The notes below the pieces were generated by a model. The model searched no databases. It worked only from the letters and a program-made list of their open reading frames with translations, and was not told where the DNA came from. Shown one piece after another: positions 1-43,571 of a stretch of 43,571 nucleotides of DNA. This DNA is from a virus (Duplodnaviria; Caudoviricetes), in IMG/VR virus record IMGVR_UViG_3300033513_000021, positions 1 to 43,571 of that record; one strand, given 5' to 3'. A program made the position numbers and the translations under genes. How positions within the stretch are numbered: position 1 is the stretch's first letter; every line of letters begins with the position of its first letter.

Positions 1-274
1 ATTTCCGGCAGCATGACGTCGAACTCAAACTGGTCGTAGATCGACGGATCGCCGGAGTTGATGGCGATCTGGTGGGCGACGTCGAGCGTGCGCAGGCCGC
101 CCGCGGCCTGGCTGGCCTTGGCCTGCAGCGCCAGCGGCGAGGTGTCGGTGACCTCGTAATGCCCCTGCGCCTCGCGCAGCCGCGGCGGCATCGGCGGCAG
201 TACCGGACGCCCGTTGACGCGCATGCGCGACAGCAGGTCGATCTCGCGCGGCACCAGGTTGCCGACATATTCCG
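1..274. repeat. Terminal direct repeat, copy 1 (matches 43298..43571; circular/permuted genome overlap)
   Basis: Base-by-base comparison shows a 274-bp match with 7 substitutions (27, 30, 45, 48, 96, 105, 147); 148..274 is identical to the last 127 bp of the window. Confidence 0.95.
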
Positions 275-1538
275 AATGCTGACGGCCGAGCGTCGGCGCC
301 ACCAGCATCGCGCGCTCGTTGATCAGCTCAACGACCTGCGTCGCCGTCATGTTCGGGTTCTGCATCAGCGTCTTGAACAGCGGCGTCAGGAAGAACTGCT
401 CGATCAGCCCACGCTCCTCCAGCATCATTTTCTCGGTAATCTGTAGGTCTCCGGGCTGCAGCGTCAGCACCATAGGCTTGCCGTCTTCCGACACGCCGCC
501 CTTGTTCATGGCGCCGGGGGTTTGGTCGAAACCGATGATGCCGTCGTCCTTGGTCAGGTAGACCGGATCGGCGGCGCGGTGGCCAACCTTGAGGAACATC
601 GCCTTCTCGGCGTTGAGCGTCTTCACGCCCGGCAGCGCCAGCTGCAGCGGCCCCCGGCCGTAGGTTTCGTAGGGGTTCTGGTCGTAACGATCGACCACAT
701 AGGGGAAGGTGTTGTAGCCGCCCTCCTCGGCCATCAGGCACTGGCCCTCGACCGACATGTAGTGCGAGGAGAACGGCTTGCCCTTGGCGTCCATGCGCTC
801 GGGGTCGAATTCGTCGGGGTCGCGCGCCATAACGCAGTGCAAAAACTGGAACGGCGTCTGCAGGTTCTGATCGAGCGCCGGCCGCAGTGTCGCCGGCAGC
901 CGGTCCTCGCCGAACTGCTCGACCGCCTGCTGCGCGGTCTGACGCCACCATCGGATCAGGCCGTTGACGATGCCCTGATGGTTTTCCAGGAAAAACGTCT
1001 GCCCGAGCGGGATGGCGCGATAGCGCAGCCCCGGCTGGCCACGGGTAACGCGCAGGTCCAGCGCGTCGACGAACATCGTCGCGTTGCCGTAGCAGGCCGT
1101 CGACTTCCACTTGCGGAAGTTCTGGCCCTGAAAACCGCTATGGGCGCGGTAGCGGTAGTCGAACAGGATGGCACGCACCTGGTCGAAATACTCCCGCGTG
1201 GCACGGTCCTTCATGACGTAGGCGTCGGATTCAAGCCCGTGCCAGAGCCGGTTGCGCGGCGTGATCATCGAGTCGGCGATGGCACAGAACTGCTGCACGG
1301 CAAGCGCGGTCGACGCGTCGACCTGCTGCTGCGTCTTCTTCATGCCGGGGAAATTGTACGAGCCGTAGTAGAACGTGTTGCGCGAGTCCGGATCGGCGAG
1401 GATAGCCCCCTCCTCCCACTGACCCGCGAATATATTCCTGTAAGTTGTCAATTCCGAAAAGATTTTAGTGATCCGCTGTACGATCGCAGATTCCGCTCCC
1501 GAGATTTGCCTGACGGCAATATTTTTATTATCCGCCAT
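1..1538 (-). CDS. Portal (head-tail connector) protein, N-terminal part; continues across the junction into 43063..43571 (~590 aa in total)
   Basis: Manual translation from ATG 1538: MADNKNIAVRQ...QVDASTALAVQQFCAIADSMITPRNRLW...YGNATMFVD...YGRGPLQLALPGVKTLN...MTATQVVELINERAMLVAPTLGR. YGRGP and MTATxV..R are hallmarks of T7 gp8/BPP-1-type portals. Absent from the ORF track because it runs off the window. Confidence 0.92.
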   Translation of the reverse strand, partial: MADNKNIAVRQISGAESAIVQRITKIFSELTTYRNIFAGQWEEGAILADPDSRNTFYYGSYNFPGMKKTQQQVDASTALAVQQFCAIADSMITPRNRLWHGLESDAYVMKDRATREYFDQVRAILFDYRYRAHSGFQGQNFRKWKSTACYGNATMFVDALDLRVTRGQPGLRYRAIPLGQTFFLENHQGIVNGLIRWWRQTAQQAVEQFGEDRLPATLRPALDQNLQTPFQFLHCVMARDPDEFDPERMDAKGKPFSSHYMSVEGQCLMAEEGGYNTFPYVVDRYDQNPYETYGRGPLQLALPGVKTLNAEKAMFLKVGHRAADPVYLTKDDGIIGFDQTPGAMNKGGVSEDGKPMVLTLQPGDLQITEKMMLEERGLIEQFFLTPLFKTLMQNPNMTATQVVELINERAMLVAPTLGRQHSEYVGNLVPREIDLLSRMRVNGRPVLPPMPPRLREAQGHYEVTDTSPLALQAKASQAAGGLRTLDVAHQIAINSGDPSIYDQFEFDVMLPE

Positions 1539-2010
1539 GTTTTTCCAGATAGGCGACGGCAGCGCGGAGTATATCTTTATTTTCCCGCGAGTGGCCTAAA
1601 ACTCCGTTGCAATGATGACAGAGTAGTTGCCGCACTTTTCCAGTCGAGTGATTATGGTCTATACAGAAGCGCCGTTTGATCGCGGATTGTTCGACATTAC
1701 AGATCGCGCAGCGGCCTCGCTGGGATTCAAACATCAGTTTGTGCTGAGCGCGATCTACTCCGTATCGCCTTTTCGTCTGGGAAGCGCGGATGTATTCACG
1801 TCTTTTCTCTGGATGCTCGGCTAAATATTTTTTGGAATGCAGTCTGCGCTTCTCCCGAAGCTCCGGATCGGCCGCATATTTCGCCTTCATAGCCGCAATT
1901 TTGGCGGCCTTGTTTTTTAAGTAATGTTTCCGACTTGCTCGCTGTTTGGGCGTCAGTCCGTTAAGATCACTGACCAGCACTCGCGCCTCGGTATATGGCG
2001 CAATTTCCAT
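1528..2010 (-). CDS. Endonuclease VII-family (His-Me) homing endonuclease
   Basis: CAIC...IDHNHSTGKVRQLLCHHCNGVLG motif, basic N-terminus, AT-richer than its neighbours. Confidence 0.88.
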   Translation of the reverse strand: MEIAPYTEARVLVSDLNGLTPKQRASRKHYLKNKAAKIAAMKAKYAADPELREKRRLHSKKYLAEHPEKRREYIRASQTKRRYGVDRAQHKLMFESQRGRCAICNVEQSAIKRRFCIDHNHSTGKVRQLLCHHCNGVLGHSRENKDILRAAVAYLEKHGG

Positions 2011-2013
2011 GGT

Positions 2014-2205
2014 TTATCCGCCGAGCGCGGCGCCCCAATTATCGCCCATCATGGCGCTGGCTCCGGGCATGGTGCGCGCGGCCATCATTGCCGCCAGCCG
2101 CTTGCGCCTCTGTTCCTCGGTCTCGCCGGCAACCTGGTCGGCTGGGGACGCGGACATAAGACCGCTCGCGCCCGGCACCGACGAGGACGCACCGGCGGCC
2201 ATCAC
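2014..2205 (-). CDS. Small hypothetical protein upstream of portal
   Basis: 63-aa ORF coupled to the upstream gene by a 4-nt overlap, in the usual pre-portal position. Confidence 0.6.
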   Translation of the reverse strand: MMAAGASSSVPGASGLMSASPADQVAGETEEQRRKRLAAMMAARTMPGASAMMGDNWGAALGG

Positions 2206-2507
2206 GCGGCCTCCTCGGCGCGGCGTTCGTTCGATTCCTTCAATTCCCGCTCCATGCGCTCCAGGTTTGCCGCGTAGTCGGGATCGCCCTTGCCGTATTT
2301 GCGGTAGGACTCGATCGAATTGCGCGTCTGGTTGCCGGCCGAGCCGAGGCCTTGTTCGAGCAGGCGCCCCTTGGATTTACGGGCATCGTGGCCGAAGACG
2401 TTGCGGGCTTCTTCCTCGCGGTATTTCTTGATGGCGTCGGGCGGCAGCGCGCCGAGCTCGATCTGATGGCGCATTTCCGCGATTTCTTCCTGGGTCTTGG
2501 TGACCAT
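2202..2507 (-). CDS. Hypothetical protein (101 aa, MVTKTQEE...)
   Basis: GAGG RBS before ATG 2507; lies just downstream of the GTGCGTTGCGG motif. Confidence 0.65.
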   Translation of the reverse strand: MVTKTQEEIAEMRHQIELGALPPDAIKKYREEEARNVFGHDARKSKGRLLEQGLGSAGNQTRNSIESYRKYGKGDPDYAANLERMERELKESNERRAEEAA

Positions 2508-2558
2508 GATCTGCCTCGAAATTGTGGACGTTTGGACCATCGGCGGCGGCAAAAACTG

Positions 2559-2570
2559 CCGCAACGCACT
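2559..2570 (-). promoter_or_regulatory. Putative late promoter element AGTGCGTTGCGG (copy 1)
   Basis: Identical 12-mer at 24692 and 36147 and related copies at 6705 and 40542; all at gene boundaries or intergenic, on the minus strand. Confidence 0.65.
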
Positions 2571-4126
2571 TACGCGCCAGCAAATACGTCGATATCGCCG
2601 GCGGCGTGATTGGGTGAACCGCGGGCATAGCGGGCTTCCGGGCCGCGCGCACGGGGGTCAATACCGGGAAAATTAACCGTCGTCTTGGCGTTGCGGATGT
2701 CCATGCACAGCCCGCGGATGGCCGACAACAGATCGTCATCGATCTTGTTCACCAGCCCATTGACGCGGTGGTAGCCGAGATATTCGTCGAACACGATCTG
2801 CAGATGGCTGGCGATCAGCAGCCGTTTCTCGGCAAAGCGGTGCTCCATGTCGGAAATCCCGCTCTCGAAGTCAAAACCGCCGTCCGGAAACGTCGCGTGG
2901 CGGCCGTTCATCATCAGCCCGAGCTTGCGGTAGGTCTGCGCGATGGTCTCTCCGGAGATGAGGCTGCCGCCGCGCCCGCCGTCGTGCGGCCAGGACACCG
3001 GCGCCCCGCGCATCGGATGCTCGCGGATGGCGGCGACATGGCCAGGCGCAAGCCCCATCATTCGCACCGCATGCATGACGTAGATCGTATTTGAGTCTCG
3101 GTCCCAGCAGCCGAGCACGGCGGCGAAAGGATGGCCGGTCGAGGCTGAGCCGGAATGGCGGAAGTCGACGGCCCACAGCCAGGGCCAGTAGGGCGGCACG
3201 TCGGCAAGCGTGAGATTGTGCTTGATCTCGCCGACCGGCGTCTCGAAGACCGCGCCCTCGCCCTGCATGTCGGCGCCGTAAATGCGGGTCGCAACCTCGT
3301 GTGCCCGGTATTTCGACTTTATGACTTCGAGATCCTCGTCGGGGATATGTCCGCCGTTCGATACCAGCGCGTCCTCGATCGTCATCAGCACTTCGGCGGT
3401 GCCGGGCATCTGCTGCTTATAGCGCCGGCGGATCGGCGTCAGCCCGAGGAGCGGCGTCATCGTCACCATGATGATGCCGCGGGTAGTCGTGGTGCGGGCC
3501 TGGCACTCTCCGTAAATCGCCTCGTTGGTCTCGCCCTTGACGTCTTCGTCGAGTGAGATGACGTCGCAGGCTTCACCCTCGAATGCCTGCCGCCCCTGTT
3601 CGTAGGTCTTGAACCGGATCAGCGCTTTGCCGCCATCCTCGCGCCGGATCGTCACCGTGTCGACAAAATCGGCGATGCCGCGGGCCATGGCCGGCTTGCC
3701 GACAATCATGTCGAGCGGGATCATGCCAGTTCCGAGCCCGTCGGCATCCATAAGGTTGCCGAGGAGCTTGGTCTGCATGCCGTCGCGGACCTTCTGCGCC
3801 GACGGCGCGGCGGACCAGGCGAGGAAGTCAAACGGCCGCTCGATCTTCGGCTTAACCAGGAACTGCCGCCCCTTGAACCAGCCGGGATACCATTGCGTGG
3901 CATGGATGGCGAGCTCGGCCGCCGCGGCGTGCGTCTTGCCCTCCTGATTTCCGGCCCGCAGCATGCGCTCGGCGATCGGAAGGTTGTGGAATTCGAGCTG
4001 CTTGCGGTTTGGCTTATAGTAATCGAGCCGGCGGTATTTCTGGCGATATTGCATTTCCGTGAACATGCGCTTGGCATGCTTGCGCACATCGTTCGGATCG
4101 GGGCCTTGCTCAATCTCTTCGGTCAT
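2570..4126 (-). CDS. terL: Terminase large subunit
   Basis: Walker A-like AGNQEGKT, Walker B-like VISLDED, MTP coupling motif, nuclease AVDF...WPHDG...DDLLSA; P22 gp2-like layout. Confidence 0.95.
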   Translation of the reverse strand: MTEEIEQGPDPNDVRKHAKRMFTEMQYRQKYRRLDYYKPNRKQLEFHNLPIAERMLRAGNQEGKTHAAAAELAIHATQWYPGWFKGRQFLVKPKIERPFDFLAWSAAPSAQKVRDGMQTKLLGNLMDADGLGTGMIPLDMIVGKPAMARGIADFVDTVTIRREDGGKALIRFKTYEQGRQAFEGEACDVISLDEDVKGETNEAIYGECQARTTTTRGIIMVTMTPLLGLTPIRRRYKQQMPGTAEVLMTIEDALVSNGGHIPDEDLEVIKSKYRAHEVATRIYGADMQGEGAVFETPVGEIKHNLTLADVPPYWPWLWAVDFRHSGSASTGHPFAAVLGCWDRDSNTIYVMHAVRMMGLAPGHVAAIREHPMRGAPVSWPHDGGRGGSLISGETIAQTYRKLGLMMNGRHATFPDGGFDFESGISDMEHRFAEKRLLIASHLQIVFDEYLGYHRVNGLVNKIDDDLLSAIRGLCMDIRNAKTTVNFPGIDPRARGPEARYARGSPNHAAGDIDVFAGA

Positions 4127-4183
4127 GCCATTCTCGTTGGCTTGGAGCCCGGCGCATCGCTGCCCGATCTCCTTTCCTGACTT

Positions 4184-4210
4184 GACCCCTGCCGCGAGGC
4201 AGGGGTTCTT
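4184..4210 (+). terminator. GC hairpin with GNRA loop and short T tail (antisense-oriented terminator or RNA stem)
   Basis: ACCCCTGCC-GCGA-GGCAGGGGT followed by TCTTT. Confidence 0.5.
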
Positions 4211-4214
4211 TCGT

Positions 4215-4304
4215 TCACCACTTCATCAACGCAAGCCACGCCAGGGAAAGCCAGACCGCGATCAGCACGACAAAAAAGACATGGCGGCGGCTAAATTGTT
4301 TCAC
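4215..4304 (-). CDS. 29-aa single-TM peptide (MKQFSRRHVFFVVLIAVWLSLAWLALMKW)
   Basis: GTG start overlaps the upstream stop (GTGA); hydrophobic helix; manually translated. Confidence 0.5.
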   Translation of the reverse strand: MKQFSRRHVFFVVLIAVWLSLAWLALMKW

Positions 4305-4534
4305 GGGATTGCTTCACGGCGCTCCACGTCCGCCGGCACCTCGACGTCGAAAGTAACTCCGCAGACATGCAGTTGCTCATCTGGCGGCCCCTCGACGCCG
4401 AGTAGCCTGCGCAGGCGCAGGAACTCGCCGAGCGGCAGCGTGACGACCATGCCATCGGTCTCGATGCCAAACTTCATCAATTGAGACCGGAAACGATGGA
4501 CGGCTAAGGGTAAATCCAGGTCGGCGCGGTTCAT
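4301..4534 (-). CDS. Hypothetical protein
   Basis: 77-aa ORF in a chain of 4-nt-overlapping genes between TerS and TerL. Confidence 0.6.
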   Translation of the reverse strand: MNRADLDLPLAVHRFRSQLMKFGIETDGMVVTLPLGEFLRLRRLLGVEGPPDEQLHVCGVTFDVEVPADVERREAIP

Positions 4535-4701
4535 GATTTCCTCGGCAGCGCTTCCTGCCGCTCGACGATGACGTCCGGAAGTTCCCGCGCGATCGCGGCG
4601 CGGAGCTCCTCATCCCGGTATTGCGCGTCGCTCAGATAGAGATGCAATCCGTCGATGATGGTGGCCCCTCGCAGCTTTTCGCTCCAGTGGGGATCGCTCA
4701 T
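4531..4701 (-). CDS. Hypothetical protein (56 aa, MSDPHWSEKL...)
   Basis: Manually translated; ATGA overlaps at both ends. Confidence 0.5.
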   Translation of the reverse strand: MSDPHWSEKLRGATIIDGLHLYLSDAQYRDEELRAAIARELPDVIVERQEALPRKS

Positions 4702-4955
4702 CCTTCCTCTCCCGGCAAGAGTTCACGCCATTCATCATCAGGACAAACACAGATAAACGTGCCTCCGGCGTGCATCACCATATCGCCAATCTGGTACGTC
4801 TTCCCCTGAACCCATTTGTCAAACGCATAACAGTCCGTGATCGATGCCATCGACGGCGAAGCTCCATAGGCAGCAATCTGCTCCACAGGAATGCCGACGG
4901 CGAGCGCCCCGACCGCAGCCGCGCTGCCGAGCAGGAACTGGCGACGTCCGATCAT
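4698..4955 (-). CDS. Small protein with twin-arginine-like N-terminus and CBM5/12-like C-terminal motif
   Basis: GRRQFLLGSAAAVGALA followed later by WVQGKTYQIGDMVMHAGGTFIC. Confidence 0.6.
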   Translation of the reverse strand: MIGRRQFLLGSAAAVGALAVGIPVEQIAAYGASPSMASITDCYAFDKWVQGKTYQIGDMVMHAGGTFICVCPDDEWRELLPGEEG

Positions 4956-5512
4956 GTTTCCCCTCCCGGTTCATGCTCGATCAGCTTGGCCTGGCTGGCC
5001 AGCATGCGCTCGTAGCGCTCCAGCCCCGACACCCCGAATACCTCCTCCAGCTTCGCCCGCGAGGCGCCGAGCGCCATCAGCTGCTTGAGATCCTCCAGCG
5101 CGGAATCCGTGTGGTTGAGCGTCACCGACCCCGACACATTGACGTTGACCTGCTCCCCATGCCCCGAACGCGACAGCACCATCTCGATCGCCTTGTCGTG
5201 CTTGGGGTGCTTGGGATTGTCCAGCAGCGCCTCCAGCCGCAGCACCGCCTTCGGCGCCAGCGAAAACAGATACCGCGTCGTCAGCGCCCGGATCGCCTCC
5301 TGGACCTCATCGTCCTGGAGCAGCCGGAACCCCATCACCTTGTCGCCACCGGATACCGCCGAGTACCCGGCAAACCGCGCCGCCAAGGCCGCATTCGCCC
5401 CGTTAAACACATACCCCCACACAAACTGCCGCCGCCGCTCGTTCTTCATGTCCCGAATTGCTGGCGGCAAGTCGGAAAGTGCAGGCATTAGAGGGATTTC
5501 AGTGGATTCCAT
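4952..5512 (-). CDS. terS: Terminase small subunit
   Basis: RRRQFVWGYVFNGANAALAARFAGYS HTH motif typical of TerS; upstream of TerL. Confidence 0.8.
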   Translation of the reverse strand: MESTEIPLMPALSDLPPAIRDMKNERRRQFVWGYVFNGANAALAARFAGYSAVSGGDKVMGFRLLQDDEVQEAIRALTTRYLFSLAPKAVLRLEALLDNPKHPKHDKAIEMVLSRSGHGEQVNVNVSGSVTLNHTDSALEDLKQLMALGASRAKLEEVFGVSGLERYERMLASQAKLIEHEPGGET

Positions 5513-6763
5513 GCCGGCAAGTTAGCATGAATTTGTTCCGCCGCAATGTGGCAGATCGGCAACGGTGCAAAAGCCCAATTGCGGCCCGTCCCGACGGCTT
5601 GACGAGATGCCGAGCGAAAGGTTTGACCGCGAGCGGGAACGGTCCAAGGCACCTGCCGTAAATGCAGCGATGTGCCTTATCCTGGGTCTAACGGCACACC
5701 AACACCCTCTGACCCTGGACGGGGCATTCCCAGGAAGGGAACTCGCTACAAATGCAGGAACGGGGCCACCCGCACGCTACGGCAATGCTGAGCGGCCCCG
5801 CCAGAAACTACAAATGTGCTGCGATTTGCCAGGACAGAAACAGCCACCCTCCAAGCCACTACAGATTAGTAGTGCTACTCAGCACAGTCAATGTGCAAAA
5901 TTATCGTCTAAAGTAGATTACATTTCAATAGCTTATTGATGTTTTGCCAAAAACGGGCTCAAATTATGTACGCGGCTATGCATCGGAAATTTCCGGAAAA
6001 ATCCGGATGAGTTGATTTATAAGTCAACAGCAGGACTAACGTGCTGTTTATGCAACACTATTTGCCAGGACCGGCGCGAAAGTGGATTGAGATATCGGAA
6101 AATCGGAGTGGCAGATTTTTCCCCCACCGGCCCCTCATCTGAAAAAGGGGACCCAACGGTTTGTTCTAAACCGTTTGCATATGAGTAATATGCAGCAAGA
6201 TCAACACGTTGCTGGATTGCATGGAGCTTGGCTGCTCAAGCGTGCTGCATTTAACCTGCATCTGTTCCGAGATGTTCGTTTGTGCGCAAATGATGCCGGT
6301 TAGCGCATGTTTGTGCATAATGAGATCATTCCGCACCCTTTTCCTACTCTAATTCCGCTTATCTTTTGTGTTCGTAATCGGTGCATGTCTGTGCAATCTG
6401 GTGCATATCCGTAGCTCATTACAGCAGCTTATGCAGGATCATTACGCCTGCTTATCCCTCATCATCGCTGCTTATCGGCAGTCCATCTGCATGGCTGCTC
6501 GGTCGCCGGCTTGCTGGTGTCGCTGCCGAGCTCGTCGCTGCTTGTGAGGCTTGCGCTTGTTGCGCTCACATCCTTGCGCGTTGCGCTTCGTCGTGGTCCT
6601 CGGCGGCGCTGCCGCCTGTGGACGGTCTTCTTCCTTATCGGAAGAAGGCGTGTGCGCGGGCGCGATGCGGGACGCGCGAGGACAGTCGATATTTTTTATT
6701 TCGGCCGCAACGCACAGGCTCAAATCCCTTGTAATCGCAAAACAGCTGTTTTACGTTTGTCAA
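5513..6763. other. ~1.25-kb non-coding region at the late/early divergence; candidate packaging/terminus region
   Basis: No credible ORF; lower GC; several palindromes (6011-6028, 6155-6175, 6176-6194); 12-bp direct repeat ATTTGCCAGGAC (5824, 6060). Confidence 0.55.
6705..6715 (-). promoter_or_regulatory. Putative late promoter element GTGCGTTGCGG (copy 2, pointing toward TerS)
   Basis: 11-bp match to the other copies. Confidence 0.6.
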
Positions 6764-7075
6764 ATGCCGTCGGTTGACGTCGAGGCTAGGCGAGCCGCAT
6801 TAGCGCTGTTGATGCGAGGCAAGATCACCGTCGCCGAGGCTCGTCTATTGGCCGGTGTATCGCGGCAGTTGATGCACTACTGGATAGAGCGCGCCGGCAT
6901 CAACCCGGCTCGTGTACGGCATACGATCATCAAGGACATATGGCGCAGGGAGCTTAAACATGGCGCGAAACTGGTCGAGGAGGAAAGCAAGCGATCAGGC
7001 TCATCAGGCAAGGATCGAAGAGCGGCAGATCATGAACGAGTTGGCGCGCGACGAGCCGCAGCCCTCGAAAGATGA
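6764..7075 (+). CDS. Putative HTH DNA-binding protein
   Basis: ITVAEARLLAGVSRQLMHYW helix-turn-helix pattern; start re-called at ATG 6764. Confidence 0.6.
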   Translation: MPSVDVEARRAALALLMRGKITVAEARLLAGVSRQLMHYWIERAGINPARVRHTIIKDIWRRELKHGAKLVEEESKRSGSSGKDRRAADHERVGARRAAALER

Positions 7076-7259
7076 ACTGCGCGCGCAAGCTGCCGCAGCG
7101 CTGGCGAACTATCGCGGGCCGATTCGCCGGCTGCCGATGTATACCGCATTACGCTGCCGGTCCTGCGGCCATCGCGGTACCGCGCGTGTGGCGCCCGGCT
7201 CGAATCCGCGCTTTCGCTGCTCTGCGTGCGGCTCGTCGCTCGTCACTTGGCATCTCTAA
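6960..7259 (+). CDS. Zinc-ribbon protein
   Basis: CRSC...CSAC pair; GGAG RBS before ATG 6960. Confidence 0.6.
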   Translation: MARNWSRRKASDQAHQARIEERQIMNELARDEPQPSKDELRAQAAAALANYRGPIRRLPMYTALRCRSCGHRGTARVAPGSNPRFRCSACGSSLVTWHL

Positions 7260-7401
7260 TCCCTTATGATGGTCTCGCGGCCTTATGCTGCATACGCAAT
7301 AATATTGCACACTTTGGTGTTGACAGACTATGCCATCTTGGCGTAGACATATTGTCGTAGTCAACGCGGGTTGCCGCCCGCACAACAGCGAGGATCAGCA
7401 A

Positions 7402-7509
7402 ATGACCGACGACTTCAAATCCCAGCTCTTTGTCTATGCCGCGGTTGTGATTGCCGTGCTTGCGCTCGCATTCGTCGCCGGCGTGTTCGGCGTAATGCAT
7501 CCGGTTTGA
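7402..7509 (+). CDS. 35-aa single-TM peptide
   Basis: GAGGA RBS; MTDDFKSQLFVYAAVVIAVLALAFVAGVFGVMHPV. Confidence 0.6.
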   Translation: MTDDFKSQLFVYAAVVIAVLALAFVAGVFGVMHPV

Positions 7510-7593
7510 TCGCAGCCCATGCCCATGGTCCGCCGTGGGCATGATCTGCGATCCAGCTGCGGCCATGCCGGCCGAAAACAGCGAGGAATGAAC

Positions 7594-7995
7594 ATGACCC
7601 GTCGACCATCCGCAGCTTATCGAAATTGGGCTAAACGCATGACCAATCTGCCTGCACCTCCTTATTCGCCTTCGGTTGAATTCGGCGGTCACACTCAGAA
7701 CGAATTCAATGTTGCCTTGCAATCCTTCTATGGGGGATGCCAGCGCATTTCGAATGACTACTATGCCAAGAACTTCCCGAATAATCCGCCCGGAGCGTGG
7801 GAATTGCAGCGGCTGCAAAAGCGCATTCGCATCGTGCACGATCATTCGGTGCACTGCTTTGTCGATATGGCGACCGGCGACGTGCTGAAAGCGGCCGGTT
7901 ACAAAGCGCCGGCGAAGCACGCGCGCGGCAACATTTATGACGAGAAAAACGGCCTCGGCAGCATGGGTCCTTACGGTCCCGCATATCTGAGGTGA
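7594..7995 (+). CDS. Conserved early phage protein of unknown function
   Basis: SVHCFVDMATGDVLKAAGYKAPAKHARGNI motif, which I recognise from many phage hypothetical proteins; GAGGA RBS. Confidence 0.75.
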   Translation: MTRRPSAAYRNWAKRMTNLPAPPYSPSVEFGGHTQNEFNVALQSFYGGCQRISNDYYAKNFPNNPPGAWELQRLQKRIRIVHDHSVHCFVDMATGDVLKAAGYKAPAKHARGNIYDEKNGLGSMGPYGPAYLR

Positions 7996-7998
7996 GCC

Positions 7999-8109
7999 AT
8001 GCGTTACGTCGTATTTGCGTGTGAGCTGCTGCTGGAAGCCGTGGCGCTTGTCTCGTTCTGCCTGTTCATCGCCGTGGCATTCGGCTGGTGGAACGGGATA
8101 ATCCAATGA
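7999..8109 (+). CDS. 36-aa single-TM peptide
   Basis: GAGGT RBS; MRYVVFACELLLEAVALVSFCLFIAVAFGWWNGIIQ. Confidence 0.55.
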   Translation: MRYVVFACELLLEAVALVSFCLFIAVAFGWWNGIIQ

Positions 8110-8191
8110 ACAAGCGGGGACGGGCATGCCGGCCCGTCCCCTGTCACCGCCGGCTCGCAAGGGCCAGCGAGGCCACCCAGGAGCGCATGCG

Positions 8192-8371
8192 ATGACAACC
8201 CAAGACTATTTGGACCTGCTCGAGCAGCTCGAACTCACGCCAGCAAGTCAGAAAACCGCCAAAACGATCGGCCTCGGTCTGCGCCAGTGCCAGCGTATTG
8301 CCGCTGGCCAGTCGCGGGTGCCGAAAGCCGTGGCCAAGCTGCTCAGGCTGTTGGTCGAGAAGACTTCTTAG
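8192..8371 (+). CDS. Small HTH protein
   Basis: AGGAG RBS; TAKTIGLGLRQCQRIAAGQSRVPKAVAKLLRL HTH-like pattern. Confidence 0.65.
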   Translation: MTTQDYLDLLEQLELTPASQKTAKTIGLGLRQCQRIAAGQSRVPKAVAKLLRLLVEKTS

Positions 8372-8825
8372 CCCATCTGGCCTTGGCCGCTATCGTCGCA
8401 ATCCGCTTGCGCCTGCGCCGGCTCAGCAGAATGTTGCGCCGGCCATTCATCATCCGTCCCCAATCCGGCGGAACGTTGAAATACCGCCGTTTCTTGCCCT
8501 TTTTTGTCGCGAGCATTCCACCGCGAGCATGTGCCGGCGAAATCGTGCGCGTGATCCGTCGCAGCCGCTCCAGCGCCTCGCAATCTTCCACTACCAGCAG
8601 CCGCACGCACAGCGCGGCGAGGATCGGCCCCATACTGACCTGGCTTAGTCCACGGATCGGCACCGGCGCCAGCAGCTTGCTCGCATAGCCATCCGGCAGC
8701 GTCTTCATATGCTCGTCGATGGTCTCGAAACTCAGCCGTAGCTCATCCGTCCGAGCTCGCAGCAGCGCGTGCAAATCCCGGTATGTCCGCGCCTCCCCTA
8801 GCAGCCTGCCGCTGAGCGTGGTCAT
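8343..8825 (-). CDS. Hypothetical basic, probably DNA-binding protein
   Basis: GGGAGG RBS before ATG 8825; HTH-like N-half and an Arg-rich C-terminus (RRKRIATIAAKARW). Confidence 0.65.
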   Translation of the reverse strand: MTTLSGRLLGEARTYRDLHALLRARTDELRLSFETIDEHMKTLPDGYASKLLAPVPIRGLSQVSMGPILAALCVRLLVVEDCEALERLRRITRTISPAHARGGMLATKKGKKRRYFNVPPDWGRMMNGRRNILLSRRRRKRIATIAAKARWAKKSSRPTA

Positions 8826-8959
8826 GGCAACCCTCCCAAAAGATACGCCATAAATACGCTTGCGCGTCCATAGGCTTCGCTGCTTCGCACGCGGCATCGG
8901 CCCGCGCAAGAATTTCGGCGAGCTTTGGTCTGAAATCGTAGCCGGGATGATCGACCATC

Positions 8960-9343
8960 TCAGGAATCCACCATTTCCGCGATGGCCTGCGCATCGGTCA
9001 CATGCGGCACATAGCCGGCGCTGAAATGCCCGTCCCGCTCGTCGAGCTGCGCCGGCTCGGTAGCCGCCAGCGAAAGCGCCACCATGCGGCCGATGTCTGT
9101 CAACTTGGCGACCCAAAAATCCCGGTAATGCCGGCGATAAACGATGCTGATGAGATAGCGGTCAAACGCCGCACTGACCGCCCGCGCCTGCACCGTGCGG
9201 CCGCGCGGGCTCGTCCAGCGCCGCAGCCGGCATTCCATGACTTCCTCGGCCAGCAAGATTGCCAGCAGCCGCTTGATTTCCAGGCTGAGCCTGTCCGGGT
9301 AACGAACGATCTTGCGCTCTATTCGTGGTTTGGTCACGGTCAT
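8960..9343 (-). CDS. Hypothetical protein
   Basis: GGAGA RBS before ATG 9343; continues the leftward operon. Confidence 0.55.
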   Translation of the reverse strand: MTVTKPRIERKIVRYPDRLSLEIKRLLAILLAEEVMECRLRRWTSPRGRTVQARAVSAAFDRYLISIVYRRHYRDFWVAKLTDIGRMVALSLAATEPAQLDERDGHFSAGYVPHVTDAQAIAEMVDS

Positions 9344-9824
9344 TCTCTCCCGGTTTTTGGTACGCAAATCGGCAATGGCGCACGCAGTAGGGCGCATCCT
9401 CGAACGGTGCTGCACCGCAAAACATCTGCTCCGCGCCGCAAGCTTCCCCGACCGGCCAGCGGCAGGTCCGGTCCGTGAGCTCGAACAGCAAAACCGCACA
9501 ATCCGAGATTTCCATGGGCAGCTCCGTGATTTCCATGGGCGGCAGGCGGTCAGAGAGCCTCGCCTGTGCGTTAATCCTCCTCGTGGCGGCATGAGGGTCG
9601 TCCGATCCCCGTCTGACGCGCCAGCGTGGCCCTGAAGGCTTTTGGCGTGGGGGAGCCACCGCCCGCTTGTCCAGCCCCATGCGTTTGGATTTTCCGATTG
9701 TGGCATAGCGGGTCAATCCGCCACCGATAGCAGCCGCAATCTCCGCAAACGACAATTGCGGATCGTCCTGCGCATGAAGTCGGCGCAGCTCGTTACAACG
9801 CTCCGGTGTCCAGCCAAAGCTCAT
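9162..9824 (-). CDS. gcrA: GcrA-family transcriptional regulator
   Basis: WTPER..LRRL...SFAEIAAAIGG.LTR.ATIGK..RMGL N-domain and LFELTDRTCRWPVG...FCG...PYC..HCRFAYQ C-domain. Confidence 0.9.
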   Translation of the reverse strand: MSFGWTPERCNELRRLHAQDDPQLSFAEIAAAIGGGLTRYATIGKSKRMGLDKRAVAPPRQKPSGPRWRVRRGSDDPHAATRRINAQARLSDRLPPMEITELPMEISDCAVLLFELTDRTCRWPVGEACGAEQMFCGAAPFEDAPYCVRHCRFAYQKPGENDRDQTTNRAQDRSLPGQAQPGNQAAAGNLAGRGSHGMPAAALDEPARPHGAGAGGQCGV

Positions 9825-10351
9825 TGGCTGCCCCCAAGATAGCCGCCCTTTTCGAAAGCGCCGACCGGCCGCGGCCTAAGACCGTTTTTCTCGCAGTGTG
9901 CAAGAAATTCGCCGTAGGTCATGCCGTTTGTTTTCCGCCGTTGATCCGGCTTTGCCTGCTTTTGCCATCGCTCGCGCTCTCGCAATTGCTCCTCGACACG
10001 GCGCTCGTATTCGACCTCGCGCCGCATTGGCTCCGTTTCCCGCTCGCACCAAGCTATGAGATCGGCAACTGTCGGCAGGAATTTTGATTCCCGGCAGACG
10101 CCGCGAATTGGATCGGCGCACCGCAGCCCCACCGCTCGTGGATAGCTCCCGAGAACGGAGGCAAGGGCGCCAAAATACCCGTCACTAGCGTTCGCTCCGC
10201 CATTCGGATAGGCCGAGATCAATTGTTTGACGATCTTCAACGCCTCCGTCAGCGTCATTCGCTGGTCCAGCGCCACCTGTACGCTCGAAAAGTTCAGCTT
10301 TTTCAATGAGCCGGTCGGCGCGCTCGACAAGGCTTTCCCGATGGGTTCCAT
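9821..10351 (-). CDS. Putative replicative helicase loader/inhibitor (lambda P/G39P-like position)
   Basis: Directly after the initiator gene; SKFLPTVADL motif. Confidence 0.55.
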   Translation of the reverse strand: MEPIGKALSSAPTGSLKKLNFSSVQVALDQRMTLTEALKIVKQLISAYPNGGANASDGYFGALASVLGSYPRAVGLRCADPIRGVCRESKFLPTVADLIAWCERETEPMRREVEYERRVEEQLRERERWQKQAKPDQRRKTNGMTYGEFLAHCEKNGLRPRPVGAFEKGGYLGGSQ

Positions 10352-10820
10352 TTGTCTTCTCCCGAGGTCTGAGGAATCCGTGAAATGTGGCGTCCCAGTC
10401 GGCGCGCATGATCGCCTTCGACTTCGCCCAATTCCGCATGTCGTCGGCCTTCATCAGCATCAGATCGGCCGGCATTCCGATCTTGGCAGCCTTCGCGTAG
10501 TGCGAAGGTTTTGGCTTCCAATCCTCCGACAAAAGCGACTTTCGGGCTCTTTCTTTCTTACTTTCTTGTTGTTTACTTGTTGAATTCTCTAAAGAAGTAG
10601 AAGAAGAAAGAGACACTTTCTTCATTTCGGTGGTTTCGGTGGTTTCCGCGGATTTCGGTGGTCTCCGCAGAATGTATCTTTCCCGATCTTTAGCGCGGCG
10701 GCGCTCCGCCGTGGCATCGATAGCCTTGGGCTGCGCTTGTTCAATGCGCTCTACTGCTGCGACCAGGGATTCTCCCTGGAGCCCCGCTGCGATCAGTTCC
10801 TTAAGAATTGCCGCGATCAT
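10185..10820 (-). CDS. Putative replication initiator protein
   Basis: AERRRAKDRER helix, low-complexity linker with internal repeats, C-terminal LSEDWKP...ADWDATF motif. Confidence 0.65.
   Translation of the reverse strand: MIAAILKELIAAGLQGESLVAAVERIEQAQPKAIDATAERRRAKDRERYILRRPPKSAETTETTEMKKVSLSSSTSLENSTSKQQESKKERARKSLLSEDWKPKPSHYAKAAKIGMPADLMLMKADDMRNWAKSKAIMRADWDATFHGFLRPREKTNGTHRESLVERADRLIEKAELFERTGGAGPANDADGGVEDRQTIDLGLSEWRSER
10545..10671. promoter_or_regulatory. Candidate replication origin (iterons plus AT-rich tract) inside the initiator gene
   Basis: TTTCGGTGGT at 10625, 10634 and 10653 with TCCGC(G/A)GA, next to an AT-rich, strand-biased tract at 10545-10622. Confidence 0.5.
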
Positions 10821-11203
10821 CAATTCGGCTCCCGCGGTCGCAGGATGAGCCGGCAGCCGCGCGGTGCATCGCCCCACTCGACCGTGAGTTTGCGTAGGTA
10901 TCGCGGTGCATCATCGACGACGAGCCCAAGCCGAACAGGAAGGTCGATGAGGCACTTAAGCCCATTGTCCACATCGAGCAGAACTCCCTCGCCTAGGATG
11001 ATCAGAATTTCGTAGTGTCCGAGTATCGGCTTCGGACGCTTGCCTCCACTCCAGTCGAATATTAGAAAATTGTTTGACGTTTTTCGCCATTTTTTGACTT
11101 GAGGGTAGTTGGCCCAGTCGATCTTGCGCGTCCGGTTGACCGACGGTGGCGGCGGCAGGCTCAATTCGATGTCGAGCGGTGCGCCGAATGGCCGGTCGAG
11201 CAT
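10820..11203 (-). CDS. rusA: RusA-like Holliday junction resolvase
   Basis: LPPPPSVN...DVDNGLKCLIDL...VVDD catalytic pattern. Confidence 0.8.
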   Translation of the reverse strand: MLDRPFGAPLDIELSLPPPPSVNRTRKIDWANYPQVKKWRKTSNNFLIFDWSGGKRPKPILGHYEILIILGEGVLLDVDNGLKCLIDLPVRLGLVVDDAPRYLRKLTVEWGDAPRGCRLILRPREPN

Positions 11204-11209
11204 GGTGCG

Positions 11210-11410
11210 TCACGCGCCGTTGCGCGGCGGCAGCCGCTCTAGCTCATTGAATCTGCGCTCGAAATCGGCTTGGAAAACAGGATGACTAAGCGGCCGACCG
11301 TTCTCTAACCTCGATATAGTGGCTTGGTTCAGATCGAAAAGCTTAGCAAATTCAGCCTGGTTGAGGCCGAGCCGATCGCGCAAAGTCACAATTTGTCGTG
11401 CGGTGATCAT
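11210..11410 (-). CDS. XRE/Cro-like HTH regulator
   Basis: LRDRLGLNQAEFAKLFDLNQATISRLENG; first gene of the leftward replication operon. Confidence 0.85.
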   Translation of the reverse strand: MITARQIVTLRDRLGLNQAEFAKLFDLNQATISRLENGRPLSHPVFQADFERRFNELERLPPRNGA

Positions 11411-11497
11411 GTTCCCAAGCTTATGCCGACTGTATTATTTTTGTCAACTACGAATTTTGCCCTTGCTTTCCTGTAAATGTTGTGGGCATAATTTCGT
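11411..11497. promoter_or_regulatory. Divergent promoter/operator region
   Basis: Minus strand TTGACA..GCATAAG; plus strand TTGCTT..CATAAT; imperfect inverted repeat TACGAATTTTGCCC / GGGCATAATTTCGTA. Confidence 0.55.
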
Positions 11498-11734
11498 ATG
11501 ACCACCATCGTCCATAAACAGGCTGATCCGCACCGCCCCAGCCGCACGACCTACCATATCAGTGCCAGCACGCGCGATGAAGTGCAGCGCAAGATCGACG
11601 AGTTGCAGAACGGCGAGGAAGTGATCGCCAGCGAGTTCACCCGGCCACAGCGGGCGTTCGGCGAGCCGTGCCCGTGGAAGTCGCTCGGTTACACGGTTGA
11701 GCATAGGCTTGAGATGGAGCCAAACAATGCTTGA
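11498..11734 (+). CDS. Hypothetical protein
   Basis: First ORF of the rightward recombination operon; probably leaderless. Confidence 0.55.
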   Translation: MTTIVHKQADPHRPSRTTYHISASTRDEVQRKIDELQNGEEVIASEFTRPQRAFGEPCPWKSLGYTVEHRLEMEPNNA

Positions 11735-11999
11735 TCGAATGGGAAAGCTACGGGATTTTCTAGGTTATTGGCTGATCGTAATCATGCCTCCGCATCCGGT
11801 TTACTCGTGGCTTTTGCGGGCCGCACTGCCGTTCGCTAGTGATTACGCTTATGCCGCTGACGTCGCCAACATGGAACCCGAGCCTTATTGGCGCGCTGCG
11901 GCCTTGTACGACCATGTTTGCCCTGGCGGAGACGGATGGGCGCGTGATTGCATTGCTCGCGGTGATTGCGGTTGCTCGAATAAGGACAAAGCAAAGTGA
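11727..11999 (+). CDS. Hypothetical protein with Cys-rich C-terminus
   Basis: GGAG RBS before ATG 11727; overlaps neighbours at both ends. Confidence 0.5.
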   Translation: MLDRMGKLRDFLGYWLIVIMPPHPVYSWLLRAALPFASDYAYAADVANMEPEPYWRAAALYDHVCPGGDGWARDCIARGDCGCSNKDKAK

Positions 12000-12487
12000 A
12001 AAACCCAGACATCATCAAAGCCGAGATCACCAAGCTGATCGCCCTCTGTCCGGAACTAGAGGAGGACGAGGCTCTGCGGCATGACATGATCGAGGCCGAG
12101 ACAGAAACCTTCGGATTCCTGTCATCGCTGCTGCGAACGATCGGTGCGGCTGAGGCAACGGTCGAAGGCACCAGCGCCTATATCGCCGACCTCCATGTGC
12201 GCGTTGATCGCCTGGAACGGCGCCGTGAAAGCCTGCGTCGGCTGATCATGAAGATCATGGAAACCGCGGAACTGAAAAAGATCGAGCTGGCGGAGGCGAC
12301 GATATTCGTCCGTGCCGGTACGCCGAAGGTTGTTGTCGTCAATGAGCGTGAAGTGCCCGACGAATTCATGCGGATCAAGAAAGAGCCGGACAAATCGTTG
12401 ATCAAGGCCGCACTTTCGGCGCATGAGAACGTGCCCGGTGCCATGCTTTCCAACGCCGAACCCGTCCTGAACATCAAGAAAAGGTAG
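11996..12487 (+). CDS. Siphovirus Gp157-family (Gam-like) protein
   Basis: Coiled coil followed by VPDEFMRIKKEPDKSLIKAAL...VPGAML. Confidence 0.85.
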   Translation: MKNPDIIKAEITKLIALCPELEEDEALRHDMIEAETETFGFLSSLLRTIGAAEATVEGTSAYIADLHVRVDRLERRRESLRRLIMKIMETAELKKIELAEATIFVRAGTPKVVVVNEREVPDEFMRIKKEPDKSLIKAALSAHENVPGAMLSNAEPVLNIKKR

Positions 12488-12492
12488 ATGCT

Positions 12493-12930
12493 ATGAAAAT
12501 CTCCAATGCTTTCCCGTCAAAGTATCTCCGGGCCGCCGATCTCAACGAGCAGCCGATGCTGTTCACCATGTCGGAAGTGCGCATGGAAGACATCGGCGAC
12601 AGCGACAAAAAGCCGGTGCTGCATTTCCTGCGCAGCGAGAAAGGACTGGTGCTCAACAAGACCAATTCGAAGATCATCGGGCAACTTTACGGCGACGATA
12701 CCGACAATTGGGAAGGGCAGCCGATCGTGCTATATCCGGCCATGGTCGACTTCCGCGGCGATACGGTCGAGGCAATCCGGGTCCGGGCACCCAAGCGCCA
12801 GGCGCCGGCAGTACGGGCCGTCCAGGAAGCCCAGCAGACGCAGCCTGCGCCCGTGCGTAGCGCCGCCAAGCATCAGCACGACGAAGCCAATCCGCCGCCG
12901 GCTGAGCTTGACGACGAAATCCCGTTCTAG
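12493..12930 (+). CDS. Single-stranded DNA-binding protein (phage type)
   Basis: FPSKYLRAADL...LVLNKTN core and acidic C-terminal tip LDDEIPF. Confidence 0.75.
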   Translation: MKISNAFPSKYLRAADLNEQPMLFTMSEVRMEDIGDSDKKPVLHFLRSEKGLVLNKTNSKIIGQLYGDDTDNWEGQPIVLYPAMVDFRGDTVEAIRVRAPKRQAPAVRAVQEAQQTQPAPVRSAAKHQHDEANPPPAELDDEIPF

Positions 12931-12939
12931 GGCGTCCGA

Positions 12940-13812
12940 ATGACTATTTTCGCTGAAATCATCCAGCAATTTATGGAAGGCCCGCACTTCCGCAGTAAGG
13001 CACCGGCGACGCAGGAATCCTGGCGCCGCGTGCTGGCCTGTGCCGAGCGCAGCATCCTCGGCTCCTGCCCGTCCCGCACGCTCAAGCCGTCGATAGTCCA
13101 GGCATTTCTAGACGGTCTCGCTGATAAGCCGGGCAAACAGTTGAACGCGCGGACTGCGCTGAAAGCAGTGGAGAAGTTCGCCGTTGTGCGGGATCTGGTA
13201 CCCTACCCCTTTATGACCGGAACGACTTGCATCGGCACGGATGGCGGCCATGAGCCATGGACGTTCGAGCATGTCACGATCGCCGAGCTCCATGCCCGCG
13301 CTGACCTGGCGCGCGTCGTCACCCTCGCTGTCGAGACAGGCCAGCGCGGCTCGGACATTGTGCGCATGGGGCCGACCGATCTAGAGGAAAAGCAAGACCC
13401 GGCGACGGGCGCGCGGCGCCTCGGCATCAACGTGATCCAAAAGAAAACGGGCGTCCGCTTATGGGTGCCCGCCACGTCGCGGCTGCAAGAGGCCATGAAC
13501 GGATGGGAACGGCGGCCGGGTCCGTTCGTGCTGAAACCCGACGGCAGGCCCTACAGCCGCGAGCTGCTATCCTGGCATTGGAACCGCGAGCGCGATCACA
13601 ACGCGGAGCTCGCGCCGCTCAAAGACACCAAGCTGGTGCTGCATGGTCTGCGCGCAACGGCGGTTGTCCGCGCTCGCCTCGCCGGCGCAAACCATCTGGA
13701 GATTTCCAGCACCATCGGCATGAGCCTGCCCATGGTCATGCGCTATTCGAGGTTTGCCGACCAGACGCAGATGGCACTGGCGGTAGCGCTTAAATTGGAT
13801 CGGGCGGCGTAA
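12940..13812 (+). CDS. Tyrosine recombinase/integrase (no N-terminal arm-binding extension)
   Basis: ETGQRGSD (R), QKKTG (K), HGLRATA (HxxR), MVMRY (Y). Confidence 0.92.
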   Translation: MTIFAEIIQQFMEGPHFRSKAPATQESWRRVLACAERSILGSCPSRTLKPSIVQAFLDGLADKPGKQLNARTALKAVEKFAVVRDLVPYPFMTGTTCIGTDGGHEPWTFEHVTIAELHARADLARVVTLAVETGQRGSDIVRMGPTDLEEKQDPATGARRLGINVIQKKTGVRLWVPATSRLQEAMNGWERRPGPFVLKPDGRPYSRELLSWHWNRERDHNAELAPLKDTKLVLHGLRATAVVRARLAGANHLEISSTIGMSLPMVMRYSRFADQTQMALAVALKLDRAA

Positions 13813-13840
13813 TAACCGCTCCTAATGTGTCATCGGGTAA

Positions 13841-13895
13841 TGGCCCCTTTTCAAAATCTTGAAATTTTATTGCGCGGCCCCGGGAAAAGGGGCCA
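13841..13895. repeat. 12-bp perfect inverted repeat downstream of the recombinase (terminator or recombination-site candidate)
   Basis: TGGCCCCTTTTC (13841-13852) and GAAAAGGGGCCA (13884-13895). Confidence 0.6.
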
Positions 13896-14184
13896 CTGCT
13901 TTTCCGTTGTTATTCGCTTCGGGGGTCCTGGTCGAAATAGGCCATCGGAAAACACAAATCAGGCCACTTGTTCTGGCGCGGTCCTTATTGTGAGATGCTT
14001 CTCATGGGGACCGGAACCCCCTGGTGGGTCAATTTATTGCTCGCAGCTTGGGGATAGCTAATGGCCTCTCCCTGGGTGCTAATTGTTGCGGGAGTATGTA
14101 TTGGCGCCACGCTGATAGGGGTCGGAGCCTATAATCTAGGTAAGCGCAACGGTGAAAAACCGTCTGACGGCGACAGTAAAGCCA

Positions 14185-14391
14185 TTAATTCAATTCAAGC
14201 TCAACGCGATCCGTGCGGATGCCCACCATCATGCGGTCATGCAATTCGGAGCAGCCACGGCCCACGCGCAGGGCGATGCGGGCCACTGTTTTGCGGTCGG
14301 TGCCAGTGAGGCGAGCAACGGCGCGCTGGCCGACGCCTTCACACAGCGCAGAGATGATGGCGATTTGCGTAGCTTTATCCAAGATGTTCAT
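14185..14391 (-). pseudogene. Truncated IS1-family transposase, N-terminal HTH fragment
   Basis: IISALCEGVGQRAVARLTG.DRKTV...GRGC..LHDRMM....RVEL matches the N-terminus of IS1-type DDE transposases, but stops where the first catalytic (E)LDE motif should be. Confidence 0.7.
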
Positions 14392-14507
14392 GGCGGCTTA
14401 CCCCGTCACGTTGCGGGGCAGGCCGGCCTGAACGCTGGAAATATGGCGGGAAATCCGCTATATGGTGCGTCGTGGTCATGGCCGTGTAGAAACAAGGAGT
14501 TCGTGAA

Positions 14508-14771
14508 ATGCCAAAACTCGCATTAATCCGAGGATTTGGGGATGAGCCGCTTTGTAGGGCGGTTTCCAGTCTCGGAAAAGGAGTGGTTTTCGTCAGTTCA
14601 TTGAGGTCGAAAGACGCTATAAATCAATGGTTTCCACCACCTATTGGGGTGCCGTTAGATGATATCTTTGCCTATGATGAACAGATATTTGAGCGGCTGC
14701 AAAAACGGTGGAAAGGCAGTGAAAAAATTGGACCAACTGAATGGGGGAAGCCTTTTGATCCGAGCCAATGA
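14508..14771 (+). CDS. Hypothetical protein (low GC, probable IS passenger)
   Basis: AAGGAG RBS; AT-rich codon usage. Confidence 0.6.
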   Translation: MPKLALIRGFGDEPLCRAVSSLGKGVVFVSSLRSKDAINQWFPPPIGVPLDDIFAYDEQIFERLQKRWKGSEKIGPTEWGKPFDPSQ

Positions 14772-14773
14772 AA

Positions 14774-14797
14774 GAGGCCGCTAACTGAGGCGGCCTC
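14774..14797. repeat. REP-like palindrome GAGGCCGC-TAACTGAG-GCGGCCTC
   Basis: Perfect 8-bp stem right after a stop codon; resembles a short palindromic repeat I recall from Bradyrhizobium-type genomes (unverified). Confidence 0.5.
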
Positions 14798-14870
14798 ACA
14801 GATTATCGCATGACGGCATAATGCTATTTGGCAACGGTGCCGTGACCATCGCAAGTGCGGCATTCAATTC

Positions 14871-15152
14871 AGCCAACGCGGTATGGGAGAGTCGCTCGGA
14901 ATGTCGGGCGGGAGAGCCTTTCCCCGATTTTTAGCGAGCAAAGCAATTGCTGAATCCCTCGGTGCTGGACTAAAGGAAAAATTGGAAAATCCCCTTAAGT
15001 TTCAAATAGAGCTACGCGGTGCTGGACAGCCCCCGCCAAGCGTGTCTTTCGGCTTTGATGTGACGCTGCTGATAGATATCTGCAACGCGATCATTGCGGC
15101 AGAATCGGCGGGAAAGCTGACCAAGCAATACGCGCGGATCGCGAGGCAGGCT
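14871..15152 (+). pseudogene. Internal fragment of a P63C-domain phage protein
   Basis: SQRGMGESLG...LENPLKF...GFDVTLLIDICNAII.A...GKL.....IARQA; truncated at both ends. Confidence 0.6.
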
Positions 15153-15174
15153 CCTGCATGTTTAGTCCGTTGCG

Positions 15175-15206
15175 AACGAAAAGCCGCCCCCGTTGCCGAG
15201 AGCGGC
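15175..15206 (-). terminator. Rho-independent terminator
   Basis: Minus strand GCCGCTCTCG-GCAA-CGGGGGCGGC-TTTTCGTT just after the stop at 15214. Confidence 0.8.
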
Positions 15207-15213
15207 GTTGTTG

Positions 15214-15597
15214 TTAGGCTACTTTCTTTTCCTTGGTCGTCAGCTTGTCGATCACTTCTTCCCATGAGTCGCCCTCGGCTTTCACCAGGAAGAACATTCC
15301 CTCAGACGTGCCGACAGTGATCTTGCGATGGCGCGTGATCGAGCCAAGCTCATCGACTCGCTTCCGTGCCACCGTGCGAGCTGCCTTCAGGGCTTGATAC
15401 TCGCTATCGGCTTCAAGGAACCTCCTGAGGCGAACCTCTGTCTTTTCGTCAAGCTCTTTGCGCTCTGCGATGGCCGCTGGTAGTGCGGCTTGAGCGGCCT
15501 CACGTTCTTCGCGGGACGGCGCGCGAGTATCAACGCGATACCCTAGCTTTTTGCCGAGCAGGCGACCGAGCGTCTTGAGCGCAACTGCGCGTTCCAT
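15214..15597 (-). CDS. Hypothetical coiled-coil protein
   Basis: GGAG RBS; followed by a terminator. Confidence 0.7.
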   Translation of the reverse strand: MERAVALKTLGRLLGKKLGYRVDTRAPSREEREAAQAALPAAIAERKELDEKTEVRLRRFLEADSEYQALKAARTVARKRVDELGSITRHRKITVGTSEGMFFLVKAEGDSWEEVIDKLTTKEKKVA

Positions 15598-15853
15598 GTT
15601 CATCTCCATAATGTCAAACAGCCCGTCGCGTTGGATTTCCAACCGACGAGAGCATTGTAGCAGGCGGGGTCCGTGCTTTTTTGAATTTGTGCCGATGCAC
15701 TCACACCACATAAGGACAACTTGCGCGTTTTTGCCGACTTGACTTTAGGCTCGACGGGCACAAGTCGCGCGTTTTTGTGCGAGGTCGTTTCAAGATGTCC
15801 GCTGTTCATCGGCATTGGCACGCGCAAAAATAATTTTTCTGCCTCCTAAAGTT

Positions 15854-16105
15854 TCAACGTGAAGCAGCACGGCGCGCTTTCAAACGCCGCCGGCTGAATT
15901 GATTGATTTCTGACGGCTTGATGATCTTGCAATGTGCAATGATCGCCTCACAATCGGGGCAGCGGATCAAGTCGCGCGTGATTTCCATCTGTTCGTCGCC
16001 ACGCTCGCCTTCTAACGCGCGGCCACAGAGAGTGAACTCGCCGCTGGCAATGGCGCCCTCACAGTGGACCACGCTCTTGTCGTTTGGCTCGCGCCAATGT
16101 TTCAC
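15854..16105 (-). CDS. Small Zn-binding hypothetical protein
   Basis: VH...TLCG...CPDC pattern; AGGAG RBS. Confidence 0.6.
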   Translation of the reverse strand: MKHWREPNDKSVVHCEGAIASGEFTLCGRALEGERGDEQMEITRDLIRCPDCEAIIAHCKIIKPSEINQFSRRRLKARRAASR

Positions 16106-16117
16106 AGCAGCGCTCCT

Positions 16118-16357
16118 TTAATACGAGTCTGCGGATGCGCATCGTTCGGCTGGAGTTCCCCACCTAGCCGCACAGTCGGCACGTATCTGCTCTGCGTCTT
16201 CGTTCTCGCCATAGTCGCAATCGCCGCATCGACGGCATACATTGACGGGAACCGAGCATGCGCATCCATCATAGCACCCGGCGTTGCATCCACCGATGCT
16301 GTGCCAATCGTGGCCTGCCTCGCAGCCGGTAAAAAGCCAATCGCGCTTATGGTCCAC
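16118..16357 (-). CDS. Small Cys-rich hypothetical protein
   Basis: C..GHDW...C...C.CSVPV..C..C..CD; GAGG RBS. Confidence 0.6.
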   Translation of the reverse strand: MDHKRDWLFTGCEAGHDWHSIGGCNAGCYDGCACSVPVNVCRRCGDCDYGENEDAEQIRADCAARWGTPAERCASADSY

Positions 16358-16366
16358 GCCCGTCCT

Positions 16367-16906
16367 CTATTTCTTTAACTGCCACTCTCCACACCATTGA
16401 TTATCCCATGTCGATGGCCAATCACCCATTTCCATATCATTTTCATTGTCTTCAAATTTTTGAATTGGTGGATACCTGCGGCATTCCCCCCAAGCTCGAT
16501 TTGTGTCATCGACGAGCAAATCTAACTTGATCCAAAATCGGCAGGTCTGACAACTATTGCAATCCTGCATTGATGATTTGTTCAAATTCCTGTGCGTCCC
16601 TATTTTACGCCGAGCGTTCCTTGCAGCCCTCAAATCGCTTAGCAAAAATTCAGTGTTTGATTCTAGGTCATCTTCCCATTCGTCCGGCCATGCGTCACAA
16701 TCTTCCGCAAATGGCACTAAGGCAGAATCCAGTGTTTTGATGCACTCTATAGTTTGCCGCAGCAACGCGGCATCACCGCTGCCGCTGTCTAGCCGCTCAA
16801 GATGAGAGGCAAGTTTATCAAGCCTATCAATTAAAGTGGCGGCGCGGAGGGGGCTGTCAGTCTCCCTCGCCAGTTCCCCGGATGTCGTTTCATCCAGCCG
16901 CGCCAT
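16367..16906 (-). CDS. Hypothetical protein with C-terminal CxxC...GECRRYPP...WCGEW domain
   Basis: Four-Cys motif common in phage hypothetical proteins; low GC. Confidence 0.65.
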   Translation of the reverse strand: MARLDETTSGELARETDSPLRAATLIDRLDKLASHLERLDSGSGDAALLRQTIECIKTLDSALVPFAEDCDAWPDEWEDDLESNTEFLLSDLRAARNARRKIGTHRNLNKSSMQDCNSCQTCRFWIKLDLLVDDTNRAWGECRRYPPIQKFEDNENDMEMGDWPSTWDNQWCGEWQLKK

Positions 16907-17151
16907 AATCATTCCTGCCTTTGTCACCGGCGTGGCGTGAACGCACGCCACACGGCTTTAGATATTTCCGTAATGCGTTTGTGGTTCTTTGCCTGAATCG
17001 CACAATCCTGCTGCTCAACAGGAACTAAGATTGGGTAAATGGCGTCGGTTAATTTCTTGACCATCTCTGCTTCGATTTCTTCATCGTGAGCGTAGGCATT
17101 CCATCTCTGCTGCTTCTTTTTCCTGCCGGGCTCCGCGCATAAAATTCTCCT

Positions 17152-17322
17152 TTATCTCGCGACCCTGCGCGCGTCCAACTCTCTAAGTTCTTCGCGCCGT
17201 CGGTCATTATCATTCAGTCCAAGCGCCGACATACGCTTGATGTAGGTGATCTTGCCGATACGGCCTGCGAGGTAATCGTCCTCTATCCGCTCTTGTGCTA
17301 GTTCAAAGTCGGCCGGCGTCAT
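17152..17322 (-). CDS. Small hypothetical protein
   Basis: ATGA-coupled to the upstream peptide gene. Confidence 0.5.
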   Translation of the reverse strand: MTPADFELAQERIEDDYLAGRIGKITYIKRMSALGLNDNDRRREELRELDARRVAR

Positions 17323-17435
17323 GTCGAGTGTGCCAAAAACCAACCAAGCAGCACGATGACGAGCGCGAGGATCGGTGCCGACCAAAATTCAAGCGGCCCA
17401 ACTCTCGGCTCATAGCGCGGGTCCATCGGCTCCAT
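17319..17435 (-). CDS. 38-aa single-TM peptide
   Basis: AGGAG RBS; MEPMDPRYEPRVGPLEFWSAPILALVIVLLGWFLAHST. Confidence 0.55.
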   Translation of the reverse strand: MEPMDPRYEPRVGPLEFWSAPILALVIVLLGWFLAHST

Positions 17436-17445
17436 GATAAGTCTC

Positions 17446-18024
17446 CTACAGCTCTATCCCGCGCTCGCGCGCAATGATCGGCAGCTTCACCAGCCGCCAA
17501 GTTCGCTTGGGCACCGGCTTGATGCCTTCCTTTTCCATCGCAGCTTGGCGTTCGTTGTCGTTCTTGTAGCGCGGGCTTTCCTGAATCCTGAGCATAGCCC
17601 TGATCTGAATGTTGGTGAAGTTCAGCCGTTTCGCCGAGCCATTGATGATCGAGCGCTGCGCTAGCAAGAAGTTCCTGGCCGCCGCTTTGGCCGCGGGCCA
17701 GTCTCCTTTTGAAAGCAAACCTGCCGCGTCCACGACCATGCAGCCCTTGGCGTGGATGTCTCCGCGGGCCTCGAATAGGTCCGCCATGCGGCTATCGATG
17801 CGGCCGGTCGCCTTGGCCAAACAGCCCATGCGAGCGACGACGGCGGTATCCCCAGGGCGCAAATGATCGATGAAATGTTGCCGATGAATGTCCCGGCTCT
17901 CGACATACCATTCGTCGATCTTGTCGAAAAACTTGTGGATATCCGCGCGTTGTTCCGCTTCGCCGTATCCCGGCAAAGGGTTCACGTAGGCGCGTCGGGT
18001 CGGTTTTGTTGCTGTTTTTTGCAT
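17446..18024 (-). CDS. Serine-recombinase (resolvase)-fold protein with degenerate active site
   Basis: RAYV...EQ...LRPGDTAVVARMGCLAK...DL......I.AKG aligns with resolvase catalytic domains, but YARVS is replaced by YVNPL and LDRLxR by MGCLAK. Confidence 0.65.
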   Translation of the reverse strand: MQKTATKPTRRAYVNPLPGYGEAEQRADIHKFFDKIDEWYVESRDIHRQHFIDHLRPGDTAVVARMGCLAKATGRIDSRMADLFEARGDIHAKGCMVVDAAGLLSKGDWPAAKAAARNFLLAQRSIINGSAKRLNFTNIQIRAMLRIQESPRYKNDNERQAAMEKEGIKPVPKRTWRLVKLPIIARERGIEL

Positions 18025-18032
18025 CGGTACGC

Positions 18033-18078
18033 ACGATACAATTTAGGCCTGGACAAGTCAAGAGGATCGTGCTACTAA
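18033..18078. promoter_or_regulatory. Overlapping divergent sigma70-type promoters
   Basis: Plus strand TGGACA(18050)-17 nt-TACTAA(18073); minus strand TTGACT(18061)-17 nt-TATCGT(18038). Confidence 0.6.
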
Positions 18079-18148
18079 GCTTGCGGCGCGATTGCGAGGC
18101 AACAGGGAAACCTCCCGCGCCACAGTTAGGGAAGGCCGGAGAAACACC

Positions 18149-18337
18149 ATGGGCATTGCAATTCCCCGACCGCAGATGCGCAAGCGCGAACGCCGACAAA
18201 TCGAGGAACGGCTACGACGTCATGCCGAGTTGACCCGCCAATTTGAGTCGGAGGGCATGACCCGCGAAGAAGCGAGCCGCCGCGCTTTCTATCTCGTGAA
18301 GGCCGGAGTCAAAGCCGGCGACCAAATCTGCCCATAA
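18149..18337 (+). CDS. Hypothetical protein
   Basis: GGAG RBS before ATG 18149. Confidence 0.6.
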   Translation: MGIAIPRPQMRKRERRQIEERLRRHAELTRQFESEGMTREEASRRAFYLVKAGVKAGDQICP

Positions 18338-18358
18338 AAGATTGTCAAGGAACCCCCG

Positions 18359-18571
18359 ATGAAGCGGCTTACACTCAAAGACGCCAAGGCGTGCCCATTC
18401 TGCGGTGGCAAAGACTTTGAGACATTCGACATCGGCGGCGAATCCTATTTGACTATTCGGTGCAACGGGTGCGAAGCGGAAGGTCCGCAAGAGGACCACG
18501 ATGACGAAGCGCTTATCCACTCGGCGGTCCAACGATGGAACCGCAGAGCCGCAATGTCAGGAACGAGGTAA
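18359..18571 (+). CDS. Lar-family (restriction alleviation) Zn-finger protein
   Basis: KACPFCGG...IRCNGCEAEGP...AVQRWNRRA. Confidence 0.8.
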   Translation: MKRLTLKDAKACPFCGGKDFETFDIGGESYLTIRCNGCEAEGPQEDHDDEALIHSAVQRWNRRAAMSGTR

Positions 18572-18579
18572 AGCCCACG

Positions 18580-18723
18580 ATGCCGCGAGGACGATGGAAA
18601 CTAATAGGCATTGAGTTTCATCGCTGCTATCGCGAGGGCGCGACATGGCTAGACTCATCCGGCGGCGATCACTACCTCGATCATTGGGGCTGGTTCAGCC
18701 TCGAATATCGTCGCAGGCGTTGA
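18580..18723 (+). CDS. Small hypothetical protein
   Basis: GAGGT RBS; 47 aa. Confidence 0.45.
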   Translation: MPRGRWKLIGIEFHRCYREGATWLDSSGGDHYLDHWGWFSLEYRRRR

Positions 18724-18737
18724 AGGAGAAGCCCGCT

Positions 18738-18950
18738 ATGTTGAACCAAGCTCCATACGAGTGGACCATTCGTCAGCTTCTCAGGCACGCCGAGGAAGGG
18801 CCGCACGCACAGGTCAAAGGCGGCGATTGGGAGCCAGCGCGGCCATTCGGAATGTTCTCGCTGCGATCGCGCCTGCGTCTGGCTTGGGCGGTGTTTACCG
18901 GACGTGCCGATGCTTTGTTTTGGCCGTTCCAAAACCCCAAAGCATATTAG
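18738..18950 (+). CDS. Hypothetical protein
   Basis: AAGGAG RBS; W.PARP...RL.LAW.VFTG.ADAL.W motif. Confidence 0.65.
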   Translation: MLNQAPYEWTIRQLLRHAEEGPHAQVKGGDWEPARPFGMFSLRSRLRLAWAVFTGRADALFWPFQNPKAY

Positions 18951-18968
18951 CAAGGAAGGCCGCTACTA

Positions 18969-19280
18969 TTATCGCGGCGTAACTGTGCTTTTGATCGCCT
19001 GCACGGCTGGCAAGATCATATCTACCTTGGTTTCAACTCGCGTAAGGCGCTCACTAAGTTCGTTCTGCGTTCGCGCATTGGTCCGCGCGGTAGTCCTGAT
19101 GGCTTCGATCGCCGATGCCTGCTGCAGACTGACGGAGTTCTGCGCCTGGATATCGGATTCCATCTTCATGAAGCCGCCGACGACGCCGACGACCAATAAT
19201 AGGACCTGGAGCAGCATCAGGATCGTTGCTGGTCCCGCTTCCCATTTCCAAGTGATCGTCGGCATCGGCATTTGGCTCAC
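18969..19280 (-). CDS. Single-TM coiled-coil protein of the lysis cassette
   Basis: One TM helix followed by a heptad-rich segment (RLTRVETKVD); last late gene. Confidence 0.65.
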   Translation of the reverse strand: MSQMPMPTITWKWEAGPATILMLLQVLLLVVGVVGGFMKMESDIQAQNSVSLQQASAIEAIRTTARTNARTQNELSERLTRVETKVDMILPAVQAIKSTVTPR

Positions 19281-19326
19281 ATAAGATATTGAAGCGATGC
19301 GGCGCTAATTGCCGCCCTCTCGATAT

Positions 19327-20322
19327 CTAGTATTTGAGCGTGAAGCTTACGAGAGCCGCATTGCCCATGTGCACCGTCGCGGGGCCTACCGACAATCCAT
19401 TGCTCTGCATGACCCACTGCGCGGCCATATCGGCAACGACGCCGTTGCTGAGGCGGCTTTCCAGACCGATGCCGATGCCGGGGGCAAACAGCCATTGCTG
19501 GTTCTGGTCGAGACCGAATTGAGCGCTCACGTCCTGCTCGTGCGCGGACACAAACAGGAACGGATAGCTCGGGCCTTGGGTAACGCCGGCGGGGAGAGCA
19601 GGTAGCGACGGCACTGAGAGGCCGCTTGAGAAGCCGGGGAACATATTGAGCATCGACGAGATCGGGCTGCCGAAGCCGACGCGCTGCTCGAAGTGAGCTG
19701 GTCCGGTCATCGAGAAACCGTTCTGGTTTCCGTTGATGTTCGCCCAATCGAAGTTGCCCTCGACAAACCAGAAATTGCCTGGGGTGGTGCCGATCGGGCA
19801 GCCGTAGCCGACGGTCACGCCCACATCGCCCTGGATGACTGAGGCGCCGGGAGGGCCGCCGTCCACTGAGCCAGCCGATCCCATGGTGTTGAGCCCGAAG
19901 TAAGGGCCGCAACCGCCGCTGACATAGCCGGTCAGGAGATTCGGGGGCGCCTTGAGCACTGGCGCGGCCAGATCGGCAGCTCGCGCACCAGGCGCGAGGA
20001 TCATCAGCAGCAGCCCAGCCAGGATGAAGATCGCGATCGCAGAAGTCGAGGAGCGTTTCACATTAGCCTCCGGTAGTTTTGCGGGCGCACCTGGCCCGAG
20101 GGGAAAGCTCGCCAGCGCGGCCGGCGTGCTCTTGGACGGAATTGCATGCAGCACGCCGTTGACCGCGTTGCCGACGGTCATCAGCATATAGGCCACGGCC
20201 AGGATGATCGCCGTTGCGTGTGCGCCAAAAACGGTGGTGAATTGATCGCTAAAGCCGCCGAGCACGCCGATCACGGCGAGCCCGATGCTCATGTACATGC
20301 CGACACGCGGGTCGATGGTCAT
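19327..20322 (-). CDS. Holin-like 2-TM domain fused to signal peptide plus Omp25/RopB-like outer-membrane beta-barrel; in-frame internal GTG start at 20061
   Basis: Two TM helices; linker; MKRSSTSAIAIFILAGLLLMILAPGARA|ADLAAPVLKAPP; amphipathic beta strands; C-terminal VSFTLKY; GGAGG-5 nt-GTG at 20061. Confidence 0.75.
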   Translation of the reverse strand: MTIDPRVGMYMSIGLAVIGVLGGFSDQFTTVFGAHATAIILAVAYMLMTVGNAVNGVLHAIPSKSTPAALASFPLGPGAPAKLPEANVKRSSTSAIAIFILAGLLLMILAPGARAADLAAPVLKAPPNLLTGYVSGGCGPYFGLNTMGSAGSVDGGPPGASVIQGDVGVTVGYGCPIGTTPGNFWFVEGNFDWANINGNQNGFSMTGPAHFEQRVGFGSPISSMLNMFPGFSSGLSVPSLPALPAGVTQGPSYPFLFVSAHEQDVSAQFGLDQNQQWLFAPGIGIGLESRLSNGVVADMAAQWVMQSNGLSVGPATVHMGNAALVSFTLKY

Positions 20323-20891
20323 TTTGCTTCTCCGATGGGTTCGCTGGTAATGCGCTGGATATTGAGCAGCAACCCGGCGCACCCGAGCTGGCTGTCGATG
20401 ACATCGGGGTCGTAGTGATGATCTCGCGTGAACTTGCCTGATCTGTAAACGTCAGTGCCAGACCAGATATATGGGCTCGGAACGCCGCGCCAGAAATAGC
20501 CGAGGCCGTTGTAGCGCTCAAGCAACGTCAGCGTGCCACCGATCGACCAATCGGTCCATTTAGCCGCATAAGGCGAGCAGTTGACCAGGGCGTCGTATCC
20601 GGCCTCTTGCCATGACTTGAACGGCCCGCGGCCGGCTGGTTCATGGACCGAGACATGATGCCAGGAATCGCCCTGCGCAATGCTTGCGTCCCAATTTTGG
20701 CTCGCCTCGCGCTCATGGATCACGGCGATGACATACCATGGCACTTCGGTCGCGTCCGAAAGTTCCTGATATTGAGCGCGTGCTTGGTCGGCGCATAGCC
20801 GGAGTGCCACGGTGCCGAAACCGACGCCGGTCACATGCGCTGTGGCCCAGCGTTTGGCATTGGCTTCGATGAGTTGTGAGAAATCTATCAT
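20319..20891 (-). CDS. Endolysin (lysozyme-like, COG5526-type)
   Basis: VPWYVIAVIHEREAS...GRGPF.SW...LERYNGLGY...SPYIWSGT..Y..GKF..D...D.QLGCAGLL. Confidence 0.9.
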   Translation of the reverse strand: MIDFSQLIEANAKRWATAHVTGVGFGTVALRLCADQARAQYQELSDATEVPWYVIAVIHEREASQNWDASIAQGDSWHHVSVHEPAGRGPFKSWQEAGYDALVNCSPYAAKWTDWSIGGTLTLLERYNGLGYFWRGVPSPYIWSGTDVYRSGKFTRDHHYDPDVIDSQLGCAGLLLNIQRITSEPIGEAK

Positions 20892-20901
20892 TCGACGCCT
20901 T

Positions 20902-21141
20902 TCATAGCCCAAAAGTGTGCCAAAAAAGCCAATTGCCTAGACGGCAGCGACCATCGGCTTGTGGCAGCCAATGCCCAACGATTTTCCCCCCTTCATAAGG
21001 CCAAAGTGCTACGCATTCGTTTCCGCTTCGCGCGATGATATAATCCCCGTGTCGGTAGTTCGCAAAAAGACAACCAGCCGCGAATGACGCGAGCATCATT
21101 GCGAACGCCCCGGAAATCATTGCGAGATTACGGAGGCCCAT
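20902..21141 (-). CDS. Small membrane/exported hypothetical protein
   Basis: Hydrophobic N-terminus (AMMLASFAAGCLF); low GC like the adjacent fibre tip; start uncertain. Confidence 0.45.
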   Translation of the reverse strand: MGLRNLAMISGAFAMMLASFAAGCLFANYRHGDYIIARSGNECVALWPYEGGKIVGHWLPQADGRCRLGNWLFWHTFGL

Positions 21142-23206
21142 TAGACGTTACCGTTACCTTTGTCCCCGGAGTTCCGGCGGTTATATTAGTTGCATTTGTG
21201 ACGGTATTAAACGCAACATAGCCGTGGTCATCGTCTGTTTGGGTCACGATGCCGTTCGTCACCGTCCCCGCATCGGTGCAGTTATTGGTGGTGATACTAA
21301 ATGTAGAAACGCCGTCAATTTGGATACAACTGCCGGCATTTGTCCCGCGAATGACGTTGTTTGAAACCACAAGGTTGTAAATCCATACCGTGGGCCCCGA
21401 GATTGCCTGCGTCTCAAAGAAGCTGCTGGCGGACCCCCCTCCACCTTCATTTCCGGACACTATGACGTTTATAAGTGTGGAGTCTGTTGTAGTAGATGCG
21501 TCAGGCTGAATGAGAACGCAGATCGTTCCGCATCCCTCTATGGAATTTCCCTGTATTTGTAAATCGCTCATGGTGTGGTGAGACAGCAACGGCTTGGCAA
21601 ATATGCCAAAATCGTATTGATTGAATTTGTTGTTTGTAATTTTCCAGCCGCCACCGCTTATTAAGGAAAATCCAGTTCCGCCAACAACGGTCTGTAGCAA
21701 AAAATTATGATCGAACCAATTATCCCCGGCGTCTGGATTTACCGGAGATTCAGAGATTACGCATGTTGAGCAATCGTAGAAAAAGCTATCTGTAATGCGT
21801 GTGCCGCCTGCATTGTATAAGTGAATAGGGGTGGCACCTTGCGCAAAAGTTACAGTCCTGATCTCTGTTCGCTGCGGCCCATTGGTGGCATTACCGAGAG
21901 AAAGACAAACTCCAGTTGAAGCGTTGCAAGAAATCTTGAATGTCTTGAACGATAATATGGCGTTATTCGTCGTATCGGAAATGCCGTCTCCGGAAAAAGA
22001 CAGCTCCGAACCCTCGCGCGATATTCCCTCCATGGAAAGTTGCGTGATAGAGCCTAGTGACAGCGCGGACGTGGCATTGAAATTGCCAATAGGAATTATG
22101 GCCTTTCCAGACGCCGCTCCGGCTGCTGTAATCCAGTTCGATTCGGCCGTTGAATTATCGGTTACTCCGTCGCCGACGCCACCAAAATCGTCAAGCCAGA
22201 ATTGCAAATGCGAGGTGCATTTCCATCCGGTGCTTGCTCGCGTCCAAGTCTGTCCTGTCGTGGATGAACACACATTATCAAACCATGCAGAAGCAGCAGT
22301 CGGAGCAGACGCCCCGCCAGAGCCCGGAAATACTGGAATCTGATTCGCCGTAGCCGCTGATTGATCGCCGCCGAGACCGCCATTCGCCAATGGCAATGTG
22401 CCGCTGACGCCGGTGCCTAGCGGAAGTCCTGTGGCATTGCCCAGCGAACCGCTCGACGGCGTGCCGAGGGCGCCGCCATTGATGACAGGGGAACCAGCCG
22501 TGCCGACATTGACACCAAGGGCCGTGGCGACCCCGGTTCCTAGCCCGGAGACGCCAGTAGAGATTGGCAATCCTGTGGCATTGGTCATCGTACCGCTCGA
22601 CGGCGTGCCGAGCGCACCGCCGTTGATTACGGGAGAGCCTGCGGTTCCTACGTTGATGCCCAGCGCCGTGGCAACATTGGCACCTAATCCGGATACGCCC
22701 GTCGATATAGGAAGCCCTGTAGCGTTGGTAAGGACGCCGGCGGATGGTGTCCCAAGATTAGGGGTTATGAAAGTCGGAGACGTTTGCAGCAGGATAACAT
22801 TGCCGGTTCCGCTAAATGCACTGACTGAATTGCCATTGACCTTCCAGACGTTCCCGGTGCCGGCGGTGTCGAATGTTTTGTTGGTGAAAACGTCCGTGGT
22901 CGCCTTGCCGACAAGTGTGTCAGTCAAATCTGGCAGTGTCAGTATCTGTGTGCCAAGCGCGCCTGTCGGCGGCTGCAGCGTAATCGATCCACTCGTCGTA
23001 TTGATGAATCCGATTGAATTGACGGCGGAAAGAATAACATCTCCCAACTGTGTCAGAGGAACGGCGTTCGGCGGACCTGGGTTGTTATTGCCAATTCTAC
23101 CTAGAACCGTATTCGGCGGGATGTACGGATAAACCTGCGCCTGCGCGATTGTCGCGCAAACGACGTAAGAGATCGCGGCGGCAAAAATCCGAGCTAGATT
23201 GCGCAT
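21128..23206 (-). CDS. Tail fibre/tailspike with C-terminal right-handed beta-helix (pectate-lyase-3-like) and N-terminal signal peptide
   Basis: DDFGGVGDGVTDNSTA beta-helix start; N/I-rich rungs; G/T/S-rich shaft; N-terminus MRNLARIFAAAISYVVCATIAQA|QVYP. Confidence 0.8.
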   Translation of the reverse strand: MRNLARIFAAAISYVVCATIAQAQVYPYIPPNTVLGRIGNNNPGPPNAVPLTQLGDVILSAVNSIGFINTTSGSITLQPPTGALGTQILTLPDLTDTLVGKATTDVFTNKTFDTAGTGNVWKVNGNSVSAFSGTGNVILLQTSPTFITPNLGTPSAGVLTNATGLPISTGVSGLGANVATALGINVGTAGSPVINGGALGTPSSGTMTNATGLPISTGVSGLGTGVATALGVNVGTAGSPVINGGALGTPSSGSLGNATGLPLGTGVSGTLPLANGGLGGDQSAATANQIPVFPGSGGASAPTAASAWFDNVCSSTTGQTWTRASTGWKCTSHLQFWLDDFGGVGDGVTDNSTAESNWITAAGAASGKAIIPIGNFNATSALSLGSITQLSMEGISREGSELSFSGDGISDTTNNAILSFKTFKISCNASTGVCLSLGNATNGPQRTEIRTVTFAQGATPIHLYNAGGTRITDSFFYDCSTCVISESPVNPDAGDNWFDHNFLLQTVVGGTGFSLISGGGWKITNNKFNQYDFGIFAKPLLSHHTMSDLQIQGNSIEGCGTICVLIQPDASTTTDSTLINVIVSGNEGGGGSASSFFETQAISGPTVWIYNLVVSNNVIRGTNAGSCIQIDGVSTFSITTNNCTDAGTVTNGIVTQTDDDHGYVAFNTVTNATNITAGTPGTKVTVTSNGPP
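22395..22760 (-). repeat. ~2.5 tandem 48-aa (144-nt) repeats in the fibre shaft
   Basis: TPSxGxxxNATGLPISTGVSGLGxxVATALGxNVGTAGSPVINGGALG; the DNA anchor GCTCGACGGCGTGCCGAG occurs at 22451 and 22595. Confidence 0.85.
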
Positions 23207-23229
23207 AGGTTTACCATCATTTGATTCCT

Positions 23230-23448
23230 CTATTTCTGTGACGGCGGGATCGGTTCGTTTTTCTTGATCTGCGCAGCCCGAAGCGCCGCCTCAGCCTTAC
23301 CGGCGCGCTCCTTCCAGTAGTTGGCGATCTGCACCAGCGCCACGATCTCCTGCGCCGCGGCCATGCCATTCGCGTTTGCATCGGGGATATTCTGCGCCGC
23401 CGCAGAAAACGGCAACGAGATAAGTGTAACGATCATCAGCTTTTTCAT
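23230..23448 (-). CDS. Small exported protein (signal peptide plus short helix)
   Basis: MKKLMIVTLISLPFSAAA|QNIP; AGGAG RBS. Confidence 0.7.
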   Translation of the reverse strand: MKKLMIVTLISLPFSAAAQNIPDANANGMAAAQEIVALVQIANYWKERAGKAEAALRAAQIKKNEPIPPSQK

Positions 23449-23457
23449 GACATTCTC

Positions 23458-24660
23458 CTAGAAGCAGGCCCAGCCGCCGCCGTTGAAGAAGACAGGAAAA
23501 ACGCCGCTGCCGCCTGCCGTTGGCGGCGCGTTCGCCGTGCAAGCGCTGGCGTCGTTCACGAATGCGATATTGCCGCCGCCCGTCGTTCCAGCCGGCAACG
23601 ACGATATCGCAACTGGCTTGTAATAAATAACGCCGGCCGCACCCGCAAAAATGACAACGCTATCGGTCAAGTCGGCTTGGTTATTACGAAAGAAAAACGC
23701 GCCGGTCTGACCAGCCAGCGTGCCGCCGGTGAAGATGATGCCGTGATCCGAGCCGCCGCCGGTGATGTAGAACGCATCGCTAAGCGATCCGGTGATACCG
23801 TAGTCGGTGTTCAGCGACGCGGTGGTCGCAAACCCGATTGCCGTTGCTTTCACCAGGCTGTTGCCGGCGAGATCGACGCCGATGCCAAACTGGCCTGAAA
23901 GCTTAATCGCCCAATCGGGGGCGTAGGGCGGATTCGACGGGCTGACTGGTGCGTTGATGAAAATGCCGTCCATCTCCGCGCCGGTGACTTCCTTATCGAG
24001 ATTGAGCGACAATCCGATATAGGGAGCGGGAACCGTATCGATCGTGGCCGTGATGGCGATGCCTTGCGAATATTGCCCATTGTGCTGAGCGATCGAGGCG
24101 CCGAAGCAATGGCTACCGCCGAACGCAGAGCTGTCGGCGAAGCTCTGGTTCGAGTCCATGTTGCATTCATAGCCGCCAAGACCACCTTTGGTTCCCGAAG
24201 GAACCGGAGAGCCAAGATCGCCGAGCTTCAAATTGTAGGCGGTGTAGAACGAGCTGGAATCGGTCAGGGAACCGAATGTGGTCTGCACCCAGACACCGAC
24301 GCGGTGGCTGTCGCTCGCGGTGGCGTTAAATATGGCGAGCGCGTTGCCGTTCAGCGTTTCCTCGCCGCTGCGGTTCGGATTGAGGTTCAGCAGCCCGGTA
24401 TCGGCGAGGTTCTTGCCAAGACCATCCGCGAAGGTCACCACGTCGTATTGCGTGGCCGAGGGGGCACCGACCGCCAAGCTGTCAAAGCCCGAGGGGATGA
24501 TCCGGGTAATCGGGATCGCCTGCGGCGGCCCCGACCCGGCGCTTCCCAGCCGCCCGAGGACGGTGTTCGCCGGAATAGTCGGGTAGACCTGGGCATTTGT
24601 TTCGACGGCCATGGCCAGGAGCGCGACCGCAACGGCGAAAAATGAGAGGGCTTTTCGCAT
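23458..24660 (-). CDS. Second fibre/spike-like beta-rich protein with N-terminal signal peptide
   Basis: MRKALSFFAVAVALLAMAVETNA|QVYP; shares its N-terminal module with 21128..23206; C-terminal AFVND...GGG...PVFFNG..W fibre-tip motif. Confidence 0.7.
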   Translation of the reverse strand: MRKALSFFAVAVALLAMAVETNAQVYPTIPANTVLGRLGSAGSGPPQAIPITRIIPSGFDSLAVGAPSATQYDVVTFADGLGKNLADTGLLNLNPNRSGEETLNGNALAIFNATASDSHRVGVWVQTTFGSLTDSSSFYTAYNLKLGDLGSPVPSGTKGGLGGYECNMDSNQSFADSSAFGGSHCFGASIAQHNGQYSQGIAITATIDTVPAPYIGLSLNLDKEVTGAEMDGIFINAPVSPSNPPYAPDWAIKLSGQFGIGVDLAGNSLVKATAIGFATTASLNTDYGITGSLSDAFYITGGGSDHGIIFTGGTLAGQTGAFFFRNNQADLTDSVVIFAGAAGVIYYKPVAISSLPAGTTGGGNIAFVNDASACTANAPPTAGGSGVFPVFFNGGGWACF

Positions 24661-24691
24661 GGTGGACTACCTTTTCGGGGCTGTTACCTAG

Positions 24692-24703
24692 CCGCAACGC
24701 ACT
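24692..24703 (-). promoter_or_regulatory. Putative late promoter element AGTGCGTTGCGG (copy 3) heading the fibre/lysis operon
   Basis: Ends 32 nt upstream of ATG 24660, which lacks a Shine-Dalgarno sequence. Confidence 0.65.
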
Positions 24704-27700
24704 AGGGCTGGCCAAAAACCTGGATTCGCTTGTTTTCTCGCGCCTGCTGCCAAAGTTCGGGATGATGCGCCTGCATTGCTGCCCGAGCCTGCGCCCGCCC
24801 GGCCTGGACCAGGATGGCGAACTCCTTGGCTTTCACGCCGTCGGGGCGCCCTTGGAGCGACGGCGCCCAGCGCTGGAGAAGCTGCTTTACCAGGGGGCCC
24901 GCCGTCGCTTCGTATTCGTCGTATTGCTTTTCGTCGAGTTTGACGCCGGCGATTTCTTTTCGTGGCGGCGTCGGGAAGTAGCCGACGCGGGCCATCTCGG
25001 CCTTGATCGGATCGGTGCTAATCGGGCTTTCGCGGACCAGCGCATGGTAGCCTGGATTGGGGACCGGCTCGCCATAAACCGGATCGCGCTTAGGTAGCAA
25101 TTCCTGTCTGACCCCAGGCAAATGATACATCAGTCCTTTGACCAGGGAATCCGCCCGTCGCATGTCTGGATCGAGAGCGCTGGCAAATTGTGTCACCAGC
25201 GAAACCGGCATCATGTAGGAGCTGAGTTGCCATGCCGCAAAGCGCGCTGCCTCCTGCGGATTTTCCAGGACGTTGACGATGTTGGCGATGGTCTGGAATC
25301 CGACATCATCCGACAAGGCTTTTGTCGTCCCAAGCACAAGCGCCAATCCGGCCTTCATCATCGCATCATCCTGCGATCCATCGTAATGCTGAATGACGTA
25401 GGCATAATTCGCAGCGATGCGGGCGACGGTTGCCTGCGGCCCAAGCCGATCGATATTGAACCATTGTCCGTTGGCGGCAATCGAGTTTGGCTGAATGCCG
25501 AGCATCTGCCAGCGCCGGCGTTCTTTTGGATCGGCTGGATAGGACCCGGTTGCCTGACCGTTCAGCGCCTTATGGATGAAATAGGTGCCGACTGCTGTAC
25601 CGACGGTCATCTTTGCTAGTGCGAGATTTTGCGCGTGGTCTCCCAGCTCGCCCTTGATCGCCGCTCCCATCTTCGTCTCGCCAAGCGTGTTGAGCAAAGC
25701 GAGCGGCGAATATTCGATGCTTCGACGCGCCATGTTGAGCGGAATGTGCGTGAAAAACACTACCCACTTGAACGGCGTGTTGCGGATAAACCTGGAAATT
25801 TCTTTCGACTGTTTTCCAAGCTCCTCCATGAACGTGCCGGAATATCCATCTTCGACGCGCTGCCGCAATACTTGGTCGGTCGGGTTGTCGAGATGATACT
25901 GATATTTTGCGGCGAATGAATCCGTTCCAAATTTTTCTCCCTCCTTGATCGCCGCCTCGAACGCGCTGCTGGACGCCGACATGCGCTCGTTCAATATCTT
26001 GTAGAACGTATGAAGCGAATTGGCCGATCGTCCTGGCGTGCCAAGAACACGGGCAGCCTTGTCGAGTTGTTCGTCGTTAAAGACCTTGCGCCAGATGCCC
26101 CAATTAGGACCGTATTGCGTGCCGTAAGGAACCTGGGCACCGGCAGCCTCCGGGTTTTTTTCTCCGCGTTCTGCGAGCTTCAATTCCGATTCAAGCGGCA
26201 CTCGCGTTCCCGTCTTGAACGCTTGAACTGTTCCAGCAAAGGCATCAGGAACGGCGCCAAACATTGCCGGAAAGGCGCGCAATGGCGCCATAAGGGAAGC
26301 ATCGCCGCCGCGAGCCCGGTCGATTAAGGCAGCGAGTTCCGGCGCGATAATACGATCTGTCAAAGTCGACGCGGTATTGACGATCGCATATTTCGTGTGG
26401 GTGATGAGTCCGGAGATTAGTCCTTGCTGTACGCCCCAAAATAGCCAGCCGGGACGACTATCCTTGCGCACCCTATCCAATACTCGCGCGACCTGCGCCG
26501 GCGTGAGTCCTTCGACCTGTCGCGCTAGGGCGGCCTGCTCCTCCGGAGTACGGCCAGCGCGCGCTAAAATGAATGCCGCCTGCTCGCCCTTGGCGACACC
26601 ACCAAACCGCTTCGTTACCAGATCGGCCTTGTCTACAAGTGCCTGCCATTCCGGCGGCAATACCTCTACCGGCTTGCGCGGCCTCTTGCCTTTGAGAGCG
26701 TTCTGCACTTGGCGCTCTGCGGCGTCTACAACGCGCTGCAGTTCCGTTTTCTGTGATTTCTTCGCTTCCGAGATTGCTTTCTGCGACTGATCGATAAGCG
26801 AGGCAATATCCGGCGGCAGTACGGCCTTGGCGCCCTCAGCCCCTTCTGCGACAAATTTTCGCGCCTGTGCCGTGATCTTGTCGATTTCAACGAGTGCTTT
26901 CGGCTCTAGTTGTTTGCGATCCTGCTCGCCCAAGGCATCTAGTAGCTTCTGCGATTTTTGGCGAAGATCGTCCAGCGATCCGGTGTTCTTGAAGTCCTCT
27001 ACAGCTTGTCGGAAAGCGTTCGCTTCATCGCGCACGCGACCTTGCTTGAGAAAGCCAGCCGCGACCCGTGTCGTTTCGGCAAGCTTATCCATTTCCGGAT
27101 TGGTGAACCGAGCTGCTTTCTCTTTTCCCCGCTGAGCCTCTATCAGCTTTCGTGCCATCCCAAGCAACCGGCCGCGGGCAGTCGGCGCTTTGGGTTCTTT
27201 TGGCTCTTCTTCTTTTTTTACAGCTTCAAGTAACTTTTGCGCTGCGTCCGATGTGTCGGCGAGGCTGCCGCTGCCGCTCCCAAGATTCTCCAGTTCTTTC
27301 TGGAAAGCCTCTAGCTCCGCTGCGCCTTTTTCCGGAGCAGATTCTTGTGCTCGTTTGCGCAATCCGGTGAGCGCTTTCTTGGCCTCGCCCACAAGACCAG
27401 CCACATCAGGAGGCAACGGCGTAGCTGGCTCGCCTACCTTTGGCTTTGCTCCAACGAGATTTTCCGCGGCGTCAATCAGCTTCTGCAAACCGACCTTTGC
27501 CTCTGGCTGTCCTCCGGATATATTACGCGACACCTCGCGCGTGGCATTGAGAAGATCTCCGACTCCCGCTGGCAGCTTCCCCTCGGTCTCTTGCTTGGTG
27601 ATTTCGGTTACAGCCTTGGCGTGCTCGGTCTCTCGCAGCAGTTCTTTCCAAGTATTGAGCGAGCGTCCGCTTTCAGCCCGCTTGCCCAAGACATACTCAA

Positions 27701-28853
27701 GAACGTAACGGTGCCGCTCCTGCGCCTCTAAAGCGGCGACGGCGTTCTCCTCCGTAGGATCAGCCGCTACCTTCTTCGACGCATCCATGAAGTCTCTTGT
27801 TGCCTGTTGCAGCGACTGGATGGTCGCTCGCACCTTCGCATCGTTATCGAAGTGCTGGGAAAAGTAATCAGCATTGATTTCAGACGGGTCAAGACCGGCG
27901 GCTTCCGAGACGGCAGCTACTGCGTTAACCGATGCCTTTCCGGCGCGTGCTTCCGGGAAATAGTTGTATGCCGATGCGATGTTTTCGATAGCGTCTCTGG
28001 CGTCCTCCGGCATGTCGATCTTCGCAACCCATTCTTTGCCGATGGCATCATAGTCGCTGGCTGCTTTTGCGTAGCCTGTCAGTCCCTCCTCCGGCGTAAC
28101 CTGTGCGCCAACGGGATATGCTCGCAAGGCGGCTTGCGCCGGTGTTTCGGTCAGCGGCGTTTCCGTGACAGAACTGGCACTCGGTTCAAGGATATTGAAC
28201 TGTTTCGCCTCGTCCAGCGTCTGCAGATGATCGTATAGCGCTTGCAATGGATGCGGCGCGGCTCCCTCTTTGGATGCCGTAGGTGCAGGTCTTTCGGCAA
28301 TATCCTGCGCCGTCTTCCGAATGCCGGGATCGATTACTCCGGTCTGAAACTCTCTGATCGTCGGCTCGATCGCCTTGATCATTCCGGCATCGGCGAGCTC
28401 CGGGCTACTAACCTGCGCTGCCGCAAGAAGATCGCGTGTCAGCCTGGCGCCCCAAGCCTCGTTGCCGCCGGCATGAACGTAAGCCGCTCCGGCTGCTGCC
28501 GACGCTCCCTGAAAGACACCCTGGATCGTGCGCGTAGCCAGATCGATCGCCGCACCGCCGCCCTGCGCTATTGTCCGCAGGTATGGGTTCATGTCGGCGG
28601 TTGACAGCCATTCCGAATATTTCTTGAACTCCTCGGTTGTCCCTTCGAATGCACTCTCAAATCCGGTTGCGCCCGCGGCGAGAATATCCGGTGGGATCAC
28701 AAAGCCGCTCGACGACGGGACCAATCCTTTCCCCTCCTTCGGAGGTGCGCCGATCACTGGCTGCCAATCCTCCGCTACCGGCTTCCAATCATCGTTGGCA
28801 GCAGCCGCAGGCTGATCGACAACGGGTTGCCAGTTTTCTGCAGGTTCGGCCAT
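24702..28853 (-). CDS. Large internal virion (DNA ejection) protein
   Basis: 1383 aa, alpha-helical, Ala-rich; third gene after the nozzle, as in T7 gp14-16 synteny. Confidence 0.75.
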   Translation of the reverse strand: MAEPAENWQPVVDQPAAAANDDWKPVAEDWQPVIGAPPKEGKGLVPSSSGFVIPPDILAAGATGFESAFEGTTEEFKKYSEWLSTADMNPYLRTIAQGGGAAIDLATRTIQGVFQGASAAAGAAYVHAGGNEAWGARLTRDLLAAAQVSSPELADAGMIKAIEPTIREFQTGVIDPGIRKTAQDIAERPAPTASKEGAAPHPLQALYDHLQTLDEAKQFNILEPSASSVTETPLTETPAQAALRAYPVGAQVTPEEGLTGYAKAASDYDAIGKEWVAKIDMPEDARDAIENIASAYNYFPEARAGKASVNAVAAVSEAAGLDPSEINADYFSQHFDNDAKVRATIQSLQQATRDFMDASKKVAADPTEENAVAALEAQERHRYVLEYVLGKRAESGRSLNTWKELLRETEHAKAVTEITKQETEGKLPAGVGDLLNATREVSRNISGGQPEAKVGLQKLIDAAENLVGAKPKVGEPATPLPPDVAGLVGEAKKALTGLRKRAQESAPEKGAAELEAFQKELENLGSGSGSLADTSDAAQKLLEAVKKEEEPKEPKAPTARGRLLGMARKLIEAQRGKEKAARFTNPEMDKLAETTRVAAGFLKQGRVRDEANAFRQAVEDFKNTGSLDDLRQKSQKLLDALGEQDRKQLEPKALVEIDKITAQARKFVAEGAEGAKAVLPPDIASLIDQSQKAISEAKKSQKTELQRVVDAAERQVQNALKGKRPRKPVEVLPPEWQALVDKADLVTKRFGGVAKGEQAAFILARAGRTPEEQAALARQVEGLTPAQVARVLDRVRKDSRPGWLFWGVQQGLISGLITHTKYAIVNTASTLTDRIIAPELAALIDRARGGDASLMAPLRAFPAMFGAVPDAFAGTVQAFKTGTRVPLESELKLAERGEKNPEAAGAQVPYGTQYGPNWGIWRKVFNDEQLDKAARVLGTPGRSANSLHTFYKILNERMSASSSAFEAAIKEGEKFGTDSFAAKYQYHLDNPTDQVLRQRVEDGYSGTFMEELGKQSKEISRFIRNTPFKWVVFFTHIPLNMARRSIEYSPLALLNTLGETKMGAAIKGELGDHAQNLALAKMTVGTAVGTYFIHKALNGQATGSYPADPKERRRWQMLGIQPNSIAANGQWFNIDRLGPQATVARIAANYAYVIQHYDGSQDDAMMKAGLALVLGTTKALSDDVGFQTIANIVNVLENPQEAARFAAWQLSSYMMPVSLVTQFASALDPDMRRADSLVKGLMYHLPGVRQELLPKRDPVYGEPVPNPGYHALVRESPISTDPIKAEMARVGYFPTPPRKEIAGVKLDEKQYDEYEATAGPLVKQLLQRWAPSLQGRPDGVKAKEFAILVQAGRAQARAAMQAHHPELWQQARENKRIQVFGQP

Positions 28854-30475
28854 TATCGTTTTATCTCTTTGCCATCAGCGTCGTAAACTCTGCCGGTCAT
28901 CTGATCTCGGTATTTCCGATTGGAGCCGGTGCCGATCCATTGCAGCGCAGCGATGCCGCGCAGGCTTTCAGGGATTCCGGATCGCGTTACGGTATTGGCT
29001 GCGCCAACGCCGCCGTTTGCTGGAACGCTGGTAGACAGTGCCGCGCCGTAGGTCTTCGCCATCTTGTAGATCAGAGAATTTGGATCGTTCAAATCGAGGG
29101 CATTTGGCGGTAGCGTTCCAGCCCGGCTTTCCTTGAGATATTCACCCATAAAAGAGCGCATGAAACCGACAAATTTTTCGCTGCCCACGCCGCTACTTCC
29201 GGGTAAAACAATAAGCGACTTCGCCGCAGCGATGGCATCCTTGAAAAGCGGATCGCGGATCGGCGATTGATCGCGCTCCTTGACCAGTTCCATGCGGATC
29301 GTACCATCCTGGCGCGAGAGTTTGCCGGCCGCTTCTGCTTTCAGAATATCGATCGCCGTCGTCGGATTGTCAGGCGCAAACATGCGGCTGTCGAGACCGT
29401 CGGCCGTGGTCGGATCGGTGACCGCGTTCTGCGTCTTCTGCTGATGCTCGCCCCAATCCAGCAACGTGCGCGCGGTATCAGTCGCGTTTGGAGCGTTCGG
29501 ATATTGCGATGGGATTTTTACTACTTCCCGGAAATAATTCGGGTTGATATTGACCTTGCCGGACGTGTCGACCTGGACATTATCATCCCAAATCTTGTTG
29601 CGCGCTTTCTCGACATTCAGCGAGTCGATCTGCTTCTGATAATAGACCGCCTGCTTCTGCGCGGCCGTATTCGCCCGGTTTTGCGCTTTCGCTGCGCGCG
29701 CGAAGGTCTCGGCTTCGACACCATTGATGAAATCCGGATATCTGGCGACGTAATTTTTGGCCGCAGCCTCGGGGTCCGCCGCGTTGGAAATGACGCCATA
29801 GGCGCCGGCCTTGACGATTTCCTCCTTGATCTTCTGTCCGACCTCTGACCGCACGCGGCCGGCGGCCGCGCCTTTGAGATTTGGATTGGCGCCGACAATA
29901 CCGTCAATCGAATGGTCCACCGCGCCAAGCATCGCCGGTACTGCAGTCGGATCGCTGATTGCCGTATTGGAAAAACGGTTTGCCAGATCGCGAACGGTTG
30001 TGGCCACGGCCGCTGCCGCCAGCGACGACATATCGCCCTCGGTCTTCTCGAACATGTGCTGGCGCAGATTGTTCGTGAAGCGAGAAGCCCAATCGACGCT
30101 TTTCTCGGTGGAAAATCCTGTCTGGAACTGATCGAGCGCTGGGTTGAGAACTTCTTCCCGCCATTTCTGCGCCACCGATGGATCGTGCGGATCGGCGTTG
30201 GTAACCGTCTGATTCCAGCTTTGCGTGAGGTAGGCAAAGAGATCGGCGCCTTTCGCTGCACCGGCATTGATCTGCTGGTGATCGAAGTAATTGACCGCCG
30301 CCTGCCCAGCGGATGCAATGCCACTGCCGATCTGCTGCCCCGCGCGCGAGATCGCCTGCGCAGCCTGGTCGAACAAGGCGCGGCCCCGGTAGGCTGCTTG
30401 TGTCCGGGCCTGAATGCCGAGCTCGGTAGGCTGCAGCGCCGGAGTTTCTTGCAAGGTCACAGGAATGTTCGGCAT
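28853..30475 (-). CDS. Internal virion (ejection) protein
   Basis: MPNIP start; helical, Ala/Gln-rich; gp15-like position. Confidence 0.7.
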   Translation of the reverse strand: MPNIPVTLQETPALQPTELGIQARTQAAYRGRALFDQAAQAISRAGQQIGSGIASAGQAAVNYFDHQQINAGAAKGADLFAYLTQSWNQTVTNADPHDPSVAQKWREEVLNPALDQFQTGFSTEKSVDWASRFTNNLRQHMFEKTEGDMSSLAAAAVATTVRDLANRFSNTAISDPTAVPAMLGAVDHSIDGIVGANPNLKGAAAGRVRSEVGQKIKEEIVKAGAYGVISNAADPEAAAKNYVARYPDFINGVEAETFARAAKAQNRANTAAQKQAVYYQKQIDSLNVEKARNKIWDDNVQVDTSGKVNINPNYFREVVKIPSQYPNAPNATDTARTLLDWGEHQQKTQNAVTDPTTADGLDSRMFAPDNPTTAIDILKAEAAGKLSRQDGTIRMELVKERDQSPIRDPLFKDAIAAAKSLIVLPGSSGVGSEKFVGFMRSFMGEYLKESRAGTLPPNALDLNDPNSLIYKMAKTYGAALSTSVPANGGVGAANTVTRSGIPESLRGIAALQWIGTGSNRKYRDQMTGRVYDADGKEIKR

Positions 30476-30482
30476 GGCGATC

Positions 30483-30974
30483 TCACAAGAGGAAAGTGGC
30501 GAGGCCGGCGGCGAGTTTCAGGCCGGCGCTGAACAAGTCGCCCTGACCGGCAGTTTTTTCGGCCTGTTGCGCCGACTGCGCTGCTTGCGACATGTTCATG
30601 TAGGCGTCGTGCTGTTCCTGATATCCAGCTTCGGTGATGAGCCCTTGCTGACCGACTGCAGCCTTGGCGGTCGCTCCCTGCTGCGCGCTTTCCTTGAGAA
30701 TGTCGAGCGCGCTTCCGCTTGCGGCAAACCCAGCATTGGCCACTGCGGCTTCGGTTCGACCGATGCCCATATAGGTCTCGCGCTGCAACTGTTGTTCTTT
30801 GATCGCGGTCGATGTCTCCGTGTATTGCTTGTTCGTCAACGCCAAAGCGGCGGCGGCTTCGTAGTTCTGCTGCTCGAATTGCAGCGCTTGGACCTTGTAT
30901 CCGGTAGCTTCATAGGAAAAGAGATCGGATACCGCGGCCCCGAAGTCGCTGAATGTTGCTGCGCCGATGGCCAT
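30483..30974 (-). CDS. Small internal virion protein (gp14-like)
   Basis: Ala/Gln-rich with AGFAASGSALDIL motif; directly after the nozzle. Confidence 0.7.
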   Translation of the reverse strand: MAIGAATFSDFGAAVSDLFSYEATGYKVQALQFEQQNYEAAAALALTNKQYTETSTAIKEQQLQRETYMGIGRTEAAVANAGFAASGSALDILKESAQQGATAKAAVGQQGLITEAGYQEQHDAYMNMSQAAQSAQQAEKTAGQGDLFSAGLKLAAGLATFLL

Positions 30975-33900
30975 CAGACATCCGCCGTTTCACGCGCGGC
31001 GCCGAACGCTTGCACATTGAGGATTTGCGGGCGCGAGATGCGCCAGCATGGCATGGCGTCGAAATCGTAGCTGCTTTCGAATTGATCGCGGAATACGCCG
31101 CTGAATTGCGTATCGACCGTCAGTGTCGTTACCCCGTCGGCTTGCTTGAAAATCGCCGATTCGAGCGTATTGAAATCCGTCCCGAGATGCAGGCCGCCGC
31201 CGCCGCCGACCGTGCCCTCAAAAAGACCCATGAGGTAATGATCCCGCGCCAGCTTGCCGAACGCTGGGCCATTGCGCGATCCGGTGTCCGCCGGAGCGAT
31301 GGGACGCAGCAATTGACCGTCCGAATTATAGGTGAAACCGACGAACATCGGCATCCGGCCGTTGAACATCTGCGCGCCGTTTGCAGTCGTTCCGCTTTCG
31401 ACAAAAGCCAGCGTGAATAGCCCTTGGTCGTAACGGTTCGTCGCCGTAGGGAAGCTTCCCAGAGCACTGCCGATGCCGTCTCCGTACGGCACCTGGATGC
31501 AGCCTCCGGACACCTTATAGTCGCCGCAGTCGAGACCGCCGAGCCACGCCGTGACGGTCTTTCCCTCCAGTGGCCATAGACCGTTGAGCTGTAGGCCGCC
31601 ATATGGAAATCCGGTGCTGATATCGACCGCCGCGGTCGAGGTCGGAACGATGGCGCAATCCAAATAGCAGGCTTCCGACTGCAGCGATCCCTCGTCCAGG
31701 ATATCGCCGAGAATTTCGACGTATACCGCGGCGCCGTCCGTCGTCACCAAGGTCAACGCATCGAGATTGCCGTTGATCGACGATCCCGTGCAGATCGATT
31801 CGACCGTGCGCCCCGAACCAAGGGAATGTTCATGCCAGGCATTTATTGTCGGGCCGGAGGACGTCATCAACGTGTCGCGGATATAGGTGCAGCCAATGAG
31901 CGAGCCGTTGACGCGGCCCCAGATGGTTGAGGTGAATTCCTGCTGGTACGCCAATTCCTGCAGATTACCCTGCGTCAACTTCTTGGCGTCCTTGATTAGG
32001 TTCGGCGCCGTAAACTTTCCGGAAAACACATCGGCAAAATATTCTACGACCTCGCGCTGATATTTCTGAATGAAAGAGATGGTGTGGTCGGTACGCTGCG
32101 GCTCCGCGTCATAGCCGCCGATACGGGTTGTCATGCGCGCATCGATGTTCGTCGGCGTGAAGCCGCCGCCGCCTGGCGGGAAGATTAGACCCTCGCGTGA
32201 CTTGGTGCCGAAGATGATGCCCTGCTGGTCTGGCAGCATCCACAGGAACGGATTCGATTCCGGCAGGTCCATGCGGTAGCTGATGGCCGAGGAATCGAGC
32301 ACATTGCCATATTGATCGGTAGGCGCGAAATTCGCCGTCACGCCGGCGCTGTCGACGGTCACGCCGTTCGACACGCAGGCGTCGAAACGGTTCGGCAGGT
32401 AGCCGCCGATCCACAGCCGCCCATCGGTCCAGGTCCCCACAGTGGGCCATCCGGTGCTGTCGGAATAGAGTCCGAGCCGCCAATCCTTGATGGTCGAGGA
32501 GTAGAGCAGCGCCGGCCCCGAAAGCGAAACCGTGATGCCGTTGTCGCTTGTCGCCGAACCGGGAACCGCGACGAATTCGACCTGGCAGGCGTAGAGCGCC
32601 TGTATCGTCGTATTCACCTTGCCGATGATGCCGGAGCCAGAGCCGGTGATGCTCGGCGTTGGTCCTGTGCCGGGTGTGCTGACGACGGATTGCCCGATCA
32701 CCACCCACAAGTAGGAATAGGCGTTGGTCGTATCCGAGGACGGGATCGTTGCCGCAGAAGATCCGCCGACCGAGAAGGTGTCGCCGGTCCCATCGCCGTT
32801 ACTCGTCTGCTGGCTTTCGAAGACGGCCGAGCCGAGCAAGATTCCGTCGGTCTCGAACGTCGGCGCCACGTTAGAGCCGTACAGGCTCGCGGTGCCGACG
32901 ATCTGATAGTCCTCGTTGTTTCCGTTTGCCTGGAAATAGCTGATGCCGCGGTCGGTCGAAGGGAAAATCGTCGCCGACTGCACCTTGTAGCTCGTAGTCA
33001 CACAACCGCTGTAATTCTGCCCAATCGACATCGATACCGAGCCGGAAAAATAAGCGGTATCCGGAGCGGACGAAAGCACGATCGAGGCACAGGAACCGCT
33101 GTCCTTGCTGAGCACTCCATCGAAGGCATCCGCCAAATTCACCGGAGCGTCGCCGATATGAGCAATCCCCGTCGGATTTGCCGGAATGAAATTCAGCAGA
33201 GCGGTGATCTTGCCCCAGGTCCAGAGCGTAGGGGAATTATTGCCTCCTTGCTGGAGCAATTGCCAATTGGTCGTATCGGTGCCCGGCGTGTTTCCTACGT
33301 TGCTGCCGACGAGAGACGACCAATAGGTCGTCGCGTTTGGATCGCCGCTCGGGTTGTAGGAAACGATGGCGCCGGACGCATAGGTCGTAGACGACGAATA
33401 ATCTGGAGGCTCGGAAAAAAGCCGCACGAGACGGCCGATGTCACTCTGTAGGAAGCCGACCCCGCCGTTGATCGCAGCATTGCCGTTCGTCGCCGCCCAA
33501 TCGGCGGGATGCGTGTCCGGCTGGTTGCCTACATTCTCATCGACGAGAGATTCATAGTTGTGCGAGGAATAGCTCACAAAATCCCCGGCCGCATAGGATT
33601 TGGCCGAATCATAGGCCGGGAACGAGATCGTAAGGCTGATAATGCCGGTCAAGGCGCTGGCCGTAAGCTGCGTCCCGTTCGTGAGCGGATCGAGATAAGG
33701 GCCGTCCTCGAAATTTGCCGCCGCGAATTTGAAGGTCGCAAACTGCGCCGCGTTCGGCTGCATCGTGACCGAAACGGCATAGGGCTTATAGCTGCCCTGC
33801 AGCAGGAACGAAACCGGCGTTCCGTTGGCGTCGCTCTGCACCGCGCGCAATGATTGCCAACTTGTACCGGCATAGGGCGTGGTAAAGGTCCTGGTGCGGT

Positions 33901-34444
33901 TGAATTGCGCGCCGACTGCCACAGGATTTAGCGTCGAACCGTCAATCGGATCGCCGGTAATCGTGTCAGCAAGCGAGAACCTTTGCGCGTTGATCCGCGT
34001 CAGCGTCAGCAGCCGGTTCTCGATCAATGGGTTATTGGTCGCGCCGACGACGAAACCCTGGGCTCCATTGATCCATGAGACCGGCGTCGCCAGCAGCATG
34101 ACCGCGGGGTTGTCGGTTGTGATATTTCCGACATGGACGGAATCGTTCAGTGTCACGGGATCGAGGCCGGAGAGGAACTGTAGCGCCCCGTCGGTGAAAA
34201 CCATGGTATAGGGCGGCGTTTCCTCCTCGAAGTCGAATTTGATCACACGGCCCGGATCGCCCCCGCGCGTCGGCATTGCCCATCGCGTGCCAGGGCGCCG
34301 TACCCAATTCTCGGTCTCCAGGATCATGCCGTTCAGACAAACATTCATCGCCTGCGCGTAACGGCGATCATGGAATCTGCCCTGCGCGAATTGAGACCAG
34401 AGGCCGCCGGCGAAGGTCGATTGGACATAGGTTGCGTTCGGCAT
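30974..34444 (-). CDS. Tail nozzle (tubular protein B) with inserted carbohydrate-binding-like domains
   Basis: QSTFAGGLWS...RRPGT N-terminus, WPTVGTW.DGRLW, LAYQQE...AWHEH, YLDC, VGFTYNS motifs; 1156 aa. Confidence 0.85.
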   Translation of the reverse strand: MPNATYVQSTFAGGLWSQFAQGRFHDRRYAQAMNVCLNGMILETENWVRRPGTRWAMPTRGGDPGRVIKFDFEEETPPYTMVFTDGALQFLSGLDPVTLNDSVHVGNITTDNPAVMLLATPVSWINGAQGFVVGATNNPLIENRLLTLTRINAQRFSLADTITGDPIDGSTLNPVAVGAQFNRTRTFTTPYAGTSWQSLRAVQSDANGTPVSFLLQGSYKPYAVSVTMQPNAAQFATFKFAAANFEDGPYLDPLTNGTQLTASALTGIISLTISFPAYDSAKSYAAGDFVSYSSHNYESLVDENVGNQPDTHPADWAATNGNAAINGGVGFLQSDIGRLVRLFSEPPDYSSSTTYASGAIVSYNPSGDPNATTYWSSLVGSNVGNTPGTDTTNWQLLQQGGNNSPTLWTWGKITALLNFIPANPTGIAHIGDAPVNLADAFDGVLSKDSGSCASIVLSSAPDTAYFSGSVSMSIGQNYSGCVTTSYKVQSATIFPSTDRGISYFQANGNNEDYQIVGTASLYGSNVAPTFETDGILLGSAVFESQQTSNGDGTGDTFSVGGSSAATIPSSDTTNAYSYLWVVIGQSVVSTPGTGPTPSITGSGSGIIGKVNTTIQALYACQVEFVAVPGSATSDNGITVSLSGPALLYSSTIKDWRLGLYSDSTGWPTVGTWTDGRLWIGGYLPNRFDACVSNGVTVDSAGVTANFAPTDQYGNVLDSSAISYRMDLPESNPFLWMLPDQQGIIFGTKSREGLIFPPGGGGFTPTNIDARMTTRIGGYDAEPQRTDHTISFIQKYQREVVEYFADVFSGKFTAPNLIKDAKKLTQGNLQELAYQQEFTSTIWGRVNGSLIGCTYIRDTLMTSSGPTINAWHEHSLGSGRTVESICTGSSINGNLDALTLVTTDGAAVYVEILGDILDEGSLQSEACYLDCAIVPTSTAAVDISTGFPYGGLQLNGLWPLEGKTVTAWLGGLDCGDYKVSGGCIQVPYGDGIGSALGSFPTATNRYDQGLFTLAFVESGTTANGAQMFNGRMPMFVGFTYNSDGQLLRPIAPADTGSRNGPAFGKLARDHYLMGLFEGTVGGGGGLHLGTDFNTLESAIFKQADGVTTLTVDTQFSGVFRDQFESSYDFDAMPCWRISRPQILNVQAFGAARETADV

Positions 34445-34447
34445 GAA

Positions 34448-36118
34448 TCAAATCCGGCAGGCAATTAGGTCATCGAGCGGTGGTTCCTCAATTCCAGCCT
34501 CGATGCCTCCAATCAGGATCGCCTCGCTTCTGAATTTCTCATACTCGCCGGCGATTGTGTGTTTCTTTTCGGAGGATTGCGTCAATGGCTCGCAGACGGC
34601 CAAGCCGATCGAGCAGCCGAGCAGCTCGCAGAAATTGTCGTCGAAGTCGGGAACGTATTGCACGTCGGCGACGAAACGGAATACCAGCGGGCCGCCGTCG
34701 AGCGACATCAGGAAATTGCCCTCGAAAAGCCAGTCGTCGGCCTGCCGGTTTCCCGGGGCACCGAGCCAGGAGAACACGCCGGCCTTCGGGTCCTGTGGAC
34801 AGCGGCGCAGGTAGTTGGCCGGCAACCGGAAGACGTTCTTGGTAGCCGCGTCCGAAGCGGGGCCGCAGCCAATCGGGTACGTGATGTTGAAACCGGCGAG
34901 GGCGACCCCGTTCGGGAATGCGGCGCCGCCTATCTGCATCCATTGTGAGTTGCCGCCGCCGGAAGTAAAGGTCGATGTCCACGGTGCGGTAAGACCTTGC
35001 GTCCAGTAGGTCTGATTGAGGCCATTCGCTGGGTCCTTGTTCAGGTTTCCGGCCGCGCTGGTTGCCGTGTAGATGAAGTTGTCGCTGCCGACGACTGTTT
35101 GCCCGACTGTGTAGGTCGTAAGGGCATCCCACGCGGCCGGAACATCTGCCGGGCTGTTGCCCAAATTAAGGTCGATTAGGCTTTGCCATAGAGCGCCGCC
35201 GGTAACGACAGCCCAATAGGTCGATGCTGCGGCGTTTGGGAAATTTCCGCTGTTCGCGTTTTGCAGCGACACATAGGCCGCAGCGTTGAATATCACGAAC
35301 GATCCCGTGGAATAGACGCTTTCGATATTCCACTCGCCGATGGGCGTCGTCGTCAGTTGAGGCGGCGAGGTAAAAGAGCTGGCCGGGACCTGCTGCGTCG
35401 TCAAGGTAACGACCGGCATCAGCGCCCAGCTCGCGCCATTGAGCGGTGGGATTAGGTTGAGATTGCCGGCAACCAGCGAAACATAGACGTTTCCGTCGGT
35501 GTAGAGGACGCCCGCGCCCGCGGCGTAGGTGGTGAGGCTAGACCAGGCCGGAAACTGCTGGACGACATTGTCCTTGAAATACGTGGTGTCGACGCTCCAC
35601 TGGTTCGGTAGCGCCGGATGCAACTGATTGCCGTTCACCAGCGAGGCGAAGACATTGTAGGTGCCGTTTCCTGCCGCGGTGTAGGTCAATTCACCGGAGT
35701 AATAATTCTGGCTCGAATCGTAGAGCGAGACCGAGAGCGGTCCGAAATAGGGCACCCAGGCCGAGAAGATCACGCCGGGCTCGTTGTTGAGGTTGTCGGC
35801 CAGGATCGATTGCCAATAGGTGCCGCTGGCATCGGTGACGATCGAGCCGACAAAATAAGTGACGTAAGGCGAATAGAGCGTCGGCACCAGCCGCAGGGTA
35901 TTGGTGTCAAGCGGACGCAGCGCCGTCCGGCGAGTGGCGAAGGTCCAGATGTTGCGCCGCAGTTCGGCCCGCCGCAGCTTCCCGTAGCACGCCAGAAGCT
36001 GGGCTGCGGCCTTGGTGCTGCCGGGGAATGCCGAACTTGGGGCTGCCGCGCCGGTGGGGGCGCCAACGTGCTGCAGCGCACGCACGCCAATGTCGAACGG
36101 CGAGTTGAATTCTGGCAT
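34448..36118 (-). CDS. Tail adaptor (tubular protein A) with large CBM-like repeat insertion
   Basis: DIGVRALQHVG...RRAELRRNIWTFATRR N-part and FRLPANYLR...FDDNFCELL...CEPLTQS C-part flank about six (W/Y)xxxxxYxxGxxV repeats. Confidence 0.8.
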   Translation of the reverse strand: MPEFNSPFDIGVRALQHVGAPTGAAAPSSAFPGSTKAAAQLLACYGKLRRAELRRNIWTFATRRTALRPLDTNTLRLVPTLYSPYVTYFVGSIVTDASGTYWQSILADNLNNEPGVIFSAWVPYFGPLSVSLYDSSQNYYSGELTYTAAGNGTYNVFASLVNGNQLHPALPNQWSVDTTYFKDNVVQQFPAWSSLTTYAAGAGVLYTDGNVYVSLVAGNLNLIPPLNGASWALMPVVTLTTQQVPASSFTSPPQLTTTPIGEWNIESVYSTGSFVIFNAAAYVSLQNANSGNFPNAAASTYWAVVTGGALWQSLIDLNLGNSPADVPAAWDALTTYTVGQTVVGSDNFIYTATSAAGNLNKDPANGLNQTYWTQGLTAPWTSTFTSGGGNSQWMQIGGAAFPNGVALAGFNITYPIGCGPASDAATKNVFRLPANYLRRCPQDPKAGVFSWLGAPGNRQADDWLFEGNFLMSLDGGPLVFRFVADVQYVPDFDDNFCELLGCSIGLAVCEPLTQSSEKKHTIAGEYEKFRSEAILIGGIEAGIEEPPLDDLIACRI

Positions 36119-36146
36119 GTCCCCCTATCGGGGCGCGGCCTATCCC

Positions 36147-36158
36147 CCGCAACGCACT
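36147..36158 (-). promoter_or_regulatory. Putative late promoter element AGTGCGTTGCGG (copy 4) heading the tail operon
   Basis: Ends 29 nt upstream of ATG 36118. Confidence 0.65.
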
Positions 36159-36160
36159 TG

Positions 36161-37528
36161 CTAGGCCGCTGTTTTGGCTCTTTCGGCGGTCAATTTGCTG
36201 AAATCATCCATCAGGCGCCCTAGCGGCTCGCGCCAGTCGAACGGATGCGGCTGCCGGTAGATGCGCATGCTGTCGTACCAGCAGCTCGGCCCGGTCTCCT
36301 TGCGCCATGGCCAGAGTGCGTCGAACCGCACCAGATTCCAGACCGGCTTGCCCATGGCGCCGGCGAGGTGGGCGACCGCAGTGTCGACCGTCACCACCAG
36401 GTCCAGATGGTCGATGATAAACGCCGTGTCGGCAAAATCCGTGATGCCGCGCATGGGGTCGGCTACGCCGAGCTCGCGGAGTTGATCGGCGTCACCGTGG
36501 GTCTGCTGCAGGCAAACCAGCTTGACGCCAGGCCGAGCCAGTGGAGCAAGCTGTTCAAATGACAGACTTTTCTGCTTCGCCGTCTCGGCAACCGCCGGCT
36601 GGTCCGGCCGTTTCCCGCTGGCCCAGCAGATACCGACCTTGAGCGCGCCGTCGGGAAAACCGAGGCGAAAACCTTCCTCGCGCGCGCTGAGATAGCCGCC
36701 CTTGAGCGGCACGGTCTCCGGGCTCATGCCGACGATGCCTGGCACGTCGAGCAGTGCACACATAAAGTCCGGCTGCCAGGGCGGCGGATCGTATTGGTTG
36801 ATCACCGCGTCGGCATGGGCGAAGCTGCGCGCCAGCCGGAACATCGGTGGTCGCACCGAAAGGATCACTCTGGCGCCTAGGTCCTTGACGGTCTTGGCAA
36901 ACCGGAGCGATTGGATTTCGTCACCGAAGCCCTGCTCGACGTAGAGCAGGATGGTCTTGCCCTCGATCGGCTCGCCACGCCAAGCCGGATAAGAGAAGCG
37001 CGGCCGCGGCGGGAAACCTGGCGCGTTGAAACGGTGACGATAGGCGGCAAATCCTTCGGTCCACTCGTCGTTTCCGATCAGGGCGATGCCGAGATTGGCG
37101 TTAAGCTGGGCATGACCGGGATCGAATTTGGCCGCCGCCTTGTAGTGCGCAATGGCCCCCTCGACCCGCATCATGGAGCAGAGCGTATTGCCGTAGTTGT
37201 AATGTCCGTTGAAACTCGGCTCAATGGCGAGCGAGCGCTGAAAACTCTCCTCGCTTTCCTTGAACATCCGCGCCGAGGAGCAGGCGATGCCGCGGTTGCA
37301 CCAGATGTCGTAGCGCTCCGGCGCTATCTGCACCGCCATCCCGTAGTGCAGCACGGCATTGAAATGCCGGCCTAGTTCGGCTTCCATTTGCCCGCGCATG
37401 GCCCAGGCGTCGGCGTGTCGCGGCTGCAGGCGGATGACGTCGGTCAAGATGTCGAGCGCCTGCGCCTTGCGGCCGGCGCGGATGGCCATCACCGCCTGCT
37501 CAAAGGCGAATTCTGCGTAGTTCGGCAT
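36161..37528 (-). CDS. TPR-repeat plus GT-B (GT9-like) glycosyltransferase, FlmG/FlbA-like architecture
   Basis: About 4-5 TPRs, then WRGEPIEGKTILLYVEQGFGDEIQ...VGICWA...DFADTAFII.HLDLVVTVDTAVAHLAGAMGKPVW...WY.SMRIYRQ. Confidence 0.88.
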   Translation of the reverse strand: MPNYAEFAFEQAVMAIRAGRKAQALDILTDVIRLQPRHADAWAMRGQMEAELGRHFNAVLHYGMAVQIAPERYDIWCNRGIACSSARMFKESEESFQRSLAIEPSFNGHYNYGNTLCSMMRVEGAIAHYKAAAKFDPGHAQLNANLGIALIGNDEWTEGFAAYRHRFNAPGFPPRPRFSYPAWRGEPIEGKTILLYVEQGFGDEIQSLRFAKTVKDLGARVILSVRPPMFRLARSFAHADAVINQYDPPPWQPDFMCALLDVPGIVGMSPETVPLKGGYLSAREEGFRLGFPDGALKVGICWASGKRPDQPAVAETAKQKSLSFEQLAPLARPGVKLVCLQQTHGDADQLRELGVADPMRGITDFADTAFIIDHLDLVVTVDTAVAHLAGAMGKPVWNLVRFDALWPWRKETGPSCWYDSMRIYRQPHPFDWREPLGRLMDDFSKLTAERAKTAA

Positions 37529-37661
37529 GTCTCGTCTTACCTCAATTTCCAGGCCAGGAACAACAGCGCAGACGTTGCCCAGATCATCGGGCCGACACCG
37601 CATTGGAATTGGCTAGGAAATAATTATGCGTCCCAGAACTTATCATTCTTTGCGCCGATTG

Positions 37662-38480
37662 TCATTGCTGCACATAAGTCAGATTTCCGCTCACGTCCCC
37701 AGCGCCCGATTGGAAAAGGCAAAGATCATGAGCCGCGGTCGTCGTGCGAGCCACGGTTGAGCCACCGTTGCCGTAAGTAAATCCTCCATTAGCGGCTAAC
37801 GACAATCCATGTGTGGCCGTTGTCGCTCCGATTACAGCTTCCGCTGCAGTGTCGCATTCAGTCGTGGTCTTCGTTCCATCGGCAATCGATACGACCGTCG
37901 CTCCCGACGCGATAAGAGAGAGCGAGCAAACATAGATTTGCTGGCTTGAAGCCAAAGAAACAAGCTTTACCGTCGTTGTGCCAGTCATTGAAATCGGAAC
38001 ATTGATTTTCGTAGCCTGAGCACAGGGATCGCTCGATGTATGGCCGATGACATTCGTACCGGCCGCTATGGCTTTTACGTTGACCCAAGCACCGTCAGTC
38101 TTATCGCCGTACCAGCGATCATATCCGGTGCCGTTCCACAGCCACGGCGCTACGGCGCCAGTATTGTTGCCGTTTACGCCGTCGCCGAGCGCGATCGCCG
38201 CCTGCCAGCTTTTGAGATTGGTGCCGTCATTGAGGCCGATGGCAAGGCCGGCAGAAGGAAACGCCGCGTCAAAATCCTGAAAAGTTACTGTAGCGGAAAC
38301 GGTCACGTCGGCACAAAGCGCGCCGGTCAGATCGACGGTGAGCGGAGCATTGGCGCCTGCGGTCCAGATGCTTGAGCCTGGGCAGCTCGCGACAACGAGC
38401 GCGTTGCGTACCTGAGCGTTTGCCTGTGGAGAAAGCGCGAGCCCCAGCGCGAGGCCGAGGAGCCAGACAATCCGCTTCAT
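37662..38480 (-). CDS. Beta-rich putative virion/decoration protein with N-terminal signal peptide
   Basis: GGAGG RBS; MKRIVWLLGLALGLALSPQANA|QVRN; Thr/Gly/Ala-rich; located in the head gene cluster. Confidence 0.7.
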   Translation of the reverse strand: MKRIVWLLGLALGLALSPQANAQVRNALVVASCPGSSIWTAGANAPLTVDLTGALCADVTVSATVTFQDFDAAFPSAGLAIGLNDGTNLKSWQAAIALGDGVNGNNTGAVAPWLWNGTGYDRWYGDKTDGAWVNVKAIAAGTNVIGHTSSDPCAQATKINVPISMTGTTTVKLVSLASSQQIYVCSLSLIASGATVVSIADGTKTTTECDTAAEAVIGATTATHGLSLAANGGFTYGNGGSTVARTTTAAHDLCLFQSGAGDVSGNLTYVQQ

Positions 38481-38493
38481 GGGTAGCCTCCGT

Positions 38494-38748
38494 TCAGATG
38501 ATCGGAGGCGGCGGCGTGCCTCCGCTGAGTGCAACGACGTCGACAGTCGCGCCGCCCTGCATGAGCGCGCGCTGAAATGCTTCGAGCGCCAGCCACATCT
38601 CCATGCGGGAAATGTTCTTCGAGTTGGTGTCCGTGGTGTTCAACCGGACCTCGAAGTCGCCGGCATCGGGAACCAAAGTCCCGACCGTGAAGTCGGAAAT
38701 CTGGTTCCCCTGTTGTCCGTGCGACATGGACAGAGAGATTGCCGCCAT
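38494..38748 (-). CDS. Small putative virion protein
   Basis: 84-aa ORF in the head operon. Confidence 0.6.
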   Translation of the reverse strand: MAAISLSMSHGQQGNQISDFTVGTLVPDAGDFEVRLNTTDTNSKNISRMEMWLALEAFQRALMQGGATVDVVALSGGTPPPPII

Positions 38749-38753
38749 TGCGC

Positions 38754-39392
38754 TTAGCCTTTATCGGCGTAGGTGACGCTTGCGTAGAGATTGCACGCGC
38801 CGCCGGTGGTCGCGCCGGTCGACACGTAGGCTAGGAGGTCAAAGAACCCGCCGGGATCGGCCGGCTCTCCGCGGCCGTCGGTGAAGCCGAAGAGCTGGTA
38901 GAGCGGCAGGTTCATAAAGCCGCTGCTGAGCAGATAAGCAGAGCCGAGCCCATTGAGCACAAGTTCGGTCGGCTCGATCTTGGTCGAGGCCGCCGACGGA
39001 GCCCATACGCCGAACATCAGGTTGACGCCGGTGTAGGTGGCGAGGCTGACGGTGCCCCCGGTGTTGGCGACGGTCGGGATCAGGCCCTGCAGCCAGGACG
39101 GCGTGCCATCGTCGGCCGAGTCGGAAAACACCAGGCTGAGATCGAGGGCGAGTGATCCGTTGAGGTTTGGACCAGAGTCGGCGCCCATCCTCAGCGATTT
39201 GATCAGCGCGCGCGTCGGCAGACGTATCAGCTTGTAGTAGGAGCCGACGGTCTGCAGCCCGGCCGCGGTGGCCGTGCAGTAGTCGTCGACCTGGACGAGC
39301 CGCGCCTTGGCGCCCCCGCCGGCGGTATTCTCGATGATCGGAACCGTATCGAGGTTCGTGATCGAGAGTGACTTGACGGTATCTTTTGCCAT
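38754..39392 (-). CDS. Putative capsid decoration/cement protein
   Basis: Beta-rich 212-aa protein immediately after the major capsid gene (BPP-1-like synteny). Confidence 0.6.
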   Translation of the reverse strand: MAKDTVKSLSITNLDTVPIIENTAGGGAKARLVQVDDYCTATAAGLQTVGSYYKLIRLPTRALIKSLRMGADSGPNLNGSLALDLSLVFSDSADDGTPSWLQGLIPTVANTGGTVSLATYTGVNLMFGVWAPSAASTKIEPTELVLNGLGSAYLLSSGFMNLPLYQLFGFTDGRGEPADPGGFFDLLAYVSTGATTGGACNLYASVTYADKG

Positions 39393-39404
39393 GGTGGTCT
39401 GTCC

Positions 39405-40343
39405 CTAGGGCGTGATGTCCTGGCCGCTGGTGTCGCTGCAGAGGATCGAGATGACCTTGCCGTTCTGCGACCGCACCGGGCCGAACATCGTTTGCGTGGT
39501 GAGTTGCCATGGCCGCCCCGACAGATCGGCGCGGATATCGATGTAGTTTTCCATGTCCTTCCAGAGGCCGAGAATGATCCCCGACTTGACGAAGACCAGG
39601 ACGTTGCGGACGTTGGCGGAAACCGAAAGGCGCTCCGAGACCGCGATGTCGTAGCCGAGGAATCGCTTGAGCCGGCCGTCGACCAGCACCGGCCGATCGT
39701 TGAACTCGGTTGAGACCACGGTGGTCTGATTGAGTAGGTCCGCCTCTTGCTGCGACCCGATGACGATGCACGGAGGGTCCATGTCGAAGTCGTTGTGGTA
39801 GTGGCGCAGGATGCGCCGCGTCTCGATCAGCTTGGCGACGGTCAGCCCCGATGCCGATCCGGAGCCGAAGGTCGAAGCGACCTGGAACAGCGTTGTGCTG
39901 AAGGCGTCCGGCGTCAGGTTGCCGATATCGGTGCCGATCTGGCGCGTGCCGGTCGCGGCGGCGATAATGCCGTCGTCCCAATAGCGGCCGGTCGCGGCGG
40001 CGGCGGCCTTCACGTAGCCAGAGGTCGGATCGACGATGGTCTGCAGCTTGTCGTAGCTGTCGATCATCTCGACGATCTCGCCCGGCTGCGGGAAAATCCA
40101 GGGGCGAAGCGAGTAGGGGTTGGTCGCCTGTACCGGCGAGAACCGGCCTTGCGGCGCGCGCATGGTGATCGAGGAATACTGCGTCACCGGCGAGGCCATC
40201 TTGCCGACGAGGCCGCCCTGCTCGGTGACGTGCGAACGGAGCACCGATTGGAGCTGCTGCAACAGCAATTCGAGGTTGCTCGAATACTGCGCCGTGAAGT
40301 CGGGATAGAGGCCGAAGTTTGCGGTAGGATAGGGAACGGTCAT
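39405..40343 (-). CDS. Major capsid protein
   Basis: QYSSNLELLLQQ..S.LR...DP.S.Y..AAAAA.GR..DD.II...LL......S.EFN....LVDG....FLG; downstream of the scaffold gene. Confidence 0.9.
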   Translation of the reverse strand: MTVPYPTANFGLYPDFTAQYSSNLELLLQQLQSVLRSHVTEQGGLVGKMASPVTQYSSITMRAPQGRFSPVQATNPYSLRPWIFPQPGEIVEMIDSYDKLQTIVDPTSGYVKAAAAATGRYWDDGIIAAATGTRQIGTDIGNLTPDAFSTTLFQVASTFGSGSASGLTVAKLIETRRILRHYHNDFDMDPPCIVIGSQQEADLLNQTTVVSTEFNDRPVLVDGRLKRFLGYDIAVSERLSVSANVRNVLVFVKSGIILGLWKDMENYIDIRADLSGRPWQLTTQTMFGPVRSQNGKVISILCSDTSGQDITP

Positions 40344-40392
40344 AGGTCTCCCCGTTGCAATCGTTGCAGAGGGCGCGGATGCGCTGACCTAT

Positions 40393-40493
40393 GGCTTGTC
40401 CGGTGCCACCCGGAGCCTTCGAGTCGGAAGCGACGGCTTGTCCCGGCTTAGGGGGCCGCTGGTGCCGGGCTGCCTTGTCCTTTCAGGGGCCGC
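40393..40493 (-). ncRNA. Putative cis-regulatory RNA: three tandem bulged hairpins in the capsid mRNA leader
   Basis: Each unit ends GG-ACAA-G(G/C)C with different but complementary inner stems. Confidence 0.55.
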
Positions 40494-40541
40494 TCCGGTA
40501 ATTCGATGGCCGCGAAGATAGCGCGCGCGACCGAAACCTGA

Positions 40542-40550
40542 CAACGCACT
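40542..40550 (-). promoter_or_regulatory. Putative late promoter element AGTGCGTTG(TCA) (copy 5) upstream of the capsid leader
   Basis: TTGTCA-18 nt-TATCTT, preceded by AGTGCG. Confidence 0.6.
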
Positions 40551-40551
40551 C

Positions 40552-40731
40552 CTACTTTTTCCGCATGGCCGAAAGGCGCAGGCCGAGACGTCCGGCAGCG
40601 GCCAGCGATTTGTTCGAACTGTGACTGGCCCTGACTTCCGCCTCATGCACCGAGATGCCCTCGCGCGCGGCAAGCCGCTTCATGCGACCTTTGTGCTTTA
40701 TTGCGCCGCCAATCCACTTCCGTTTAGCCAT
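40552..40731 (-). CDS. Small basic protein (59 aa, MAKRKWIGGAIKHKGRM...)
   Basis: Manually translated; KWI.GAIKH.G motif seen in small phage late proteins. Confidence 0.65.
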   Translation of the reverse strand: MAKRKWIGGAIKHKGRMKRLAAREGISVHEAEVRASHSSNKSLAAAGRLGLRLSAMRKK

Positions 40732-41255
40732 AGCTTCTTTCCCTTCGAGAGAATGAAGTTTCTTAGGTGCGAATGAGCCTTAGCGTGGCAAGGAACGCAG
40801 AGAACTTCGATGTTTTCCACATCTATCCTGCCAATAAGGTCTTCTGTAAACCCGCGGACATGGTGACCTTGAAGACCATCCTGGCTCCCACACCGATCGC
40901 ATCTACCACGCTCCCGAACAATCTTGGATGTGAGCGCCTTAACCGCGTATGGTCGTTCAGAATGGCCGCCTTTCCAATTTTGGTGATTGGGACCTCTTTT
41001 TGATCTGCCAACTCCACGTGCACGACATGCCCTGGAACAGAATCGGCCATTCCCGCCTCGACCTTTCCTGATCTGAAACGCAATTCCGCATTCTTCGCAC
41101 TGGTATTCGAGCATCGTCACGCCGCCACACCATTGGCGCTGACGCGCACATTTTTTCGAGCAGAATCTTCCTGACTTGCCGCCGCGCAACCATGCGGAAA
41201 ACGTGCGGAATTCACTGCCGCACGTCTCGCAATTCCTGGTTACGTTTCCCCTCAA
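40698..41255 (-). CDS. HNH homing endonuclease with tandem Zn-finger repeats
   Basis: CETCG..FCSKKC, CEECG..FCSRAC, NWKGG, CDRCG...GHH...NIEVLCVPCHAKAH; likely TTG start overlapping the upstream TGA; lower GC. Confidence 0.85.
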   Translation of the reverse strand: MRGNVTRNCETCGSEFRTFSAWLRGGKSGRFCSKKCARQRQWCGGVTMLEYQCEECGIAFQIRKGRGGNGRFCSRACRARGVGRSKRGPNHQNWKGGHSERPYAVKALTSKIVRERGRCDRCGSQDGLQGHHVRGFTEDLIGRIDVENIEVLCVPCHAKAHSHLRNFILSKGKKLWLNGSGLAAQ

Positions 41256-41437
41256 GCCCTTTTCCTCGCGTGCTTCGCCTTCACGCGCCCCTCTTTGTAG
41301 TGGCCACCGTGCGCCTGCTCGTTGCGCTTTTCGCTCAAGAAAATCGCGACGGCCTGCTTTTGGCTCGTGACCTTCTGGCCCGACGAAGACCGGAGCTTGC
41401 CGGTCTTCCACTTGTGCATCACCTGGCTACTTGGCAT
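41252..41437 (-). CDS. Small basic protein, DUF6496-like
   Basis: VMHKWKTGKLRSSSGQKVTSQKQAVAIFLSE. Confidence 0.7.
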   Translation of the reverse strand: MPSSQVMHKWKTGKLRSSSGQKVTSQKQAVAIFLSEKRNEQAHGGHYKEGRVKAKHARKRA

Positions 41438-42339
41438 CAGGCGACCTCGCGCGGAAATGCCACCTTATGCAGATCATCCCACTTGCGGCGCTCCTCGCGG
41501 CCGCCGGAAACCAGGCGTCGGCCGAATTCGGCGTCTCGCTTGAGGGCCTCGATCTCGGCCCGCGCCTGATCGCGCGACATCAGGCCGGTGTTGTTGCCAA
41601 GGTTCTGACCGCCGCCGATGAAGCGGTCCTCGCCCATGCGCGCGCCGGCTACGCGCAGCATCTCCATCGCGGCGGCGGCCCCGACACCGCCGACCTTGGA
41701 CAGCGCATCCCAGGCGGATTGCGCCTGCTCGGCCGTAAGGCCCGCAGCCTGACCGAGCCGATCGAGCGCGGCCTTTGCCACCACCATGTTTGCGTCGCGA
41801 TTGGTGCCCCAGCTCTTGGCCAGCGCGTCCTTTTCGGCCTGCACCTTCGCGGTCAGGTCGGCGGATTCGGCGGCGTCCGCCCGCTCCATGAAGTTCACCA
41901 CCGCCTTGACGATCTCCGGCGCGCGCTCCTTCGGCGTCCTGGCCGCCAACATGGCGCCGCGCATGGTGTCGGCGAATGCCTCGTCGAGCTCGGTGCCGTC
42001 GGCGAACTTGATGCCGGACAGGTCATAATCCTTGGCCTCGACCGGCACGCCCACCTTCTGCCAGAAGGCGGCGATGTCGCTTTCGGCCGCATTCGGCCGC
42101 GGGCGCCGCAGCATCTCGTCCGGCGGGGCGCCGATCAGCTTCTCGGAATTGCGGTAGAATTCCGTCAGCTTGGTTGCGACCGCAACCGGATCGGCTGGGT
42201 CGATGCCCTTGTTCTGCCAGAAGCCGAGCGTCGTGGCGTCCACCTTGTCGCCGTACCAGGGAGCGGCCGGCGCGGCAGGAGCCGCAGGGGCGGCCGGCGC
42301 CGCTGGGGTGACGGGAGCGGCGGGTGCGAGTTCGGTCAT
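41437..42339 (-). CDS. Capsid assembly scaffolding protein
   Basis: Pro/Ala-rich N-terminus, L.K.WG motif, G..MGED; located between portal and capsid genes. Confidence 0.8.
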   Translation of the reverse strand: MTELAPAAPVTPAAPAAPAAPAAPAAPWYGDKVDATTLGFWQNKGIDPADPVAVATKLTEFYRNSEKLIGAPPDEMLRRPRPNAAESDIAAFWQKVGVPVEAKDYDLSGIKFADGTELDEAFADTMRGAMLAARTPKERAPEIVKAVVNFMERADAAESADLTAKVQAEKDALAKSWGTNRDANMVVAKAALDRLGQAAGLTAEQAQSAWDALSKVGGVGAAAAMEMLRVAGARMGEDRFIGGGQNLGNNTGLMSRDQARAEIEALKRDAEFGRRLVSGGREERRKWDDLHKVAFPREVA

Positions 42340-42638
42340 GCTGCTTCTCCTTGATCGGCGAGGCGCTCGGCCGCCCGCAGCACAGCGCCGCGGTAGACGG
42401 TCTCAAGCTCCGTCGGACTGAGTTTCAGGTGGTTGAAAACGCGAAAGAATGCCTGGCGGCGGCCGATCATCTGCATCAACCCGTCGTGGTTTAACCCGAA
42501 CGGGTCGACCTGGAAAGCGGCGCAGAAATCTGCAAGATCGATCAGGGCCAGGTAGGCCGGAGATCCTACGACGCCGAAGGCCGACTTGTAGGCTTTCTGC
42601 CGGATGCCGAGCTTCTCGATGGCGCGGCGCAGGTTCAT
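42336..42638 (-). CDS. Bbp19-like head-cluster protein
   Basis: AY..AF...L.DLADFC...GRRQ.F.R...HL.L pattern. Confidence 0.65.
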   Translation of the reverse strand: MNLRRAIEKLGIRQKAYKSAFGVVGSPAYLALIDLADFCAAFQVDPFGLNHDGLMQMIGRRQAFFRVFNHLKLSPTELETVYRGAVLRAAERLADQGEAA

Positions 42639-43066
42639 GACGCCAGCCTCTCGCCGTGCGGGCCGACCCGCATGTCCTTGACGATCCAGCGCGAGAGCAC
42701 GCCGAAAAACTCCTCGCGCTCGCTGTCGGTGAACTTGAGCTTGTCGGCCAGCCGGCGCATTTCGCCGACAAATTGGTCCTTGCTCGCATAGACGGCTACG
42801 ACTTTGATCACGCCGTCCTTGTCCACCATGTTGCATGCGACCTTGCCGCTGGGAACGATGGTCGCATAGCCGGACAGGAACGGCCGCACGATGTCAGTGA
42901 AGCCGGGAAAGGTCACGCGCAGCAGCACCGGCATCGCGCCGGCGTATTCGAAGCTCAGCGCCACCAGCAGCACGCACGCAAGCTTTCCCTCCGCGGCGGC
43001 GAGCGCGCGCGACTGCCAGGTCTGACGGATTTCCTCGGCGTGCTTGTTGAGGAAGGGGTTGGTCAT
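42635..43066 (-). CDS. Hypothetical protein
   Basis: 143-aa ORF, ATGA-coupled to the portal and to the next gene. Confidence 0.7.
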   Translation of the reverse strand: MTNPFLNKHAEEIRQTWQSRALAAAEGKLACVLLVALSFEYAGAMPVLLRVTFPGFTDIVRPFLSGYATIVPSGKVACNMVDKDGVIKVVAVYASKDQFVGEMRRLADKLKFTDSEREEFFGVLSRWIVKDMRVGPHGERLAS

Positions 43067-43571
43067 GCCGGCGGCCCCTGCGGCGGGGCATTCTGCGGCT
43101 GCGGTAGGCCCTGGCCGGCACCGGCGAACGGCTGCTGCACCTTGGCCGCCACCGCCTGCGCCTTGACCATGCTGGCCTGGGCCGGCAGCGCCTGGATCGC
43201 AGCTTGCCGCTGCGCCTGAGCGGAACGGTTCTTGCGCTTGGCGGCGAGGCTTTGCGGCGAGGCCGACCAGCGTTCCGGCATTTCGTTCATCTGCCCGATT
43301 TCCGGCAGCATGACGTCGAACTCGAATTGGTCGTAGATCGAGGGGTCGCCGGAGTTGATGGCGATCTGGTGGGCGACGTCGAGCGTGCGCAGACCGCCCG
43401 CCGCCTGGCTGGCCTTGGCCTGCAGCGCCAGCGGCGAGGTGTCCGTGACCTCGTAATGCCCCTGCGCCTCGCGCAGCCGCGGCGGCATCGGCGGCAGTAC
43501 CGGACGCCCGTTGACGCGCATGCGCGACAGCAGGTCGATCTCGCGCGGCACCAGGTTGCCGACATATTCCG
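43063..43571 (-). CDS. Portal protein, C-terminal part
   Basis: In-frame continuation of 1..1538: REIDLLSR...PPMPP...SPLA...Gln/Ala/Pro-rich tail. Confidence 0.92.
   Translation of the reverse strand, partial: EYVGNLVPREIDLLSRMRVNGRPVLPPMPPRLREAQGHYEVTDTSPLALQAKASQAAGGLRTLDVAHQIAINSGDPSIYDQFEFDVMLPEIGQMNEMPERWSASPQSLAAKRKNRSAQAQRQAAIQALPAQASMVKAQAVAAKVQQPFAGAGQGLPQPQNAPPQGPPA
43298..43571. repeat. Terminal direct repeat, copy 2
   Basis: Matches 1..274. Confidence 0.95.

Follow-up and report, generated by a model that had tools for sequence, protein, structure and literature searches.

It is commonly assumed that tailed phages complete their particles in the cytoplasm, ahead of lysis, and podovirus fibres and tailspikes such as T7 gp17, P22 gp9 and the Carin-1 depolymerase fibres have an N-terminal part that binds the particle. 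Filamentous phage pIII is a virion protein that is Sec-exported, contains disulfides and binds the receptor, but it remains anchored in the membrane and joins the particle as this is extruded without lysis. Docking of podovirus fibres on the adaptor and nozzle is described in the available part of PMC13730344. The MAT fibres of Bdellovibrio are phage-fibre-like trimers with a signal peptide, and therefore export-compatible fibre folds are possible; in the part of the source available (PMC10769870), they are chromosomal surface adhesins with a conserved domain of ~130 aa after the signal peptide, and not virion parts. In cultured tailed phages, the tail-region proteins gp091-094 of Cellulophaga phage phi10:1 and gp087 of phi18:3 (KC821618, KC821620) pass our leader test and carry the annotation 'structural protein, experimental MS/MS', although MS/MS of phage preparations can include co-purifying material. 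A literature search found no paper commenting on their leaders, and no description of an export route for tailed phages of the kind proposed below. No leader is described for the processed capsid esterase of phi24B in the available part of its source (10.64898/2026.04.10.717836). The fibre gp41 of phage A1002, which lacks its first ~30 residues according to the available part of PMC13730344, was rejected as a case of a cleaved leader, as KPP25 ORF007, of the same length and from the same genus, is leaderless.

The stretch of DNA analysed here (the window, 43,571 nucleotides) is a near-complete temperate podovirus genome, whose host probably belongs to the Hyphomicrobiales. It encodes an integrase, HK97-type head and tail genes, and a T7-like adaptor and nozzle:

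34448..36118, minus strand: leaderless tail adaptor (phrog_394) with inserted CBM-like repeats
30974..34444, minus strand: leaderless tail nozzle (phrog_376) with a CBM5/12 insert and a weak match to the 8CK1 nozzle

Both are candidate docking sites for fibres. Since they bear CBM5/12-like repeat inserts, the preliminary description went slightly too far in calling two leader-bearing products the only fibre- or spike-like genes of the genome. The leaderless adaptor and nozzle might also recognise the host through these inserts without fibres.

Both fibre genes lie in the tail module. As in podoviruses, they follow the internal virion proteins (a stretch for which no relatives were found in viral contigs), their products combine a conserved N-terminus with a variable C-terminal receptor-binding part, the 692-aa product has shaft repeats and a beta-helix, and the adaptor and nozzle are T7-like. 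Unlike podovirus fibres, they have a predicted cleavable Sec-type leader, paired cysteines, an upstream motif of their own and an N-terminal motif unrelated to any solved chain; judged by sequence, they would not be made leaderless and assembled in the cytoplasm. They differ from pIII in having no C-terminal membrane anchor and in belonging to a tailed dsDNA phage with lysis genes, not to a non-lytic filamentous particle. A C-terminal outer-membrane barrel of the trimeric autotransporter or Eib type gave no Pfam match at E up to 1. The Cellulophaga proteins are likewise leader-bearing tail-region proteins, but they come from phages of Bacteroidota, are non-homologous, and have different N-termini and few Cys (0-3).

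Leaders and start codons of four putative late genes

23458..24660, minus strand: 400-aa fibre-like protein with leader (residues 1-23), N-terminal motif, beta-rich body and 4 Cys
23230..23448, minus strand: 72-aa helix-rich, Cys-free protein with leader, predicted to be exported
21128..23206, minus strand: 692-aa tailspike/fibre with leader (1-23), putative anchor motif (24-63) and 10 Cys in the mature chain
37662..38480, minus strand: 272-aa post-capsid-cluster protein with leader, 6 Cys and a C-terminal beta-sandwich, predicted to be exported

These four putative late genes, which start at 24660, 23448, 23206 and 38480, have the N-termini that the preliminary description gave them; the 24660 product opens with MRKALSFFAVAVALLAMAVETNA, followed by Q after the cleavage site. 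Each leader has a basic n-region, an uncharged h-region (best 8-residue hydropathy 2.1-3.0) and an A-x-A-type site followed by Gln, with no RR pair and, by our own heuristic, no lipobox at the cleavage site. The mature parts contain no strongly hydrophobic 19-mer (maximum mean hydropathy 0.9-1.9). The 272-aa protein has a lipobox-like VASC 11 residues past its cleavage site, which is not kept in homologue L168.

Leaders were called by this heuristic and not by SignalP. Of 226 core virion and packaging homologues it flagged 0, against 51 among 5565 shuffled N-termini and 1 among 7104 windows from within fibres. On both strands of the window, 7 of 174 ATG+SD starts were flagged, namely the four leader genes, two ORFs that are probably spurious and a Tat-type ORF (4955). 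In the 400-aa protein, the heuristic would place the cleavage site after residue 18, whereas homology (Gln at +1) favours 23. The leader features of all four proteins fit Sec/SPase I-type substrates, which would be exported and cleaved in vivo.

The starts themselves bear on whether these leaders are real. The 692- and 272-aa genes have no in-frame ATG, GTG or TTG after Met1 and ahead of the conserved motif, contrary to the concern that the true starts might lie downstream; the 400-aa gene has a single internal ATG (Met17), within the leader. Moreover, the proposed late-promoter motif proved real:

24694..24702, minus strand: GTGCGTTGC, a late-promoter-like motif 42 nt upstream of the leader Met of the 400-aa gene
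36149-36157, minus strand: second copy, 39 nt before the adaptor gene

The window holds 4 copies, all on the minus strand, against a chance mean of 0.88, and 4 were reached in 1 of 100 shuffles. A scan for sigma-70 promoters and terminators gave chance level only. In G002, G017, G018 and G023, too, the motif stands 39-42 nt upstream of the leader-bearing fibre, and it is also found ahead of the adaptor gene in 5 genomes and of an endolysin-like gene in G017, suggesting late transcription of the leader-bearing genes. The gap to the preceding gene is 41-50 nt for the leader-bearing fibre in 6 of 7 cases and -4 to +1 for the leaderless one in 10 of 10.

It could be argued that the leaders are decorative or miscalled and that working fibres are cytoplasmic products of downstream starts, given that the heuristic is our own and that an in-frame start codon lies upstream of or within the motif in 6 of the 10 leader-bearing genes checked. 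However, the other 4, the 692-aa gene included, have none, the distance of 39-42 nt from upstream motif to leader Met is kept, and cysteine parity tracks the leader. We regard this explanation as most improbable.

A motif common to leader-bearing and leaderless fibres

The 400- and 692-aa proteins have in common a motif of ~35 residues directly after the cleavage site:

24472..24591, minus strand: putative tail anchor P..TV.GR.G.G.GP.QAIP, mature N-terminus of the 400-aa protein, from alignment

The preliminary description was right that the genome has no gp17-type anchored fibre (no PHROG match, and no tblastn match with four other phage fibre queries), but it overlooked this conserved, family-specific motif on both fibres. 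Relatives are divided on whether the leader is kept: of 24 genomes examined, 19 have a fibre-like gene that begins with the motif, and a leader is present in 7 of these and absent in 12 (G003-G008, G010, G013-G016, G019). No motif-bearing gene was recognisable in G009 and G011. Run against 8 leader-bearing proteins, a profile built from the 12 leaderless ones only gave E values of 5e-11 to 4e-8 for 6, among them the 400-aa protein at 3.4e-8, and of 0.05 for the remaining 2. Among the called genes, the motif gene directly follows the large internal virion protein in 16 of the 19 genomes and likewise in the integrated prophage of G028. The leaderless fibres of this uncultured family occur with the same capsid, adaptor and nozzle families and, in 10 of 12, at the same gene position as those of the window; they differ in having no leader, a lower Cys density and a start codon overlapping the preceding stop.

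The motif is common, with 874 cluster representatives that have it; among the best 150 of these, 120 have a leader, 24 are leaderless and 6 are unclear. It matched nothing among solved structures or cultured phages, and the adaptor, motif and fibre had no PDB sequence match. Among 401 alphaproteobacterial genomes it occurs in one, within the G028 prophage; this, together with its length of ~35 aa, sets the proteins apart from MAT fibres as described in the available part of PMC10769870. C-termini vary freely among relatives. Position and conservation point to a tail anchor.

Filamentous phages assemble from proteins held in the membrane, and an uncleaved leader might likewise tether the fibres to the inner membrane, where leaving particles would collect them, possibly with membrane. 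We give this very little credence, as 99 of the 120 leader-bearing representatives have Gln directly after an A-x-A-type site, which indicates cleavage, and an uncleaved leader would block a motif that begins 0-6 residues from the predicted site in 109 of the 120.

The capsid tree (23 rows, 5 unlabelled; G015 excluded because its capsid gene is cut) rejects a single origin of the leader state, with 3 changes, at least 2 of them forced. The terminase tree (20 rows) has 2 changes and does not reject a single origin. The data did not support an association of leaders with the loss of lipoprotein spanins, lipobox genes being present in both classes.

The bodies behind the motif bear on what the leader-bearing proteins may do. 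The 692-aa protein has a fibre-shaft segment at about residues 65-160, three 48-residue repeats from 152, 200 and 248, and a predicted right-handed beta-helix at 330-692, with TM 0.75-0.85 to predicted beta-helix and tailspike models (pLDDT 35 for a single-sequence model of this region) and no homologue by word-indexed search. The 400-aa protein has no full-length homologue, its body was unmatched by word-indexed search, and Atlas look-alikes of its receptor-binding body score <0.9 and are leads only. The beta-helix resembles polysaccharide-lyase/hydrolase folds, and beta-helix or pectate-lyase-like Pfam matches occur in 11 of 62 motif-bearing proteins scanned. These features, with the CBM5/12-like inserts, would suit depolymerases or adhesins that are exported and freed at lysis to clear capsule or biofilm, the adaptor and nozzle inserts recognising the host. 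However, a free enzyme needs neither a motif kept by leaderless fibres at the same gene position nor long shaft repeats, and one leader-bearing relative (P0142) keeps an S74 fibre chaperone. We consider this, the main rival reading, unlikely, although free and particle-bound fates could co-exist.

Cysteine parity, accompanying genes and lysis

Even Cys counts were found in 128 of 138 leader-bearing and 19 of 43 leaderless homologues (motif-bearing proteins of at least 250 aa with at least 2 Cys), these being related sequences, not independent, so that pooled P values overstate certainty. Cys density is 1.46% in leader-bearing and 0.73% in leaderless proteins. The 18 relatives compared show no such difference between the classes: the count is even in 8 of 11 proteins with a leader and in 13 of 18 without one, and 6 of the latter 13 have zero Cys. 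One leaderless protein, in G004, has 18 Cys. Among post-capsid proteins the pairing recurs, a leader with 4 Cys as against no leader with 0-1 Cys. The parity of leader-bearing proteins points to periplasmic disulfide folding.

The 272-aa protein is likely a head or neck appendage. It has three leader-bearing homologues, and its N-terminus matches leaders of ABC-binding proteins. Its model is poor (pLDDT 45), with no Foldseek match at E 0.001 or better; weaker rows are jelly-roll-like, phage cement proteins among them. From its position, the 72-aa protein is a candidate periplasmic assembly helper; small leader-bearing genes similarly placed in G012 and G023 have no detectable sequence similarity to it. 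Another gene lies between the 272-aa and adaptor genes:

36161..37528, minus strand: leaderless TPR + glycosyltransferase family 9 gene (PF01075 above cutoff)

It is a possible modifier of exported proteins and was called only in G000, G001, G002 and G004; its link to leaders is weak (3 of 7 leader-bearing vs 1 of 12 leaderless genomes).

19327..20891, minus strand: lysis region with putative endolysin (20319-20891) and holin-like segment

The endolysin and holin labels, which have no family match, are suggested by position and sequence character. The holin-like segment continues, without a change of frame, into an outer-membrane-protein-like ORF that has a leader (internal GTG 20061). Lom, Bor and Eib are examples of lysogenic-conversion or exclusion proteins on the host envelope, and the window's proteins might be of this kind, derived from fibres: the phage has an integrase, the outer-membrane-protein-like gene lies within the lysis cassette, and in most cases the leader-bearing fibre does not overlap the preceding gene but has an upstream motif to itself. 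Yet that motif is also the adaptor gene's, pointing to lytic timing, the mature chains have neither a transmembrane segment nor a Pfam barrel anchor, and the phage would have no fibre at all. A conversion function is thus very unlikely.

Proposed assembly route and its meaning

Taken together, conserved leaders, starts fixed by a promoter-like motif and cysteine pairing strongly support the export first suggested in the preliminary description. Of the two fates offered there, joining particles at or after lysis is favoured over a soluble or surface enzyme, because the mature N-terminus is the motif that opens the leaderless fibres of sister phages at the same gene position, because the fibre genes share an upstream motif with the tail adaptor gene, and because no other fibre gene was found.

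We therefore think it probable that the particles are built in the cytoplasm and that fibres which have been exported and folded with disulfide bonds dock onto them at lysis. The fibre, the tailspike and one post-capsid protein would be exported by Sec, and SPase I would cleave their leaders, leaving an N-terminal Gln. Given the Sec-type leaders and even Cys counts, disulfide folding likely follows in the periplasm, where host Dsb proteins would carry out the oxidation and trimers would form, perhaps aided by the 72-aa protein. Docking through the conserved N-terminal motif would take place on the adaptor or nozzle once the inner membrane has been breached, as the holin acts or shortly afterwards.

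Leaders, fixed starts, the common motif, shaft and beta-helix features, the adaptor-shared upstream motif and parity are all seen in the sequence, and the parts (fibres, Sec leaders) are ordinary; what would be new is the route that we infer from them. On balance, we lean towards a second, two-compartment assembly route in tailed phages, in which all appendages for host recognition are secreted into the periplasm, undergo oxidative folding and perhaps glycosylation, and are stockpiled there, particles being armed only when lysis mixes the compartments. A single family would gain or lose this route by adding a leader and Cys pairs to an unchanged tail anchor.

If true, export of the fibre set would couple infectivity to lysis and open disulfide chemistry and modification in the envelope to the fibres, and the host Sec and Dsb systems would become phage-assembly factors. 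Genome pipelines would then mislabel many receptor-binding proteins as secreted host-like proteins. The family is unusually testable: leader-bearing and leaderless proteins have one N-terminal motif in common, which makes a leader swap a clean experiment.

Leader-bearing late genes and their upstream element

The preliminary description assigned Sec-type leaders to four late products, and all four leader-like N-termini (400-, 72-, 692- and 272-aa proteins starting at 24660, 23448, 23206 and 38480) are present as described. Leaders were called by a purpose-written heuristic calibrated on core homologues, shuffled N-termini and internal fibre windows, of which 0/226, 51/5565 and 1/7104 passed, respectively. 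The window, read on both strands, has 174 ATG starts that come with a ribosome site; 7 of them passed, including the four reported genes. Miscalled starts, with true N-termini downstream of the hydrophobic segments, are a less likely explanation; no in-frame ATG, GTG or TTG lies between Met1 and the conserved region of the 692- and 272-aa genes. Across ten leader-bearing genes, in-frame downstream starts were absent from four and present once or more in six, nearly all without a ribosome site. At 23194-23220 (minus strand), ahead of the 692-aa gene, a strong GAGGA ribosome site serves an out-of-frame 8-codon ORF overlapping the gene start, which may lower tailspike output or reflect an assembly error.

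The late-promoter motif proposed earlier, GTGCGTTGC, was recovered in four copies, every one of them on the late strand, against a mean of 0.88 by chance:

2561-2569, minus strand, GTGCGTTGC copy
6707-6715, minus strand, GTGCGTTGC copy
24694-24702, minus strand, GTGCGTTGC copy
36149-36157, minus strand, GTGCGTTGC copy

It lies 42 nt ahead of the 400-aa gene, 39 nt ahead of the adaptor gene, and 39-42 nt ahead of the leader Met in four related genomes (G002, G017, G018, G023); G001 has a variant form, and none was found ahead of the leader-bearing fibre in G012. Late strands of leader-type genomes, and that of G025, are enriched in the element, which we infer to be a late promoter element. The 39-42 nt that separate it from start codons, of which some lack ribosome sites (G018, G023), suggest leaderless mRNAs.

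An N-terminal motif common to leader-bearing and leaderless fibres

Gene calling covered 23 of 80 capsid relatives, each taken as a whole or a long record. Of 24 genomes, 19 have a fibre-like gene headed by a motif of about 35 residues, P..TV.GR.G.G.GP.QAIP; three records (G022, G024, G025) stop ahead of the fibre position, and no motif-bearing gene was found in G009 or G011. The motif stands behind a leader in seven genomes (eight proteins) and at the very N-terminus in twelve. Run against 1113 proteins, a profile built exclusively from the 12 leaderless versions recovered six of the eight leader-bearing proteins at E 5e-11 to 4e-8 and the remaining two at E 0.05. The motif gene is the first called gene behind the large internal virion protein in 16/19 genomes, the exceptions being G002, where a small ORF intervenes, and G003 and G004, where it is at a different place in the late region; an integrated prophage (G028) carries a leader-bearing motif gene at the same position. 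Conversion proteins are a less likely identity for these products. Because the N-terminus is conserved while the sequence behind it varies freely, the mature motif would be a tail anchor that docks on the tail and carries exchangeable receptor-binding parts.

All ten leaderless motif genes examined overlap the preceding stop codon, and 6/7 leader-bearing ones follow a 41-50 nt gap. Post-capsid leaders are confined to leader-type genomes (1/4 genes in G000, 4/7 in G001, 3/10 in G002, 3/5 in G012), with none in G017, G018, G023 or any leaderless genome; the post-capsid proteins with a leader have 4 Cys, their leaderless counterparts 0-1. Leader state requires three changes on the capsid tree and two on the terminase tree, so that repeated gain, loss or exchange is possible.

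Out of 1.84 billion, the motif profile found 874 cluster representatives. The best 150 of these, among them the protein of the window itself and several of the profile's source sequences, comprise 120 leader-bearing, 24 leaderless and 6 unclear proteins. Uncleaved tethers, retaining the leader, are less likely; Gln is the +1 residue in 99 of those 120. The profile matched just 1 of 401 alphaproteobacterial genomes, so within that set the motif is no widespread host module.

The mature 400-, 692- and 272-aa chains contain 4, 10 and 6 Cys. Even counts occur in 97/104 leader-bearing versus 7/15 leaderless motif matches of at least 250 aa, in 34/37 versus 43/82 shaft matches (many of the latter zero), and, pooled at two or more Cys, in 128/138 versus 19/43, these sequences not being independent. 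Within 18 relatives the two classes are not distinguished by parity (8/11 versus 13/18 even) but are by density (69/5975 versus 41/7048 residues). One fibre without a leader contains 18 Cys, and adaptors of the two classes have the same Cys density (1.03%).

Among the relatives, nozzle length ranges from about 850 to 1480 aa, and the nozzle is in two pieces in G005, G007 and G013. Genes of 145-148 aa in the fibre regions of leaderless relatives (G006, G014, G016) and in L167 (9714-10157) resemble, by eye, KPP25 ORF006, the counterpart of the A1002 chain-fibre protein gp40. In L012 (MW202898.1, 30147-32900), a phage with a related capsid, an annotated 305-aa leaderless tail fibre precedes a long gene of fibre-like character in which an internal Met is followed by a leader-like segment, possibly a split anchor and exported fibre.

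Putatively exported proteins, genome setting and probable host

Residues about 65-160 of the 692-aa protein form a fibre-shaft segment matched in 1079 proteins, several with phage fibre domains (S74, T4 gp9/10, Mtd_N). Three 48-residue repeats follow, and residues 330-692 align at TM 0.75-0.85 with predicted beta-helices of the right-handed type, among them a viral tailspike cluster. The first 54 residues of the 400-aa protein match the 692-aa protein at 48%; a search for a full-length homologue of the 400-aa protein found none. For the 272-aa protein, probably a beta-sandwich by a weak model, homologues with leaders occur in G001, L168 and L169, and L170 encodes a long protein that resembles it at the N-terminus. 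No homologue of the 72-aa protein was detected; we would guess from gene position that it is a helper.

The 43.6 kb record (completeness 97%) encodes an integrase, GcrA homologue, terminase, portal, PF19821 major capsid protein, internal virion proteins and a T7-like adaptor (phrog_394) and nozzle (phrog_376). The capsid profile matches seven bacterial assemblies, five labelled alphaproteobacterial. Together with GcrA and an outer-membrane-protein-like gene of rhizobial type, these matches suggest an alphaproteobacterial host, probably one of the Hyphomicrobiales.

In the lysis region (19327-20319, minus strand), no stop codon separates a two-helix holin-like segment from the outer-membrane-protein-like ORF that follows it in the same frame. 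This ORF has a GGAGG site, a GTG start (20061) and a leader of its own, making a fifth leader-bearing late product. A read-through product might span both membranes, spanin-like. Stand-alone homologues (40%, 35%) occur among lysis-like genes of L174 and L175; a search for a second such fusion found none. Other minus-strand genes include an HNH endonuclease (40698-41411) between scaffold and capsid genes, an endonuclease VII-like gene (1528-2010) near the portal, and an 85-aa ORF with a Tat signal (4698-4955; TIGR01409 above cutoff) between terminase genes. A TPR and glycosyltransferase family 9 gene (36161-37528, minus strand) lies inside the virion module, which in G001 also has a sugar-nucleotide dehydratase-like gene (labelled by eye); Ser/Thr-rich appendages are possibly glycosylated.

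Proposed docking or release of the putatively exported fibres

The predicted export and disulfide folding of the fibre proteins are well supported. Attachment to particles is the best reading and a fairly probable one, with docking argued from orthology and the absence of any other fibre gene. Release as a free depolymerase or adhesin, the chief rival, is plausible, as inserts in the tail itself might bind the host unaided:

30974-36118, minus strand, CBM5/12-like repeats inserted in adaptor and nozzle

Bdellovibrio MAT proteins, which serve as cell-surface adhesins, show that fibres of phage type can be produced with signal peptides (PMC10769870).

In cultured Cellulophaga phages, phi10:1 gp091-094 and phi18:3 gp087, annotated 'structural protein, annotation based on experimental MS/MS', passed the leader heuristic; other genes so annotated did not (0/3 in phi10:1; 0/9 in phi18:3, gp085 and gp086 left out). 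The motif matched nothing among cultured phages or solved chains. Literature searches, which under-covered subscription journals and supplements, found no description of exported tail fibres, nor do the available portions of PMC13001222, PMC6102473, PMC4899797, PMC12014285, PMC5723332, 10.64898/2026.04.10.717836 and PMC13730344 describe any.

The feature is real and widespread. The leader-bearing genes would most likely be transcribed late together with the tail genes. Sec would export their products, which, after cleavage to an N-terminal Gln, would be oxidised by Dsb proteins of the host and form trimers in the periplasm. The leaderless parts (heads, adaptor and nozzle) would most likely be built in the cytoplasm; once the inner membrane is opened by the holin, both pools would meet and the motif would dock. 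Comparison systems include filamentous-phage pIII, T7 gp17, P22 gp9, Lom, Bor and Eib. Every known system tested has a defining feature that these proteins lack, so we class this putative export route as categorically new.
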